From contig JBBAPZ010000001.1 in assembly GCA_040400605.1 (NCBI GenBank), positions 147,390 to 211,389 of the forward strand: a stretch of DNA of 64,000 bases, given 5' to 3'. Below, in pieces: positions 1-64,000 of this stretch (within the stretch, counting starts at the first letter, position 1; every line of letters begins with the position of its first letter). The notes below the pieces were generated by a model that was not told the origin of the DNA, searched no databases, and was given only the letters and a program-made list of their open reading frames with translations. Source of the DNA: Candidatus Sericytochromatia bacterium. GTDB lineage: Bacteria > Cyanobacteriota > Sericytochromatia > S15B-MN24 > JAQBPE01. A program made the translations under genes and the position numbers.

Positions 1-83
1 TGTAGCCAGTGCAAACCTATCAGGCACGCACAGGCGGACAGCCAATATCAGCCGGTACCTGATCGCGAATCCCTGCGATGGCA

Positions 84-1202
84 TTAAGCCACGCCAATGC
101 CTGCAGCGCTGACATCTTTAAGGCCGAAAGAGGCCAACCAGGCACGTGCCTGGTTGAGTTCCACTTCCGATGGCAAACGGTCAATCTCCGGGGTGAAGCG
201 CCCGACACGGTAGGTTGGATGGTATTGGTCGAGCAACGAGATGCCAACCTGTGGCAGATACGTGCTCAGCCATTCAAAAATCGGATAAATGCAACAGTGA
301 AGATGGCCTGGTAGCACCAGAACCCGCACAATGCACAAAGCATCCTGTTTGGCGGCTAGCAACCAGTTGCGTGTTACGGTATTCCAAGCGTGCTCGATGC
401 CGGACAGATGATAGGCGCAAGTATCAGAGCCATAACGAAAATCCCCGAGGTAGATATCAACAACGCCATCCAGCAAGGCAAAGAGTTCGGGACTGCCGTA
501 CATGTTGGTATTCCATACAACCGGCAACGGCGCGGTTCGCACCGCCTCTTCAAGAAACGCCAGAATGGCCGCCACGTGATGATCCGGATTTCCTCCAACG
601 AAACTCAGGGTCCGCGCGTTACCCTGTAACAACTCTTTCAGCAAGGGTGCGTGTTCGTTACTATTCAAGGTGCGCCCCTGTTCGACATTGGTGACCCAAT
701 CATAGGTATGGCAATAACTGCAATGCCACGAACACCCCGTGAGGGCCAGGCTAAATGAGGGTGCGATGACCGCTTCCTCGCCCACGTGTACAAATGCGGC
801 TGCAAACCGGGATGACTTCCCAACGCCGCAGCGGCCACGCTCATCCTGGGTGCGATCGACACCGCAACGATGCTCGCACAGGTTGCACGCCTGCAAGCTA
901 CCGCTCGCAAGCGCCAATTTAAGATCCAGCAGGCTGAACCCGTTCGTGGCATCAACGGGCGTGCCGGCGTGCAACAGTTGGTGATGCCACTCCCACATCT
1001 GCGTGATCTGACTTGGCCACGGCGTAGGCGCAGGGATGCGGATGGTATGAAGCAGGCGCGGGGGGGCCAATGGCAAAACGGCTTCGGCTGTTACCTCAGG
1101 TGCACCGAGCGTTTGGGCGAGTGTTGCAATCGTGGGATCAGGATCCTCAAACCAGGTCGTTCCATCCGCATCGATCCATACGCGGTACAGGCGATCGCTC
1201 AA
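84..1202 (-). CDS. Radical SAM protein, PflX-like (pyruvate formate-lyase activating enzyme family)
   Basis: CxxxCxxC motif (TGCSWHCSYCH), N-terminal CNLCEHRCGVDR..GRCG cysteine cluster, GGNP and VVWNTNMY motifs, RVLVLPGH, all typical of the PflX family. Confidence 0.85.
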   Translation of the reverse strand: MSDRLYRVWIDADGTTWFEDPDPTIATLAQTLGAPEVTAEAVLPLAPPRLLHTIRIPAPTPWPSQITQMWEWHHQLLHAGTPVDATNGFSLLDLKLALASGSLQACNLCEHRCGVDRTQDERGRCGVGKSSRFAAAFVHVGEEAVIAPSFSLALTGCSWHCSYCHTYDWVTNVEQGRTLNSNEHAPLLKELLQGNARTLSFVGGNPDHHVAAILAFLEEAVRTAPLPVVWNTNMYGSPELFALLDGVVDIYLGDFRYGSDTCAYHLSGIEHAWNTVTRNWLLAAKQDALCIVRVLVLPGHLHCCIYPIFEWLSTYLPQVGISLLDQYHPTYRVGRFTPEIDRLPSEVELNQARAWLASFGLKDVSAAGIGVA

Positions 1203-1660
1203 ATGCGCGCGCCTTTCGACGGCGACAACTCAATGGTGACACCCTGCGTGCCCACCGCTAACGGGTTGGGGGACGGCACGCCCGCCAGATCCTCTGGCGT
1301 ATCAATCCCGATGAAACCCGATCGTTTGAGAAACGCGCTCAACCGAACCTTCCCCTTAAACCACTGACCAGCGACCACGACGTCAGACTGTCCAATGTCA
1401 AAGCGAGCAGGAAACGTTGCGCCTACGATCCGCACCACAGCCAAAGGGGGCCCACCCGTTACACCATCTTGTCTGGCTGTGATGTACAACGTGTCGCTTT
1501 CCTTGACCCCAAGCGACAAAACAGGTTTCATGGTAACCGTCCCGGATATTTGATTGCCTGACTCGTCACATCCGTGCAGAGCCATTAGGGCAATCATTCC
1601 GAGACGCCAGTCAATACGCATGCGAACCACCATCGTTTCCCATCGACTAGCTGCCATCAT
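1199..1660 (-). CDS. Putative lipoprotein with CcmI/CycH C-terminal-like Ig domain
   Basis: Lipobox ALHGC; TLYITAR...GGPPLAVVR...FPARFDI motif resembles the C-terminal domain of cytochrome c maturation CcmI/CycH; 4-nt overlap with the radical SAM gene. Confidence 0.6.
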   Translation of the reverse strand: MMAASRWETMVVRMRIDWRLGMIALMALHGCDESGNQISGTVTMKPVLSLGVKESDTLYITARQDGVTGGPPLAVVRIVGATFPARFDIGQSDVVVAGQWFKGKVRLSAFLKRSGFIGIDTPEDLAGVPSPNPLAVGTQGVTIELSPSKGARI

Positions 1661-1851
1661 CCCATGCTGATGGCCTTTGGTGTCAAGGTGCGAGTGTTGG
1701 GTCTTACCGTGTGGTGACGCACTGCGTCGGATTCAAAACCTGTGAAGCAAAATCAACAATCAGGCAGGCACTTGCTGATATTCAACTACAGCCAAATGCT
1801 GATCACCAATCAACGCAACACGTCACAGACAACGAGTGAGAGACGGTCCCC

Positions 1852-2256
1852 TTGTCAGCTTCAACCAGCATTCGTGAACTGGAGGCGTTGCGCTCAAAAC
1901 TGCACCTTGCCTTCACTGCAGCTGCGAAAGGGCAGTCTTGGCCCCAGCAGTTGGTTTTGACGGTTGCTGAGCAGGCTTTGCTGATGGGAGTTTGTAGCAG
2001 CCTGTTGGTTAGGGTGGCCAGTTTGTCGAGCGCGAATACGCCGCACGAACGGGCTGATGAGTTACGGGCGATTGTTGCGTGGTTGGAACGTCAGTGTTTT
2101 ACCCCTGCCATTAATGCGGTGCCCGGTCTGATTCAATCCTTACTGGATGAGCTGCATCGCAGCCCGGATTGGCCGCAGCATGTTCACGATCTGCAAGACG
2201 GCTTGTTTCGTTGTCTGCGCGAAGTCGCGCTGGGCCATCGTGTTCCCCGGGGTTAA
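1852..2256 (+). CDS. Hypothetical protein (helical)
   Basis: 134-aa ORF filling the intergenic gap, protein-like composition, no motif recognised. Confidence 0.5.
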   Translation: MSASTSIRELEALRSKLHLAFTAAAKGQSWPQQLVLTVAEQALLMGVCSSLLVRVASLSSANTPHERADELRAIVAWLERQCFTPAINAVPGLIQSLLDELHRSPDWPQHVHDLQDGLFRCLREVALGHRVPRG

Positions 2257-2491
2257 AAGTCTTTTTGTTTGGGTGAGCCGTCTACATCCGATGGGTGGCA
2301 AAAGGGGCAAAGCGTTTCAACGTCTGCGTACAATTGGCCTTGGGCAGGCGCATCCAAAACTGTTAAAAGTCAGACAAAGCGACCCCCACGAGCAAACGGA
2401 TCACGGTAATTGCAGGGTGTTGTGCTACACTAAACGGGGCACGCTTGGGTATCTTCTGCGGTCACTGTGCTAGAGGGAGTTCATTAGTTGC

Positions 2492-3451
2492 ATGAAACGT
2501 CCATTGATGTGTTCTGGGGAGTTGTTGGACCGGGACCTGTCTGGGCACACGTACATTGTAACCGGTGGAAACTCGGGTATTGGTCTTGTCACTGTGCAGC
2601 AACTGGCAAAACAGGGAGCGACGGTTGTTTTGGCTTGTCGGCGACCAGCTGAAGGTGACAAAGCAGCGCAAGCGCTACTGATACAGGGAGTGCCAGGTCA
2701 GGTTGTCGTGATGGCATTGGATCTTTCCAGTCTGGATTCGGTGCGTGATTTTGCCAGACAGTTTCTCGCGGCCTTTTCGCAATTACACGGACTGGTTAAC
2801 AACGCAGGGGTGATGAACACCCCCTATGGGCGAACCGTTGACGGGTTTGAAATGCAATTTGGCGTCAATCACCTGGGACATTACCTGTTAACCGAATTGT
2901 TGTTGGATCGCATCCAGCATACGGCGTCGTCACGCATTGTTTGTGTGTCGAGCGCCTATCACGACAAAGCGTTCGGACGCGAGGGTCGTATTGTTCTTGA
3001 TGACCTGCACTTCGAACGTCGGCGTTATGACGGCTGGGAGGCCTATGCCCAGTCCAAGTTGGCGAATGTATTACACGCACGCGTGTTGGCGCGCAGGCTG
3101 GAAGGCAGCGGGGTTACTGCGGTGAGTTTGCATCCAGGGTGGGTACGAACCAATTTGATTCGTACGACGGTGCCTGTGTGGGTGCAAGATGTGTTGCTTG
3201 GGCCCTTGCTGAGACTTGGGGGCATGATTGAGCCGTGGGAAGGGGCACAGGCCACTTTGCATTGTTTGCTGTCACCGGAGGTAGTTCAGCATCCCGGTGC
3301 TTTCTTTAGCCAGACGGGTGTGTACCGCAAGCGTCAACTCAATCGTGGCGGATGGCCGCTTGAGTCCCCCAATCCGCATGCGCTTGATGATGCGCTGGCC
3401 GACGCTTTGGATGAATGCAGCCGAAAGCTGGTTGGTTTATCGGTTGGTTAG
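2492..3451 (+). CDS. Short-chain dehydrogenase/reductase (retinol dehydrogenase/WWOX-like)
   Basis: TGGNSGIG, NNAG, catalytic YAQSK, LHPGWVRT; GGGAG RBS upstream. Confidence 0.9.
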   Translation: MKRPLMCSGELLDRDLSGHTYIVTGGNSGIGLVTVQQLAKQGATVVLACRRPAEGDKAAQALLIQGVPGQVVVMALDLSSLDSVRDFARQFLAAFSQLHGLVNNAGVMNTPYGRTVDGFEMQFGVNHLGHYLLTELLLDRIQHTASSRIVCVSSAYHDKAFGREGRIVLDDLHFERRRYDGWEAYAQSKLANVLHARVLARRLEGSGVTAVSLHPGWVRTNLIRTTVPVWVQDVLLGPLLRLGGMIEPWEGAQATLHCLLSPEVVQHPGAFFSQTGVYRKRQLNRGGWPLESPNPHALDDALADALDECSRKLVGLSVG

Positions 3452-4531
3452 ACGCTGATCCTGTACTTGCGTCTCTGCGTGATCGTCGTCGTGCACGTTA
3501 CCTGTCTGGCTCGCCAAGGCACTATGGAACTGCATCAGTGCGACCAGTAATGCGATCCGGGGGCCTAGCCGTTCACTCAGGACGTCAGGCGGTACCAAGG
3601 CAAGGTCGAAGGCCTTCAGTTGCGTTTGTTCCAAGGCCAATCGCTTCATTGCCTCGTCAGGCAAACCCGATTTTAACGCTGTGACCACCGCGCTGCCAGC
3701 AGCGAGCGATTCTTCCAGACGCTTCCACAAACCACTGGCATCGGATGCATCATGATCACCCAGACTGGTAAGGGCCGATGCAGCGTTTACAATATCCAGC
3801 AAGTGGCGCAGGGCATTTTGATTCGCTTGTACACTTAATAGGGCGTTAATCGCAAGCGGACGAACGGAGGTGGCACCCGGGCCGGGATCGCGCCTCGCAT
3901 CCAACAGTGCCTGATGCAAGCCGTCCAAGTCCGTGAGACCGCCACGAATCGCTCGTGCTGCGTCTTGCAGGCGTTGTGCTTTTTCCAGGCGCAGAACCTG
4001 TCGTACCTCAATCAAGCATCGCTCCACAATGACCAGGCTCTTGGCCCGGGCCTGCGCTAGATATGGGCGACGCACCCAATTTAAAAACACGACATTGACC
4101 ATTATCCCGACCAGAACACCCAACGCAACGGACTCAGCGCGCAACAAAAGGGTTCCCCACACCGTTTTCTGCGCAAGAATGGTCATGTACAGTGCCGAGA
4201 ACAACGCAACGACCATGGCCGACGGCCCGTAACGCAAACGGTCCGCGATCAGGTAGGTCAATGTGACGCCAACACCGACTGCGACCGCGTGATTGGGAAG
4301 CACCAACAAAACCATCAAGGTGGTGACGGCTCCCAAGGCAGAAGCGGTGAGTTGCTCAAGGCCCTGACGTGCACTCGTTAGCCAGGATGGCTGCACGCAC
4401 ATGAGCGCGACGAAGGAGGCTGACAGGCGGTCGGCCGGAACCAAATAGCCGCTGATCGCACACGCCAAACCGGCGGCCAGGCCATACTGCGTACTGACGA
4501 GAAACCGATGCGTGCGGGCGGACAATGACAC
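3437..4531 (-). CDS. FUSC / aromatic acid exporter family membrane protein
   Basis: N-terminal hydrophobic helices with ALMCVQPS and R...ALGVLVGIMVN motifs, followed by a helical cytoplasmic domain. Confidence 0.7.
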   Translation of the reverse strand: MSLSARTHRFLVSTQYGLAAGLACAISGYLVPADRLSASFVALMCVQPSWLTSARQGLEQLTASALGAVTTLMVLLVLPNHAVAVGVGVTLTYLIADRLRYGPSAMVVALFSALYMTILAQKTVWGTLLLRAESVALGVLVGIMVNVVFLNWVRRPYLAQARAKSLVIVERCLIEVRQVLRLEKAQRLQDAARAIRGGLTDLDGLHQALLDARRDPGPGATSVRPLAINALLSVQANQNALRHLLDIVNAASALTSLGDHDASDASGLWKRLEESLAAGSAVVTALKSGLPDEAMKRLALEQTQLKAFDLALVPPDVLSERLGPRIALLVALMQFHSALASQTGNVHDDDHAETQVQDQRLTNR

Positions 4532-4696
4532 GAACTATCTCTCACCAATCAAGTCATCACAAGGGCTGTTTGCCAGTCCTGACACCCACGGACCTCGTTG
4601 CCGGTTAACAGCCAAACACAACAAGCTATTATCACTCCTCAAACCCTGGTCGCCAGTCAGTCGCTGCCCGTCAGGATTCACGACGTGAACGCCGAA

Positions 4697-4999
4697 CTAG
4701 TGCTCATCCCCATGATCGTGACCCTCAGGAAACAAATGCAGGGCCTGATGAAACTGCTGCTCCATCTGGATCAACGAAACAAACTGCTCCGCCGCTTCAT
4801 CGTTACCCAATGCGTCACGCACCGCACGAGAATCGAACGAACGCCCCAAGGTCTCAATCACGCCCGGAAAACGACTCTCACGCAATGCGCGACACGCCAT
4901 CATCAGCAACAGACTTTCGGCAGAGTCACACTGATAACGGGCCACCGTTTCGTCCGTACCAATGTTCAAGATGTCCATCTTCATCGTTTGTTCCTTCAT
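4697..4999 (-). CDS. Hypothetical protein
   Basis: 100-aa ORF, protein-like composition, no motif recognised. Confidence 0.5.
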   Translation of the reverse strand: MKEQTMKMDILNIGTDETVARYQCDSAESLLLMMACRALRESRFPGVIETLGRSFDSRAVRDALGNDEAAEQFVSLIQMEQQFHQALHLFPEGHDHGDEH

Positions 5000-5026
5000 C
5001 CAAGGTGACTGCGCAGGCTGAAATCC

Positions 5027-5060
5027 AAAAAAAAAAGCGGTCGCAAGACCGCTTTTTTTT
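5027..5060. terminator. Intrinsic terminator (bidirectional geometry) downstream of the tRNA pair
   Basis: A10-GCGGTC-GCAA-GACCGC-T8. Confidence 0.85.
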
Positions 5061-5064
5061 AGAG

Positions 5065-5137
5065 TGACCCCACCGGGATTCGAACCCGGGTTTGAACCGT
5101 GAGAGGGTCCCGTCCTAGGCCTCTAGACGATGGGGCC
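5065..5137 (-). tRNA. tRNA-Glu (CTC)
   Basis: Reverse complement GGCCCCATCGTCTAGAGGCCTAGGAC...CTCTCAC...GGTTCGAATCCCGGTGGGGTCA folds as a cloverleaf with CTC anticodon; CCA not encoded. Confidence 0.95.
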
Positions 5138-5152
5138 AATACCGTTGCCGAG

Positions 5153-5223
5153 AGCCGGTGATGGGAATCGAACCCACGCCCCAAGCTTGGGAAGCTCGTT
5201 TGCTACCATTACAACACACCGGC
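5153..5223 (-). tRNA. tRNA-Gly (CCC)
   Basis: Reverse complement GCCGGTGTGTTGTAATGGTAGC...CGAGC-TTCCCAA-GCTTG...GGTTCGATTCCCATCACCGGCT; U discriminator. Confidence 0.95.
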
Positions 5224-5241
5224 GCAAGCAACAATAAATTT

Positions 5242-5270
5242 ATTTTAACCAATCCTTCATGGAACGTCAA
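5242..5270 (-). promoter_or_regulatory. Sigma70-type promoter of the tRNA-Gly/tRNA-Glu pair
   Basis: TTGACG-17 nt-TAAAAT on the minus strand, ending about 18 nt before tRNA-Gly. Confidence 0.75.
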
Positions 5271-5545
5271 GGTTCGCGGATGAGAAACGTGCAACGGTTT
5301 TTTTTTGACACGTCGCCTGATAGGCACAGTCGATGGTTGCCTGAGGCCATCCATCCAGTTTGATTGATCGTTTGTCAAAGTGTTGTGGCATTCGGTGGTT
5401 GTTGGTGGCGGGAGTTGGTTGCACTGGCGTCACGATGCTGTCGAAGGAGGCCGGTTTCGACAGTGAAACGAATGTTCCCGGGTGCCTGAGGCGCTATGTG
5501 GTTAAAGCTTGAGTCTTTGGGTACAACGTTGAGGCAGGCGATGGG

Positions 5546-5935
5546 TTGTCATTTTCTGCATTGTTTTTTGTAAAGGGCTTGGGGGGACGGCGTTTGTTAA
5601 ATGTTGTTGAAACCACGCGCGCGGGCGTGCAAGTTTTAAGTTTTGCAGGCAAGATCGATGCGCGAACGTTGGGGGAGTTTGAAGCTGGAATTCAAGATGT
5701 GGTGACTCGTGGGGATGCGCGTCTCGTTCTGGATTTATCGGATGTGCCTTTTATCAGCAGCGCTGGATTTGGGGTTTTAATGTCTGTGATCGACGGGATT
5801 CGTGAACAAGGTGGCGATTTAAAAATTGCCGCAGTTCCGTCTGAGGTGTACCGCATCTTTGAACTGCTTGAGTTTAACCAGGTATTTGAGTTTTATGATG
5901 GCATTGAACAGGCAGTGGCAGCTTTCGACGCGTAG
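5546..5935 (+). CDS. STAS-domain anti-sigma factor antagonist (RsbV/SpoIIAA-like); true start possibly TTG near 5594
   Basis: GKIDA, LVLDLSDVPFISSAGFGVL with the phosphoacceptor Ser, GGDLKI. Confidence 0.9.
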   Translation: MSFSALFFVKGLGGRRLLNVVETTRAGVQVLSFAGKIDARTLGEFEAGIQDVVTRGDARLVLDLSDVPFISSAGFGVLMSVIDGIREQGGDLKIAAVPSEVYRIFELLEFNQVFEFYDGIEQAVAAFDA

Positions 5936-5957
5936 ATCTTGGTGAAGGGAGGCTGGT

Positions 5958-6395
5958 TTGGGACAACCTGAGGAATGCGCGACCATTTGCATCGACTCTG
6001 AGTTTGATCAGATTGGTCGGGCCCGGGACTTTGTTGAGGCGATCGCACGGCGTATACCGATGTCCGAACCAGAGATCTATGACATGGTACTTGCAGTTGA
6101 TGAGGCCGTAACCAATGTGATCGAGCATGCTTATGGCGGATTGCGGGGACGTACGGTCGAACTCTTGGCTGAATATGCGGCGGATCACTTCACCATCATC
6201 ATTACCCACCACGGGGCCAGTTTCGATCCGTCAGGACACCAAGACCCCGTGATGAAAGAGCACCTGGCCCAACGTCGCGTGGGAGGCTTGGGCCTGTATC
6301 TGATGCGACAACTGATGGACCTCATCGAGTACGGGGTCAACAGCAATGGTGCGCAGCAGATTCGCATGGTCAAATACCGACAGACCCCCTGTTGA
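5958..6395 (+). CDS. Anti-sigma factor Ser kinase (RsbW/SpoIIAB-like HATPase)
   Basis: LAVDEAVTNVIEHAY (N-box), GGLGLYLMRQLMD (G2 box). Confidence 0.9.
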   Translation: MGQPEECATICIDSEFDQIGRARDFVEAIARRIPMSEPEIYDMVLAVDEAVTNVIEHAYGGLRGRTVELLAEYAADHFTIIITHHGASFDPSGHQDPVMKEHLAQRRVGGLGLYLMRQLMDLIEYGVNSNGAQQIRMVKYRQTPC

Positions 6396-6626
6396 GTGTC
6401 TGCGCGCACGCCCTGTTTCGCCAAACATTGACGATGCTGTTGTTTCAAAATCCATACCGCGCGTGTCAAGACATCACGATCCCACGCACCGTTGTGATAA
6501 TGTCAGTCAAATTTGTTCGTCCGTCATTTCGATTCGGTCCTGACACCGCGACAGCGGCTTTTTTATGTGTGATTGGGGGCTTGTCTGGCCAAGGGGATAG
6601 GTGGGGCTGAAAACGCGAGGCCAGAC

Positions 6627-7598
6627 ATGGAGAACCTGTTTCCCAACCAGGTGGTGGTGGCCTGTGAGCAGCAGGTTCGTGCCGCTTGTCCGTCAGGACT
6701 TGACCCGGAGTGGGTCCTTGATGCGATGGTACCCGCCCTGACCTTGGCGCAACGTTTGGATTGGTGGCCGCCGGTTGCGCTACCCCGACTGATTGGGGGC
6801 GCTCTTTCACGCAGTGGTGCGGATTGTGTCGCCTTGGCAGTGGCCTGCATCCTGGATTATGCAGCATCCGACATTATTGATGATGTCCAAGATGGCAATT
6901 GGCCAGAGACGAAAAGCGCCAACGCCCAAGAAGCGATTACAATCGGTACGTTTTTGAGCTATCTCGCCCAACGTGGCTTCGTTTCGCTGGCATCGGTCGA
7001 ACAAGGTGGGGCGATCGCCTGTGCCTACAGCGACTATATCAGCGCCAAATTGGGAGGCCAGCATCGCGATTTGAGACAGCGCGGCCCCTTGCCACCCGCA
7101 CTCTCGGAAGCAGACTATTTGACAACCATTGCCGCTAAAACCGGCCAGGCCTTGGCCTGGTATGCCAGCATCGGTGCCCGATTGTGGTCAGACACCTTGG
7201 ACTGGCACGTTTTGCATGACTTCGGAATGGCAACCGGCACCGCCATGCAAATCGCCTCGGACTGCCACGACTTGAAAGAAAACCACAGCCGGGATTTCGC
7301 AAACCGGCAGTGGACCCTGCCCCTGATTCACGCCTGGCGGCGACTGCGTAGAACACAGCGTGAAACGCTTCGTGACGCGTGGGTCAACGCCAGGCACCAC
7401 GATGTCACGCGCATGCTTGGACAAGCGAATGCATGGCCCTATTGCGACGCGCGCACGCTTGTCTGTATCAAAGAGGCAGAACTCGCGTTAACCCACGCCC
7501 AATGCCCCTGGCTACCCGTCGCGGCGCTAAACGACTATGCGAACGCCCTTGGGCACCTGCAACGACACGTATCGGCCTCGATCCACAATCTGTTATGA
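6627..7598 (+). CDS. Isoprenoid-synthase-fold prenyltransferase, ComQ-like
   Basis: FARM DIIDDVQD, GQHRDL, KTG, degenerate SARM (QIASDCHD), D..NRQWTLPLI; lacks GKRxR and post-FARM RRG; GAGG RBS before ATG 6627. Confidence 0.75.
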   Translation: MENLFPNQVVVACEQQVRAACPSGLDPEWVLDAMVPALTLAQRLDWWPPVALPRLIGGALSRSGADCVALAVACILDYAASDIIDDVQDGNWPETKSANAQEAITIGTFLSYLAQRGFVSLASVEQGGAIACAYSDYISAKLGGQHRDLRQRGPLPPALSEADYLTTIAAKTGQALAWYASIGARLWSDTLDWHVLHDFGMATGTAMQIASDCHDLKENHSRDFANRQWTLPLIHAWRRLRRTQRETLRDAWVNARHHDVTRMLGQANAWPYCDARTLVCIKEAELALTHAQCPWLPVAALNDYANALGHLQRHVSASIHNLL

Positions 7599-7735
7599 AG
7601 CAGTGCATTTACATTGGCTTCTTGTTTAGAAACGAACGTTCGCGTGTACAAGATCCACAGGACAATCAGAAGCGACACCATGTTGTGAGCGAATGGGTCA
7701 TTCCTTTTGAGTGCTTGTGGAGTTTTGCGTGGTGA
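7595..7735 (+). CDS. Putative 46-aa peptide (candidate prenylation substrate)
   Basis: ATG overlaps the upstream stop (ATGA) and its TGA overlaps an in-frame GTG (7732) of the next gene; ends in CLWSFAW. Confidence 0.35.
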   Translation: MKQCIYIGFLFRNERSRVQDPQDNQKRHHVVSEWVIPFECLWSFAW

Positions 7736-10700
7736 TTGAACGCACCCCTTTGGGGTCGAAAGTAGATGCAAAATCAGTAAAAGTTCGGCCCAAAAAGGTG
7801 ACCGGTCCACTCAATGTGGCGCACCCGAGTCCAACGACAGGGACGATAGACGCTGGCATCGATCGACGCGACGACGAAGCGCCTGAACTCACGGCAGAAG
7901 TGTTGACTGGGCGTCTCGTTGCCGTTCGAAAATCTCCGGTTGATTTTTCTGCGGCAATGTCAAAAACGTTAAGTGGGCATTTGCCGGGCGTCAAACTGGA
8001 GGGAGATTGGAAACCTTGGCAGGCTGAAATGCTTGAAGGGGCGTTGCGAGCGGTCCCCAAGCAGGCTGTTCTCCGGTTGCACGGTTTGACCTTTCGGTTG
8101 GAAGGAGGCAGTGCCGATGGAAACCGCGAAGCGCAGCCAGTCACCGTTGACCAGGGAGAACGCCGTCTGAGTGTGCAACAGCGGGCCTTCGAACTTCCCA
8201 AAGTCAATCAGGTACCACTCGCGACGCGTGAAGTCGTGGGTGGTTTGGCTCAATTGCTGTTTAGTGAGCCAAACCTGAAAAGTGACTACGCCCGTTTGTT
8301 TGAACAAGATAGCGCGCCATTTTCCGTTTTGGAGACACTCGAAGCTGCGATGGCCACCACAACGATTTTCACCCAAGCAGGGCCAAAAACTGATGGAACG
8401 GCGGTTCGCCAGGACATCAATCGCACCGGGACGGTTCCTTTAAACAGTGCGTCACCCCTGTTGCAAGCGCCGCCCCGGCCAAGCGCTCCGGCCCAGACCA
8501 CGCGGTTGGCAGTGCCCCCGATTAGCCATGGACAACCATCATCAGCAACAAATGTTGCATCACGGCAACTAATCGTGTCATCGCAACAGCCAAAACCTGG
8601 TACGGGTATGCGCGAAACGATCGCGGGGGAACAACAATCCAAACCCGGCACTGGTATGCGCAATCAGGGACGTGCGGAGTCCGTGCCGGTACCGGGCGGT
8701 GATGGGCGTGAGCCTGTCGTGGTTAGACAAAAATCGACGGCCGGGGTGGATGGTCGTGACCGGGGCGTGACACCGCGTCCTTTAGGTACCGATGAGCTCC
8801 GTCAGCCTGGGCGAGTCGTCACACCGGCGCAAGCGGCAACGGGGGCACTGGGGGTTACTGCTCCGGGTGCACTGGGCGCAACTGGAGCACGCGGCAGTGC
8901 ACCAGGACACGTTTCCCGCGGTTCGGATGGTTCTGTCGTCAGGCGTGAGGGTAATTGGGGTTCCGATCCGATCGGTGGCTCGTCACCGACTGGAGGAACA
9001 GTGGCACGGGCGGAGTCATTGGGTGGACAGTTTGCTGAGAGTTTTAAATTGTTCGTGTTTCAGCCTGAGGTATTGCTGACGCGGGATCCGGCCCAGTTTT
9101 TGCTTTTGAATGCAGACCTGCGTCATTACACGCCTGTCGATGTGATGCGTATGGCTGAAGCAAACGGTGTCAAACTTGAACAAAGCATCACGGATTTGTT
9201 GTTGGCGGGACGCGGTGGTCAAGAACTTGTCGGGCGAATCAGCGCCCACCACGGACTTAAGGCGAACGAGGGTTTGCTCAAAGCCCGTGATCAAGCGGAG
9301 TTGGGCAAAAACGCGAGCCTTGAACGATTAACGGAACGTCTGGCGCTCGATATTGGTGTTCGGGGAACTGCGACGCGTCAGACGATGGCCCAAGCGCGCA
9401 TCTTGTCTGAGCGGTATCATCAGACCGTGGCAGAATTGAAGGTTGAACGTGATCCGACCAAGTTTGGGATGACATCTCCGTCTGGTGTCTTTCGGTGGTT
9501 GGGAGACCGGTTGAGGGATGCTGGATGGCTCCCGCGCAGTCATGCGGGCGCGCAGTTGCAGGCCTTGCGTGGCGAATTTGTACGTTTGCCTTTGGCATCA
9601 CAGCTTCGGGTAGATCCCCGCTTGGCGCTCGGCGCTGCCTGGTTTCGTCTGTCACCGTATGAGCGTTCGTTACTGTCGAGCGAATCCGGTGCCCAACGCC
9701 TGAGCGCAGTGGCTTTGCGGCGGATTGATGAAACAGGTTACATCCCACAGAATCTGACCAAAACCGAGCAACACAATCTGGCGTTGCGAACCCTGCTAGA
9801 TGGTTTGTTTGATATCGGGGCATCTGGGCAGGAACTCAGGGCCAAGCTCTTGCAGCCGCACTCAGGTCTCGTTCCTTTGGGCGGGAGCGTCAAACAGGCG
9901 CTGGCGGGCCTGCGTGCACGCAATGGTGCTGATGTCGCAGCGTTGTTGGAATCCGAGTTTTTAAAATCCTTTGACACGGCTGCGGGAAAGGAGGCTGTTC
10001 GCATCTTTTTTGAGGCTCCCGAATGGCGTGATGCACTTCAGGCCTTTCAGAAGAACACGGTCGGTGCAGAGGTACTGATGGTGGCGTTGCTCAGTCATGC
10101 GTCTGATCCAAACCACGTACCCCGCAGTGCCAAGGAGTTTTTTGAAGAGATTGTACGGACGATAAAAAAGGCGGAAACGTCGTGGAGGCAATCAGTTGAC
10201 AGTCCGCTCGAGTTGGCCTTGACCGAGATCAACCGACAGGTTCAGGAAGGCAACGATGCGTTCGTGGTTGAATTAATGGCGCCGCTCACTCGAGACGGTG
10301 ATCTGGAGTCGTTGCTTGGCAATTGGCTGGTTGGTGCGCTCACGCCTTCAGAGCGCACCCTCCTGAAGGATCCGACGTATCGCCGTTATCTGGTGGAACA
10401 TGCGCGCAATCGTCAATCCACGGGCGTGTCGCTAGCGTTCGATGCCCGTCAGTTTCATGAAGAGACCGGCGCGCTGCAACAGTCGTTGCGTTTGCTCCTG
10501 GCCGTCGAACCGGAGTTTCGACAGGCGTTTGCGAGTGATGCGCGGCGTGCTTTGGAGCGGGCCGAGATGTGGACCAATCTTCCGAATCCGATTAAACTGA
10601 TGCTTGAAAATGGTGAATTGCAGGCTCAAAGAAAGCGTTTAAGCGAGGCTGTCGAAGAAGTTCTATCCCCGTTGCGCTCCCGCGAACAAGCCTCGAAACG

Positions 10701-10878
10701 GTCGTTGGAAAATCTGGGGCGAGCGGTCCAGGGCGTCAATGCCGGCAATTACGTCGCGTTGATGGAAACGATGGGTCGCCCGGCGCCCGAAATGGGGCGG
10801 CTGGTCAAGGCACGTCTGTCGGCTTATTTGTCCGATGATGATGGAAATCTCACCCACGATGACGCCTCAGTCTTTTAA
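7711..10878 (+). CDS. Large hypothetical protein with degenerate zincin/ATLF-like motifs and a low-complexity Pro/Gly/Thr insert (start likely GTG 7729 or 7732)
   Basis: 1055-aa ORF; GGAG RBS at 7719; FAESFKLFVFQPEVLLTRDP resembles the zincin ExFAESF..Y...PE.L...DP motif. Confidence 0.7.
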   Translation: MLVEFCVVIERTPLGSKVDAKSVKVRPKKVTGPLNVAHPSPTTGTIDAGIDRRDDEAPELTAEVLTGRLVAVRKSPVDFSAAMSKTLSGHLPGVKLEGDWKPWQAEMLEGALRAVPKQAVLRLHGLTFRLEGGSADGNREAQPVTVDQGERRLSVQQRAFELPKVNQVPLATREVVGGLAQLLFSEPNLKSDYARLFEQDSAPFSVLETLEAAMATTTIFTQAGPKTDGTAVRQDINRTGTVPLNSASPLLQAPPRPSAPAQTTRLAVPPISHGQPSSATNVASRQLIVSSQQPKPGTGMRETIAGEQQSKPGTGMRNQGRAESVPVPGGDGREPVVVRQKSTAGVDGRDRGVTPRPLGTDELRQPGRVVTPAQAATGALGVTAPGALGATGARGSAPGHVSRGSDGSVVRREGNWGSDPIGGSSPTGGTVARAESLGGQFAESFKLFVFQPEVLLTRDPAQFLLLNADLRHYTPVDVMRMAEANGVKLEQSITDLLLAGRGGQELVGRISAHHGLKANEGLLKARDQAELGKNASLERLTERLALDIGVRGTATRQTMAQARILSERYHQTVAELKVERDPTKFGMTSPSGVFRWLGDRLRDAGWLPRSHAGAQLQALRGEFVRLPLASQLRVDPRLALGAAWFRLSPYERSLLSSESGAQRLSAVALRRIDETGYIPQNLTKTEQHNLALRTLLDGLFDIGASGQELRAKLLQPHSGLVPLGGSVKQALAGLRARNGADVAALLESEFLKSFDTAAGKEAVRIFFEAPEWRDALQAFQKNTVGAEVLMVALLSHASDPNHVPRSAKEFFEEIVRTIKKAETSWRQSVDSPLELALTEINRQVQEGNDAFVVELMAPLTRDGDLESLLGNWLVGALTPSERTLLKDPTYRRYLVEHARNRQSTGVSLAFDARQFHEETGALQQSLRLLLAVEPEFRQAFASDARRALERAEMWTNLPNPIKLMLENGELQAQRKRLSEAVEEVLSPLRSREQASKRSLENLGRAVQGVNAGNYVALMETMGRPAPEMGRLVKARLSAYLSDDDGNLTHDDASVF

Positions 10879-10893
10879 GGACGGTATCGACGG

Positions 10894-12315
10894 ATGGGTG
10901 CGAGTGAGGCAGGCCAGCCGATTGTGAATGCAAAACTACAGGAACGTTTGCTTTCCGTGCTGTTTTTGACAGCACTGTATATTGGTGTCGAACGCATACT
11001 GGGTGTCCTGTCCGGGATGGTTTTTCGCAACGGTCCGTCGGCCTTGGTGCTGGGTACCGTGAGTGGCGTGTCAATCGCATTGCTGTTCGCGTGGGGCCGT
11101 GACGCCGGCTTGTTGCACTTGCGCCGTTTTTTTGGTCCCAAGGGCGTTGACATTCGAACGGTTGTAGGAGATTTTGCCGCAGCGACGCGTGAGTCGTTGG
11201 ATGTTAGAACGAATGCGGAAAATTTTATGGACGCCTTGGAGCACGCCCTGAAGCCACGACATCAGATGCTGTTACTGAAAGGGGGAGCTGGCGACTATGA
11301 CCTGTTCGCCAGTCGGGGCCTTGCCGATCCGACAGCGTATCTTTCTTTGGGGCCACAAGCGGAAGATGTGATCATCCCGCTTCGCGTCGGGGAAAGGACG
11401 ATTCTGCGGCTCATGTTGGGGCGAACAGATCGTCAGTGGTTTGGTCGTGGGGTTGAGTACGGGTCCGAAGACTACGCGTTGATTGACAGCCTTGGTCAGT
11501 CGTTGGCGCTGTCCATCCGCAACGCACAGTTGTTTGATGAGTTGGCCAGTCAGGAGCGGATGCGGCGTGAGCTTGAAATCGGCTTTGAAGTCCAAATGGG
11601 CCTGTTGCCGAAGATACTGCCTTCCGTGCCCGGTGTAGCCCTTGCCGCTGCCTGCTTGCCTGCCATGGAAGTTGGCGGTGACCTTTATGATTTCATTCAG
11701 ATAGATGCGACACGCTGGGGCTTCTTGCTTGGTGATGTGGCGGGCAAAGGTGTTCCCGCCGCGTTGATGATGGCGGTCACCCTGACGTTGTTCCGGGCGA
11801 TCGCCCCTGGTATTCCTTCCCCCGCGCAAACGTTGACGCGTCTTAACAAGTTGGTTTACCGCAATCGACCCTCAAACAAATATTTTGTCGCTGCCATTTA
11901 CATTATTTATGATTCGCGGGATGGTTCCGTGCGGTTATGCAATGCCGGGTTGCCACATCCGTTGGTGGATGGTGTGGCCTGTCAGGTCACCGGCATGCCG
12001 CTGGGCTTGATGCTGAAAACGACGTATCAAGACCGCGTGATCGATCTCAATGTCGGACAAAATCTGGTTCTGTACACCGATGGCATTGAAGATGTTGAAA
12101 ATTCCCAAGGACAGGCGTTTGGTCTGCAACGATTGCAAGCGCACCTCGAACGGCTGCGAGGCCACAGCCCAAGCGAGACGCTTGATGCTTTAAACGGGCG
12201 CTTGGCCGAATTCGGTGAAAACTCGCTGCCTGCTGATGATCAAACGATTTTAATCTTGCAGCGCACTCAGATTGTTGGGCACTCCGAAGCCCTGCCTGGA
12301 GCCCCTATACGCTGA
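10894..12315 (+). CDS. Membrane-anchored GAF plus PP2C/SpoIIE phosphatase (RsbU-like)
   Basis: Two N-terminal TM segments, GAF-like region, EVGGDLYD, GDVAGKG, NAG, LYTDG, DDQT motifs. Confidence 0.9.
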   Translation: MGASEAGQPIVNAKLQERLLSVLFLTALYIGVERILGVLSGMVFRNGPSALVLGTVSGVSIALLFAWGRDAGLLHLRRFFGPKGVDIRTVVGDFAAATRESLDVRTNAENFMDALEHALKPRHQMLLLKGGAGDYDLFASRGLADPTAYLSLGPQAEDVIIPLRVGERTILRLMLGRTDRQWFGRGVEYGSEDYALIDSLGQSLALSIRNAQLFDELASQERMRRELEIGFEVQMGLLPKILPSVPGVALAAACLPAMEVGGDLYDFIQIDATRWGFLLGDVAGKGVPAALMMAVTLTLFRAIAPGIPSPAQTLTRLNKLVYRNRPSNKYFVAAIYIIYDSRDGSVRLCNAGLPHPLVDGVACQVTGMPLGLMLKTTYQDRVIDLNVGQNLVLYTDGIEDVENSQGQAFGLQRLQAHLERLRGHSPSETLDALNGRLAEFGENSLPADDQTILILQRTQIVGHSEALPGAPIR

Positions 12316-13304
12316 ATGCTGGCATCAATCAAGCGGGTCAATAGATCACCAAACGAGATGCCAGCCGTACGTGCCGCAAGCGGAATCAACGATTGCTCAG
12401 TCAGTCCGGGCAATGTATTGGTTTCCAGGATGTAAATCCCATCACCATTCAGGATGAAATCGCTACGCGAGATGGCATGGCAACCCAAACCGCGATGTGC
12501 TCGGAGCGCCAGCTCCTGGACCGCTTGGGCACGTTCGGGAGACAAAGGCGCAGGACATACTTCGAGGGACGCCCCTGGGGTGTATTTAGCGGTGTAATCG
12601 AACAGGTCTCCGACTTGGGGTGTAATCGCAACCAGTGGCAGCGCCTGCAGTGGATAAGTACCAATGACCCCTGCCGTCACTTCGATCCCCCGAATGCGCC
12701 GCTCAACCAGTATCTCATCGTCCATACCGGCTACGGATTCCATCACGGGCCAAAAGGTTGCAGGTGATTCGACGACACCCAGCCCCAACGTGGAGCCCTG
12801 GGATACTCCCTTGACAATCAGATCCCAGCCCAAGTTCTCACCGATGAAGGCCTCAATCACCTTTTTTTCAAGGGGTTGATCACCCAAAGCGGCCGCACTG
12901 GTCACACCAGCAAACCAGCCGACACCAACGACAGAACGAAAGTCATAACCAGGTGCCTGCAACATGCCAAGATCCCGGTAAACACTTTTGGCGCGCGCCT
13001 TATTCAATGCCAGCGCACTGCCAAGCACGCCGGAACCGTAATAGGGTACACCCAAAAAGTCTAACAATCCTTGAATGCGCCCATCCTCACCCCATTGGCC
13101 GTGCAAGGCCAAAAATACAAAATCTGCGCGCTGCTTGAGCGTGCACAACGCTTCCGGTGCCCGCAACCAATCATTCAATTCGATGGCGAACGCGTCAAAA
13201 TACTGCGGATCCAAGTGCGCCAGCACCGCCTGACCGGACCGCAACGACACATCACGCTCGCTGGATGGTCCACCCATCACCACTGCAACACGTCGCTTGC
13301 CCAT
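12267..13304 (-). CDS. ddl: D-alanine--D-alanine ligase
   Basis: GGPSSERDVSLRSG, LHGQWGEDGRIQGLL, FDYTAKY, LETNTLPG. Confidence 0.95.
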   Translation of the reverse strand: MGKRRVAVVMGGPSSERDVSLRSGQAVLAHLDPQYFDAFAIELNDWLRAPEALCTLKQRADFVFLALHGQWGEDGRIQGLLDFLGVPYYGSGVLGSALALNKARAKSVYRDLGMLQAPGYDFRSVVGVGWFAGVTSAAALGDQPLEKKVIEAFIGENLGWDLIVKGVSQGSTLGLGVVESPATFWPVMESVAGMDDEILVERRIRGIEVTAGVIGTYPLQALPLVAITPQVGDLFDYTAKYTPGASLEVCPAPLSPERAQAVQELALRAHRGLGCHAISRSDFILNGDGIYILETNTLPGLTEQSLIPLAARTAGISFGDLLTRLIDASIQRIGAPGRASECPTI

Positions 13305-13691
13305 GCTTTAAGCCTGTCTTTCTTCATGCCGCCGCCGTCAAGGCATTCTCGGATCCGCGTCAACATCGATTCATATCGACGCCATTATAACGCCGCTTCG
13401 CACAACTGGCAGTTGTGGCCATCACGTCACCGGCTGATTGAAACGGAATGGTCCCACCGTGATCACGTGCTACCGCGGTAGATGCCGGCCAGACGCGGCA
13501 ACGTGTCCTGTTGGTTAAACCAATCAAGAGTCCCGCACGGATGCACGATTGACCTGACCTGGATGCGCCAATTGTCAGAGCCCGCTTCTAAGAACTGCAA
13601 CTGGCGGTTTTTGCCCATGGGCGCTATCCAGATCGGCTGTTAGCCTGCCTCACGAGGCGTGCTATGATGGCGCAGACAGTGGGTCGTATGA

Positions 13692-14783
13692 ATGATGAAA
13701 GAATGCAGCGAAAGGACGGGAAACATGTTGCTGGATGATCCGCAGCGATTGGCCGCGCTTGATGCTTCTGGGATGTTGCACTGCCTGCATGACCTGCCTG
13801 ATGTCGCTTTGTCCTCGTTTGAGGGTGGTGCGAGCCAAGCGCTGCCAATCGCGACACCCAAACTGATACTCGTTTGTGGGATGGGTGGCTCTGCGATCAG
13901 CGGCGATTTACTTCGAACCTTGGCGCTGGCCACGTGTTCCGCTCCGATTATGGTTCATCGGGGCGATCGCTTGCCGGCCTTTGTTGACAGCGCCTGTCTG
14001 GTCGTTGTGATGAGCTACTCAGGCAACACGGCGGAAAGTTTGGGTTGCCTGCATGACGCCCTAGAACGCCAAGTACCGCTCGTTGTCATCTCAAGTGGTG
14101 GCGAAGCCTCCAAACTGGCCCACTCCCATAAACGCTCACTGCTGACGATTCCCGGTGGCAAGCAGCCACGCGCCGCTTTGGGGGAGTTGTTCTTCAGCCT
14201 GCTGGGACTGACCTCACCCCTCACCGGCATCACCGAAGAAGACGTTCGGTCAACTGTACGTGCCTTGGTGCGGCTGCGTCAACAAATTGACGTCTCTGTC
14301 CCATTGACGGACAATCCGGCCAAGGCGCTGGCGATGGCGTGTCACGGACGCCGCATCCTGATCGCAGGCACGACACCTATCAGCGAAGCAATCGCGAACC
14401 GCTGGAAATGTCAGTTCAACGAAAATGCAAAACTGACAGTGCAACTAGCGACGTTTCCCGAGCTTACCCACAATGATGTTGTCAATCTGCTGGATGCGAG
14501 CGATCCGACGGAAATGGCCCTCGTGTTCGCCGATCCGGAGGATTCAACACTGATTCGGCGTCAACGGCAGATCTGTCTGGACCTGTTTAAAGAGAAAGGC
14601 TTGCTGATTGAAGTACTGGGCGCAATTGGCGACACGGCGCTTGAAAGATGCTTGAGTAGCGTGTATTTAGGCGACTATGTCAGCGTCTATTTAGCGTTTC
14701 TGAAGAACGTCGACCCTACCCCGGTTGATGCGATTACCCGTCTTAAAACGCGCATGCAATCGATTGCGGAGTCTGCACGGTGA
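13692..14783 (+). CDS. Bifunctional phosphoglucose/phosphomannose isomerase
   Basis: GMGGSAISG, SYSGNTAE, QPRAA, RWKCQFNENAK, FPELTHN, VDPTPV. Confidence 0.9.
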   Translation: MMKECSERTGNMLLDDPQRLAALDASGMLHCLHDLPDVALSSFEGGASQALPIATPKLILVCGMGGSAISGDLLRTLALATCSAPIMVHRGDRLPAFVDSACLVVVMSYSGNTAESLGCLHDALERQVPLVVISSGGEASKLAHSHKRSLLTIPGGKQPRAALGELFFSLLGLTSPLTGITEEDVRSTVRALVRLRQQIDVSVPLTDNPAKALAMACHGRRILIAGTTPISEAIANRWKCQFNENAKLTVQLATFPELTHNDVVNLLDASDPTEMALVFADPEDSTLIRRQRQICLDLFKEKGLLIEVLGAIGDTALERCLSSVYLGDYVSVYLAFLKNVDPTPVDAITRLKTRMQSIAESAR

Positions 14784-15865
14784 AGGCGGTTATCATCGCA
14801 GGCGGCACCGGAACGCGTTTGCGGCCGTTAACCTATACGACACCCAAACCAATGGTGCCCCTGCTCGGAAAACCGTTCATGCAGCATCAACTGGCGCTAT
14901 TGCGACGTCACGGGGTGTCGGATGTCATTATCAATTTACACTACCTCCCAGAAGTGATTCAAAACTACTTTGGTGATGGTCGCGATCACCACCTCCCCAT
15001 CCGTTACAGCCTGGAAACAAAACCCTTGGGCACCGCTGGCGCGGTCAAACTGGCCGAAGAACATTTGGGTTCAGCGCCCGTTGTGATCATCAACGGCGAT
15101 ATTTTGACCGACGTGGACCTTCAGGACATGCTGGCCTTTCACCTCGAAAAAAAGGCAGTCGCGACAATCGCCTTGGCCCGCGTCGCCGATCCAACAGCCT
15201 ATGGCCTCGTTATAACGGATGCCGAAGGCCAAGTGCAGCAGTTTCTTGAGAAACCATCCCGAGATGAAGTCATTGCGGATACCGTCAACGCCGGCGTGTA
15301 CATTTTGGATCCGCAACTGTTGCGCTTCATTCCGACAGGAGAAGCCTATTCTTTCGAGCGGGGCTTGTTTCCGCTTCTGCTGCAACTTCGCGAACGGGTT
15401 TATGGTTATCACACCCAACGTTACTGGCTAGACATCGGTTCACCCGAAAAGTACCAGCAGGCACACACAGACATTCTCCAAGGACGACTCCGCATCCCAT
15501 TGGACGCTGAACGCCGAACCGGTGACATCTGGGTGGAACGCGATGTCTGGGTGGATGAAAGTGCAGAATTGAAAGGTCCGATTTATCTGGCAAAAGGTAG
15601 CCGAATCGGCAAGCGGGTATCAGTGACCGAATTCAGTGTCATTGGCCCCGGTGTCGTTGTCGATGATGACGCGCGGGTGGCCCAATCCATCGTGGGTGAA
15701 GGTTCTGTGATCGGACAGGGTGCATTTATCGGACACAGTCTCATTGGTTCACATTGCGTGATCGGCGCAGCCTCTCAGGTACCGGAGGGTTTATTGCTGG
15801 GCGATGGCTCTTCCTTGGCCTGTGGAACCAATCTAAACCGTTTTTCGTCCCGGTTGAGCGCCTGA
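14780..15865 (+). CDS. NDP-sugar synthase (mannose-1-phosphate guanylyltransferase family)
   Basis: AGGTGTRLRPLT..PKPM, PLGTAGA, NGD, FLEKP, WLDIG and C-terminal hexapeptide repeats; GTGA overlap with PGI/PMI. Confidence 0.9.
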   Translation: MKAVIIAGGTGTRLRPLTYTTPKPMVPLLGKPFMQHQLALLRRHGVSDVIINLHYLPEVIQNYFGDGRDHHLPIRYSLETKPLGTAGAVKLAEEHLGSAPVVIINGDILTDVDLQDMLAFHLEKKAVATIALARVADPTAYGLVITDAEGQVQQFLEKPSRDEVIADTVNAGVYILDPQLLRFIPTGEAYSFERGLFPLLLQLRERVYGYHTQRYWLDIGSPEKYQQAHTDILQGRLRIPLDAERRTGDIWVERDVWVDESAELKGPIYLAKGSRIGKRVSVTEFSVIGPGVVVDDDARVAQSIVGEGSVIGQGAFIGHSLIGSHCVIGAASQVPEGLLLGDGSSLACGTNLNRFSSRLSA

Positions 15866-16001
15866 TTGTGGCTCAACCGTGTACCACGTCGTCAGCCATC
15901 GATAAGTTTGGTGAGTTCATGCAGACAACTCGCAGGTCCCTCAACTGGCGAAATCAAGTTGCCCGAAGAGATGCCTGTTCGATGCAATGATAGCGGAGCG
16001 T

Positions 16002-16103
16002 GTGCATTTATTGGACACCGTCTCATTGGTTCGTAAGCAGTAATCGGCGCAGACTCTCAGGTACCGGAGGGTTAATTACTGGGCGATAGCTCTTCCTTGG
16101 CCT
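16002..16103 (+). repeat. Degenerate direct copy of 15720-15821 (3' part of the NDP-sugar synthase gene)
   Basis: Ungapped 102-nt alignment with 13 mismatches; stop codons in the original reading frame. Confidence 0.9.
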
Positions 16104-16250
16104 AATGCCCTCAAGCAGATTAACGTCTCTGACTTTGTCAGATGGTCCATTTCCAGAAGTCACGGGCAGACCGTTACGGGATGAGTAGATGAATCGCTGC
16201 CCGGGCACCCGGGTTTTGACAACTGATGACTGACTCGCCGGCCGATGTTG

Positions 16251-16604
16251 TCACCTACCGATACTTCGACCATCAGATGTCTGAAGACGGTCCTCACACA
16301 CTGTCATTCGATAGACCAGCCTAATCGAATCAGTCATGGCCCTCATATGTTCGATTTTTGCCACCAGGCCGGGTGAAACCGGTGTCTCCAATTCATCAAA
16401 GGCTTCTGCCGAAGGCCATTGCGCATAGGCGACGTACACACCGGGCGCTTCGGTTGTATGCAGTCGAGAACCCCAACTACCTCGAAGGTCAAAAATCATA
16501 TCTGTCACGCTTTGCCACGCGATCTCAAAGTCCGCTTCACATCCAGACCTGACCTGAAACTCATACAGTGCGACAAACACGACATATCCTCGCGATAGGA
16601 GCAA
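16251..16604 (-). CDS. Antibiotic biosynthesis monooxygenase (ABM/Dabb) family protein
   Basis: F.V.SG.EADFE.AW, GSRLH, YVAYAQWPS.EAF pattern. Confidence 0.75.
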   Translation of the reverse strand: MLLSRGYVVFVALYEFQVRSGCEADFEIAWQSVTDMIFDLRGSWGSRLHTTEAPGVYVAYAQWPSAEAFDELETPVSPGLVAKIEHMRAMTDSIRLVYRMTVCEDRLQTSDGRSIGR

Positions 16605-17169
16605 GCGTAATTGGCAAAGACCCAGAGCACACTGTTGCGCGGATTATCGGAACAAAGTCGTCATCAGCAAGTCTGCGCCCAGCCATTCACTATAATAGTG
16701 CAATCGTTGTTCGAGAAAAACCGCTCTCATCTCTTACCACTACTTGAAGGCCGTCTTGACCTGACAGACGATAATAATGGTATATTACCCCATTCGACTT
16801 TCCGTCGTGGCAAGACGAGACGCGACACGAATATTGGGCAGACCAGCCACCAAATTCACCTTCGCAGTAGGCTGCGCTGACCAGTCAAATTGACGGTTCC
16901 ATTCAGCGGGCTGTCGACAGTTTCCAGTAAAAAAAAACGTCGAAATCAAGTCATCGTCTTGTCAGTGAAAATATTCGTTCCACAAAATTAGTTCTATTCG
17001 TATGCGGACGAATGCTGATCAAAAAAGCGTCACATCGGTATTTCGATCATTTTTCAATTCGTGAAGTGCCGAACGGGCGTTCAGCAGACTACCATAATCT
17101 TTTTTCAAAAAATGTGGGTATAAGGTCAGAGGTATTGCCCAAAGCATCGTCCGTACGTGACGTTGACCT

Positions 17170-18993
17170 ATGCGGAGAAGCGTAATGGGTATTCAGTGGT
17201 TGGTCAGTTTTTTAAGGCACCCGCGCACGGAGCGAGTGTGCTTTGTGTTTTTTCTAGCTGCAACAGCGTGGCTGACAGGGCAAGTCGTGGGTCAAGAGCT
17301 GACTCAACTCGGCGTAGGTATCGAGTACTGGAACACTCCGATGGCCATCGTGCGTGGTTTCATGTACTTCGGCCAGTATACCTTGGGTGGTCCATATTTT
17401 TACTTTTTGGCTCTTATGGCATTGGTGTTGAGTCGTGACGTGTTGTCGTTGCCTGGACGATATCGCCAAGTAGGCCCTTTTTTCATTTCGATGACGGCGT
17501 TACTCACCTCCGGCTTTGCTGCGGTACTGGTTATTGGCTTTCTGGTCATTTGTTTTGAGGTCTTGCGACCGCGCGGGCGCACTTGGAACCTTTTGGCAGA
17601 ATGGGCCCAATCCAGTTGGGGTTTTTACCTGTTTCATCGCGTTTTGACCTATCAGCACAATTTTGGATTTGGATTCCCGTCTCGCGAAGACAATCGCTAT
17701 ATTTTGGCTGGGTTCTTGACTTTTTGTTGTTGGTTGATTGCAGTTGAGTCGCTCAAAAATTGGTTGAATGATAATGCATGGCAGTGGCCTGCGTTCGCCA
17801 GGCAAATTTCCTTGGAAGTCTTGGCCCACGGCTTTGCCTTGGCCGTCGCCTTGGTGTCAACGGCGATGCGCGGGGCGCAAGGGTGGGTCGGGGTGTTCTT
17901 GGTTTTGGTTCCCGCTATGGCGTTGGTTTATGGTTTTAATCTGTATACCCGAGTGCGAGAATCCGAACAGGAGTTGGCGGCGCGCAGTGCACAGTTGACC
18001 TCATTGCATACCATCACGCGACACATTTCCTCGCAGATTGACCTGGCGCAAACCCTCAGTGTTATTGTGGAACAGGTTCCCAAGGTTCTCAATTGCTCCA
18101 AATGCCTGTTGCTGTTGATGGATGCTAAAACTGGTGTATTGTTGACGCATTCGCGTCAGGACGATGCGCTGGCTGGTAGCTTGCGTGTGGCACCTGATGA
18201 CGCATTTGTACGCGAGTTGTTTTCCAATCCAGGCATCACCAATTATCCTGATTTGCGGGTTCATCCACAAATCAACCCGGCGTTTGCGGATTACGGATCC
18301 TTGCTTGCCGTGCCCTTGTTGAGCGAGCGTGAGGTAGTGGGTTTATTGGCGCTGGTGCACGTCACCAGGGATTTTTATGACACCGACGACGCGAACGTTT
18401 TGCAGATTGTGGCTTCCCAAGCCACCAGCGCGATCAACAATGCACAGCTGTATCGTCAAAGTCAGATGCTGGCGTACACGGACGGTCTCACAAAAGTTTT
18501 CAACCGCCGTTACTTTGAGGATCAGTTTAATAAGGAGATGGCACGTTCGAGACGGATGAAGCGGCCTGTTTCAGTTCTGTTGCTGGACGTTGATCACTTC
18601 AAAAAGTTTAATGATACCTACGGACACGCGACGGGCGACGATGTCCTGCGGATGGTTGGGCAAAGTCTGCCAGCAGCAGTCCGCGAAACCGACACGGTTG
18701 CACGATACGGTGGTGAAGAATTTGTCATCTTGCTGCCTGAAACCCCTCTGGACCGGGCCGCCGAGGTGGCGGAGCGTGTGAGATTAAAAGTCAAGGCAGC
18801 TGGGGTTCAGAGCGCCGACGGCGCCCTTTTAAATGTAACCGTCAGTATTGGTGTCGCAACCGTGATTGATGAAGACCTTAGTGGTGCTGATGTGTTGGCC
18901 GTTGCTGACGGCAATCTTTATCACGCTAAACGTCAAGGACGTGATCAAGTTTGTTGCATCGACGTGGTCGCCAAGCCAAGTGGCGTGGTTTAA
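17170..18993 (+). CDS. Membrane sensor diguanylate cyclase (multi-TM, GAF, GGDEF)
   Basis: Multiple hydrophobic helices, GAF region, DGLTKVFNRR, DVDHFKKFND, RETD I-site and GGEEF. Confidence 0.9.
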   Translation: MRRSVMGIQWLVSFLRHPRTERVCFVFFLAATAWLTGQVVGQELTQLGVGIEYWNTPMAIVRGFMYFGQYTLGGPYFYFLALMALVLSRDVLSLPGRYRQVGPFFISMTALLTSGFAAVLVIGFLVICFEVLRPRGRTWNLLAEWAQSSWGFYLFHRVLTYQHNFGFGFPSREDNRYILAGFLTFCCWLIAVESLKNWLNDNAWQWPAFARQISLEVLAHGFALAVALVSTAMRGAQGWVGVFLVLVPAMALVYGFNLYTRVRESEQELAARSAQLTSLHTITRHISSQIDLAQTLSVIVEQVPKVLNCSKCLLLLMDAKTGVLLTHSRQDDALAGSLRVAPDDAFVRELFSNPGITNYPDLRVHPQINPAFADYGSLLAVPLLSEREVVGLLALVHVTRDFYDTDDANVLQIVASQATSAINNAQLYRQSQMLAYTDGLTKVFNRRYFEDQFNKEMARSRRMKRPVSVLLLDVDHFKKFNDTYGHATGDDVLRMVGQSLPAAVRETDTVARYGGEEFVILLPETPLDRAAEVAERVRLKVKAAGVQSADGALLNVTVSIGVATVIDEDLSGADVLAVADGNLYHAKRQGRDQVCCIDVVAKPSGVV

Positions 18994-19161
18994 AGCCATC
19001 TCGGACGTGATAAGGCACTAAAAATTGCGGAGTCGACGCTGCCCAACCTGGGTATGTGCCGTCGGCTATGGTGGCTGCCCAAATTGGGTTTTTCGCTTGT
19101 CACGCGGTGCAAAAGTCAGTCTGTTCTGTCCCGAGTGAGGTTTCACTCAATGACTGGCGCC

Positions 19162-21855
19162 CTAGCGATCGCCTTCCTCCAGCGTACCGAGTGCGGCACG
19201 TGCCGCAGCCAGACGCGCAATCGGGACGCGATACGGCGAACAACTGACGTAATCCAGTCCGATCGCGTGTGCGAAGGCGATTGAGCGGGGCTCACCACCG
19301 TGTTCGCCACAGATGCCTAACTGGAGTGTGGCGCGTGTGGAACGACCCAACTCGCACGCCATCCGCATGAACATGCCGACCCCATCCTGGTCGAGTACCT
19401 CAAACGGGTTGTCCTGTAAAATGTGGTTTTGGAGATAACAGCCCAAAAAATGGCGCTCGGCATCATCACGGCTAAAACCAAACGTCATCTGGGTCAGGTC
19501 GTTGGTACCAAACGAGAAGAATGCCGCTTCACGCGCGATGGCATCCGCGGTCAATGCTGCGCGTGGAACTTCAATCATGGTTCCAGTTTCATAAGGGATG
19601 TCCAAGCCTGCTTCGCTCAGGATCGCTTGCGCGACCGCTTGGATCTGCCGCTTGACGGCAATCAACTCGTTCACGTGCGCAACCAACGGAATCATGATTT
19701 CCGGCCGCACCGCCATCCCGTCGCGAACCACATCACAGGCAGCTTCAAAAATGGCGCGCACTTGCATCGCATTGATTTCCGGGTGCAACAGCCCCAGCCG
19801 ACAACCCCGCAAGCCCATCATCGGGTTGAGTTCCTGCATGCGCGTAACTGTCTCCAGCGCAGCGTGGAGCGATGCCAACCGCAGGGGGTTTTTACCGCTT
19901 GCGCTTAAATCGCCAATTTCGGCGTGCAACTCTCCAATCGACGGTAAAAATTCGTGCAACGGCGGGTCAAGCAAACGTATCGTGACAGGCAAACCGCGCA
20001 TAACCTTGAAAATCTCGTAAAAGTCCTGGCGTTGCATGGGCAACAGGCGTTGAAGCGCAGCGTCGCGAGTTTTTTGGTCATCCGCAAGAATCAACTCACG
20101 CATGACTCCAAGGCGTGACTCGGACATAAACATGTGTTCGGTTCGGCATAGCCCGATGCCCTTGGCACCCAGTTCGAGTGCACGTTGTGCATCTTGCGGG
20201 GTGTCGGCGTTGCTGCGCACCTGTAGACGGCTGTGCTGATCCGCCCAAGCCATCAACCGTTCGAACTCAGGTGGTAGAATCGGGTCAACGAGGCCAACGG
20301 TGCCGTCAATCACCTCACCCGTGCTGCCGTTCAATGTCAGCACATCGTCAGCGCGCCAAACCCGTTCGCCAATACGCAAGGTATCTGCCATCAGATCCAA
20401 TTCCAGTGCATCACAGCCCGCAACACACGGAATCCCCATGCCCCTTGCAACCACCGCGGCATGGCTTGTCATCCCCCCACGACTGGTGAGTACACCTTGC
20501 GCGTGAATCATGCCGTGAATATCATCCGGGCAGGTCTCTTCCCGGACCAAAATAACTTTCTCCCCCTTTGAACCACGTTTTTGGGCCTCGTTGGCACTAA
20601 ACACGATGACACCCGTCGCTGCACCGGGGGATGCAGCCAAGCCGCGCGCAACAACGAGGGGTTGCGCCTGTGGATCCAAACGGCGATGCAACAACTGGTT
20701 CAAACTCTGGGGATCGATACGCAGCAACGCGTCTTTTTGATCAATCAGGCCTTGATCCACAAAATCCGTTGCTATACGCAAAGCCGCTTGAGCCGTCCGT
20801 TTCGCGCTACGTGTCTGCAACAGGTACAAGGTTCCTTGCTCAATCGTAAACTCAAGGTCCTGCACATCGCGATAATGTGTTTCCAATGTTTTTGCCAAAG
20901 CATTCAAACGCGTAAAAAGCTCGGGAAATGCGGTTTGAAGCTCGCAGATGGGATGCGGCGTTCGCACACCGGCGACAACATCTTCACCTTGTGCATTGAG
21001 CAAATACTCACCATACAATCCCGGCTCACCCGTGCTCGGATTCCGTGTAAACGCGACACCTGTTCCCGAATCAGGCCCCATGTTGCCAAAGACCATGACC
21101 TGAATGTTCACAGCTGTACCAAGATCCTCAGCGATCCGATGATACGCCCGATACGTCTTGGCCCGTTGCGTGTTCCAACTCTTGAAAACCGCTTCGATCG
21201 CACCACGCAACTGAACCATTGGGTCCAAAGGAAAACCGCAGCGCCGCTCGCGTACCACAACCGCCAAGAATCGCGGAATCAGCGCTTCAAACGCGTCAAC
21301 ACCCAACTCGTGATCGAAGCTGACGCCGCGTTCGTGTTTGCACTGATTCAGCACCGTTTCAAATGCTTGCGCCGCAATACCCATCACAACATTGCCATAC
21401 ATCGCGATGAAGCGGCGAAAAACATCCAACGCAAACCGACGATCACCACTTTGCGCCGCCATAGCAGCCACCGTTTCATGATTCAACCCCAAATTCAACA
21501 CCGTATCCATCATTCCCGGCATCGAAAAACGTGCACCGGATCGCACCGACACAAGCAAGGGACGCTTCGCGTCACCAAAAGCCCTTCCCGTTTGTTGTTC
21601 GAGTTGCGCAAGATAGCTTAGAATCTCCTCCCACAGTCCGACCGGCAACTGCTGTCCCAGCTCCAAATATGTTTGACAAACGCTGGTGGCAATTGTGAAT
21701 CCAGGTGGCACTGGCAACCCAAGACGGGTCATTTCAGCTAAATTGGCGCCCTTGCCACCCAAAATATCCCGCATCGTCGCATCGCCCTCATCAAAGCGAT
21801 ACAAACGCTTGTTCGGATCACCCGTCTTGGGCGTGACAAGCGACGGCCAACTCAT
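19162..21855 (-). CDS. ppdK: Pyruvate, phosphate dikinase
   Basis: LGGKGANL, SVRSGARFSMPGMMDT, GGMTSHAAVVARG (phospho-His), FSFGTNDLTQ, GICGEHGG. Confidence 0.97.
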   Translation of the reverse strand: MSWPSLVTPKTGDPNKRLYRFDEGDATMRDILGGKGANLAEMTRLGLPVPPGFTIATSVCQTYLELGQQLPVGLWEEILSYLAQLEQQTGRAFGDAKRPLLVSVRSGARFSMPGMMDTVLNLGLNHETVAAMAAQSGDRRFALDVFRRFIAMYGNVVMGIAAQAFETVLNQCKHERGVSFDHELGVDAFEALIPRFLAVVVRERRCGFPLDPMVQLRGAIEAVFKSWNTQRAKTYRAYHRIAEDLGTAVNIQVMVFGNMGPDSGTGVAFTRNPSTGEPGLYGEYLLNAQGEDVVAGVRTPHPICELQTAFPELFTRLNALAKTLETHYRDVQDLEFTIEQGTLYLLQTRSAKRTAQAALRIATDFVDQGLIDQKDALLRIDPQSLNQLLHRRLDPQAQPLVVARGLAASPGAATGVIVFSANEAQKRGSKGEKVILVREETCPDDIHGMIHAQGVLTSRGGMTSHAAVVARGMGIPCVAGCDALELDLMADTLRIGERVWRADDVLTLNGSTGEVIDGTVGLVDPILPPEFERLMAWADQHSRLQVRSNADTPQDAQRALELGAKGIGLCRTEHMFMSESRLGVMRELILADDQKTRDAALQRLLPMQRQDFYEIFKVMRGLPVTIRLLDPPLHEFLPSIGELHAEIGDLSASGKNPLRLASLHAALETVTRMQELNPMMGLRGCRLGLLHPEINAMQVRAIFEAACDVVRDGMAVRPEIMIPLVAHVNELIAVKRQIQAVAQAILSEAGLDIPYETGTMIEVPRAALTADAIAREAAFFSFGTNDLTQMTFGFSRDDAERHFLGCYLQNHILQDNPFEVLDQDGVGMFMRMACELGRSTRATLQLGICGEHGGEPRSIAFAHAIGLDYVSCSPYRVPIARLAAARAALGTLEEGDR

Positions 21856-22694
21856 ATCAACAACTCCTGAGGACGCGTCAGCGCAAGAATCTCCGAAGCC
21901 GTTTCTTCAATGGCCTTGTGCGTCACGTCCACAACGGGACAACGCAATCGTCGAAAAATCTGCTCCGCAAAGGTCAACTCTTCAACAATCTTGGCGCGAT
22001 CCGCATAGGCACTCTCCGGTGGCAAGCCCAAAGCACCCAAGCGACTGGTTCGAATACCGGTCAAAAACTCCGGCTTGACAGTCAAGCCAATCACCGTTCC
22101 CGGAGCCATCCGGAATAACACCGCCGGCGGTTCGTGACCGGGAACCAATGGCACGTTGGCTGTCTTGATTCCCTGATTCTGTGCGAGATACAAACACGTT
22201 GGGGTCTTGGACGTCCGCGATACGCCAACCAATACCAAATCGGCCTGAAGCAAGCCGTGAGGACTTTTTCCATCATCGTACTTGATCGCAAAATCGATGG
22301 CATCCATCCGTTTGAAGTATCCATCATCCTTCTGATGCATGGCACCGGCCTCGTAACGGGGTGCGCGCTGCACCTGGGTCGCAATCTCCGTAATCAAGGC
22401 GCTCAGCAAATCGACACTCGGCAAGCCAAGTGATGCACACGCTGTCTGCAAGGTATCGCGTAAATCCTCGCGTACAAACGTGTATGCGATCAAACATGGG
22501 CCCCGCCCAATAAGACGCAACAAATTCTGCAAGTGCTCCGTGCCCACAACCCGTGGCAATCGAACCAGTTTCAACGGTGCGTCCTGAAATTGACTCATTG
22601 CAGCCTTGCTCACCATCTCGGCCGTTTGGCCGCTGGCATCTGACAAGGTATACACCACGAGTGGATTTTCAAAGTCGACGGGGACTGCGTCCAT
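21852..22694 (-). CDS. PPDK/PEP synthase regulatory protein (kinase/pyrophosphorylase)
   Basis: SDASGQTAE, YDDG, GVSRTSKTP, ANVPLVP, AIEETA; 4-nt overlap with ppdK. Confidence 0.93.
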   Translation of the reverse strand: MDAVPVDFENPLVVYTLSDASGQTAEMVSKAAMSQFQDAPLKLVRLPRVVGTEHLQNLLRLIGRGPCLIAYTFVREDLRDTLQTACASLGLPSVDLLSALITEIATQVQRAPRYEAGAMHQKDDGYFKRMDAIDFAIKYDDGKSPHGLLQADLVLVGVSRTSKTPTCLYLAQNQGIKTANVPLVPGHEPPAVLFRMAPGTVIGLTVKPEFLTGIRTSRLGALGLPPESAYADRAKIVEELTFAEQIFRRLRCPVVDVTHKAIEETASEILALTRPQELLI

Positions 22695-22963
22695 GTGACC
22701 TCCTCACAACGACGATGACGGGCGACATTTATTATAAACCGGGTGATGCCGTTGCACTCGTTTTTTCGTACCAGTCACTATCAGTCACGATCCACAACAA
22801 TCTTTATGGGATGCTCACCCGTTCACCCCATGAAACGCCAACGGGTTGGCATCACGTGCTTCTTCGCCCTGACAGCCCCACGGCAACTCGGCGTGGCGAC
22901 AGCCAGACAATCGCACCTGCGGCGTCACAACGCGCAAGTTTGGATGGTGGTCGGCGCGTCTTT

Positions 22964-24208
22964 TTATTCGGCAGCAAGCGCCCGCTTGAGGTTGATTCGA
23001 CCGTGACCGGCATAGGGATCAACGCCGGTTTGAACAATGTCGTCAGCTGTTGCGATGAGCCTCTCGCGAAGCGTCTGGACAGTCCAGTCGGGATGGGCGC
23101 TTGACAACAATGCAGCAGTCGCACTGACGAACGGGGTTGCCATCGAGGTGCCACTCATCACACGATATCCGGTGCCGAGCGCGATGGGATACGTTGAAAC
23201 GATGCCTTCACCGGGTGCAGCGAGATCAACCCATTCACCAAAACTCGAAAACGTCGCCCATCCATCGCGATCCGTACTCGCCGCAACACCCACGGCGTCA
23301 ACATCCGCACCCGGATAACTCGGAATGTTTTTACCAGAATTGCCCACCGCCGCAACCACCAAAACATTCTTCTGCGCAGCATACCGCAAGGCATCGCGCA
23401 TCGCCTGGCTTTCCAGTGTCGACCCCCAACTGGCATTGATAACCCGCGCCCCGTGGTCAACCGCCCAAACGATCGCCGCCATGCTCGCCCCTGAAGTCGA
23501 ATGCCCAAAGCGATTAAAAATGCGCACTGGCAGCAACTTGACACCAGGCGCCAACCCTGCGATGCCCACACCATTGTCCGCCTGTGCCGCAATGATACCG
23601 GCCACGTGCGTTCCGTGACCATAAGGATCCTCATGGCCACCCGGCGCCCCATTGGGTACGGTCAAATCCCACCCCGGCAACACCTGACCCGCCAAATCCG
23701 GATGATTACCATCAATTCCGGAATCGATCACAGCCACCACCGTTTCAGACGTCCCACGCACCGTCCGCCACACATCCGACAGACCACACAACCGCCAGCC
23801 ATGCTGCACAGGCCACAGCGGGTCATTGGGCATAAGCGCCTCATTCGTGCGACGCATCACGCCTGCACGCACAGCAAGCCCCGTTGGCCGTTCGAGATCA
23901 ATACCCCGCTCAGGCTCCGCCCAAACAGCCCCGCGCACCGAGCCAGCCACCCTCGTCTGCCCTACGCCAAACCGATGAACCCCCAAACCTAACTGACCCA
24001 AATAACGCACACCCAACTCATCCGCCACCGCCCGGGGTGATACGCCAGGCTTCAATTTAATCAACTGTGTCTCAGTAGCACGTATCTGCACCTCACCGCC
24101 CAGCGGAGCAACCGCCGGAGATAAAGACACACGGGCGCAAGCGGTCATCGCTGCCAGCAAACACAACCACGTCACACACCGCAACCCTTTGAAATAATCA
24201 TTCAACAC
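22964..24208 (-). CDS. S8 subtilisin-like serine protease, probable lipoprotein
   Basis: Catalytic triad in AVIDSG, HGTHVAG and GTSMAT; N-terminal lipobox-like MTAC. Confidence 0.92.
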   Translation of the reverse strand: MLNDYFKGLRCVTWLCLLAAMTACARVSLSPAVAPLGGEVQIRATETQLIKLKPGVSPRAVADELGVRYLGQLGLGVHRFGVGQTRVAGSVRGAVWAEPERGIDLERPTGLAVRAGVMRRTNEALMPNDPLWPVQHGWRLCGLSDVWRTVRGTSETVVAVIDSGIDGNHPDLAGQVLPGWDLTVPNGAPGGHEDPYGHGTHVAGIIAAQADNGVGIAGLAPGVKLLPVRIFNRFGHSTSGASMAAIVWAVDHGARVINASWGSTLESQAMRDALRYAAQKNVLVVAAVGNSGKNIPSYPGADVDAVGVAASTDRDGWATFSSFGEWVDLAAPGEGIVSTYPIALGTGYRVMSGTSMATPFVSATAALLSSAHPDWTVQTLRERLIATADDIVQTGVDPYAGHGRINLKRALAAE

Positions 24209-24441
24209 GTTTTTTTAACCTGAATTTTCTGTTTACTTAATATTTTATCGCGCTATGAGTATAACATTGTTGAGATGGGGAGGCGATTGCTTGCCTAAAC
24301 TGATCCATTGTTTGCAACGCAGTACGGCCACTGGTTTAGTCGGCCTCGCATGCAAACGGTCACCAAACTGGCATCACCACAGTATTTGACACCGTCCGGC
24401 TTCACGACTCTGTCAAGCGGGCACTCAGGGCGCGATCGCTT

Positions 24442-24969
24442 TCAGGGAGATTGTGGCACATACGGGCGCCAGTGGGTCTTGGTTCGCACCAGAATGGCGT
24501 GGGGCGCAAGAACGGGGTGTGGGGTACGCTCCCAGCGCAGTCCGAATCCGTCATCCCGCTCATAGGCGAATTGAATGGCCGCCCCCTTGGCAGCATCTGT
24601 CCGGGCGGTTACGATGCCTTGCCAGCCAGCATATAGAGCACCGAGCAGTGCAAGGCCCATGCTGGCCACGACGGTTCTGTGACGCAACCCATCCCGCAGT
24701 GTGGGGGCTTTGGGGGTAAGCCAAATGGCGCCTTGGTTATCAATGAGGGTTAGGCCTTGCTCGCTCAAGCCCCAGGTGGCGATGGTGCCATCGAGGTCGG
24801 CTGCTTCATCGTTGGGCAGAACGATCCAGTGTTCGACGTCGATGATGGCAGGTTCCAACGGCGTGAGGCGTACTTGGCGCCAATCCCCAGACGCCTCGAC
24901 ACAACTGGTGATGAGCGCCCATCGCCTGCGGGGCCAAACGCCAGTTACAAACCAGGTGGCTGGGCTCAT
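24442..24969 (-). CDS. Hypothetical membrane-anchored protein
   Basis: One TM segment; ATGA overlap with the JAB gene; GGAG RBS. Confidence 0.55.
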   Translation of the reverse strand: MSPATWFVTGVWPRRRWALITSCVEASGDWRQVRLTPLEPAIIDVEHWIVLPNDEAADLDGTIATWGLSEQGLTLIDNQGAIWLTPKAPTLRDGLRHRTVVASMGLALLGALYAGWQGIVTARTDAAKGAAIQFAYERDDGFGLRWERTPHPVLAPHAILVRTKTHWRPYVPQSP

Positions 24970-26054
24970 GGTTGTTCTCCTTGGTTAACGAGCTGTAGCA
25001 GCCGATCCGCCACGCGTGTTTTGCTCGGTTCGCGCAGGGCAAAACGCCTGTTCCCCAGTGGGATGACAATGCCTGTTTGGGGGAGGGTGTCAACCAGTTC
25101 CGGCACGTTGAGATGCTGCGGCGTCGATTCCTGGTTGCTTTGAACCCAGAGCCACAGGGGACCGGTCAGATGACTGGCTTCGATGTCCGCGTAAGTCAAT
25201 TGGATCATCACGGTGTCATTCCCCACAAGCTGGGCACCCATGGTTCGGCTCAAATCAGGTGCTTCAGCGCCTGCAGGTGTCAATGCGTACAACCAGGACG
25301 TGCTCGGGGCGGCGAGCACCCACCGGAAAGCGTTTTCATCATTGGGACTCAAGAGGCGCGCGGTTTGGGTCGCCATCGATTGCTGTCTCAATGAAGCGCC
25401 CCACCCAAAGAGGAGCACACCAAGGATGGCGAGCGCGCCTGAGAGACCGAACACCCAAGCCAGAGGCTCCGGGCGACTGAAGCGGTGGGGCGGCTTGATT
25501 GAATCGTTCAAGCCGGTTGCGGGGTCGAAGCGTGCCTCACGTGCGTCGGGGGCATCGGGACCCAGTTGGCCTGGGCGTTCCCAATAATAGATGCCGGCTA
25601 ACTGGCTGCGGGGATCCACCACCATGGCCAGTTGAAATGGCAAGTTAAAATGCTGTTGATGGGTTTCTAAATCCGTTTCGGAGAAATAAACCCCGCTTCC
25701 TGAGTGAGTATGAACCCATCCCACGCAAGTCAGACCGTTCGGCAATTCTCCGGCTGGAATCGGAAAGTCGTGTTGATTCCGGGTCAACGCCTCAGCTTTG
25801 AAGGTAAACTCGCCCCTGTTCGAACGGGTATTTTCTGCCGGAACAAAATCCTTGACGATGATCCGAAACAAACCCTCCTCATTCGTGCGAACCGTGCCAA
25901 TCAAAAAAGCGCCCAATTCCGCTTCCAAGCTTTTGCGCGCCCAAGACCACAAGCGCGTAAGCAGTGGACGCGCTATCTGCAAGGTGATGGGACCATCGTT
26001 TTGCCATTGCCACAAACGATTCAAGGTGGTCGCTCCCTCCCAGTCACCATTCAC
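24966..26054 (-). CDS. JAB/MPN+ (Mov34) metalloprotease with TM helix and C-terminal domain
   Basis: ELGAFLIG (catalytic E), VGWVHTHSGSGVYFSETD (HxH-x7-SxxD), AMVVDP; TM LAWVFGLSGALAILGVLLFGWGA. Confidence 0.85.
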   Translation of the reverse strand: MNGDWEGATTLNRLWQWQNDGPITLQIARPLLTRLWSWARKSLEAELGAFLIGTVRTNEEGLFRIIVKDFVPAENTRSNRGEFTFKAEALTRNQHDFPIPAGELPNGLTCVGWVHTHSGSGVYFSETDLETHQQHFNLPFQLAMVVDPRSQLAGIYYWERPGQLGPDAPDAREARFDPATGLNDSIKPPHRFSRPEPLAWVFGLSGALAILGVLLFGWGASLRQQSMATQTARLLSPNDENAFRWVLAAPSTSWLYALTPAGAEAPDLSRTMGAQLVGNDTVMIQLTYADIEASHLTGPLWLWVQSNQESTPQHLNVPELVDTLPQTGIVIPLGNRRFALREPSKTRVADRLLQLVNQGEQP

Positions 26055-26380
26055 CGGTGAGTGCCAACGCTACACAGCACCACCCGCCCATCGTAATCAT
26101 TGTACGACGGTTCGAGACGTCATAAAACCAGAAAGTCTTCAAAACAGCGTTTTGGATGCTTGTTTCAGGGCCCCTTGTCCGGAAACGGACCCAGCACGTC
26201 ACACGGATCGAAAAACTTGAAGGGTAAGATCCTGACTTGGTTTGCAGGATTACTTGCCACGAACCGTCAAAGGCCCGGTCTGAGCAATGCGGGTGCTTCC
26301 TTTGATGGTTTTCCCTTTGGTCGGTCGATGATTAAGCGGCTGGGGACAGGGGTAAAATAGGCAGGGTAACTGGGGTTCGG

Positions 26381-26887
26381 GTGGGTGACATGCAGCAGGC
26401 TTTGATTGTATTGACCGGTCAACATGTGGTGCAACCCGATGGCATCCGTGCCATTCAGGCAGCCGTTGCGGTGTTTTCGACTTGGGGTGGTGTGGCATTC
26501 ATCGCTTACCACGATGCTCACCACGGTGCGCAATTACGAAAAATCTTAAGCGCGCCCCTGCCTCGATTTTTCCCCCAGGTGGCGCGTCCGGTTCTTGGCG
26601 AGCGTTTTACGCAAGCGTTCGCCTACACATTCATTCAGGGCTTTGACCGCGTTGTTTTGATGAATGAACCCGTCGCAGGCTTGCAAGTTGGTGATATTGC
26701 ACGATGGTTCAGCGCACTTGAAAGTGGCGGCGTGCATATGGAAGAGGCAAACGGTGCCATCGTTATCGGTTTGAAGCGTGAGTATTTCCCGTCGGTTGGT
26801 GCCGTCATTGAGGGGATTGCGTGGGATCAGGCCGGGGCGAGGGGCGAAGCCCTGCGGATGTTGTCCTTGATTGAGATGCAGCGATGA
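26381..26887 (+). CDS. Divergent DUF2064/glycosyltransferase-like protein
   Basis: PQ...LGERFTQAF...GFDRVVLM and a GIAW motif resemble DUF2064 proteins; the N-terminal KxP...KTRL motif is absent. Confidence 0.5.
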   Translation: MGDMQQALIVLTGQHVVQPDGIRAIQAAVAVFSTWGGVAFIAYHDAHHGAQLRKILSAPLPRFFPQVARPVLGERFTQAFAYTFIQGFDRVVLMNEPVAGLQVGDIARWFSALESGGVHMEEANGAIVIGLKREYFPSVGAVIEGIAWDQAGARGEALRMLSLIEMQR

Positions 26888-27339
26888 CTGGTGAACGGAT
26901 AAGCGTACAGGTTTTTAAGGCACGTGCGGCCGTGCTGCGCTTTGCCCGCGTGTTTCCGGGATTTTTGGCGGCGGCCGTCGCGTTATGGCTTTTGGCCTGC
27001 GCGATCGCCTGGTGGCTCAATGCGTGGTTGATGCCGGTGTTTATGCTGTTCCCTCTGCTTTCGGCGTTGGTGGGTTATTGGCACCTGCAACAAATGGCCA
27101 AACTTCAAATTGTGGTCTTGGCCGATCGTCTTCGCGTAACCCAAGGCAATCACATAACCCTTGATGCCGCGTGGCAACAAATGAGCCGGTTGACGGTTCG
27201 AACAGGAAAAAATGGCCCCATTTATGAGATTTGGCTCAAAAATACACCCATCGTTCTGCCGGTCGGGTTTGTGGATCGCGGCCCGGAGTTGATGACACTC
27301 GTCGCGCAACGTTCGCGGCGTGCGTGGGAATCGCTCTAA
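26884..27339 (+). CDS. Hypothetical membrane protein (2 TM plus bacterial PH-like domain)
   Basis: Two hydrophobic helices followed by a beta-rich domain; ATGA overlap with the upstream gene. Confidence 0.6.
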   Translation: MTGERISVQVFKARAAVLRFARVFPGFLAAAVALWLLACAIAWWLNAWLMPVFMLFPLLSALVGYWHLQQMAKLQIVVLADRLRVTQGNHITLDAAWQQMSRLTVRTGKNGPIYEIWLKNTPIVLPVGFVDRGPELMTLVAQRSRRAWESL

Positions 27340-27369
27340 AGGCCGGCGCTTGAAATCCTGATGGAGCAG

Positions 27370-27398
27370 TTGAAAGCGTGATGGGCTTGTGCTAAGCT
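27370..27398 (+). promoter_or_regulatory. Sigma70-type promoter of the 6S RNA candidate
   Basis: TTGAAA-17 nt-TAAGCT with an extended -10 TG. Confidence 0.6.
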
Positions 27399-27406
27399 AG
27401 GCCGCA

Positions 27407-27593
27407 TTCCAGTGGAACTCTCGTCGCTTGGTGTGTTTTTGCCTACATTTTTTGAACCAGGGAGTCCTTATCTCCGGTGGTGGCCGTAGACCTTCCGCGA
27501 AAGTTGAGAAGGAAACGATAAGCCACAGGGCGGACACCCACCTGCAACTTGCAGGGTTCAAAAACCGCCTTGCAGCCTGAGCTTCCGCTGGGG
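27407..27593 (+). ncRNA. ssrS: 6S RNA
   Basis: About 190-nt intergenic element; closing stem CCAGTGGAACTC/GAGCTTCCGCTGG, inner stem TTTTGAACC/GGTTCAAAA, GGGAG and GGCGGACACCCACCTG motifs, followed by a T tract. Confidence 0.75.
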
Positions 27594-27632
27594 TTTTTTT
27601 CTGCGGGTGCCGATGCGGGCGATTGTGACGCT

Positions 27633-28118
27633 GTGACTGAGTATCAAGTTTCATTATTGGATGTGCAAGCGACCTCGGCGTTTGGTTGTGCTTTAGGCGC
27701 AAGCGCACGTGCGGGTGACTGCCTGCTCCTCGACGGGGAGCTTGGTGCGGGAAAGACGTCTTTGACGCAGGGTTTGGCCCGCGGTTTGGGCATTGCTGAG
27801 GTGGTGTCGTCTCCGACTTTCAGTTTGCTGAATGAATACGGCAGCGGGCGTTTGAGACTGTCGCACTTCGATCTTTACCGTTTGGCGTCCTCTGAGATCG
27901 CAGGCTTGGGCTTTGTTGATATTTGGGATCACCCGCCCGGGGTGGTGGTCATTGAATGGGCCGAACGGGCGGAACAGCCTTTGGCGCTTTTACCGGAAGA
28001 TGCCTTGTGCATCCGGTTGAAGCCTATGGGGGATGGGCGCTTGGCCGTGATTCAGACGACCGGCCAAGCCAGTGAGCGATGGTTATCAGAGGCGCGGATT
28101 CATGTGGCTGGGCATTGA
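27633..28118 (+). CDS. tsaE: tRNA t6A biosynthesis ATPase TsaE
   Basis: LDGELGAGKT, VSSPTFSL, HFDLYRL, VIEWAE. Confidence 0.95.
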   Translation: MTEYQVSLLDVQATSAFGCALGASARAGDCLLLDGELGAGKTSLTQGLARGLGIAEVVSSPTFSLLNEYGSGRLRLSHFDLYRLASSEIAGLGFVDIWDHPPGVVVIEWAERAEQPLALLPEDALCIRLKPMGDGRLAVIQTTGQASERWLSEARIHVAGH

Positions 28119-28824
28119 TGCGGCAACCGACTACCTGTCGCTCGCGCTGTGGCAAGCGGGGGCACCGGTTGCGCATATCGGGATGCGTTGCCAGGAAACG
28201 CAGGCAGAAGATGTGTTTGCGTTGCTCGAGTTTTTGATGCAGCAGAATCGATTGACCCCTGATGCGCTGCTTGGCGTGGGTGTGGCGCGGGGCCCCGGCA
28301 GTTTCACGGGTGTACGCGTGGGGTTGAGTCTTGCGAAAACGGTAGGACAGATGTTGGGTATCCCGGTGCATCCAGTGGATACACTGGATGCGCTCGCTTG
28401 GGGATGTGAAGGGGCCGAGTGGGTGGCACCGATGCTTGATGCGCGGCGTGGTGCCGTGTTTGGGGCCCTTTATCGACGGGGCGGCGATGGCTGGGAAACA
28501 GTGCTTGCAGGGCGTTTGGTTGCTGTGGGGGATTGGTTGGACCTGATTGATGCGACAGTGCCGCAAGGGGCTGTGACAAGTGTGGTGGGAGCCGGTCTCA
28601 ATCGGTATCGGGAGGCGGTTACAGCCCGTGATCCGTCACGCTGGCACAGCGCAAGTGGCATTGGCTCGGCCGTGTTGGCGCTTGCGGTGGCAAAACTTGC
28701 TGAGCAACGGGGACAGGCTGATCGGATGGTCGATGCGGAAGGGTTGTCTGCATTGTATTTGCGGGAGCCTCAAGCGGTGATTGATTGGGAACAGCGACAG
28801 CGCGAGGGGGGCCGTCTTGTTTAA
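28102..28824 (+). CDS. tsaB: tRNA t6A biosynthesis protein TsaB
   Basis: LGIDAA, GPGSFTGVRVG, DARRG, LYLR. Confidence 0.93.
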   Translation: MWLGIDAATDYLSLALWQAGAPVAHIGMRCQETQAEDVFALLEFLMQQNRLTPDALLGVGVARGPGSFTGVRVGLSLAKTVGQMLGIPVHPVDTLDALAWGCEGAEWVAPMLDARRGAVFGALYRRGGDGWETVLAGRLVAVGDWLDLIDATVPQGAVTSVVGAGLNRYREAVTARDPSRWHSASGIGSAVLALAVAKLAEQRGQADRMVDAEGLSALYLREPQAVIDWEQRQREGGRLV

Positions 28825-29326
28825 TGTACGCAAGATGCGCGACTCTGATCTCACGCGCGTCGTTGACATGGAGCGTGCCTGTTTCGGTGAACGTTGGAGC
28901 CTTGCCGCGTTTCAAAATGAACTGGCAAATGTGGCAAGTTCTTATTTTGTGGCACAGATTGGCGAAGAACTGGTGGGCTACGCCGGCTATTGGCTGATCC
29001 TCGAAGAGGCCCACATCACGACGATTGGGGTTGATCCTAAATCGCAGCGGCGCGGCTTTGGTGAGCGCTTGCTGATCCATCTCATTGAACATGCGGCGAA
29101 ACAAGGTGCCCGTTGGGTGACACTGGAAGTGCGCGTGTCAAATGCAGCAGCGATTCGCTTATATGAAAAATATGGTTTTACATCGCTTGGGCGGCGCAAG
29201 GCGTATTACGCCGACAATCGGGAAGATGCTTTGGTGATGTGGACCGAGAACATCGAGGAACCGGGGTATCAGGCACGTCTGCGTGAGTTGCGTGATCGGA
29301 TCGATTCAGACATCCAGGCACGTTAG
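28817..29326 (+). CDS. rimI: Ribosomal protein S18 alanine N-acetyltransferase
   Basis: EAHITTIGV, LEVRVSN..A..LYEKYGF...GRRKAYY...EDA; standard tsaE-tsaB-rimI order. Confidence 0.92.
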   Translation: MFNVRKMRDSDLTRVVDMERACFGERWSLAAFQNELANVASSYFVAQIGEELVGYAGYWLILEEAHITTIGVDPKSQRRGFGERLLIHLIEHAAKQGARWVTLEVRVSNAAAIRLYEKYGFTSLGRRKAYYADNREDALVMWTENIEEPGYQARLRELRDRIDSDIQAR

Positions 29327-29355
29327 CGCTGGCTTGTTTCTAGAAAGGAGCGGTT

Positions 29356-31053
29356 GTGGCCGTTCATCAGCGTTGCAAGTTGTTGGTTGGTGCGTTGCTT
29401 GTTTTGGGGGTGCTTGGGGCGCCAGTGTCAGCAGACGAACGCAATGACAAGGCGGTTCAAGTGTCGGTCCTCGGAACGACTGATGTGCACGGACACATCT
29501 ATCCGACAAATTATTACCACGATGCGGGTGACGAAGCCTTAGGGGTCGCCCGTGTCCAAACGCTCATCAAACAGGAACGGACACGCAATCCGAACGTCTT
29601 GCTGGTGGACTCCGGTGATTGCCTGCAAGGAACACCCTTGACGTATTATCACGCACGCATCGCGACCCACGCACCCAATCCGATGGTTGCTGCCTACAAC
29701 TTGATGGGATTTGATGCGTTCGCCATTGGCAATCACGAATACAACTACGGCATTTCCTATCTGGAAAAAGCGCGTCGGGAGTCTCGCTATCCGTTTTTGT
29801 CGGCCAATATCTATCATCACGGGACGGATAAATTGGTTTATCGCCCTTGGATCATCAAAACCGTTGACCAGGTAAGGATCGGGGTGATTGGGTTCACAAC
29901 CCCCGGGGTGGCGGTGTGGGACCGCAAGCATGTCAGTGGCAAGCAAGATTTCGGTGACATCGTCGTCGCAGCCAAACGTGAGATCCCGCGTGTGAAAGCA
30001 GCCGGGGTTGACGCCATTGTCGTGATCATTCACTCAGGGCTCGGTGCACCTTACGACAGCACCTTCAGTGGTTATGCTGCAGATGAGGGCATTCCGGAAG
30101 AAAATGCCTGCGCGCACCTGGCCGAAGCGTGTCCGGACATTGATGCGATCCTGCTGGGACACTCACACAAAGACTTGCCCAAACTGCTGCACCACGGTGT
30201 TTTGCTGACGCAGGCCAAGAAATGGGGGGAGCGCCTCGCAGTGGTGGATCTAACCTTTAAAAAGGTGGACGACCGGTGGCGTCTCACCGGCAAGGATGCC
30301 CGCACGCTCAGTACGGAAGGGGTTCCACCGGACGAAGCCATACTGGCTGCGAGCCGGCAAGCCCACGAGGCGACTTTGCGCTATGTCAGAACACCGATTG
30401 CCAGGTCCAGTGTTGCTTGGACGGGGATCGGTGCGCGCACGCAAGATATCCCATTGATGGACCTCATCAGCGAGGTGCAGCGCGAAGCGGCGCAAGCGCA
30501 ACTTTCGGCGGTGAGCGTGTTCAACAGCAACGCCCATCTGCCCAAAGGGCGAATTACCGTCGCAGACCTCGCGGCACTGTACGTGTACGAAAACACGCTG
30601 ACCCGGATTCGCTTGACCGGTCAGCAGCTACGAGACTATCTGGAGTTCTCGGCATCCTTTTACAAACCCTATGCCCCGGGTGGATTGATTTTCGATGACA
30701 GCCAACCGGCATACAACCAGGACCTCGTCGCAGGTGTAGATTACACCATTGATGTTCGTCAGCCGGTTGGTTCGCGGATTGTCGGCCTGCGTTATCAGGG
30801 GCAAGACGTGATGCCAAAACAAGCTTTTACCATGGCGGTAAACAGCTATCGCCAAAATGGGGGCGGTGGCTACACGATGCTTAAGCAGGCTACACTTGAG
30901 AAATCTGACTTTCCTGAGATTCGGGAGTTGTTGATTGAACAGGTCAAGCGCTGGCGCACCATTTCACCAGAAAAAGTGTTCAAGGCCAACTGGCGCCTGT
31001 TGCCAGCTGATGGCGTCGCATCAGACGGCCGTCACTATCAGGCCGTAAACTGA
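29356..31053 (+). CDS. Secreted bifunctional 2',3'-cyclic nucleotide phosphodiesterase/5'-nucleotidase (CpdB-like)
   Basis: Signal peptide; metallophosphoesterase motifs TTDVHG, DSGD, GNHE, GHSH; C-terminal 5'-nucleotidase domain. Confidence 0.9.
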   Translation: MAVHQRCKLLVGALLVLGVLGAPVSADERNDKAVQVSVLGTTDVHGHIYPTNYYHDAGDEALGVARVQTLIKQERTRNPNVLLVDSGDCLQGTPLTYYHARIATHAPNPMVAAYNLMGFDAFAIGNHEYNYGISYLEKARRESRYPFLSANIYHHGTDKLVYRPWIIKTVDQVRIGVIGFTTPGVAVWDRKHVSGKQDFGDIVVAAKREIPRVKAAGVDAIVVIIHSGLGAPYDSTFSGYAADEGIPEENACAHLAEACPDIDAILLGHSHKDLPKLLHHGVLLTQAKKWGERLAVVDLTFKKVDDRWRLTGKDARTLSTEGVPPDEAILAASRQAHEATLRYVRTPIARSSVAWTGIGARTQDIPLMDLISEVQREAAQAQLSAVSVFNSNAHLPKGRITVADLAALYVYENTLTRIRLTGQQLRDYLEFSASFYKPYAPGGLIFDDSQPAYNQDLVAGVDYTIDVRQPVGSRIVGLRYQGQDVMPKQAFTMAVNSYRQNGGGGYTMLKQATLEKSDFPEIRELLIEQVKRWRTISPEKVFKANWRLLPADGVASDGRHYQAVN

Positions 31054-31067
31054 CGACTGCTTAAACG

Positions 31068-31096
31068 TGGCAAGCTCCGCCCGGCTCATGTATAAT
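31068..31096 (+). promoter_or_regulatory. Sigma70-type promoter of tRNA-Arg
   Basis: TGGCAA-17 nt-TATAAT, 8 nt before the tRNA. Confidence 0.7.
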
Positions 31097-31104
31097 GTCA
31101 TCAC

Positions 31105-31178
31105 GCCTCGGTAGTTCAGTTGGATAGAACGCGTCCGTCCTAAGGATGATGTCGGGGGTTCGAGTCCCTCCCGGGGCG
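31105..31178 (+). tRNA. tRNA-Arg (CCT)
   Basis: GCCTCGG/CCGGGGC acceptor stem, D-loop GGA (A20), anticodon arm CGTCC-GTCCTAA-GGATG, GGTTCGAGTCC T-arm. Confidence 0.93.
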
Positions 31179-31334
31179 CTGGTACATAACAGGTCGGTCC
31201 CAGCAAATGCTGGCAACCGGCCCGTTATGGAAGCCATTGGTCATCATTACTGTCCACAATTGCCTCACGACTCGGTCAGTGTTGTGTGGCCCGATCTAAC
31301 GACTGGACTGTTCACATCAACAAGACCGGTTGTG

Positions 31335-31676
31335 TCATCCACTAATCGTATCTGCGACAGAAGCGACGATGAGTCCTCCAAACGCTACCGCCCACGCAAC
31401 TGGCGACTTGAAACCGGTTACCAACACGCTAAGCATCCCGATCAACCCAACAGGATACGCGACATTTCTCACTGTTCGCGCATCGAATCTAGGCAATACG
31501 GACTTTGAGTGCTGACTAGGGGAACCGAATGCCGCATTATCTTGATACCGACTAGCCATGATTACTGTGTTAACGACCGGCGAAGTCTCAGATTTGTCGG
31601 ACTGCTTCGAGGACGTTAAGGCTGTAGAGGTCGGAATTGACGCCCCGCCATTCGGGTTGAAAGTTGGTCCTGCCAT
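31335..31676 (-). CDS. Hypothetical small membrane protein
   Basis: AAGGAAAAG RBS; low-complexity N-terminus and two C-terminal hydrophobic segments. Confidence 0.55.
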   Translation of the reverse strand: MAGPTFNPNGGASIPTSTALTSSKQSDKSETSPVVNTVIMASRYQDNAAFGSPSQHSKSVLPRFDARTVRNVAYPVGLIGMLSVLVTGFKSPVAWAVAFGGLIVASVADTISG

Positions 31677-32183
31677 CGTTCTTTTCCTTTCGCTTTCCAG
31701 CGTGACAAGAGGGCTCCCGACGTCGTTATAGTCAATGAACCGCCTTGACGTGTGTGAAAAAGACGGATATCACCCCAATTTTAAATGATGAGATGCACGA
31801 GCAACGAGATTCCGAACGGGGATGACCCGGCTGCGTTGTATGATCGCTTCTTGCCGCGCTGCGAGGTCAGGCAGCCGTCGACAGCGGGCCGCAAACGCAT
31901 CGTCACCCAGCGCGTGCCACGTGGCATGCGCCGCAGTACAAGGAGCCGATCGAAGACAATTTCGTCAACCACTTGCGAACAACGCCGGCCACCGAGATCC
32001 GGCGGGGAAGCGTTATTCTTTGCAGCATCGATCACGTTCAAGCCCTTTCATCCGATCGATCGTCAATTCATTGGCGCAGGTCTGTCCGTTACACAAGATT
32101 TAAAACCGTTTAAGAATCAAGCAAGTTTTAGTAAAGCCAACCGATAATCGTCTTCAGGTATTGGTGATTCAGGGGGGCTTCAG

Positions 32184-33257
32184 TTGATCAAGCGTGCTGG
32201 TATCGTCGTGATGGTGATGGGATTGGCGGTTGCAGGGTGTACGCGTGCGGGGACAGGTGGTTTCACGGGTTTAAACGTAGCGCCGCAGGGCACCGCTGCG
32301 CAAAAAACGTCTGATTATGCATCCAATGGGATTGCGATTGCGGACACGCAGCAGTTTTTGACAGATTCCACGCAATCCGAAGAGCATCCCATTTGGTCGC
32401 CGGATGGACAGCTGATTGCGTTTCAGCGTGCTGAAGTCGAAGGTGGTGCTTACAATGTGTGGATCATGAAGGCTGATGGCAGTGCCAAGCGTCAGTTAAC
32501 CTTCAATCAGTCTGATTGCCAACAGCCGACGTGGACGCCTGATGGCCGTTTTATCGCTTTTCGTGAGGCCGATCAAAAGCCTGGTTCAGGGGGCAGCCGC
32601 GAATTCGACATCGGACTTGTGGAGGTTGCGACGGGCAAGCGTCAGCCTTTGATTCAGTATCCGGGTGATGACAAGCATCCGACCTTTTCTGCGAACGGTC
32701 GTTGGCTCGTGTTCAATTCCGAGCGCGATGGGCGGAAGGCCAATCTGTATATTGTGCCGATGGACAAGCCCAATGGCAAGCCGCGTCGTCTGACGGACAA
32801 TGGCAATCAAAACGATGTGCATCCCAGTTTTTCAAAGGATGGACGCTCAATATTGTACCATTCGTATTTGTTGGGGCGATCGCCCGTTGCTGGTGAGCAA
32901 CCCACTCGTATCGGCTTGGTGCCATTTGCGGGAGGACCCACGCGTTGGTTGCCGCTTGAACCGCTGGTCGCACCAAAGCACCCGTTTTTTACCGCGGTGC
33001 CGGGGGTCATCACCTTCCATGCCACGGATGCGGCATCCGGTCGCCGTAACATCTATGTTTATGATTTCAACCAACAGGGTGCACCAATGGCTGTGACCAG
33101 TATCAAAAATGCGAAGCACCCGCAGGTGTCTCCGGATGGAAAGTGGTTGGCTTACAGCCACAAACGAAAGGTTGGCGAGCAGCAAGACGGCCAATATGAT
33201 ATCGCGATTGTACAAATGAACTGGTCCGCGCTGCGTAAAGCGGCAAAACCGTCGTGA
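32184..33257 (+). CDS. TolB-like PD40 beta-propeller lipoprotein
   Basis: Lipobox LAVAGC; repeated HP.WSPDG..IAF / P.FS.DG motifs. Confidence 0.85.
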   Translation: MIKRAGIVVMVMGLAVAGCTRAGTGGFTGLNVAPQGTAAQKTSDYASNGIAIADTQQFLTDSTQSEEHPIWSPDGQLIAFQRAEVEGGAYNVWIMKADGSAKRQLTFNQSDCQQPTWTPDGRFIAFREADQKPGSGGSREFDIGLVEVATGKRQPLIQYPGDDKHPTFSANGRWLVFNSERDGRKANLYIVPMDKPNGKPRRLTDNGNQNDVHPSFSKDGRSILYHSYLLGRSPVAGEQPTRIGLVPFAGGPTRWLPLEPLVAPKHPFFTAVPGVITFHATDAASGRRNIYVYDFNQQGAPMAVTSIKNAKHPQVSPDGKWLAYSHKRKVGEQQDGQYDIAIVQMNWSALRKAAKPS

Positions 33258-33356
33258 TCAAGGCTGTGAGCAATCGACAGAAAATCTTGGGACCCGTTTG
33301 AAGACCTTGTGCAAAACGCCCGGTCGTTGGGTTAACCAACTTTGAACCCAGGCCAC

Positions 33357-34472
33357 TCAACCGCCTGGGATCACTTCCCGTTCGTTTGTCTGCGCTGGGT
33401 TTTTCTTGAGTTTTTCATAATGACCGCTGGTTGACCAACGGGACAGTTTCAGTCTGTTGACATACTGTATGAAGCGAACCAGTCCGGCGTCGATCTGCAA
33501 CATCGTTTGCGTTTGAAACCGTATGTTGTCATAAATCATGCCGTCTTCATCCCTTAACCACAAAAATCCCAAAACGGTCAGTACCAGGCGTACATACGAT
33601 GCCATACGGCCGAACAACGATTCCGGCTTGCGTGCAATGTAAATCGGCTGTGTGCGGGCCTGCCCGTTGGCCAAGGGTGTGTAGGCAAAAATCATGCGGG
33701 TGGGTTCAGCCTGCCACCGGCCGAACCAGCGGACATCTTCCAAGGTTCGCAGCATACCGATTGAGGCATCAACATAGCGCATGCTGTAAGCGTAACGCGT
33801 ACCCAGCAAGCCACGGATCGTTCGTTGCACCAAGGTTTTATCGGGAATGGCACCTTCCATGCGAAACTCGATAATGCGGCCATCCGCTGCTTCCTCGGTT
33901 TTCAGGGTCATCTCAATCGGAATATTGTGAACCGTGCGTAAATGTTGCGCATCCAAGCCGTTGATCATGTTGATGTTATGATGACAGGGTCGGGTGACCG
34001 CCCTGCCACGAATCGCATACACCGCTGACCCTTGCAGTTCAGGGTATTCCGGCACATCGCCTGCTGCTTGTCGCTCAGGCCAGATCCAGATAAACCCGTA
34101 GCGTTCGCGTACATCATAGGCCTGCAACCGTGCACGCTCCGGAATGGCTTCGCCGCAGGGGATATCCGTGCAGACGCCGTCTCCGTCATAGCGCCAGTGA
34201 TGAAAAAAACAGCGCAACTGATTGCCATCAACGCGACCAATGCCCAGATCTGTTCCCATATGGGAACAAAACGCATCCATCGCGCGTAACCGCCCGTCCT
34301 CACCACGAAAAACAACCACACGCTGATTGCAGAGCTCGTACGCCTTGACTTTCAGGGGTGCCACATCCTCTGTGGGGCCAAGCAAATACCACGCGAGTGG
34401 GACGACATCCCAGTTATTGAATACGGGGTGCCCCACATGCGGTTGAGTGGCCCCGTTTTTATCTCGATTCAT
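33357..34472 (-). CDS. Rieske non-heme iron oxygenase alpha subunit
   Basis: CSH...CFFH Rieske motif; NGLDAQHLRTVH mononuclear Fe site. Confidence 0.9.
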   Translation of the reverse strand: MNRDKNGATQPHVGHPVFNNWDVVPLAWYLLGPTEDVAPLKVKAYELCNQRVVVFRGEDGRLRAMDAFCSHMGTDLGIGRVDGNQLRCFFHHWRYDGDGVCTDIPCGEAIPERARLQAYDVRERYGFIWIWPERQAAGDVPEYPELQGSAVYAIRGRAVTRPCHHNINMINGLDAQHLRTVHNIPIEMTLKTEEAADGRIIEFRMEGAIPDKTLVQRTIRGLLGTRYAYSMRYVDASIGMLRTLEDVRWFGRWQAEPTRMIFAYTPLANGQARTQPIYIARKPESLFGRMASYVRLVLTVLGFLWLRDEDGMIYDNIRFQTQTMLQIDAGLVRFIQYVNRLKLSRWSTSGHYEKLKKNPAQTNEREVIPGG

Positions 34473-34676
34473 GATACTTCCGCTCTGCGCGCACGATCAC
34501 CCTTTGCAATCCAATTTTACCCCTCATCGCAGTGCTTTGACAAAACGCCGTCAGTAGTGAAAACCAGACATGGCAATGTGAACGACTGTCGCTTTGATGT
34601 TGCCGATTCAATTGCGGTTGTTGACCACGCTGACAGCGCATTGGCACGCCGTGGTGACAGGGTGTTGGGCGGGGTG

Positions 34677-36236
34677 TCATTTTGCGCCATCGTCGGTGCG
34701 CAGGTCGTCCAGCAGTGTGTGATCAGCGAGTCGGACAAACAGCAGTGTCGGTTTGATGTCACCCCATTTCATGCCTTGCCTGGTTTGCCAGGCGGCCAGA
34801 ATCGATGCTGCCTGGGGGTGAATGAGTGGTTCAATCGGCCCCAATTGGCCCAACTCTCTGGCCAGACGATAATGGTGGCTGTTCAGCAATTGGGCGTCAA
34901 TATGGGCAGCCAGTGCGACGGTGTCTTGGCTGCAATGGTCCATCACGAGGCAGTAGCGATCGCCCCCGATGCGGCACGGCACAAAACTCGCAACCGATGC
35001 GTCGTCAGGCAACAGCTTCGACACCTCGGCACGGATCAATGTTTCGGACAGTTTTTCGCCCACGAGATCGGATACCAGTCGCCCACGCCCCAGAAAAGCC
35101 AAGGTTGGGGTTTGCGCAATCCGTCCCACCACTTGCACGACATCCCCCAACCGATACCGGTACAAACCACCCATCTGAGACACAATCACCTGGTACGATT
35201 CACCCATTTTCAGCTCGTGCAGTCCGAGCCAATGACCATCGTCCGTTTCAAACTCAAAATAGACATCATCAAGCAGGGGCACACCGCCTGTGACACCAGT
35301 CAAGGGAATGGTGAGAGGGGCTTCGGTGGCCAAGAGCCCTTTGCCCTGAAAGCGCACGTCCGGCAGGCAGTCTTGCAAGCGTTCCGCCACCGCTTGCGCG
35401 TGACCATCCCTCCAGCAGGAAACCAAACGCAGTGAGGGCCAGATGCGGCGCCAGTCTATCGTCGTTTCTGCGAGGGCTTGGCGAGTGTCTGGGTGCAGTG
35501 CCGGCCCATTGGCTGTCAGCAAATCCTGACGATTGGCTGAAATCCAGTCAAACAGGATCAACAGGTAGGTGGGATTCCAGATCGAAATCGATTCGAGATC
35601 TCGCGCTTTAAGCAGCGCAACGCTGACCGCTTGCTTGAATGATTCGGCATCACGTGCGGCGGCGGCGTCCGGCACCTGAACAAAAAATGGATCCAGCCAT
35701 GGTTTGAGCCAACGCCCCAAGTAATCCGCATCGGATTCGAAACCTACTTGCGAACCTGCGGCGATCGAATGGCTTGCGAGGTGAAAGCGCGGCGAAATGG
35801 AAAAATAAAAACGCCCTTGGCCAAGCCCGGGGTCGTGGCGTAGCAAATCACCCACCCACAAAACAAACATTCTCCTGAAGGACTGCAACAAGGTGGGAGG
35901 GTAGGGAATGAGCTTGGATTGGCCCGCGCTCCCGGACGTTGGTTCGAATTGGCGTACGATACCTGGCAGCAACACATCAGGTTCGCCGCGGGTGACGCGT
36001 TCAACCCATGGTGTCAGGTCATCGAAGGACACAATGGGCAAACGGCGTAAAAAGTCAGGCGGTGTTTCAATGCCGTAATGCCGTCCATACGACGACTGTC
36101 GAGCCAGGCGCGTCAGGCGTTTCAATACGGTTGCCTGTGCATGGGCTGGGTGGCGCAGGCTGTGCGCAAAGCGTGCCAGAAACGGAGCACTGTAAGCGAG
36201 AAACAATCCCCGCAGCAACCAACGGAGGGGCTTCAC
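34677..36236 (-). CDS. GH3 family acyl-adenylate-forming (acyl acid amido synthetase-like) protein
   Basis: FEPTSGSAGQSKLIPY, GKGLLATEAP, GLYRYRLGDVV motifs. Confidence 0.85.
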   Translation of the reverse strand: MKPLRWLLRGLFLAYSAPFLARFAHSLRHPAHAQATVLKRLTRLARQSSYGRHYGIETPPDFLRRLPIVSFDDLTPWVERVTRGEPDVLLPGIVRQFEPTSGSAGQSKLIPYPPTLLQSFRRMFVLWVGDLLRHDPGLGQGRFYFSISPRFHLASHSIAAGSQVGFESDADYLGRWLKPWLDPFFVQVPDAAAARDAESFKQAVSVALLKARDLESISIWNPTYLLILFDWISANRQDLLTANGPALHPDTRQALAETTIDWRRIWPSLRLVSCWRDGHAQAVAERLQDCLPDVRFQGKGLLATEAPLTIPLTGVTGGVPLLDDVYFEFETDDGHWLGLHELKMGESYQVIVSQMGGLYRYRLGDVVQVVGRIAQTPTLAFLGRGRLVSDLVGEKLSETLIRAEVSKLLPDDASVASFVPCRIGGDRYCLVMDHCSQDTVALAAHIDAQLLNSHHYRLARELGQLGPIEPLIHPQAASILAAWQTRQGMKWGDIKPTLLFVRLADHTLLDDLRTDDGAK

Positions 36237-36907
36237 TGTGCCACGTCAGTAGTGGGTTCGTGAGGGGCTGACTCCGGGGTTCGTGCCTCGATGACGATGT
36301 CGGGCAAGACATCAACGGTGGCGCGTACCAACGCGTTTGCCCTGACGACGACACCGGGGCCATAACGGCTTGAGGCGCCAAGAAATGCGCGATCCTCAAA
36401 GCACACACGCTTGATGTAAATTTTCATCCCGCCATATTGTCGGCTCGGTGAAATGTAGTGGGAAGTCACTTTGACGCCGTAGCCAAAAATGACGTTGTCA
36501 CCCACTTCCAGCATGCCGCGATCCGCAATTTCAAACCCCGGTGCAAAATACACGTTGCGTCCGATGCGCGCACCCCAAGCCCGCAACCACAACTGAAAAA
36601 GACCCGGTACGAGGCGCAGGACATTTTCGAGAAAAGGGACGGCAATCAACCCTTGTTGAATCATGTGGGTACCGAACCAAGGGGAGTAGCCTTGGGCGAT
36701 CGAAAAGGTTCCCTCTTCCAGGCGCCACACCAGTTGATGAAGGTGATAGGCGAGCAGTGGCAGCAAATAGGCCGCCGTTGGAATCAGGGCCAAGGTTGGC
36801 CAGCAGGGGTGAAAGACGAACCATGTAATCGCCCCGAGCAGTGCCCCAAGGTGCACAGACGGGAACAGGGTCATCAGACGGGCAAGCAATGTCATTGATA
36901 AGGCCAC
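36233..36907 (-). CDS. Membrane-associated left-handed beta-helix acyltransferase
   Basis: N-terminal TM segments; LRAWGARIGRNV, LEVGDNVIFG hexapeptide repeats. Confidence 0.75.
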   Translation of the reverse strand: MALSMTLLARLMTLFPSVHLGALLGAITWFVFHPCWPTLALIPTAAYLLPLLAYHLHQLVWRLEEGTFSIAQGYSPWFGTHMIQQGLIAVPFLENVLRLVPGLFQLWLRAWGARIGRNVYFAPGFEIADRGMLEVGDNVIFGYGVKVTSHYISPSRQYGGMKIYIKRVCFEDRAFLGASSRYGPGVVVRANALVRATVDVLPDIVIEARTPESAPHEPTTDVAQ

Positions 36908-37647
36908 ACCAATTGTCTAAAAACTGTACCTGGCACTGGAACGCCAACGGTGTCCGGTGGGTGTTCGAATCTTCGATAGGTATCGTGCATGCGATCCCAC
37001 CAACTGAAATTGGCACCGTAATTGTAATTGATTCCGGCACCCGCATGATGCCACGCGTGATCCGTTGGGGTAATCAATACGCGTCCCACCCACGCATCAA
37101 TCCGCGGCGACAGATAACACCCCGAATGCCGCCACAAATCCATTGCCGATGACAAAGCCGCCGCCCACAACACCGCCGCTTCGCAGCCCGTTACAAACAC
37201 CCAGGCACCATTCAGCCACAGGTAAACAATCAAAAAACTGGCCCAAACGGGATTGCGGGAGGTCGCCCACACATCCAACACCCGCGACCCGTGATGAACG
37301 CGATGAATGGGCCACAAGGAACGGCGATGCAGCAAGCGGTGGTTCCAGTAATAGGCATAGTCAACACCCACGAATACGCCCAAAAAAGCCACCCATCCCG
37401 GCACAGACCATATTCCTTCCAGATTCGGGCAAAGCCAGCGCAAGCCCTGAACCACCAGCCATGCCTGCAACAAAGGAATCGTCACGCCTTGGATCCACAA
37501 GCCCACAGCATCCATCGACCATTCCGTTGGTCGACGGCTTCGTAACCAGCCAGCAACGCCGAGGCGCCGCCAGACCACAATGGTGAAAAGCAGGAAACAG
37601 ACACCGGTCAATGCGGCGCTACCCAATTGATGAACCACGCGTTCCAT
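36892..37647 (-). CDS. Sterol desaturase / fatty acid hydroxylase family membrane diiron enzyme
   Basis: His boxes YWNHRLLH, IHRVHH, DHAWHH; NYGANFSWWDR. Confidence 0.9.
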   Translation of the reverse strand: MERVVHQLGSAALTGVCFLLFTIVVWRRLGVAGWLRSRRPTEWSMDAVGLWIQGVTIPLLQAWLVVQGLRWLCPNLEGIWSVPGWVAFLGVFVGVDYAYYWNHRLLHRRSLWPIHRVHHGSRVLDVWATSRNPVWASFLIVYLWLNGAWVFVTGCEAAVLWAAALSSAMDLWRHSGCYLSPRIDAWVGRVLITPTDHAWHHAGAGINYNYGANFSWWDRMHDTYRRFEHPPDTVGVPVPGTVFRQLVWPYQ

Positions 37648-37659
37648 CTTGCAGCCTTC

Positions 37660-38694
37660 TTAGATGTACATCGTCACGCGGGCCGATTTGGGCGGTAGGC
37701 AGGCCGGGTCCCGCCCCTCGTGAATCTCTTTTTGAATGCTTTCCACGTAGACATGAATCAAGTCAGAGGGCGTATTGGCGAAATCTTCACCATAGCGACG
37801 AATCACGTCCCCTTGCTGTTTCAGTGCAACAATGTCTTGGTCGATGATGGCCTGTGAGTAGCGCCGGATCGCCCAGGTTATCCAACGCGTCCAGATGCCA
37901 TAATTGTAGGTGACATCGGTATAGACCAAAGTTTTGCCAGCCTCAAGCGGTATGGCCTGCGACGTGATGATGAGGTGTCGGGTGGGACCCATGTGATACT
38001 CAACGCAACTGACATTGGGCGCAAAAAACTCATCGGTGTGTCCGATGCTGTGCCCACCGGGGTTCAGAAATCGGCTGAACCAGCCCAAATTCGTGTTTTC
38101 GTTAAAATACTCCGCCCGCACGCTCGCACCTTGGCGCGCAATGGACACATCAATGGGCTGACGGCGTTCCCGACGAAAAATACCAGGATGGACATAAACC
38201 GTGTGAGGAATATCAATAAAATTCTCAATGCAATTGGTGACGGAATTTTCAAACAGGTTAATCACCCGCACGGTACGATAACCCGCTTCACCATAGCGCC
38301 GCATCCGAAACGGCTCTACCGTCAACGTCGGCGTCGCATTCAAACGAACATAAACAAAGCCATCCAATTCGCGGGTCTCATAGACAACCGCGCACCGTTT
38401 GGCTACCTGCTTGAAATTGGTGCCTTCGGACGGTACCGCGACCACCGCACCACCTGTGCCATAGGTCCAGCCATGATACCCGCAGACGAGTTTGCCATCC
38501 ACAACGCGCCCCTTCGACAGCGGCGCTGCGCGGTGTTTGCACCGGTCTTGCAACACAACCGCCTCCCCGGACTCGTTTCTGAAAACCACGAGATTTTCAC
38601 CGAGAACCTGCCGCGCCAACACATCCTGTCGGCCCAACGCACGCGACTCGGAAACGATGTACCAAAAATCCCTTTCACTTACCCCCACAAACAA
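37660..38694 (-). CDS. Rieske non-heme iron oxygenase alpha subunit
   Basis: CKH...CGYHG Rieske motif; ENFIDIPHTVYVH and QD mononuclear Fe site. Confidence 0.9.
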   Translation of the reverse strand: MFVGVSERDFWYIVSESRALGRQDVLARQVLGENLVVFRNESGEAVVLQDRCKHRAAPLSKGRVVDGKLVCGYHGWTYGTGGAVVAVPSEGTNFKQVAKRCAVVYETRELDGFVYVRLNATPTLTVEPFRMRRYGEAGYRTVRVINLFENSVTNCIENFIDIPHTVYVHPGIFRRERRQPIDVSIARQGASVRAEYFNENTNLGWFSRFLNPGGHSIGHTDEFFAPNVSCVEYHMGPTRHLIITSQAIPLEAGKTLVYTDVTYNYGIWTRWITWAIRRYSQAIIDQDIVALKQQGDVIRRYGEDFANTPSDLIHVYVESIQKEIHEGRDPACLPPKSARVTMYI

Positions 38695-38697
38695 CCC

Positions 38698-38991
38698 TCA
38701 CTGCGGCAACGGCTTGAGGGTGAGGGGACAACAGACATCAATCTGACAGGCAAGGCGCGCGCGGGGATTGTCCGTCAACACATCCAGCAGTTCCTGCTCA
38801 TCGCCACCCGGGGGTTCCAACTGTTCGAGGCCCGCCTGCACTTCAACAAGGCATGTGCCACAGATACCTGTGCGACAACCAAATAAAATTGGTGAACGCG
38901 TGGCATCAAGTTCCACAGAGAGCGATCGCCCCGCCGATACGGTTGACGGCTCGTACCCCGGTTCCTCATAGTGAATCTGAAATTGCGTCAC
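38698..38991 (-). CDS. [2Fe-2S] ferredoxin
   Basis: GCRTGICGTC...RLACQ. Confidence 0.9.
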   Translation of the reverse strand: MTQFQIHYEEPGYEPSTVSAGRSLSVELDATRSPILFGCRTGICGTCLVEVQAGLEQLEPPGGDEQELLDVLTDNPRARLACQIDVCCPLTLKPLPQ

Positions 38992-40229
38992 GTCACCGCC
39001 TCCCGCATCGTGGGACGAACCCCAGGAATTCGATCCGGCTTCACATTTCGCGCAAAGTCAGCCAACGCTCGCCGATTTTGCGTCAGATAACCTTGCATCG
39101 TTGTCTGACGCATCAGGCTCAAATTCTTGTTCTCCGCATTGACGTAACCCAAGGGATCCAAATAGCGCTGATACGAATCGATCGCCGTCTGCATGGTTGC
39201 AAACGAAGCCGTGTTGCCATTGTTTTCTTCCGCGAAGCAAAGCCGCATCATCTCCAACGCTTCACCATGCGCCATCCCGAAAATACCACTGCGCAACACT
39301 TTGTAGATTGCCTGAAATGTTGCTGGCTCGTGCCAGAACAAACCATTGACCACAGCGGAAAAATGGCGGTGATCCTTTTGGCACCCCATAATCGCACGGT
39401 TGCCCACCATCGCCTCAAACGCCGACGGCTTGGGCAGGGCGTCAATCACCTCGCAGCCAACGATACAGGAACTGTTAAAATGAAAACTCTCATCCATAAA
39501 ATGATAATGGCTGATGGCAGAGGGTACTGCGGCTGTTTCTCGTTCCGGCAGACGCATGTAATACTGAGACAATTTGTGTTGCACCATCTTGCCATTCAAG
39601 GTGCGTAAGCCACGCACCGTAAAATACTGCGACGCGATGAACGCATTGCTTGACGTGAGCAGGTTGTACGCCTGCAACTGAAAGGTGCGCCACATATCCT
39701 TCAATTTGTTGGTGTCCGGAAAAAGCATGGTCTGCGCGTAGGGGCTGCGCATGGACCATGAAAACACCCGCTCACCGAAAAGCGCTTCCTCGACTTGATC
39801 GCTCACAGTTTTGAACGCATTGATATGCGCGCGTTCCTGGGCCGATTCGAGGTCCAACATATCACAGACCCCGCGAAAATCTTCCAAGGCATAAAGTCCG
39901 GCTGCGCAGGTCTGATTCAAGAAAATTGTGGCGACTTCCGCTGAGATGATCTGCGAATAATACGCCACCCAATACAACTGATTCAAACGCAAACGCTGCG
40001 TCTCATCCGCCTGATCCCACAATGGCGTACCATGTAGCAGCGAATGCTCCGGCGAGTTCCAATACTGATGCTGGCAGTCCTCATATCGAAACTTTTTCGC
40101 CGCTTGGTCAAGCAATGCCGTATGATCCTGCTCCTTGTTGCGTGAATGATTCAGATGAATCTTCTTGCAGAGTTTTTCATCCTGAACGATTGCCGAAACC
40201 GGACGGGGCAGCTTCTCACTCATACACAC
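38988..40229 (-). CDS. CylC/AurF-like dimetal-carboxylate enzyme (candidate halogenase or oxygenase); start likely ATG 40223
   Basis: LNQLYWVAYYSQIISAE, ESAQERAHINAF and HYHFMDESFH give two ExxH motifs in a ferritin-like fold. Confidence 0.75.
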   Translation of the reverse strand: MCMSEKLPRPVSAIVQDEKLCKKIHLNHSRNKEQDHTALLDQAAKKFRYEDCQHQYWNSPEHSLLHGTPLWDQADETQRLRLNQLYWVAYYSQIISAEVATIFLNQTCAAGLYALEDFRGVCDMLDLESAQERAHINAFKTVSDQVEEALFGERVFSWSMRSPYAQTMLFPDTNKLKDMWRTFQLQAYNLLTSSNAFIASQYFTVRGLRTLNGKMVQHKLSQYYMRLPERETAAVPSAISHYHFMDESFHFNSSCIVGCEVIDALPKPSAFEAMVGNRAIMGCQKDHRHFSAVVNGLFWHEPATFQAIYKVLRSGIFGMAHGEALEMMRLCFAEENNGNTASFATMQTAIDSYQRYLDPLGYVNAENKNLSLMRQTTMQGYLTQNRRALADFARNVKPDRIPGVRPTMREAVT

Positions 40230-41179
40230 CTCGTTGCTTCCAAAGGGTCAAACGCACGCAATTCTTCCAGAGCCACAATCACATCGTGTGCGCCCTCCTG
40301 CGCCATCAACTGGCGCAAGGTATTCAAACGCGAGGCGCTGTGTGCCATTGTATCCAATTCCTCCAGGGTCTTCACCCGTTCGGCACGCGACAAGCCACCC
40401 ACTGCCTCATCAATGGCCGACAGTACCGCTTGCGGCCCTACCTGCACCATGCCCAAAAATTGCCTGAGCGTATCAATCAACACCTGACGCTCACTGCGAC
40501 CCAACTTGGCCACCAACGACTTTTGCACATTGAGTACGACCCCACCACCATGATGACGCGCTTCGTCCTTTAAAATGGCCTGTAACACCTGCCGAAACCA
40601 CGGTTCTTGGCAGCCCCGCATCATGTCGCTGTAGCGCTGCAAGCCCCAGCCTTCCAGCACCACTTGAATCAAAAAGACGAGTGTTGCCGGGTTGTGAGCG
40701 GCGATCGATTCATTCAGGATACGGTGAAACGCATTGGGCTTGACTTGGGCGATCGCCTGACCCAACGCCTCTTTCACCCAGGCATAATGGGTGGCCTCAT
40801 CAGCCGCGAACAAGGCATATAGCATGCGTTCCTCATCGGAATCAGCCAGCATGCACATGCGAGACGCATACACCATGCCGGCATCCTCAATGTAAAAAGC
40901 TTCCTCAAGCAAACCCCGATTACACCGCGAAACAATTTGCTGCTGCACATCACGCCGTGCCGAACGGTAGACGCTTGTGCGTTCCAGATTAAAAAATTGC
41001 CCATCCCAAAAATTATCAGGCACACCCTTAAAAGACTCGAAAGTACTCCCCGCCTTGTGCAAAGCGTGACGCAAAATCGACTGGGTGCGATCGCACACGG
41101 GCATGTCATCAACGACCATCGGAAACACTCCCTGTATCCAACGCACCAACCAGGGGTTGTATTCCGGACTCCCGTTCAA
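40220..41179 (-). CDS. Ferritin-like diiron protein (start probably later, about 41119 or 41104)
   Basis: EAFYIE, DEATH, VLEGWG, DEARH match the E/ExxH/E/ExxH ligand pattern. Confidence 0.8.
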   Translation of the reverse strand: MNGSPEYNPWLVRWIQGVFPMVVDDMPVCDRTQSILRHALHKAGSTFESFKGVPDNFWDGQFFNLERTSVYRSARRDVQQQIVSRCNRGLLEEAFYIEDAGMVYASRMCMLADSDEERMLYALFAADEATHYAWVKEALGQAIAQVKPNAFHRILNESIAAHNPATLVFLIQVVLEGWGLQRYSDMMRGCQEPWFRQVLQAILKDEARHHGGGVVLNVQKSLVAKLGRSERQVLIDTLRQFLGMVQVGPQAVLSAIDEAVGGLSRAERVKTLEELDTMAHSASRLNTLRQLMAQEGAHDVIVALEELRAFDPLEATRCV

Positions 41180-41960
41180 TGGCTACACTGACGTCACGCA
41201 CAACCGGTCGCGCCTTGAGGCGATAAAAAGGCGCCAGGGTCACCTTTTTGACGCGCTTCCACCCATAGGCAAACGGCAAACCGAAAGTCATTTCCGCCAA
41301 ACATACCAACTCGGCACCGTCTCGCCAGTACGGGTTTTTTTGCTCAAAAAAACGAATGCGCGGAAAACGCACCATTTCATCTGGCGTCGCCTCGGCGACG
41401 CCACTTTTCAGTTGTCCTTTCGACACCGCATAACGAATTAAACCGGATTCCGGATCATAATCCGCGCCAAACAAGCCCTGCGCAAATCGATGAATCAAAA
41501 CTTGCACGGTCAGCGGCGTCGCACATTCATGCCGTGGGTAATGCGTTGGGAAATTGTTGGCCATCAGCAAATAGGTCTTGTATCCTTTGCTGATTAAAAA
41601 CCAGTACAACGGCTCAAACGGTCGCTTCAGCTTCGCAAACCACAAATACCGCAAAAATGCCACACCCAAAACCTTTTGCCCCCAAAATGCCGCTTCAACC
41701 ACGGTGTCACCACTAAAAATGGCCCGCACCGTTCGACCCGATTCGTCTGTCAGCACCATCTGCCGCAAGGTCGAGAAACCCCTCAACACGTTTGACCCGC
41801 GTTCCAGCAACAAAATAACCGCATCTTTATTGGCAAGATCGATTTCAAACTGTTCCTGTGACACCGCCGTGTAGTACGTTTCGAAAATCGCATACATGCG
41901 CTGACGCACCTTGTGGTCCAGTTCACGGACGGCAACCGTTCGCGAGATCAATGCTGACAC
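41109..41960 (-). CDS. Putative GNAT-fold acyltransferase
   Basis: beta-hairpin GFST..., FSGDTVVEAAFWGQKVL (motif-A-like), YWFLISKGYKTY; overlaps neighbours on both sides. Confidence 0.55.
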   Translation of the reverse strand: MSALISRTVAVRELDHKVRQRMYAIFETYYTAVSQEQFEIDLANKDAVILLLERGSNVLRGFSTLRQMVLTDESGRTVRAIFSGDTVVEAAFWGQKVLGVAFLRYLWFAKLKRPFEPLYWFLISKGYKTYLLMANNFPTHYPRHECATPLTVQVLIHRFAQGLFGADYDPESGLIRYAVSKGQLKSGVAEATPDEMVRFPRIRFFEQKNPYWRDGAELVCLAEMTFGLPFAYGWKRVKKVTLAPFYRLKARPVVRDVSVAIERESGIQPLVGALDTGSVSDGR

Positions 41961-43069
41961 GCGTCCCCCTTGCGTTTTGCCGCCAAGACCGCAGAATCGT
42001 TTTGGTCACCATCCCAACTGCCCCACGGTACCGCCCGTTGCTGCTCGACATGCCGAATAAACTCAACGATTGGGCGATCCGCGCCGATCGGTGTCTGAAA
42101 CTTCCAATGAATCGTCTGGAAAACCTGCGTATCGCCCTTGGCAAAATAATTGCCCACAATCTCCGTCACTTTTAAGATGACCCGGTTGAGCAACCACCCC
42201 ATCACCCCTTTGCGCTTGGCCGTCACCAAAATGGTCTGGCCCTCCGATGTCCCTTTAGCCGTCGGACGCAAGGCAAAAATGATGTGAAAATGCAAAAAAT
42301 CAGGCCCAACCGTCACCGAACCGGTAGAACCATTCCAATAAACCATCCGATACGTCAAAGGCCCCGCATACCAACGCGCCAGCAAACGGTTGAAGGGGTT
42401 GTTTGTTGGAACGGGACGATCATTGTCAAACATTTGACAGTTTTGCGCCGGGGACGATACCGCAAAATGCAAACCATCCGCCAACGATGATGCCAATGGG
42501 TGTACCGAGTGAAAGTGCTGCTCATCAATCGCATTTACCATCACAATGTTTGGATGGCACCCCTTCTCAAACCGATTGCCAAGCAACCAATCAATTTCCT
42601 GACCGGCCAATTCCGGGATGTAAGGCACTGGGCGCAAAGCAACCGCTCCATTCCAGATCCAGACCATGCCATACTGCTCCGCCACGGGCCACACCTTGAC
42701 ACCCACGCGCGCAGGATGCGATTGGCACGGAATGTCGACCACCTGCCCTTGCGCACCCATTTTCCAGTGGTGAAAGAAACAGCGAATCCCCTCACCATCC
42801 ACCCGCCCTTCAGCCAAATGGGCACCCATGTGGGGGCAATACGCATCCATCGCGCGGGCGACGCCTTGCTCATCGCGGAATACGACAATGTTCCGACCAA
42901 GAAAATTCAGGGGTTGGATCTGCCCGCGCCGCAATTCGCCGGCCGCACACGCCCAATACCAACCCTCCACAACCGAGTCGAAACTGCCAAAGACTGTGCC
43001 AGCACAATCGCGAGCAGGCTCAGTACAAGGTGTGATCGATAAGTCCGGGTTCACCCATGTCTCTTGCAT
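41948..43069 (-). CDS. Rieske non-heme iron oxygenase alpha subunit
   Basis: CPH...CFFH Rieske motif; NAIDEQHFHSVH; GGGAG RBS; first gene of the operon. Confidence 0.9.
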   Translation of the reverse strand: MQETWVNPDLSITPCTEPARDCAGTVFGSFDSVVEGWYWACAAGELRRGQIQPLNFLGRNIVVFRDEQGVARAMDAYCPHMGAHLAEGRVDGEGIRCFFHHWKMGAQGQVVDIPCQSHPARVGVKVWPVAEQYGMVWIWNGAVALRPVPYIPELAGQEIDWLLGNRFEKGCHPNIVMVNAIDEQHFHSVHPLASSLADGLHFAVSSPAQNCQMFDNDRPVPTNNPFNRLLARWYAGPLTYRMVYWNGSTGSVTVGPDFLHFHIIFALRPTAKGTSEGQTILVTAKRKGVMGWLLNRVILKVTEIVGNYFAKGDTQVFQTIHWKFQTPIGADRPIVEFIRHVEQQRAVPWGSWDGDQNDSAVLAAKRKGDACQH

Positions 43070-43481
43070 AGTCGGTCTCCCTGTCCCACCGCACCTTGTC
43101 TGTGCCGTTCGTCAACCCTTTTTCACCCAAAACTTTGCGAGTGGCCTGCCGCGAGGTGTATCGGTGTTATCGCTGTTTTTTGGCATCGCTTGCTACTATT
43201 TATACCCGTCACAATGACAATTCGATCGTTCGTGCCGGCGTGAAAGGCGTCGATTTCGCTGTTGGGACGATAACTGGCCGCCCCAGATGCAACGATAACA
43301 AACCCGACGCCCAGTGTCACAACCAGCATAAAGCGACCGAACATTTCACGACCAATCAGCAAATGGATGCCTTCCCCCTTGCGAGACGCATCGTTGTGTG
43401 GCTGTTATCATGGTGACAGAGTCGTGAACGTTGCTGTGAAATGGGTCACGGGGCGAAATGGTTGGCTTGAAAGGATAGTCT

Positions 43482-44342
43482 GTGTCGCAGCGTATGGATG
43501 GGAAGACGGTTGTAATCACGGGCGCATCAAGTGGACTCGGATTGGCATCCGTCCGCGCTTTGGCAGCCCAGGGCGCGCGGATCATCGCTGCGGTTCGGGA
43601 TGTCGACAAACTGCAGGCCATTCTTGGCCCAACGGACCAGTTAACGCAGATTGCCCTGTGCGATTTGGCGGATATGGCCAGTATCCAGCGTTTTGCCGAG
43701 CGCTTGTTGGCATCGGAGAAGACGATTGATGTATTAATCAACAACGCAGGTGTCATGAACTTTCGCCACATCCAAACGCGCGATGGCTTCGAATCCAATT
43801 TTGGCGTCAATCATTTGGGTCATTTTTTACTGACGGCCCGACTTTTTCCACTTTTGGCAGCGGCGCCCGCAGCACGGGTCGTCACGGTCAGCAGTATCGC
43901 CCACCGTCGTGGAACCCTGGACTTTGCCAATGCCGATCCGGCCAAGGACTTTGGTGCGCCCCACTCCTATGCCAACAGCAAATTGGCAAACCTGGTTTTC
44001 AGTCTCGAGTTGTCCCGCCGCCTGAAGCAGACCCATCCCCACATGGCGGCTGTCGCAGCCCATCCCGGTTGGACCCACACCCCGTTGTTTCGTGATATGA
44101 GCGTGACTGCCTGGTTGAGCCGCTTTTTGGCCATGGATGCGGAATCGGGCGCTGCACCGCAAATCGCGGCAGCCTTGGACACATCCATCCCCAATGGTGC
44201 TTACTGGGGCCCCAACGGTTTTCGCGAAATTTGGGGCAAACCGGGCCCGGCGGCACCTTCTATGCAGGCGCTTGACGAGGGGCTCGCTCAAATCCTTTGG
44301 CAACGCTCGGAAACCTGGACCCAAACGCCGTTTAAGCTGTGA
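43482..44342 (+). CDS. Short-chain dehydrogenase/reductase
   Basis: TGASSGLG, NNAG, YANSK, AHPGWT. Confidence 0.9.
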   Translation: MSQRMDGKTVVITGASSGLGLASVRALAAQGARIIAAVRDVDKLQAILGPTDQLTQIALCDLADMASIQRFAERLLASEKTIDVLINNAGVMNFRHIQTRDGFESNFGVNHLGHFLLTARLFPLLAAAPAARVVTVSSIAHRRGTLDFANADPAKDFGAPHSYANSKLANLVFSLELSRRLKQTHPHMAAVAAHPGWTHTPLFRDMSVTAWLSRFLAMDAESGAAPQIAAALDTSIPNGAYWGPNGFREIWGKPGPAAPSMQALDEGLAQILWQRSETWTQTPFKL

Positions 44343-44359
44343 GCCACCACACCGGGTTG

Positions 44360-46645
44360 TCAAGACGGGAACTTTTGGTCGGTGCGATCGCCTGGCCACC
44401 AGTTCCAACGACCCGCGAGCAGCAACAAAGCAGGAGCCAGTATCGCGCGAATCAAAGTCGCATCAAGCAAAATGGCCACGGCCAACCCGAGGCCGAACAA
44501 TTGCGTGAATACAATTCGCGCAAAGGCAAACGAACCGAACACCAAGATCATCATCAAGGCCGCCGCCGCAATGATGCTGCCAGACTGGCCCATTCCTGCC
44601 AAAATCGCCTGCTCTTCATTCATCTGACTTCGCGCTTCCCGTACCCGACTGAGTAAAAAGATTTCGTAATCCATACTCAGGCCAAACGTCACACAAAACA
44701 CCAATACCGGAATGAACAAAGGCCAGGCGTTAATCGGTTCGGCAAGGCCAATCCAACTGGACAACCAACCATCCTGAAAAACCAGCACGAGCGCCCCAAG
44801 CGATGCTGAAACAGCCAACAGATTCAGTAAAATTGCTTTAAACGGGATCAGTATTGAACGGAACAGGATGCCAAGCAAGACAAACGACCCCACAAACACG
44901 GCGGTGAGGCACCAAGGCGCCCGCTGTTCCAATGCGAGTCTATAATCGAGGTTGAACGCGGCATTGCCGCTGATCGCAACCGCCAACTCTCCCGCATACC
45001 GCCGATACTCCGCAACGATGCCCTCCGCCTCTTTCAGCGTCACGGCATCTTGTGGCCACACCAAAAACAAGGCTTTTCGGTGGTCCCGACTCAGGGTATA
45101 GGTCGCGATCGCGGGATAACGCTGCAAGGCGCGCTCAGCATTCGCGTACAACAGGCGATAAGCCATCGCCTTTGTGCCAGGCCGCAAGTCCACCGGCGAC
45201 AAAACAGCCTTGATGCGCGGATCCTCATGCAAGCGCCGCGACAGTTCCAACATCTGCTTAACCCCTGCTGCACCCAATACCCCACCGGTGTCACGGGTGC
45301 TTACAACCATCGGAATCGGTTGACTGACACTCGCACCATTCAGACGCTTCAACACTGATGCAGCCTTGACCGCCTCCAGTTCTGCCGGGAAATGACGGGT
45401 TTCCGGCACCCCAAACACCGCTCTGGAGGCATTCCAGGCGATCGCCAACAACAGTGCGAGTACACCGAGGCTCAACCAAAACCGATGGCGTTGAACAAAA
45501 GCGCCCCAACGCAACCATTTCTGAGCCCCCCACCCCGAATCGGTCAGGCGTGACCAACCTGCCGGCCAATCGAGCCACCGGTCACCCAGCAGCAACAGAG
45601 CAGGCAACAAGGTGCATACAGCGGCAAGCGCGGCGCCCACGACCAGAACGCCCGCAACCCCCACCGAGTAAGCATCCGTGGTTCCTAAAATCAGCAAAGC
45701 TGCCATGCAAATCACAACCAGGCAGCCCGACGCCAGCACCGTGCGAACAGCCGTTTTAAACACCATCCTGACAGCGTCTGCTGCCGATGCTCCGCCACGC
45801 CGCACCTCACGAAATCGTGAAACAACCAGCAGCGAGTAATCAATTCCCAACGCCAAACCGATCATCGACACGGTGGTCTGGGCAAATCCATTCATGCCAA
45901 CCCAGTCTGTTCCCACAACCAACAAGGCCATGGCAAGCAAACACGCAGCCGCGCCCAACAAAACCGGCATGGCGGCAGCCAGTGGCGTACCAAATACCAG
46001 CATCAGCAAGACCAAGGCAGGAAGCAGTACACGCCGTTCCGCCGTGGCACTGTCACCCATCGTTCCCCCAACAATGTCGGCTTCCAAAACCCCCGCGCCC
46101 GTCACATAAACCTGTGCCGCGGAATCGAAAGCCTTCAGCGTGGGTAATTCCTGTTGGATTATCTCGCGAACAGGCGGCAGGAGACTGCGTTCGCGATCCC
46201 GCAAGGTCCGACCGATAAACCACACTTCGGCGTGGGCATCACGTAAGCGCGGCAACGACAAACCAAGCGGAGGCTTGGAATCGACAACACCCAAGACGTC
46301 CGGCACCGACGCAAGTCGCTGTCTCAGGCGCGCACGCCAGGCATCCAGTGCCGGATCGCCTGGCGTGCGCGCTGGCGTCTCAATCACGACAACCAGCGGC
46401 GCGATGTAGGGATTGACGAAATTGTCCGTCAACTCATTCATCACATCGACCGCTTGACTGCCCGGAATATCCAGGTGACTGCGCGCCAGTCGATCACCCA
46501 AATGCAAACTGAGCGGCAGCGACATCAGCATCACGACCAACCAACAACCAACAATCGCCCACGGACGTTTGATAATCAACTCAACGATGGCGCCACTCAC
46601 GCGTAAATACCACCTTGCAAACAAACTTGTGTCACGATGCGCCAA
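44360..46645 (-). CDS. MMPL family RND transporter
   Basis: GLALGIDYSLLVVSRFRE and FGLSMDYEIFLLSRVRE motifs; two TM bundles. Confidence 0.9.
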   Translation of the reverse strand: MAHRDTSLFARWYLRVSGAIVELIIKRPWAIVGCWLVVMLMSLPLSLHLGDRLARSHLDIPGSQAVDVMNELTDNFVNPYIAPLVVVIETPARTPGDPALDAWRARLRQRLASVPDVLGVVDSKPPLGLSLPRLRDAHAEVWFIGRTLRDRERSLLPPVREIIQQELPTLKAFDSAAQVYVTGAGVLEADIVGGTMGDSATAERRVLLPALVLLMLVFGTPLAAAMPVLLGAAACLLAMALLVVGTDWVGMNGFAQTTVSMIGLALGIDYSLLVVSRFREVRRGGASAADAVRMVFKTAVRTVLASGCLVVICMAALLILGTTDAYSVGVAGVLVVGAALAAVCTLLPALLLLGDRWLDWPAGWSRLTDSGWGAQKWLRWGAFVQRHRFWLSLGVLALLLAIAWNASRAVFGVPETRHFPAELEAVKAASVLKRLNGASVSQPIPMVVSTRDTGGVLGAAGVKQMLELSRRLHEDPRIKAVLSPVDLRPGTKAMAYRLLYANAERALQRYPAIATYTLSRDHRKALFLVWPQDAVTLKEAEGIVAEYRRYAGELAVAISGNAAFNLDYRLALEQRAPWCLTAVFVGSFVLLGILFRSILIPFKAILLNLLAVSASLGALVLVFQDGWLSSWIGLAEPINAWPLFIPVLVFCVTFGLSMDYEIFLLSRVREARSQMNEEQAILAGMGQSGSIIAAAALMMILVFGSFAFARIVFTQLFGLGLAVAILLDATLIRAILAPALLLLAGRWNWWPGDRTDQKFPS

Positions 46646-47134
46646 ACGGTGTTTCCCTTACGGCCCAGCGATCGCAAAAACACGAACGTACGCGTATTCT
46701 TGTACCCGGTTCAACCAGCGCCTATCGTCGGGGCAGTCCGTGAGGCGGTGACGGAACCGGTCAGTTCGTCACCGCCTCGAAATCAGCTATTGGCAACGCT
46801 TGGCGTACCGCATTTGCGCCACCGAAAGCAACCCGCGCCTGATTAACCAAAGGAAGCGGGCCATCTGCCCCACAAGCGGCAGGCAAACTCGTGAAAGCGA
46901 TCAGTCAAAAGCCGTTTTCAGGTGGGTGGACAGGACTTGTCGTATCGGGCAGGGCAGTCTGCAGTGCATTGTTTTATTAGGTTCCAGACCATACCGGTTG
47001 ATCGTATCGTGAATCAAGGTAACAATGAGTCAGTTAAAATCCCTCGACAGGTCATGATCAATGCCGGGTTTTTGTCGGCAAGCAAAGAAAGCAGGCGGAG
47101 CGTGGAGTTTTTGAACCCGGAATGGCAAGCGCGC

Positions 47135-48541
47135 ATGGCGGTGCGTCTTGATTATAACTATATGCTTTCGCGGATGATCGGGACGCAATCAGGGCTTGAT
47201 GAATCGGCGCTGGAGGCGTTGGGACCTGCGCTCGCCTTGGCCCATCACGCCATTGAAACCCGCACGGGTGACGGTTCGGAGTTTTTGGGTTTTCTTGACC
47301 TGCCCGAACAGGCCCCGAGCGAATTAGCGGCCATTCAAGCCTGTGCCGATCGCCTCGCAGCGCTGGCCGATACCCACGTCGTTCTCGGTATCGGCGGCTC
47401 CTACCTCGGTGCACGCGCCATTTTGGAGGCACTCTTTTCGCCCTATCGCAACGAACTGAGTCGCGCACAGCGTAACGGCCGCCCGCGCATCTATTTTGAG
47501 GGCAACAATCTCGACACAGACGTAATGCACGCATTACTTGAACGGCTGCCCACGCAGGGACCTGTTGGGATAGATGATGGCTTTACCCAAAATGTCATTT
47601 CCAAGTCGGGCGGGACCATTGAAACGGCGGTGGCATTTCGGTTGTTTCGACAACGCGCCGAACAGGTTTATGGTTCGGCGGTTCGGGATGTCATCGTCGC
47701 CACCACAGATGCGCAACTTGGTAATTTGAAACGTCTCAGCGATCGTGCCGGTTATGAGACCTTTGTGATTCCAGACAATGTGGGGGGGCGATTCTCGATC
47801 CTCACACCGGTCGGTTTGCTTCCTGCGGCGATTGCGGGCGTTGACATCCGGGCGTTGGTCGCCGGTGCCCACGCAATGGCCATTCGTTGTCGCAGCAACA
47901 AAATGTTTGAGAATCCCGCTTATATGTACGCTGCGTTGATGCATCTTTCTTACCAGCGTGGGCGCAACGTGTCCTTGATGGCTTCTTGGAGCAAGCGTCT
48001 GGAATACGTGGGTTTTTGGTACGACCAACTGTGCGCCGAAAGTCTCGGCAAGGCCGAGGGCGGGCGCATACCCATTGCATCGGTCAATTCCCGGGATCTT
48101 CATGCCCGGGGGCAACAAATCCAGGAGGGACCGCGCAATACCGTTGTGACAAACCTGGTGGTTGAACGCAGCGCGCATGCCATCACTGTTCCCGATGATC
48201 GTGACGACCTTGATGGGCTCAACTATTTGACGGGATGGAGCCTCGATCAGATGCAGACGGGCGCAATGGAGGGAACACGTTTTGCCTACGCCAAAGACGG
48301 GCGACCCAGCATCAATTTGATCCTGCCTGAAATCAATGCCTATACGCTTGGCCAACTGTTTTATCTGCTGGAAGTGGCTACCCTGACGGAAGGTTATCTG
48401 CAAGGCATCAACCCGTTGGATCAACCCGGCGTCGAAGCGTACAAAAAATTCATGTTCGGCAATCTCGGTCGTCCAGATATGGCCAATTATAAAGCGGAGT
48501 TCGACGCTAGACCCCAAGGGCTCGCCCACAGCGTTGTATAA
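47135..48541 (+). CDS. pgi: Glucose-6-phosphate isomerase
   Basis: GIGGSYLG, ISKSGGTIE, VGGRFS, QLCAESLGK, NPLDQPGVEAYK. Confidence 0.93.
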   Translation: MAVRLDYNYMLSRMIGTQSGLDESALEALGPALALAHHAIETRTGDGSEFLGFLDLPEQAPSELAAIQACADRLAALADTHVVLGIGGSYLGARAILEALFSPYRNELSRAQRNGRPRIYFEGNNLDTDVMHALLERLPTQGPVGIDDGFTQNVISKSGGTIETAVAFRLFRQRAEQVYGSAVRDVIVATTDAQLGNLKRLSDRAGYETFVIPDNVGGRFSILTPVGLLPAAIAGVDIRALVAGAHAMAIRCRSNKMFENPAYMYAALMHLSYQRGRNVSLMASWSKRLEYVGFWYDQLCAESLGKAEGGRIPIASVNSRDLHARGQQIQEGPRNTVVTNLVVERSAHAITVPDDRDDLDGLNYLTGWSLDQMQTGAMEGTRFAYAKDGRPSINLILPEINAYTLGQLFYLLEVATLTEGYLQGINPLDQPGVEAYKKFMFGNLGRPDMANYKAEFDARPQGLAHSVV

Positions 48542-49011
48542 GTGATCGTCGTTGAATCACCGCTTGACGCGGCCGCACATGATGACAAAGGCGTTTTTTG
48601 GGAACTCCCATCTTGTTTTTGTGTGCTTGTTGTTTCAAACGGGTTTGAATTGCGCGCGACACAAGCGCATGCGTTGCTGCATCGCTGCCAGTCCTTTTTG
48701 CCTGTGTTTGGGAGCCGGCGATCGATTGTTTCCGGTAGGTGGCGCGCCCCAGCTGCTTGCAGAGGTCGCGGTGGGGACGCGGGTTACCCCGCGCCCCCCG
48801 CACAGATCCCAGCGGGCGCTGCTATCGCACTGGGCCCCTACCGCGGGTTTTGGCGTCAAACCTCGCTGTCGGCCATTGGTTGAGAATCTTTGGTGTCGGC
48901 AGAGTGCAAAACGAACCGTCATGCCGTGGGCGGCCACGCCGAACCTTGGTTACCAGTCCTCAAGCCTTGGGTGACCTGATTAAAACCTGCAGTCATTCAA
49001 GGATTGGTGCG

Positions 49012-49914
49012 CTAGGAGCCGATCCACTCAGACAATGTGAGCCTGCCGGATTGCAGATCCGTCGAGCCGAGTTTGATGGAGCCGCCCCGAGCTGTAACCC
49101 GGAGGGCCTTGTACCAATAGCGCCCATCGTTTCGCTGACAGGCCACATACCAAACGCCAGGCGGGAGGTCGAAGTTGGCCACGCCATTCTCGTCGGTGAC
49201 ACTTTGAACAAAGCCTACATGAGGCTGCCCACCCTGACGCACCACCGCCTGTTGCAATGCCTCGTTGCGTCTGCCAAGCCATGCAGCCAAACGCACCTGA
49301 TACTCAACATCGCCACTGCTGCCGAGCCCCTGGTTTTCATTGTAACCATCAATGATGCGATTCAGCGCCTCCGTGACGTGCGCACACCAGATCTGACGCC
49401 CATTCATTTTGGAGAAAATGGCGCCAATCCCCAAATCGTCAGGCCGATCACCATATTTTTTGAACACCTCGTCAAACGCGGGCATCAACGTGGCCAATAC
49501 CTCAGGCTCAGCGGCGTGAGCAATCCGAAAGCCCTCTCGAAATCGTTCCAGCTCAAACGAATGCACCAGACTGAAACTGCGCCAACTGGCAATCCGCGGC
49601 ACAGGTGTCAGATTGGTCTGTTTGCTGTCAGGTTCCGGCCTCGATGCACTCAAACTTGCCATCACCAGCGGAAAGAGGCGTTTGACATCATAAGAAAACG
49701 CCACAACATCCTCGCCCTCATCCAATGCCCCTTGGGCATCGCCGAAGCTGATGGCAACCGGCGCGGCGCACGCAGTCACGGACCAAAACAGGCACCCCAG
49801 CACAACCGCGCCCGGGACGACCAGTTTGACGCCAAGCCGCTTGACACATCGGATGACAGACATGCTGCGCAGTGTAACCCGGGATTTCATCTGCTGACTG
49901 TGACCAATGGCCAT
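49012..49914 (-). CDS. Hypothetical secreted protein with C-terminal carboxypeptidase-regulatory-like domain
   Basis: Signal-like hydrophobic segment; VTDENGVANFDLPPGVWYV motif. Confidence 0.6.
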   Translation of the reverse strand: MAIGHSQQMKSRVTLRSMSVIRCVKRLGVKLVVPGAVVLGCLFWSVTACAAPVAISFGDAQGALDEGEDVVAFSYDVKRLFPLVMASLSASRPEPDSKQTNLTPVPRIASWRSFSLVHSFELERFREGFRIAHAAEPEVLATLMPAFDEVFKKYGDRPDDLGIGAIFSKMNGRQIWCAHVTEALNRIIDGYNENQGLGSSGDVEYQVRLAAWLGRRNEALQQAVVRQGGQPHVGFVQSVTDENGVANFDLPPGVWYVACQRNDGRYWYKALRVTARGGSIKLGSTDLQSGRLTLSEWIGS

Positions 49915-49979
49915 CGCTCCCCTATGCGGATTCCATATTATGTTAAAATCCTTTTCAGGGCAATTTCGAAAGGGCGACC

Positions 49980-50213
49980 ATGCTGGTTGAAACGCGCGAT
50001 TTACTGACTCCTCATCACGCGGCGGCCTTGTTAAATAACACGCTTCGTGAATTCGTCAGCCTGGTCGATGCTGGGGTCTTGCAGCCCTTTGTGGAGATCG
50101 ACGGTTTGCGTTTTTATCACCGAAACGAAGTGTTGGCTCGTAAACGGTTTCAAGACACGTTAGCGGGACGGGCACCTCGCTGTACGGTACCCAAAACCCA
50201 AGAATTATTTTGA
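49980..50213 (+). CDS. Small excisionase/MerR-like HTH protein
   Basis: LLT...AA.LL.......LV..G.L.P.......RFY.R.EV pattern. Confidence 0.6.
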   Translation: MLVETRDLLTPHHAAALLNNTLREFVSLVDAGVLQPFVEIDGLRFYHRNEVLARKRFQDTLAGRAPRCTVPKTQELF

Positions 50214-50220
50214 TGGCTCA

Positions 50221-50685
50221 ATGGAACACGGTGAATCGTGGGTACAATGCGTGGGACTGATTGTCACGCTGTTGCGGTTGCACGCGCTTGAACACAAGGG
50301 GGAGCCACTTTTGCCTCAGCCTTTTCCCAATTCGCCGTTTGATCATTTGGCGCAGTTTTGGATGCAACGGGCGCGCGAGGTAGGCGTGACAGAGCAGCAA
50401 GTGTTACAGCTGTTGGGTTTTAAGGGGGGAGTCGGGCCGCTTGAAACCTTGTTGTCCGGTCGACCCGCCAGCGAAACCTTGCCTGAAATTGCCCAAGGGA
50501 TTGTTGAAGGCACCGGAGAGGTAATCAAAGCAACGCGAGGGCAGGTTGAAGCGGCGTTGCCGGTCGTCATTCCAGAAGAGCATAAAACGATTGTCAAGAA
50601 GTTACACATGCTGGATGGTGAGGGATTGAGGCAATTGGATGTCTACCTCAATTTTTTGATCGCGCAGGGTATGGTGAAGCGCTGA
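50221..50685 (+). CDS. Hypothetical protein, possible regulator
   Basis: 154-aa ORF starting 7 nt after the HTH gene. Confidence 0.5.
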   Translation: MEHGESWVQCVGLIVTLLRLHALEHKGEPLLPQPFPNSPFDHLAQFWMQRAREVGVTEQQVLQLLGFKGGVGPLETLLSGRPASETLPEIAQGIVEGTGEVIKATRGQVEAALPVVIPEEHKTIVKKLHMLDGEGLRQLDVYLNFLIAQGMVKR

Positions 50686-50757
50686 CAGTTGTTTGAGCGC
50701 AGGGGGAGGTTAAAGGGCATTGACCACTGATAACGTCGCATATCCAACGGGGTTGCA

Positions 50758-51489
50758 ATGATGATTACGTTCAGGAATGTGAGCAAGCGTTATGGTTCGC
50801 ACCAGGTGCTTCGCGAGATCAACTGTCAGATTGATGAAGGTCAGAAGGTGGTGTTGATTGGCCCGAGCGGTTCGGGCAAAAGTACGTTGTTGCGATGTAT
50901 CAATCAGTTGGAAACCATTTCAAGTGGGCAGATTATCGTTGACGGGTACGATATGGGGGATCCCCAAACCCAGATTGGTCGTTTACGTTCCGAGATCGGG
51001 ATGGTGTTTCAGGGTTTCAATCTCTTTCCGCATAAAACCGTCCTTGACAATGTCACGTTGGCACCGATTCAGGTTCGCAAGATGTCGCAGGCCTCAGCCG
51101 CGTTAGTGGGAATTGAGTTGTTGGAGCGGGTGGGGCTCGCTCACAAGGCGCACGTTTACCCGTCGCAGTTGTCGGGCGGTCAGCAGCAGCGTGTGGCGAT
51201 CGCCCGGGCGCTTGCGATGCGGCCCCGCATCATGTTGTTTGATGAACCGACTTCGGCACTTGATCCGGAAATGGTTAATGAAGTCTTGCAGGTGATGGCC
51301 GAACTGGCTCATACAGGGATGACCATGGTCGTTGTGACCCACGAAATGGGCTTTGCGAGAAACGTGGCGGATCGATTGTTATTCATGGACGGTGGCACCT
51401 TGGTCGAAGACCGTCAGCCGGAGGCATTTTTCAGTGACCCTGAAACGGATCGGGCGCGGCAGTTTCTGAGCAAGGTCCTGTCACACTGA
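50758..51489 (+). CDS. Polar amino acid ABC transporter ATP-binding protein (GlnQ family)
   Basis: [35 protein letters not shown]. Confidence 0.95.
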
Positions 51490-51508
51490 GGAATCCGGCG
51501 GTGCCCCG

Positions 51509-52081
51509 TCAGCACGGTTCATCGCGCAAACCCAGTGCGCCAAACACCTTTGTCCACCGCACACAACGCTCGGTTTGGCACGTGCTTGGTTTGGTGCATG
51601 TACAGGCGTGAATCAAAGGTGCCTCAAGTGCCAGCGCCAGTCTGGCAATGGCTTGATCACTCGCGCGCCAGAAGGGGCGCTCCAGTGCCTGAAAACCCCA
51701 CGCGGCCAACAACTGATTGGTGGCGGTAATTCGCGCGACGTGAGCAGGTTGGGTCAGGTCACGCCGCACAGGTAAACACAAGCCGTACGCACCATGCTCG
51801 GCTGCAGCCGTGATCAAAGCCAGCAAAGCGGGCAAAACCAAGGGATCGTCCTGGGCTGCAATGGTGTGGTGCTGACAACCAAAATGGGCCAGCAGTGCGT
51901 CCACGGCCTGTGCCCTTGCCGGATGCCAAGACACCCGAGACGGCACAACAGCCAACCACTCCCGTTCAAGCCTGGTGAACCACGTGGCCAAAACACATGC
52001 TTCGAGGCTTCCATCCAACCACAGGGCGATCCGCCCACCACCCTCAGGCGCCTTGGCTGAAGAGGCGTCCATTCGCATCAA
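51509..52081 (-). CDS. Degenerate QueC-like (PP-loop) protein
   Basis: IALWLDGSLEA aligns with the QueC SGGxDS loop; C-terminal C-x-C...C...C-VR Zn-like motif; overlaps the purA stop. Confidence 0.5.
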   Translation of the reverse strand: MMRMDASSAKAPEGGGRIALWLDGSLEACVLATWFTRLEREWLAVVPSRVSWHPARAQAVDALLAHFGCQHHTIAAQDDPLVLPALLALITAAAEHGAYGLCLPVRRDLTQPAHVARITATNQLLAAWGFQALERPFWRASDQAIARLALALEAPLIHACTCTKPSTCQTERCVRWTKVFGALGLRDEPC

Positions 52082-53397
52082 ACGGCTTGCAACTGGCGCC
52101 GCGGACCATCCAACAACCGCTCAAGGATAATGGTCTGGTCTCGCTCAGGTCCCACCGCAACCATCGCCAACGGTGCTCCCACCAATGCAGCAAGCCGTTC
52201 AAGATACCGTTGGGCTTGGATCGGCAACTCGTCATAGTGACGACAGTGACGGGTACTGGCTTGCCAACCGGGTATCTCCTCATAAATGGGCTCTGCTTGC
52301 GCAAGCTCAGTCAGTGTCGCTGGAAACTCATCCAGCACCCGCCCATCAATACGGTAACCGACACAGATGCGCAAGCTTTCAAAACCATCCAGCACATCCA
52401 ACTTGGTTACAGCGATGCTATCCAAACCGTTCAAACGGGTCGCGAGACGCCCAACGACAGCATCAAACCATCCACAGCGCCTCGCGCGCCCGGTGGTGGT
52501 GCCAAATTCCTGACCGTTACGCCGTAATTGCTCTCCGGTTTCATCCGACAACTCCGTCGGAAATGGTCCCGCGCCCACCCGCGTGGTATACGCTTTGACA
52601 ACACCCAAAACCCGGTCGATCGCATTAGGGCCCACGCCAGCGCCGATACACGCGCCACCGGCAATGGGGTGCGACGAGGTAACAAAGGGATAACTGCCAA
52701 AGTCAATATCAAGCAAAGTGCCTTGAGCGCCCTCGAACAAAATTGGCTCATCACGCGTAATAGCACCGTGCAAAAGCGAAACGGTATCCTTGATATAAGG
52801 CGTAAGTGCATCGGCATAAGCCATGTATTGGTCATAAACCTGGTTCACATCCAGCGGCGCACAATCATAAATACGGGTCAGAATCAGGTTTTTTGTTTCC
52901 ATAATGTCTTCAAGACGCGTTTTAAAGCCCATGGGATCCCGCAAGTCGCCAACGCGAAGTCCGGAACGATTGGCCTTGTCGGTATAGGTTGGTCCGATGC
53001 CACGCCCCGTGGTTCCGAGGGCACTTCCCCCGCGACGTCGCTCTTCAGACTCATCAATGATGCGATGATAGGGCATCGTGAGGTGGGCACCAGATGAAAG
53101 ATGGAGACGGCCAAGGTCAATGCCCTTGTTTTTGAGCATCGTCAATTCGTCCAACAATCGTGCAGGATCGATCACCGTTCCCGAACCAATGACGCACGCC
53201 ACTTCTGGATACAGGATACCTGACGGCACCAGATGCAACTTGTATGTTTCACCATCGACAATCACCGTGTGCCCGGCATTGGCCCCGCCTTGATAACGCA
53301 CGACCCACCGCGCCTGACTTGCCAGCCAATCCGTTATCTTGCCTTTACCTTCATCGCCCCACTGGGCCCCGACCACCACCACGTTGGCCACGATCAC
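52078..53397 (-). CDS. purA: Adenylosuccinate synthetase
   Basis: QWGDEGKGK, GGANAGHT, GIGPTY, EFGTTTGRARRCGWFD. Confidence 0.97.
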   Translation of the reverse strand: MIVANVVVVGAQWGDEGKGKITDWLASQARWVVRYQGGANAGHTVIVDGETYKLHLVPSGILYPEVACVIGSGTVIDPARLLDELTMLKNKGIDLGRLHLSSGAHLTMPYHRIIDESEERRRGGSALGTTGRGIGPTYTDKANRSGLRVGDLRDPMGFKTRLEDIMETKNLILTRIYDCAPLDVNQVYDQYMAYADALTPYIKDTVSLLHGAITRDEPILFEGAQGTLLDIDFGSYPFVTSSHPIAGGACIGAGVGPNAIDRVLGVVKAYTTRVGAGPFPTELSDETGEQLRRNGQEFGTTTGRARRCGWFDAVVGRLATRLNGLDSIAVTKLDVLDGFESLRICVGYRIDGRVLDEFPATLTELAQAEPIYEEIPGWQASTRHCRHYDELPIQAQRYLERLAALVGAPLAMVAVGPERDQTIILERLLDGPRRQLQAV

Positions 53398-53516
53398 ACT
53401 CCTGTCACTGCTTCATCATTGCTTAAACCCTACAGTATGCCAGAGCCCACACACCCTAACAAGGCCAGTTCCTTTGTAGGGCCTGTGTCTGGCCCGCACT
53501 ACCATGGCATCCACCA

Positions 53517-55073
53517 GTGTACAGGACCGGTAGGGCCGTAACCCTTCAAACACGGCTTGCATCGGTGCGGGGGCTGCCAGGGAGCGCAATGATGGATGAA
53601 CTGTGTGCCTATGTTCGTGCGTTGGATCGTATCATCGCCGACAGCCGCCTCGGTGACCACCATACGGCAACACGGTTGATGCTGAGCTTGCCAAAGCCTG
53701 CCGCGAGCCTTCTGGATGGACAACGCCTGCTGGATCGCAAGCGTAACGAATTATTCGAACACTGCCAGCAACTGCGACAACAATGGCTGCACTTGCCTGC
53801 AAACGATGCGTCGCGCCTGCTTGAAGCATTCGGCGAACTCGCCCGACACGCGCGTGCCGATACGATTCGAGCGTGTCGACAAGAAGGGTCAAACATTAAT
53901 GGCCAAATGATTCAACCCATGATTTTCAAGACCGCCGACTGGATTGACAACACCCGGGCGATCGCCGCACACGAAGGCCCCTTCGACAGTTTACACTGTC
54001 ACAATGTTTCAGATGGCAGCACCGCCTGCCTGCACCTCGCCTCGGCTTGGCTATACCTGCGGGCACCGCAACCCTGCATGCTCGGATTTCAAAGAATCCT
54101 GGACGACGCCGAACTGGGAACACCCTTGTCTGTGCGCATTCAACCGGATTATACGCGGCTCTGTCTTGAAGGCGGTGTGATGCCACTCAGGCTGACTTTG
54201 CGCAACCAATCCGAAGACGTCCTGCTCCTTTCCGGACTGGACTGTGCGCCATTGTCCACCCCGCCGGAGAGTTGGATACGGCACATTCACGGTCAAGTTG
54301 TGCATGCTTTGGAACCCCACAACCTCACCATCCAAGTGGACAACGCCTCAGGCACTCCGATCATGCTCCATTTGGCCACACTCCGTCCTCGACAGGAACG
54401 CAGCTTATTGTTGCAAGTCCGCTTCCACTGCAGTGGCGACCATTGGCGTCAGTTTGGCATTGAGTACATTCGCCTCAGCCTGACAGACTTTCAGAGCAAA
54501 GCATTCATTCAATGGCCGCCTGGCGAATCTTTTTACTGTGCTGGCCTGCGTTTTCGCCGTGCCCAAGAAAGTGAACCCGCTGCCGCACTTAACGCACCCG
54601 CAGTCTACCTGCCGCACGCAAAGGCCGAGGTCACTCGGACACAACGCTTCGCGTACCCGTTTTATGTTTTGCGTGGCCCGTTTCCGCTGGAACGTGCACA
54701 CGCCATCGCAGGACCGTCCAGCGAGTTTTTGTATTATTCTCAATGGCAAAATGCCTGGATAGCGCGCATCAAGGGGGTCGTGACAATCGTCACGGAGGAA
54801 CGATGTATGCCATGTCCAAGCATCGATTCTGCCGTTTTTGAGTTTGTCGACGCCCACCAATTGGCCATACCCGTGCTGATTACCCCGCAGAGCCTTGCCC
54901 GCATCAACCAGGAAACATCCTTGGCCCTTCAACCGTCACCGTATGCCTGGGAGCACGTACACAGTCTGAGCCGCGCGACCCTCGCAGCCGTGCTCAACTG
55001 GGCGATCGCCCAGAATTGCCCCGTGCGTGTCGACAAACCCTCGCTCAACCGCTCGGCCTTGCTGCTGGGTTAG
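53517..55073 (+). CDS. Hypothetical protein (start possibly ATG near 53589)
   Basis: 518-aa ORF with no competing long ORF; no motif recognised. Confidence 0.6.
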   Translation: MYRTGRAVTLQTRLASVRGLPGSAMMDELCAYVRALDRIIADSRLGDHHTATRLMLSLPKPAASLLDGQRLLDRKRNELFEHCQQLRQQWLHLPANDASRLLEAFGELARHARADTIRACRQEGSNINGQMIQPMIFKTADWIDNTRAIAAHEGPFDSLHCHNVSDGSTACLHLASAWLYLRAPQPCMLGFQRILDDAELGTPLSVRIQPDYTRLCLEGGVMPLRLTLRNQSEDVLLLSGLDCAPLSTPPESWIRHIHGQVVHALEPHNLTIQVDNASGTPIMLHLATLRPRQERSLLLQVRFHCSGDHWRQFGIEYIRLSLTDFQSKAFIQWPPGESFYCAGLRFRRAQESEPAAALNAPAVYLPHAKAEVTRTQRFAYPFYVLRGPFPLERAHAIAGPSSEFLYYSQWQNAWIARIKGVVTIVTEERCMPCPSIDSAVFEFVDAHQLAIPVLITPQSLARINQETSLALQPSPYAWEHVHSLSRATLAAVLNWAIAQNCPVRVDKPSLNRSALLLG

Positions 55074-55076
55074 CAC

Positions 55077-55532
55077 TCACCACGCCTTCCTGCGCAAACT
55101 TTCCTCAAAAAATGCGTGCGCATCAAGCAATCCAGCGTGCTCTGGCACCTCGGGCAACCCGGGCGAAAGACGCAATGCCACCTGACGTAAAACATAATGT
55201 GTCGAATGACGTAAAATCTCGGGTAATTCCGCTTGTTTCAGAAACTGATGCTCCCGCATCGACAGAATGTGGATATGTTCCATCAAAATGACCAATGCCT
55301 CATCAATGCTTGCCTGGGCTTGCTGTAACGCCGACAGACGCTCAGCAGGGTCAGGTGCCAGCAAAACAAAATAACGCGCCTGGATCACCTCCAGCAGATG
55401 AAGTGAATGTCTGTGTCCGGAATGGTCTTCAAGGAGAATGCGCCGCTTCAAACCAAGCAACCATAACCTCCCCTCTTTTCCCACAAGCAAACCGACCCTG
55501 ATTGGGAAAGAAAAACCACCCCTGACTGTCAT
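55077..55532 (-). CDS. Hypothetical protein
   Basis: ATG at 55532 avoids overlap with the ABC-F gene; helical C-terminus. Confidence 0.5.
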   Translation of the reverse strand: MTVRGGFSFPIRVGLLVGKEGRLWLLGLKRRILLEDHSGHRHSLHLLEVIQARYFVLLAPDPAERLSALQQAQASIDEALVILMEHIHILSMREHQFLKQAELPEILRHSTHYVLRQVALRLSPGLPEVPEHAGLLDAHAFFEESLRRKAW

Positions 55533-55662
55533 ACCCGCCAAGCGCCCCTTTTTACCCAAAACATGGCGACGGGTATCGCTACGCCAATGCGTTGAACTGT
55601 CGCATTCACTGCTCACGCTGTCATCGCGTGCACCAAGGCCAAACGACGCATCGTCGAACGAT

Positions 55663-57588
55663 TCAAACCAGGGCTTCCAGTTCTTCCCACCGGGCGTAGC
55701 GCCCGTCAATACACGCGCGTAGACGTTCGGCCTCTTGCATTAAAGGAGCCACTTGACTCACCGCATCGACATACAGGCGGGGATCCGCAAGCTGTGATTC
55801 AATCGCCTGCAAAGCCGCTTCATCATCCGCCAACAATTGTTCGATGGCTTCCAGTTCGCGCTTCTCTTTGTAACTCAAGCGGCGTGGCGTGACCTGTACC
55901 GGGTCTTTATCCTCACCTTTCCCCACCTGCGCCAGGGGCACTGTCCCCGTATTGGTGTCACGTTCACGCGACGCCAGGTAGCTGTCATAATTTCCCGGAT
56001 GCAACACGACTTGTCCGTCACCTTCAAACGCCAGTATCCAGGTCGCCACCCGATTTAAAAAATAACGATCATGGCTCACCGCAAACACGCAGCCAGGAAA
56101 AGTCAACAAAGCCTCTTCCAAGACGCGCAAGGTTGGCAAGTCCAAGTCGTTGGTCGGCTCATCCAAGATCAGGACATTCCCACCCCGTGCGAGCAGTTTG
56201 GCCAATTGCGCCCGATTCTGTTCCCCACCCGAAAATCGGGACAAGACCTGATTGGCTTGGTCATCATCAAACAAAAAGCGCTTCAGGTACGTGCGTGCCG
56301 TGATAGTTTGGCCATCCACGGTCAAATAGAGGCCATCACCCACCACTTCAGACAGCAAGGTTTTGGTGCAGTCCAGTTGTTCGCGACCCTGTTCGGCATA
56401 GACAAATCGGGTGTTAGCCCCGATGGTCACCTCACCCGCGTCAGGTTGGATCAGACCCTGCACGATGCGCATGAGGGTTGTTTTACCCAAACCGTTGGCG
56501 CCCACCACCCCGATGCGATCACCCGCGCTCAGACTCAGACTCAGGCCTTTAAACAAGGTCCGGCCCGCAATCGCATGCCCGACATTCTTCAATTCAAGAA
56601 TCTGTTTCCCCAGCCTGAATTCGCCTGTGGGAATCCGCAGTTCCACGTCATCCAACACAAGCGGACCCGCCTCGGCAGCCAACGCCTCATACGCCGCTTC
56701 GCGCGCCTGACTCTTCGCTTGGCGCGCTTTGGGCTGCTTGCGCACCCACGCAAGCTCCCGCCTCAGCAAATTTTGCCGCGCCCGCTCGCGGTGCGCATCG
56801 GCTGCCTGCCGCGCCATTTTCGCTTCCAGATAGGCGGAGTAATTCCCCGCGTAACCAGTCAGGCTGCCCGCCTCCAATTCAATAATCCGATCGGCAATGC
56901 GATCCAGGAAATACCGGTCATGCGTGACCAGCAAACAACTACCACCAAACCCGCGCAAATACGTCTCAAGCCAGGCAATACTCGCCGCATCCAGGTGGTT
57001 GGTTGGTTCATCCAGAATCAAACAGTCAGGTTTTGCAACCAAAGCCTGCGCCAGTGCTACCCGCCGGCGCTCACCGCCTGACAATCCAGCCACCAGGCGC
57101 TCGGGCGCAGGCACGCACAAGTGCTGCCGAATCATCTGCGCATCCCGCTCCAGATTCCAGGCGCCGTGCAACTCCAGCCATTCCGCAAGGGCGGTGTGCG
57201 CTTCGAGCAAAGCGGCATCATCACCGTTTGCCGCGAGGCGATCGCCCAACTCCACATACCGTTGCAGGGCCTCGCGCAACGGCGCGGCACCCGATAACAC
57301 CGCCTCCTCCACCGTGACACCTTCGTCCCAGTTGTGATCCTGACTCAGGTATGCCAGGCTCGCGCCCCTGCGAACAACCACCTGCCCCACATCGGGGCGC
57401 AATTGGCCGGCCAATGCCTTGAGCAGGGTACTTTTTCCCGCGCCGTTCACCCCAATCAGGCCCACGCATTCCCCACAGTGCACCGTCAACGACACACCGG
57501 CAAGGATTTCCCGCGCCGCGTAGCGATGATGCACGCCTTCGAGCGAGACCACGGGATCACCCGGCTTGGCCACAACAAACTCTGTCAC
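55663..57588 (-). CDS. ABC-F family ATPase (Uup-like)
   Basis: Two ABC domains (GVNGAGKST, LSGGE, LDEPTNHLD; GANGLGKT, LDEPTNDLD), C-terminal LSYKEKREL...RYARWEEL, no TM segments. Confidence 0.92.
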   Translation of the reverse strand: MTEFVVAKPGDPVVSLEGVHHRYAAREILAGVSLTVHCGECVGLIGVNGAGKSTLLKALAGQLRPDVGQVVVRRGASLAYLSQDHNWDEGVTVEEAVLSGAAPLREALQRYVELGDRLAANGDDAALLEAHTALAEWLELHGAWNLERDAQMIRQHLCVPAPERLVAGLSGGERRRVALAQALVAKPDCLILDEPTNHLDAASIAWLETYLRGFGGSCLLVTHDRYFLDRIADRIIELEAGSLTGYAGNYSAYLEAKMARQAADAHRERARQNLLRRELAWVRKQPKARQAKSQAREAAYEALAAEAGPLVLDDVELRIPTGEFRLGKQILELKNVGHAIAGRTLFKGLSLSLSAGDRIGVVGANGLGKTTLMRIVQGLIQPDAGEVTIGANTRFVYAEQGREQLDCTKTLLSEVVGDGLYLTVDGQTITARTYLKRFLFDDDQANQVLSRFSGGEQNRAQLAKLLARGGNVLILDEPTNDLDLPTLRVLEEALLTFPGCVFAVSHDRYFLNRVATWILAFEGDGQVVLHPGNYDSYLASRERDTNTGTVPLAQVGKGEDKDPVQVTPRRLSYKEKRELEAIEQLLADDEAALQAIESQLADPRLYVDAVSQVAPLMQEAERLRACIDGRYARWEELEALV

Positions 57589-57758
57589 CTTGATTACCCC
57601 AACGGTCTTCTAACCTTAACCAACCACACCCAAGGCCCAATTCCGGATCGTTCCGACCACTCAGCCATCCGGTCGCTGCAATGCCAAACGCACGCCTTAA
57701 GGGCGAACAGACACGCATTCAAACGGGCAGCCACCCTGCTCAAGCAACCTATCTCCGC

Positions 57759-57884
57759 CAGTTGGCCATCGCCACTGGGGCCGGGCCCACGCCAGTCCAT
57801 CAGTTGGCCTTCGCCACTGGGGCCGGGCCCACGCCAGTCCATCAGTTGGCCTTCGCCACTGGGGCCGGGCCCACGCCAGTCCAT
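57759..57884. repeat. Tandem repeat, 3 x 42 bp
   Basis: Unit CAGTTGGCC(A/T)TCGCCACTGGGGCCGGGCCCACGCCAGTCCAT at 57759, 57801 and 57843; only one mismatch. Confidence 0.95.
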
Positions 57885-57963
57885 CGAACCTGGAAAAGCA
57901 TGTTGACGGTTAAAATCAACGGCAAAACAAACATTGCCCCCGAACTTCAGCATCGACGGCTTC

Positions 57964-58443
57964 CTAGAGTGTGGCACCAGGGCGTTTGAACAGAAAGCAA
58001 TGGCAAAAGCCTGGGTGATAACTCGTCAAGGTAACTGTTTTGTCAGCGTTTTCGGTGATGGTGCCACGATCCGGCCAAAACGCGGTCTTTTGCTCCATCT
58101 CTGCCATTGAGGCATACTGCTTTGTCCCGGGCACATCAAGCTCGCGCGCAGGCTCACACGGGCAATTGACCTTCAGGTTTTTTTGCGGTTGCCCCTTGGC
58201 ATCGCGCAGCAATTCACCTTGCGCGTCCCGTTTGTGGTACGACAGGAAGCTGTAACACGGGCACGCCTGGAAGCCATACTCGATGCGATTCTTGGCCAGG
58301 CCTTCGCGTACGAGTTCCGTGACTTCCGCTTGCTCGTAAAGTTCCCAGTCAAACTTTTGACAAACCGTTTGGACGAACGATTCGATCTTCGAGCGCTCTG
58401 CCGCCAATTGGACGGGATCATAAACCTGTGACATGCCGGACAC
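57964..58443 (-). CDS. Ferredoxin-thioredoxin reductase catalytic subunit-like protein
   Basis: GLAKNRIEYG..ACPC...NCPC...GFCHCFLF. Confidence 0.75.
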   Translation of the reverse strand: MSGMSQVYDPVQLAAERSKIESFVQTVCQKFDWELYEQAEVTELVREGLAKNRIEYGFQACPCYSFLSYHKRDAQGELLRDAKGQPQKNLKVNCPCEPARELDVPGTKQYASMAEMEQKTAFWPDRGTITENADKTVTLTSYHPGFCHCFLFKRPGATL

Positions 58444-58593
58444 CCCCTTTGCACGATACGTTCATGAGATAACACGCCCTTGCGCCGATGAAAAGTCCGT
58501 AACGTGGGCCAGCTCCAACCAACCGACGTATTCAAATCAGACTGCCAAATACCCGTCAGCATCGAGCAAACCGTTCTTGGGGCGGCTTGGGAG

Positions 58594-58851
58594 TTAGCAT
58601 TCTTTCATCTCCACAGCCCTGGTCCGGATGAATGCCGCAGCGAATTGAAAAATGAGACCAGAGCACGAATTGGCTGACGGCAGCGCTGGCTGCGGACGTC
58701 CCTTCAGTTCGCTCAAGGTCTGTTTGATGGCTTGTGCGTCAGATTGCACCTGGTCAAGCAGATCACGCAATTCGGCAGTTTGATTGAAAAGCGCCTGAAT
58801 GGCTTAGCGGACGGATGCTTGATTCGTGAGGTCAGGCAGATTCGTCTTCAT
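58594..58851 (-). pseudogene. Stop-interrupted coiled-coil ORF remnant
   Basis: Reads MKTNLPDLTNQASVR*AIQALFNQTAELRDLLDQVQSDAQAIKQTLSELKGRPQP..., with one in-frame TAA at 58804-58806. Confidence 0.35.
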
Positions 58852-58948
58852 CAATCGAGCCGCCACCGCATCACGCGCTGGTTGAAATCGGCAGGATTAA
58901 ACTCGCCGGGCTCACCTCACTGATTTGGCAACGATGACACCGTACGCA

Positions 58949-60589
58949 TCAGGACAACGGGAAAGCCTGGTTTCGAATGAACGCACAGATTTCCTTGAAC
59001 CGCGATCGCACCCCTGTACCGTGTACGACACCCAGCAAGGTCGAGAAAATCTGGCTTGCGTTGGGTAACAAAGGAAACCACCACAATTTGCCAAAACGCT
59101 GCCCACTAACCTCAATGAGGCGCGTGTTCACCATTTCCATCAAGCCGGCCTCGCCCCCAGACTTGCCAATGCCACTCTCCTTGATGCCCCCGCGTGGCAA
59201 CAAGGGATTGCCATACGACGCAAGGCCCGTATTAACCCAGATGGTTCCCGCCTGCAACTGGCCCGCAATGCGCTCGGCCCGTGCCAGATCGGGGGTCCAG
59301 ATGCTGGCACTCAGACCGAAATTCGATGCATTGGCCGCTTGGATCATCTCGGATTCGGATTCACAGACGACGACGGGTAGGAGTGGGCCGAAGGTTTCTT
59401 CCTGCATCACCCGCATATCAGGCGTGACACCTGTGAGGATTGTGGGTGCGTAAAAACACCCTGGCCCATCAAGCCGATGCCCGCCCAACAATACGCTTGC
59501 CCCCTTTGCCACGGCATCTTCGACCTGCGCGTCCACCCGTTCGAGTTGTGCTTCGTTGATGAGTGGACCCACCTGCGAGGCAGGTTCCAGTCCATCGCCC
59601 ACCACCAGCGCGGCACTTTGCTTGATGAGTTCTGACAAGAATGGGTCCGCGATGCGCGCATGCACGTAAAGACGCTCAATCGAGGCGCAAACCTGACCTG
59701 TATTGGCGAAGGCCCCCCAGACGATGCCGCGAACGGCGAGAGGGATGTTCACGTCCTCGAGCACCAGTGCAGGGTCCTTGCCGCCCAATTCCAAGGTCGC
59801 GCTGCGCAGGCGTGTGGCTGAGGCGATGCCTACGGCGCGGCCGGTTGCAACGGAGCCAGTGAAGCAGAGGTGGTCGATCGCCCCGTTGGTGAGCGCCTCG
59901 CCGGTCGTGCGATCGCCTGTCACGATGGCTAGCACCTCATCTGGAATACCACTCTGGTGCGCGAGGCGAACCAGTGCCTGTGAGACCAAAGGCGTCAACT
60001 CGGAAGGCTTGAACACCACCGTGTTGCCGCTCGCAAGCGCTGGCGCAATATCGGCGATCGCAAGCAAAACCGGATAATTCCACGGCGCGATGACCCCGAT
60101 GACCCCTTTCGGACGGTATTGCAGGTACGTCTTGCGCGAAGCCAGGAGCCAGTTGCCGCCACGTAGGGGGCGATCGCGCAGCAGCCGTTCGCTGTGACGG
60201 GCATAGTGCTCAAGAAACTCACACACCGAAAACCACTCACTATACGCATCAGACAATGGCTTGCCGTTTTCTTGCGTCAGCAAGCGCGCTAACGCCTCAC
60301 GGTCCCGCACGATCGCAGCTTTCCAGGCCCGCAGGCGTCGCGCCCGTTCACGGTAACCAAGTTCCCACCAGGCCGCCTGGGCGGAGCGCGCAGACGCGAT
60401 CGCTGTATCCACCTGTTCAGGTGAAGCAATCACAACGGTGCCTACGACCGCCTTTGTAGCAGGGTTGGTCGAGACGAGGCACGGCCCCTGTACATCTGTC
60501 ATTGTGCGCTTCAAACGCTGCCCCCCTGCGCCTCCGCAATCGGTATCCATACCGCCACTATACACCAGGATGCCGCCCACCTCACGCAA
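58949..60589 (-). CDS. Aldehyde dehydrogenase family protein (start probably ATG near 60502)
   Basis: IAPWNYP, FTGS, LELGGKD, GQVCAS (catalytic Cys), EETFGP. Confidence 0.93.
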   Translation of the reverse strand: MREVGGILVYSGGMDTDCGGAGGQRLKRTMTDVQGPCLVSTNPATKAVVGTVVIASPEQVDTAIASARSAQAAWWELGYRERARRLRAWKAAIVRDREALARLLTQENGKPLSDAYSEWFSVCEFLEHYARHSERLLRDRPLRGGNWLLASRKTYLQYRPKGVIGVIAPWNYPVLLAIADIAPALASGNTVVFKPSELTPLVSQALVRLAHQSGIPDEVLAIVTGDRTTGEALTNGAIDHLCFTGSVATGRAVGIASATRLRSATLELGGKDPALVLEDVNIPLAVRGIVWGAFANTGQVCASIERLYVHARIADPFLSELIKQSAALVVGDGLEPASQVGPLINEAQLERVDAQVEDAVAKGASVLLGGHRLDGPGCFYAPTILTGVTPDMRVMQEETFGPLLPVVVCESESEMIQAANASNFGLSASIWTPDLARAERIAGQLQAGTIWVNTGLASYGNPLLPRGGIKESGIGKSGGEAGLMEMVNTRLIEVSGQRFGKLWWFPLLPNASQIFSTLLGVVHGTGVRSRFKEICAFIRNQAFPLS

Positions 60590-60874
60590 GCCCCGTTTAG
60601 ACCATTCAGGTGCGCGGAACCACCAGCTTGTTTTGACACCGGCTCAGAGCGGGTGCAACCAGTCTTGGCATCCGGAGCGACGTCCCCTTGTGCCGGTCGC
60701 TTCGTGCCTTAAAGAAGTCGCCACTTGTGCTTGATGTCGGTTAATGTCGTGTTCAAAACCGGGTTTGCACCGTGAGGCGTGAATTTCCGTTGCGGGATGT
60801 GCGTCTGTGATACCTTTAAAGAAGTGGGGCCATTACAATCACTCCCCGGGACACAAGTCTGGCAGGATACCGTT

Positions 60875-63800
60875 ATGAGTCTGGCACGCGTTGCATATTA
60901 TCTGAAAGAAGCAGGGGCTGTCACCCCGCTCATCCAAGCGCTTGCAGGCACATCGCCCACACTCACCCGCGTGGGCGGCCTCGCAACCACTTCCAGGGCA
61001 GCCGTTATCGCAGCTCTCGCCCAATCCGGTCAGATGGGTCTCTTCATCGCGCGAAACCATGACCAGGCCCAAGCGTACCTGAGCCTGTTTGAGTCTTTTA
61101 GTCTGGATGCCGCCTATTTTCCTGGTGCCGAGGCATCCCTCTATGAAAGCGGGGCAAGTGATTCCGACACGCACGTTGAGCAGCAACGCGTGTTGGCCCG
61201 AGTGTTGAATGGCGAGGTGAAATGGGTCATCACCACGCCGCGGGGACTGGCCAAGCGCTTGGTGACCCCAGATGACTACCGTGCAGCGTGTCAGGCATTA
61301 CGGGTGGGCGATCGCACGGCGCCCGCCAAACTGGTTCAAGAACTCGTCCGCCTTGGGTATCGCGCGGTGCCACAGGTCAACCAGATTGGTGACTTTGCCA
61401 GGCGTGGTGGCATCGTGGATGTGTTCTCGCCGGCCACGGATACGCCGGTGCGCCTTGAGTGGTTCGGGGATGAGATTGATTCTATGCGCGCGTTCGAACC
61501 GGAAAGTCAGCGTTCGGGCGACAGCGTGCCAGGTCTCACCCTGATTCCAGTGGGTGAACTGCTGCTGCCCACGGACGGACCCGGTGATTTTGAGCGACAT
61601 GTACGAGAGGCGTTTGTCAGGGCGCAGAAAAAGCTGAACTTTATTGCCAATCGGCTCAAAGCGGAGAGTGAACAGGCGATCGCCCGGCTTGCCGCTTTCA
61701 ACTACTTTGAAGGCTGCGGTTACTACGCCCCGTTCATTCACGAACGGATGGGCACCTTGCTCGACTATTTGCCAGTGAGCACGGCTCTGTACTGGGAAGA
61801 ACGTACAGCGATTGCGTCGGAATTAAAAAAATGGGGCGCGAAGCAAGACGATGCTTACCTCAAAGGCGTGAGTGACGGCCGCCTGTTGCCTTTGCCGTAT
61901 TTATTGCATCTCTCGGGAGACGAATGCCTGAATCTGGCCGCGGTGCGCCATCAAGTCGATTTTAGCGTCGACAGTGCGTCCGAACGGCATATCGACGGGC
62001 CTGAGGCGCAACGCTTTCACAGTGATTTCGACAAGCTTGCGATCCAGCTCAATCAGTGGCAGCACGCCGGGCAACGGGTGCTTGTGGTCACCCAGCAGCC
62101 ACAACGGGCCTTCGCCATTTTGGATGAACGCGGCGTGAACGCATCGCTCGCGGCGCCGCCCGAAGCCTACGGTGGTGAGACGGGTGGCATCTGGGTCGTG
62201 CGTGAAGGGCTTGCGCAGGGGTGTGCGTTCCCGGATTTAAAATTGGTGGTCCTGACGGACTTGGAGTTATTTGGTCAACACCGCCGCAGTTCAGGGAAGC
62301 GGTATCGCAAATTCACCAACCAAGGTGCCAGTGTGTCCTCAGTTGCGGAACTGAAGCCCGGGGACTACGTCGTTCACGCCAAGCATGGCATCGGGCGCTA
62401 CGTGGGCTTGACGCGCATGGCTGTGGACAACCAGGAACGCGAATACCTGTCGCTGGTGTATCTGAACGATGACAAGTTGTTTGTGCCCGTGGAGCAGGTG
62501 AATTTGCTCCATCGCTATCGGGCCAGCGGAGAAGGTGCGGCACCGCGTCTGCACAAAATGGGGGGTGTGGAATGGGAAAACACCAAGAAACGGGTGAAAA
62601 AGGGCTTGCTCGATCTGGCGGATGACCTGGTCAAACTGTATGCCGAACGTGCCAGTTTGGAGGGTTTTGCCTGCCCGCCTGACACACCGTGGCAGCGCGA
62701 GATGGAAGAAGCATTTCCGTATCAGGAGACCTTGGATCAGCTAAAAGCCATTCAAGAGACCAAAGCGGACATGGAAAAGCCGCGTCCCATGGACCGCCTG
62801 GTGTGCGGGGATGTGGGATTCGGCAAAACGGAAGTGGCCATTCGTGCCACTTTCAAAGCCGTCATGGCTGGCAGACAAGTCGCGATACTCGCGCCAACAA
62901 CGGTACTCGCGCAGCAGCATTACATGGTGTTTCGCGAGCGTTTTGCGCCTTACCCGATTCGAGTGGGCTTGCTGTCGCGTTTTCGAACGGCCAAGGAGCA
63001 AAAAGAGGTCGTGTCGAAGTTGCGTTCGGGCGAAATGGATGTGGTCATTGGCACCCACCGCCTGTTAAGCAAGGACATGGGGTTCAATGCACTGGGCCTG
63101 GTGGTGATTGACGAGGAACATCGCTTCGGGGTGGCCAATAAGGAACGCCTCAAGCAGGTGAAGTCCATGGTGGATGTGTTGACCATGAGTGCGACACCCA
63201 TTCCAAGGACACTTTACATGGCGTTATCCGGGGCGCGGGATATGAGTCTGATTGCCACGCCGCCCCTCAACCGGCAGCCGGTGAAAACAATTGTCGGTCC
63301 TTATGATCCAGAGGCCGTTCGTCAGGCCATTTTGCATGAAATCGGTCGCGAGGGTCAGGTATTCTTCTTGCACAACCGCATCGAATCGATTGGCGCGGTG
63401 GCGCAGCAACTGGCGCAACTGGTGCCGGAGGCACGTGTAAGGGTGGCACACGGGCAGATGAACGAAGCCGAACTCGAAGATATCATGCTGGCCTTTAAAG
63501 ACCATGAGTTTGACATTCTGCTCTGCACCACCATCATCGAGTCGGGCCTGGATATTCCACGGGCCAATACGATGATCATCGACAATGCGGATGGTCTGGG
63601 CCTGGCGCAGCTATACCAACTGCGGGGCCGGGTGGGACGTTCTGAGACCAAGGCTTACTGTCACTGCTACTACCGGGCCGGAAAGGAATTGACGGATGAG
63701 GCACGCGATCGCCTGCAGGCCCTGAGTCAATTCACGGCGCTTGGTTCCGGCTACCAGATTGCGATGCGCGATCTTGAAATCAGAGGCGTTGGCAATTTGC

Positions 63801-64000
63801 TCGGTGCTGAACAGCACGGGCATATGGTGTCAATTGGTTTCGACCTTTACACCCAACTACTGGAGGAGGCCATCGAATCTGCGCGCGGCAGCGAGGTCAC
63901 CAAACCTTTGGAGTCGACCGTGGTGGATCTTCACGTCAGCGCCTTTATTCCAGAAGATTATTTGGGTGAGGGTGCCGACAAGATGGCGCAGTACCGGCGC
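60875..64000 (+). CDS. mfd: Transcription-repair coupling factor (runs off the 3' end of the window)
   Basis: Frame from ATG 60875; encodes FARRGGIVD, GDYVVHAKHGIG, CGDVGFGKTEVA, DEEHRFG, QLYQLRGRVGR, RDLEIRGVGNLLG; missing from the ORF track because there is no stop in the window. Confidence 0.95.
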   Translation, partial: MSLARVAYYLKEAGAVTPLIQALAGTSPTLTRVGGLATTSRAAVIAALAQSGQMGLFIARNHDQAQAYLSLFESFSLDAAYFPGAEASLYESGASDSDTHVEQQRVLARVLNGEVKWVITTPRGLAKRLVTPDDYRAACQALRVGDRTAPAKLVQELVRLGYRAVPQVNQIGDFARRGGIVDVFSPATDTPVRLEWFGDEIDSMRAFEPESQRSGDSVPGLTLIPVGELLLPTDGPGDFERHVREAFVRAQKKLNFIANRLKAESEQAIARLAAFNYFEGCGYYAPFIHERMGTLLDYLPVSTALYWEERTAIASELKKWGAKQDDAYLKGVSDGRLLPLPYLLHLSGDECLNLAAVRHQVDFSVDSASERHIDGPEAQRFHSDFDKLAIQLNQWQHAGQRVLVVTQQPQRAFAILDERGVNASLAAPPEAYGGETGGIWVVREGLAQGCAFPDLKLVVLTDLELFGQHRRSSGKRYRKFTNQGASVSSVAELKPGDYVVHAKHGIGRYVGLTRMAVDNQEREYLSLVYLNDDKLFVPVEQVNLLHRYRASGEGAAPRLHKMGGVEWENTKKRVKKGLLDLADDLVKLYAERASLEGFACPPDTPWQREMEEAFPYQETLDQLKAIQETKADMEKPRPMDRLVCGDVGFGKTEVAIRATFKAVMAGRQVAILAPTTVLAQQHYMVFRERFAPYPIRVGLLSRFRTAKEQKEVVSKLRSGEMDVVIGTHRLLSKDMGFNALGLVVIDEEHRFGVANKERLKQVKSMVDVLTMSATPIPRTLYMALSGARDMSLIATPPLNRQPVKTIVGPYDPEAVRQAILHEIGREGQVFFLHNRIESIGAVAQQLAQLVPEARVRVAHGQMNEAELEDIMLAFKDHEFDILLCTTIIESGLDIPRANTMIIDNADGLGLAQLYQLRGRVGRSETKAYCHCYYRAGKELTDEARDRLQALSQFTALGSGYQIAMRDLEIRGVGNLLGAEQHGHMVSIGFDLYTQLLEEAIESARGSEVTKPLESTVVDLHVSAFIPEDYLGEGADKMAQYRR

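Follow-up and report, generated by a model that had tools for sequence, protein, structure and literature searches.

Gene clusters that combine a CylC homologue with Rieske oxygenases have been catalogued in cyanobacteria (n = 36) by Eusebio et al. 2021 (PMC8406957), whose main text assigns them no product. As described there, they combine a single CylC homologue with two to four Rieske proteins, acyltransferases and a member of the sterol-desaturase family, without a carrier protein, and were missed by antiSMASH and CORASON. Two points that a sequence-only reading of the present locus had raised, that product-less 'Rieske-containing' CylC-homologue clusters exist and that scaffold-based finders could miss this one, are thereby backed. 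CylC and NocO themselves are dimetal-carboxylate halogenases; the text of PMC12101540 names QExxH and HxxDExxH as halogenase motifs and reports an assay of NocO, a CylC homologue, with ferredoxin, ferredoxin reductase and NADPH. A further precedent is the planctomycete OlsH/OlsI ornithine-lipid pathway, in which OlsH, a bacterial GH3 enzyme, is described as consuming ATP to join a fatty acid to ornithine, giving N-acyl-ornithine (PMC12493201).

According to the ORF list, ten co-oriented minus-strand reading frames, g01–g10, span positions 33357-43069 of the window, by which we mean the whole stretch of 64,000 nucleotides that was analysed. These genes, a spacer and two flanking genes are as follows.

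33357..34472, minus strand: g10, third Rieske oxygenase, 371 aa, KshA-like (Pfam Rieske 73.9 bits)
34473..34676, no strand: 204-nt spacer ahead of g10, with a minus-strand promoter-like match at 34543-34514
34677..36236, minus strand: g09, GH3-family adenylating acyl-acid amido synthetase, 519 aa (Pfam GH3 100.6 and GH3_M 61.1 bits, cut-off 23.6)
36233..36907, minus strand: g08, left-handed beta-helix (hexapeptide, LbH) acyltransferase, 224 aa (Hexapep below cut-off)
36892..37647, minus strand: g07, membrane diiron FA_hydroxylase-family enzyme, 251 aa (Pfam FA_hydroxylase 87.4 bits)
37660..38694, minus strand: g06, Rieske oxygenase, 344 aa, VanA_C/PaO-type catalytic domain (Pfam Rieske 77.4, VanA_C 31.5 bits)
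38698..38991, minus strand: g05, plant-type [2Fe-2S] ferredoxin, 97 aa (Pfam Fer2 37.5 bits)
38988..40229, minus strand: g04, CylC-like diiron protein, 413 aa, Rieske-cluster clade (homologue search, tree, motifs)
40220..41179, minus strand: g03, ferritin-like diiron protein, AurF/acyl-ACP-desaturase-like (Pfam Ferritin_2 30.3 bits)
41109..41960, minus strand: g02, GNAT-fold acyltransferase-like protein, 283 aa (fold searches)
41948..43069, minus strand: g01, Rieske non-heme iron oxygenase, 373 aa, alpha-only KshA-like (Pfam Rieske 79.1 bits)
43482..44342, plus strand: divergent SDR oxidoreductase, 286 aa (Pfam adh_short)
44360..46645, minus strand: MMPL-family RND transporter, 761 aa (Pfam MMPL 232.5 bits; MmpL3 and actII-type matches)

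The ORF coordinates agree with the earlier description of nine genes that overlap or lie at most 12 nt apart, followed by a 204-bp gap. In gene order, g01 to g05 overlap by 13, 71, 10 and 4 nt, gaps of 3 nt (g05 to g06) and 12 nt (g06 to g07) follow, g07/g08 and g08/g09 overlap by 16 and 4 nt, and 204 nt separate g09 from the last Rieske gene. The Atlas record of g03 starts at residue 21, which shortens its overlap with g02 from 71 to 11 nt; the true start of g03 is probably near 41119. The ten genes are translationally coupled. Given the 204-nt gap and its promoter-like match (10/12 consensus positions, a pattern match only), g10 could have its own transcript. Pfam and fold searches bore out the gene content that had been claimed: six O2-dependent iron enzymes, among them three Rieske and two ferritin-like diiron proteins, together with a [2Fe-2S] ferredoxin, a GH3 ligase, a GNAT-fold protein and an LbH acyltransferase. 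The label 'desaturase' was right in that the operon encodes a membrane diiron enzyme, but its family is FA_hydroxylase, membership in which does not settle desaturation versus hydroxylation. Metal ligands, said to be intact, were kept in at least 95% of the 45-74 aligned homologues per family. As also claimed for PKS, NRPS and ACP genes, no PP-binding, AMP-binding, KS or condensation domain was found by Pfam in the ten proteins or the scanned flanks. Evidence of transcription is thin: in one metatranscriptome library, short contigs with 95-99% identity matched sections of g01, g04 and g10, with DNA carry-over possible.

The operon is an intact copy of the cluster type of Eusebio et al., already in print and not newly discovered. 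Like the clusters in that main text (PMC8406957), it holds one CylC homologue of the Rieske/PriA clade, three Rieske proteins, an FA_hydroxylase, and LbH and GNAT-fold proteins, with no carrier protein, FAAL, PKS or NRPS, and its gene order is common to Nostocales and Oscillatoriales loci. The designation 'orphan operon' therefore holds as far as the 2021 main text assigns the cluster type no product, but the type itself is not new. In contrast to that main text, in which GH3 has 0 occurrences and no substrate-activating enzyme is said to lie nearby, a GH3 gene is present here and in 47/80 of the best related loci. Being a regular member, it indicates that the cluster carries its own substrate-activating enzyme. 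A pair of amidohydrolase and Mpo1-like genes is placed within the cluster in other copies, whereas it is unlinked here. What goes beyond the 2021 main text is thus the GH3 membership, the unlinked amidohydrolase/Mpo1-like pair, a Gln variant of g04, and a grouping with myxobacterial, Bdellovibrio-like and gammaproteobacterial copies.

Relatives of the CylC-like gene occurred in 403/461 candidate stretches (GTDB, one-per-species genomes), and synteny was assessed in the best 80 related loci, ±10 kb, from several phyla. Conservation of the gene set, proposed earlier as a check, was indeed observed: all ten families lay together in 25/80 of these loci (21/42 among those with full flanks), and were co-oriented in 25/25 complete loci. 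Among the best 80, g03 was present in 74, the ferredoxin in 70, g01 in 69, g06 in 64, g02 in 60, g07 in 59, g10 and the LbH protein in 51 each, and the GH3 in 47. In bacteria of many phyla the cassette stays together as ten to thirteen genes, with six or more O2-activating iron enzymes, and the cluster is common in photoautotrophic cyanobacteria. The host of the present copy is a non-photosynthetic relative of cyanobacteria, with Candidatus Sericytochromatia as its closest named relative, and in the g04 tree this copy groups with those of Myxococcota, Bdellovibrionota and gammaproteobacteria, apart from oxygenic cyanobacteria.

The search with g04, the one match to CylC homologues in this genome, returned 1129 homologues at E ≤ 0.001, which bear the database name 'p-aminobenzoate N-oxygenase AurF'. 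The Pfam AurF match of g04 itself is below the cut-off (22.6 vs 29.6 bits), and the nearest solved folds to its AF2 model (pLDDT 87), CmlI and AurF, matched weakly (Foldseek E 0.01-0.1). Phylogenetically, g04 fell within the cluster-type clade, apart from three CylC-type paralogues (SH-aLRT 100) to which it is ~28% identical and which lie beside FAAL and ACP genes in 3/3 loci, with PKS genes adjoining in 2/3. E98, Q131-E132-x-x-H135 and H243-x-x-D246-E247-x-x-H250 were invariant in five cluster-type and three CylC-type sequences and kept in at least 95% of the aligned homologues. With CylC and NocO as described in PMC12101540, g04 thus shares the ferritin-like fold, QExxH, HxxDExxH and the first-helix Glu, and, as for NocO, an electron supply by ferredoxin is plausible. 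In contrast to these enzymes, g04 is missing the ~60-residue CylC-type insert and its operon has no FAAL, ACP or PKS neighbour, from which it would follow that its substrate is not ACP-tethered. Q217 was invariant in 28/28 cluster-type sequences, while the three CylC-type paralogues have Glu. This column appears to correspond to E283 of the CylC model, the ninth of its conserved positions, where a Glu is displaced from the metal site; g04 has Gln in place of the CylC-type Glu. That Glu is variable in the family, and the text of PMC12101540 notes a small subset with Gln. A Gln rather than a carboxylate may leave an open halide site, which we counted for chlorination. To our knowledge, halogenation has been shown solely for the ACP-dependent CylC-type enzymes, and its possible occurrence in g04 is something we infer from family membership and neighbours.

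The other diiron enzymes, g03 and g07, offer hints of a lipid. In g03, E98, E128xxH131, E176 and E206xxH209 were kept in at least 95% of 69 sequences, and its Atlas neighbours carry AurF or FA_desaturase_2. The hydrophobic segments of g07 are present and its His boxes (H103xxxH107, H115xxHH, H197xxHH) conserved; a weak match to OlsE reached 46.3 bits against a cut-off of 475.

All three Rieske proteins contain CxH...CxxH and DxxHxxxxH. For g01 (C78xH80, C97xxH100, D182, H185 and H190 kept in at least 95% of 65 sequences) and g10 (ligands likewise kept in at least 95% of 51), the best solved relative was KshA (4qdc; E 3.3e-23 and 6.8e-23, respectively), and for g06, with conserved ligands, SxtDIOX, SxtT and NdmA. 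Grouping with catabolic ring-hydroxylating dioxygenases, which the sequence-only reading had itself set against its proposal, was not observed; the best solved relatives are alpha-only KshA, SxtT/SxtDIOX, NdmA and DdmC. The two-subunit class of naphthalene and biphenyl dioxygenases (alpha ~450 aa plus a beta gene) was rejected, since the proteins have 344-373 aa, the cluster encodes no beta subunit for them, and chains of that type matched the Rieske domain only (E 1e-4 to 1e-8, compared with 1e-17 to 1e-23 for KshA/SxtT). With alpha-only monooxygenases (KshA, SxtT/GxtA, NdmA, DdmC) they share the Rieske and DxxHxxxxH motifs, a length of ~340-375 aa and the lack of a beta subunit, but the matches lie mostly in the first 150-190 residues and the substrate-binding halves are unrelated in sequence. 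The substrates of the nearest solved relatives are steroids, saxitoxin-type alkaloids, methylxanthines and dicamba rather than acyl chains, an observation that speaks against a lipid, as do OlsH and OlsE scores far below cut-off. The ferredoxin gene g05 shares 4 nt with the end of g04; its product, in which C39, C44, C47 and C82 are conserved, is the likely electron donor. No ferredoxin reductase is encoded within the ten-gene cluster.

Of the acyl-linking enzymes, g09 belongs to the GH3 family, and plant GH3 structures matched it at E ~2e-16. Its T100-S-G-S103 loop, kept in at least 95% of 45 sequences, we take to be the nucleotide-binding loop, consistent with the OlsH abstract. The lyso-ornithine lipid synthetase model OlsH (NCBIfam NF052613) gave 41.8 bits and did not reach its equivalog cut-off of 620. 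LbH was the neighbouring match of GH3 in 46/47 loci. The locus resembles the OlsH/OlsI pathway as described in PMC12493201 in placing a GH3 gene beside an acyltransferase gene and in having an FA_hydroxylase relative of OlsE, but the partner there is the alpha/beta-hydrolase OlsI, here an LbH protein, and five further oxygenases are without counterpart in ornithine-lipid synthesis. The LbH protein g08 matched WcaF and the Pls/PosA C-terminal domain weakly, and the solved structures related to it are those of sugar O- or N-acetyltransferases (E 5e-4 at best). No sequence family in Pfam or NCBIfam matched g02, which is predicted to have a GNAT core fold: its AF2 model (pLDDT 89) found NatD and AAC(2') in Foldseek at E ~5e-6, and VIA aligned it to NatD with Z 13.2 (rmsd 2.7 over 151 residues) and gave 179 chains at Z ≥ 8, of which the 50 listed were nearly all GNAT-superfamily acetyltransferases. 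Solved GNAT and LbH relatives acetylate proteins, aminoglycosides or sugars, not lipids, which counts against a lipid product.

Outside the ten genes, the divergent SDR is possibly a clade-specific accessory gene. Its orthologues flank the cluster in a same-order relative, G013, at 51% identity and in a Myxococcota MAG at 44%. In 14 further loci a different SDR, to which it is only 27% identical, lies between g02 and g03. The MMPL protein is a possible exporter whose cluster membership is uncertain: a distant MMPL/Patched protein adjoins the cluster in three gammaproteobacterial loci, and both the few lineages with such adjacency and the 22% identity of the two types argue against export. An Amidohydro_3 gene accompanies the cluster in 24/80 and an Mpo1-like gene (2-hydroxy-fatty-acid dioxygenase family) in 21/80 of the best loci. 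The two are fused in five loci; in G013 such a fusion gene sits between GH3 and the g10-type Rieske gene, and in the present genome the two are adjacent on another contig. One Elusimicrobia cluster contains a CMAS-like lipid methyltransferase, an aldehyde dehydrogenase adjoins one locus, and GMC oxidoreductases adjoin four. The amidohydrolase/Mpo1-like pair, the aldehyde dehydrogenase and the GMC oxidoreductases fit breakdown as well as synthesis.

We modestly favour the assumption that this intact copy of the product-less cluster type assembles an amide-linked fatty-acyl lipid, which it subsequently tailors by oxidation. Amide formation is suggested by the GH3 scores above Pfam cut-offs, the OlsH precedent, the GH3–LbH adjacency and the Amidohydro_3 genes; a lipid substrate is suggested by the FA_hydroxylase g07, the likeness of g03, the Mpo1-like genes, the MMPL neighbours and the CMAS-like methyltransferase. 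In this scheme GH3 would activate a free carboxylic (fatty) acid by adenylation and couple it to an amine, in the way that OlsH forms N-acyl-ornithine. Further acyl groups would be supplied by the LbH enzyme, which is coupled to GH3, and by the GNAT-fold protein. With electrons from the ferredoxin, the membrane FA_hydroxylase, three Rieske monooxygenases and two soluble diiron enzymes would attack unactivated C-H bonds of a substrate not tethered to a carrier protein, by hydroxylation, desaturation and perhaps chlorination. The neighbouring SDR may adjust a hydroxyl or keto group, the MMPL transporter may export the lipid, and the unlinked amidohydrolase/Mpo1-like pair may trim or recycle it. 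The product is likely a heavily oxidised, possibly chlorinated, amide-linked lipid. For the earlier proposal of a tailored acyl-amide or lipid, gene content, synteny and Rieske class thus speak in favour, whereas product and halogenation rest on family membership and neighbours.

The same genes could instead serve a breakdown or remodelling pathway for the uptake or turnover of a hydrophobic amide such as an N-acyl lipid or steroid-like compound: Rieske and diiron enzymes would hydroxylate or demethylate it, the amidohydrolase split it and the Mpo1-like protein shorten the released 2-hydroxy acid. KshA, NdmA and DdmC, the closest solved Rieske relatives, are catabolic monooxygenases or demethylases, and the fused or adjacent amidohydrolase/Mpo1-like genes, the aldehyde dehydrogenase and the GMC oxidoreductases fit such a route. 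We nevertheless consider it unlikely, as the core genes include two acyltransferases and a GH3 ligase that consumes ATP, no recurrent uptake system or substrate-responsive regulator was found among the best 80 loci, and the cluster is common in photoautotrophs. Moreover, this 94.5%-complete genome gave no match to the squalene-hopene or oxidosqualene cyclase families, which makes an endogenous steroid or hopanoid substrate unlikely.

Alternatively, the product might be a small non-lipid amide derived from an amino acid or aryl amine, N-oxygenated and hydroxylated (AurF-/PrnD-like), with the GNAT and LbH proteins adding acetyl groups. The AurF name of the g04 homologues, the N-oxygenases CmlI and AurF as nearest solved folds, the small-molecule acetyltransferases among the GNAT and LbH relatives and the alkaloid-hydroxylating SxtT/SxtDIOX-type Rieske enzymes would all suit it. 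We hold it to be quite improbable, given the sub-threshold AurF and weak Foldseek matches, the CylC-family QExxH and HxxDExxH of g04, and the FA_hydroxylase, Mpo1-like genes, MMPL transporters and CMAS-like methyltransferase that point to lipids. A reading of the ten genes as neighbours without relation, or as ORFs called in error, that form no functional unit is exceedingly improbable: just the 204-nt gap with its promoter-like match, which allows g10 its own transcript, is in its favour, and it is refuted by synteny across several phyla, conserved ligands, full-length homologues of all ten ORFs and the tightness of every junction except g09/g10.

A bolder form of the favoured acyl-amide reading, which we regard as improbable, is an undescribed polyhydroxylated or desaturated, chlorinated N-acyl amino lipid, made from cyanobacteria to gammaproteobacteria, with the Gln-variant CylC-like enzyme as the first carrier-protein-independent diiron halogenase. 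If true, an N-acyl amino lipid would be common to cyanobacteria, their non-photosynthetic relatives, myxobacteria, Bdellovibrio-like predators and marine gammaproteobacteria, and the halogenase would act on a free or membrane-bound lipid. Identification of the product would give functions to the CylC-clade diiron protein, the second ferritin-like protein, the Pfam-less GNAT-fold family and three Rieske subfamilies. A C-H functionalising enzyme that works without a carrier protein, and that may be a halogenase, could be a further gain, such independence being flagged in the 2021 main text as valuable for biocatalysis (PMC8406957). The present copy is a compact, intact version from a non-photosynthetic cyanobacterial relative, and its unlinked amidohydrolase/Mpo1-like module shows that this part need not lie in the cluster, a point that bears on the choice of DNA to clone.

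The ORF listing of the window comprised ten ORFs at 33357-43069, all on the minus strand. According to the ORF coordinates, adjacent genes overlap by 13, 71, 10, 4, 16 and 4 nt or are separated by gaps of 3 and 12 nt, and the last gene, g10, is preceded by a gap of 204 nt. Searches against Pfam and NCBIfam gave the following assignments, with genes numbered in transcription order:

g01, minus strand, Rieske protein
g02, minus strand, 283-aa protein with no Pfam or NCBIfam family match
g03, minus strand, Ferritin_2 protein
g04, 38988-40229, minus strand, AurF-like protein (under the Pfam cut-off), the CylC-like diiron protein
g05, minus strand, Fer2 protein, the [2Fe-2S] ferredoxin
g06, minus strand, Rieske protein with a VanA_C/PaO-type domain
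g07, minus strand, FA_hydroxylase protein
g08, minus strand, hexapeptide-repeat protein, the LbH acyltransferase
g09, minus strand, GH3 ligase with N-terminal and central domains
g10, minus strand, Rieske protein

The structure of g02 was predicted with confidence (pLDDT 89) and revealed a GNAT fold, with Foldseek matches to NatD and AAC(2') (E ~5e-6) and a VIA-align Z of 13.2. Each protein was aligned with its homologues from related loci (44-73 per protein), after removal of ORFs that were shorter than 0.75 or longer than 1.3 times the query or were cut by a contig end. All expected ligands were kept in at least 95% of the alignment rows, namely CxH...CxxH and DxxHxxxxH in each of g01, g06 and g10, the complete E/ExxH/E/ExxH set in g03, E98, E132xxH135 and H243xxDE247xxH250 in g04, the four cysteines of the ferredoxin and the His boxes of g07. 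In Pfam, no match to a carrier protein, an AMP-binding (adenylation) domain, a KS or a condensation domain was obtained for any of the ten proteins. ORFs, domains, ligands and the absence of scaffold domains thus bore out the ten-gene oxygenase operon noticed in the sequence-only reading.

A database search with g04 returned 1129 relatives at E<=0.001, many of them cyanobacterial and named 'p-aminobenzoate N-oxygenase AurF'; the precomputed Pfam annotation of the homologues is PF28091. The gene content matches the 'Rieske-containing' clusters of Eusebio et al. 2021 (PMC8406957), whose main text describes them as the commonest context of CylC homologues (n = 36), with 2-4 Rieske proteins, a sterol-desaturase-family protein, one CylC homologue and acyltransferases, and as having neither a carrier protein nor a known product. 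According to the same text, both antiSMASH and CORASON missed these clusters, in line with the earlier expectation that scaffold-based finders could overlook an operon of this type. No paper assigning a product to the cluster type was found in the literature searched, which covered the main text of that article; its cluster maps and Table S4 may give relevant strains and locus tags.

Scanning one genome per species revealed 403 stretches encoding g04 relatives, and the best 80 loci, taken with ±10 kb wherever the contig allowed, served as the synteny set. Each of the nine other families was present in 47 to 74 of these 80 loci. All ten families occurred together in 25 of the best 80 loci, or in 21 of the 42 with full flanks, and were co-oriented in 25 of 25, so that the conserved synteny on which the initial proposal depended was indeed observed. 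The related loci include some from Chlorogloeopsis fritschii PCC 6912 and several Nostoc strains. By title, about 19 of the best 80 loci belong to groups outside the oxygenic cyanobacteria (Myxococcota, Bdellovibrionales, Gammaproteobacteria, Accumulibacter, Elusimicrobia, Planctomycetota and Candidatus Sericytochromatia). The closest cluster-bearing relatives of the host (assembly of 3.7 Mb, 94.5% complete), among them a MAG titled Candidatus Sericytochromatia, encode a g04 that is 81% identical. Orthologue-level matches to g04 (E<=1e-137) were detected in 28 of 251 sampled genomes of the phylum, and a further six contained weak matches only (25-38% identity). The operon is real, intact and strongly conserved; it is a copy of an already published, though uncharacterised, type of cluster and extends this type to a new lineage.

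A quick IQ-TREE analysis of 81 g04-type sequences, with SH-aLRT as the only support measure and with long-branch warnings, placed the window protein in a nine-row clade (support 100) whose other members come from Myxococcota, Bdellovibrionota and Gammaproteobacteria; the tree lacks the nearest two sequences (of the related genomes G013 and G023), which the length filter had removed. The 55 oxygenic-cyanobacterial rows formed one clade (support 100) separate from that of the window protein, as were four relatives of the same class. Between the host and G013, a cluster-bearing genome of the same order, g04 is 81% identical, versus 56% for adenylosuccinate synthetase (52078-53397). The tree placement and this difference in identity, each an observation on one gene, suggest that the cassette has spread laterally.

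Three of the six weak g04 matches were fetched, and all three are direct neighbours of an ACP gene and of a gene for a fatty-acyl-AMP-ligase-type protein, with PKS genes adjacent as well in two. This setting is the same as the CylC/type I PKS architecture described in PMC8406957. Because these paralogues differ in architecture and are each only 28% identical to g04, we assign g04 to a distinct Rieske-cluster clade within the CylC family. A 2025 study of the diiron halogenase NocO (PMC12101540) describes nine residues conserved in diiron halogenases, seven of them within QExxH and HxxDExxH motifs, and puts forward a 3-His/3-Glu site in which one position is open for chloride. In that account a Glu, numbered E283 in the CylC model, leaves the position open; it is the sole non-invariant residue and is replaced by Gln in a small subset of sequences. 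The motifs Q131-E132-x-x-H135 and H243-x-x-D246-E247-x-x-H250 as well as E98 of g04 are invariant in cluster-type and CylC-type sequences. Position 217 is Glu in the three CylC-type paralogues and Gln in g04 as well as in each of the 28 cluster-type sequences aligned, and this column probably corresponds to E283. With these motifs and Gln at 217, the g04 site is compatible with halide binding, without proving it. The CylC-type proteins differ from g04 by an insert of about 60 residues that g04 lacks. No close solved structure was found by sequence for either g04 or g07; the best Foldseek matches of g04 were CmlI (E 0.013) and AurF (E 0.04).

The best solved relative of both g01 and g10 is KshA (E ~1e-23), and those of g06 are SxtDIOX, SxtT and NdmA. 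Grouping with catabolic ring-hydroxylating dioxygenases, which would have spoken for degradation, was not found, because the operon encodes no beta subunit and, at E 1e-4 to 1e-8, naphthalene- and biphenyl-type alpha subunits match the Rieske domain only. The Rieske enzymes may still be catabolic: KshA, NdmA and DdmC are catabolic enzymes, and homology alone is thus consistent with such a role. The matches to KshA and SdmA, together with the MMPL neighbour, had pointed to a hopanoid or sterol substrate. This was dropped as the main reading, given that SQHop_cyclase_C had no match in the 94.5%-complete host genome and that the MMPL protein scored no more than 20.7 bits against HpnN and 21.3 against BstA. 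A carotenoid substrate was likewise set aside; one SQS_PSY gene lies elsewhere in the host genome, with nothing tying it to the cluster.

Clustering of all ORFs of the 80 loci revealed accessory families, and the following host genes were considered alongside them:

43482-44342, divergent, SDR beside the operon
44360-46645, MMPL gene
contig 18, 6819-8582, Amidohydro_3 amidohydrolase, 587 aa
contig 18, 8579-9019, Mpo1-like/DUF962 protein, 146 aa

An Amidohydro_3 protein was present in 24 of the 80 loci and an Mpo1-like protein (DUF962, 2-hydroxy-fatty-acid dioxygenase family) in 21. In five loci (G013, Elusimicrobia, two Accumulibacter and a 'Heliobacteriaceae'-titled MAG) both were fused into a single in-cluster ORF of 705-732 aa. 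The two host genes share 4 nt and sit on a contig other than that of the operon, amid unrelated housekeeping genes; the pair is 72-73% identical to the fused gene of G013, which occupies the exact position of the window's 204-nt gap. An SDR was inserted between g02 and g03 in 14 of the 80 loci. The window SDR is not orthologous to this in-cluster type (27% identity), and its own orthologues, in G013 (51%) and a Myxococcota MAG (44%), are likewise adjacent to the cluster. MMPL/Patched transporters occurred in three gammaproteobacterial loci, and the window MMPL protein is only 22% identical to them. GMC oxidoreductases were found in four of the 80 loci, four Nostocales loci (L048, L051, L067, L091) had a SulP/STAS anion transporter inserted within the cluster, and a CMAS-like (cyclopropane/mycolic-acid-synthase-type) methyltransferase lay between GH3 and an SDR in one Elusimicrobia locus (L042). 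A second, weaker GH3-family match on contig 8 (~87929-88663) showed 38% identity across the C-terminal half, and GH3 paralogues also occur in several relatives without the cluster.

The gene set, the ligand sets, the tight coupling of the genes and their conserved synteny are shown. In analogy to OlsH, a bacterial GH3 enzyme of an ornithine-lipid pathway (as presented in PMC12493201), we infer that the operon likely produces an oxidised, amide-linked acyl lipid. The GH3 enzyme would adenylate a free fatty acid and form an amide with an amine, while the LbH enzyme and the GNAT-fold protein would add acyl groups. For 46 of the 47 loci with GH3, the match next to it is LbH, which carries an N-terminal hydrophobic segment. 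Oxidation of the chain would be shared by g07 (the membrane FA_hydroxylase), the Rieske enzymes g01, g06 and g10 and the diiron enzymes g03 and g04, of which g04 would perhaps also chlorinate the chain; the ferredoxin, whose gene overlaps g04, is the putative electron donor. The MMPL protein might export the lipid, and the unlinked amidohydrolase/Mpo1-like pair might trim it. Against a lipid speak the OlsH and OlsE matches, which are far under cut-off, the nearest relatives of the acyltransferases, which are small-molecule acetyltransferases, the Rieske relatives, which act on substrates other than acyl chains, and a cluster type without known product.

Several studies have yielded metagenome runs, sampled from freshwater, lakes and the subsurface, that contain near-identical DNA. 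In contigs from two other such runs, 5 + 5 nt of the GH3-g10 spacer are missing (window 34592-34602), which looks like strain variation restricted to non-coding DNA. One metatranscriptome library contained nine short contigs on the window, which cover parts of g01, g04, g10 and the MMPL gene at 95-99% identity as well as part of a neighbouring PD40 gene, a weak hint that parts of the operon are transcribed; stretches without contigs are uninformative. Elsewhere in the window, the plus-strand ORFs 48739-50007 (422 aa) and 53517-55073 (518 aa) had no Pfam or NCBIfam match, and 50221-50685 (154 aa) had none in Pfam. On the minus strand at 22964-26054, a subtilase (Peptidase_S8, 414 aa), a 175-aa protein with no family match and a 362-aa prokaryotic JAB/MPN protein lie in a row and may form a small proteolysis or deubiquitinase-like module. 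A tRNA-Arg(CCT) gene is located at 31105-31179, 2.2 kb past the last gene of the operon, and a tRNA-Glu(CTC)/tRNA-Gly(CCC) pair at 5064-5223.
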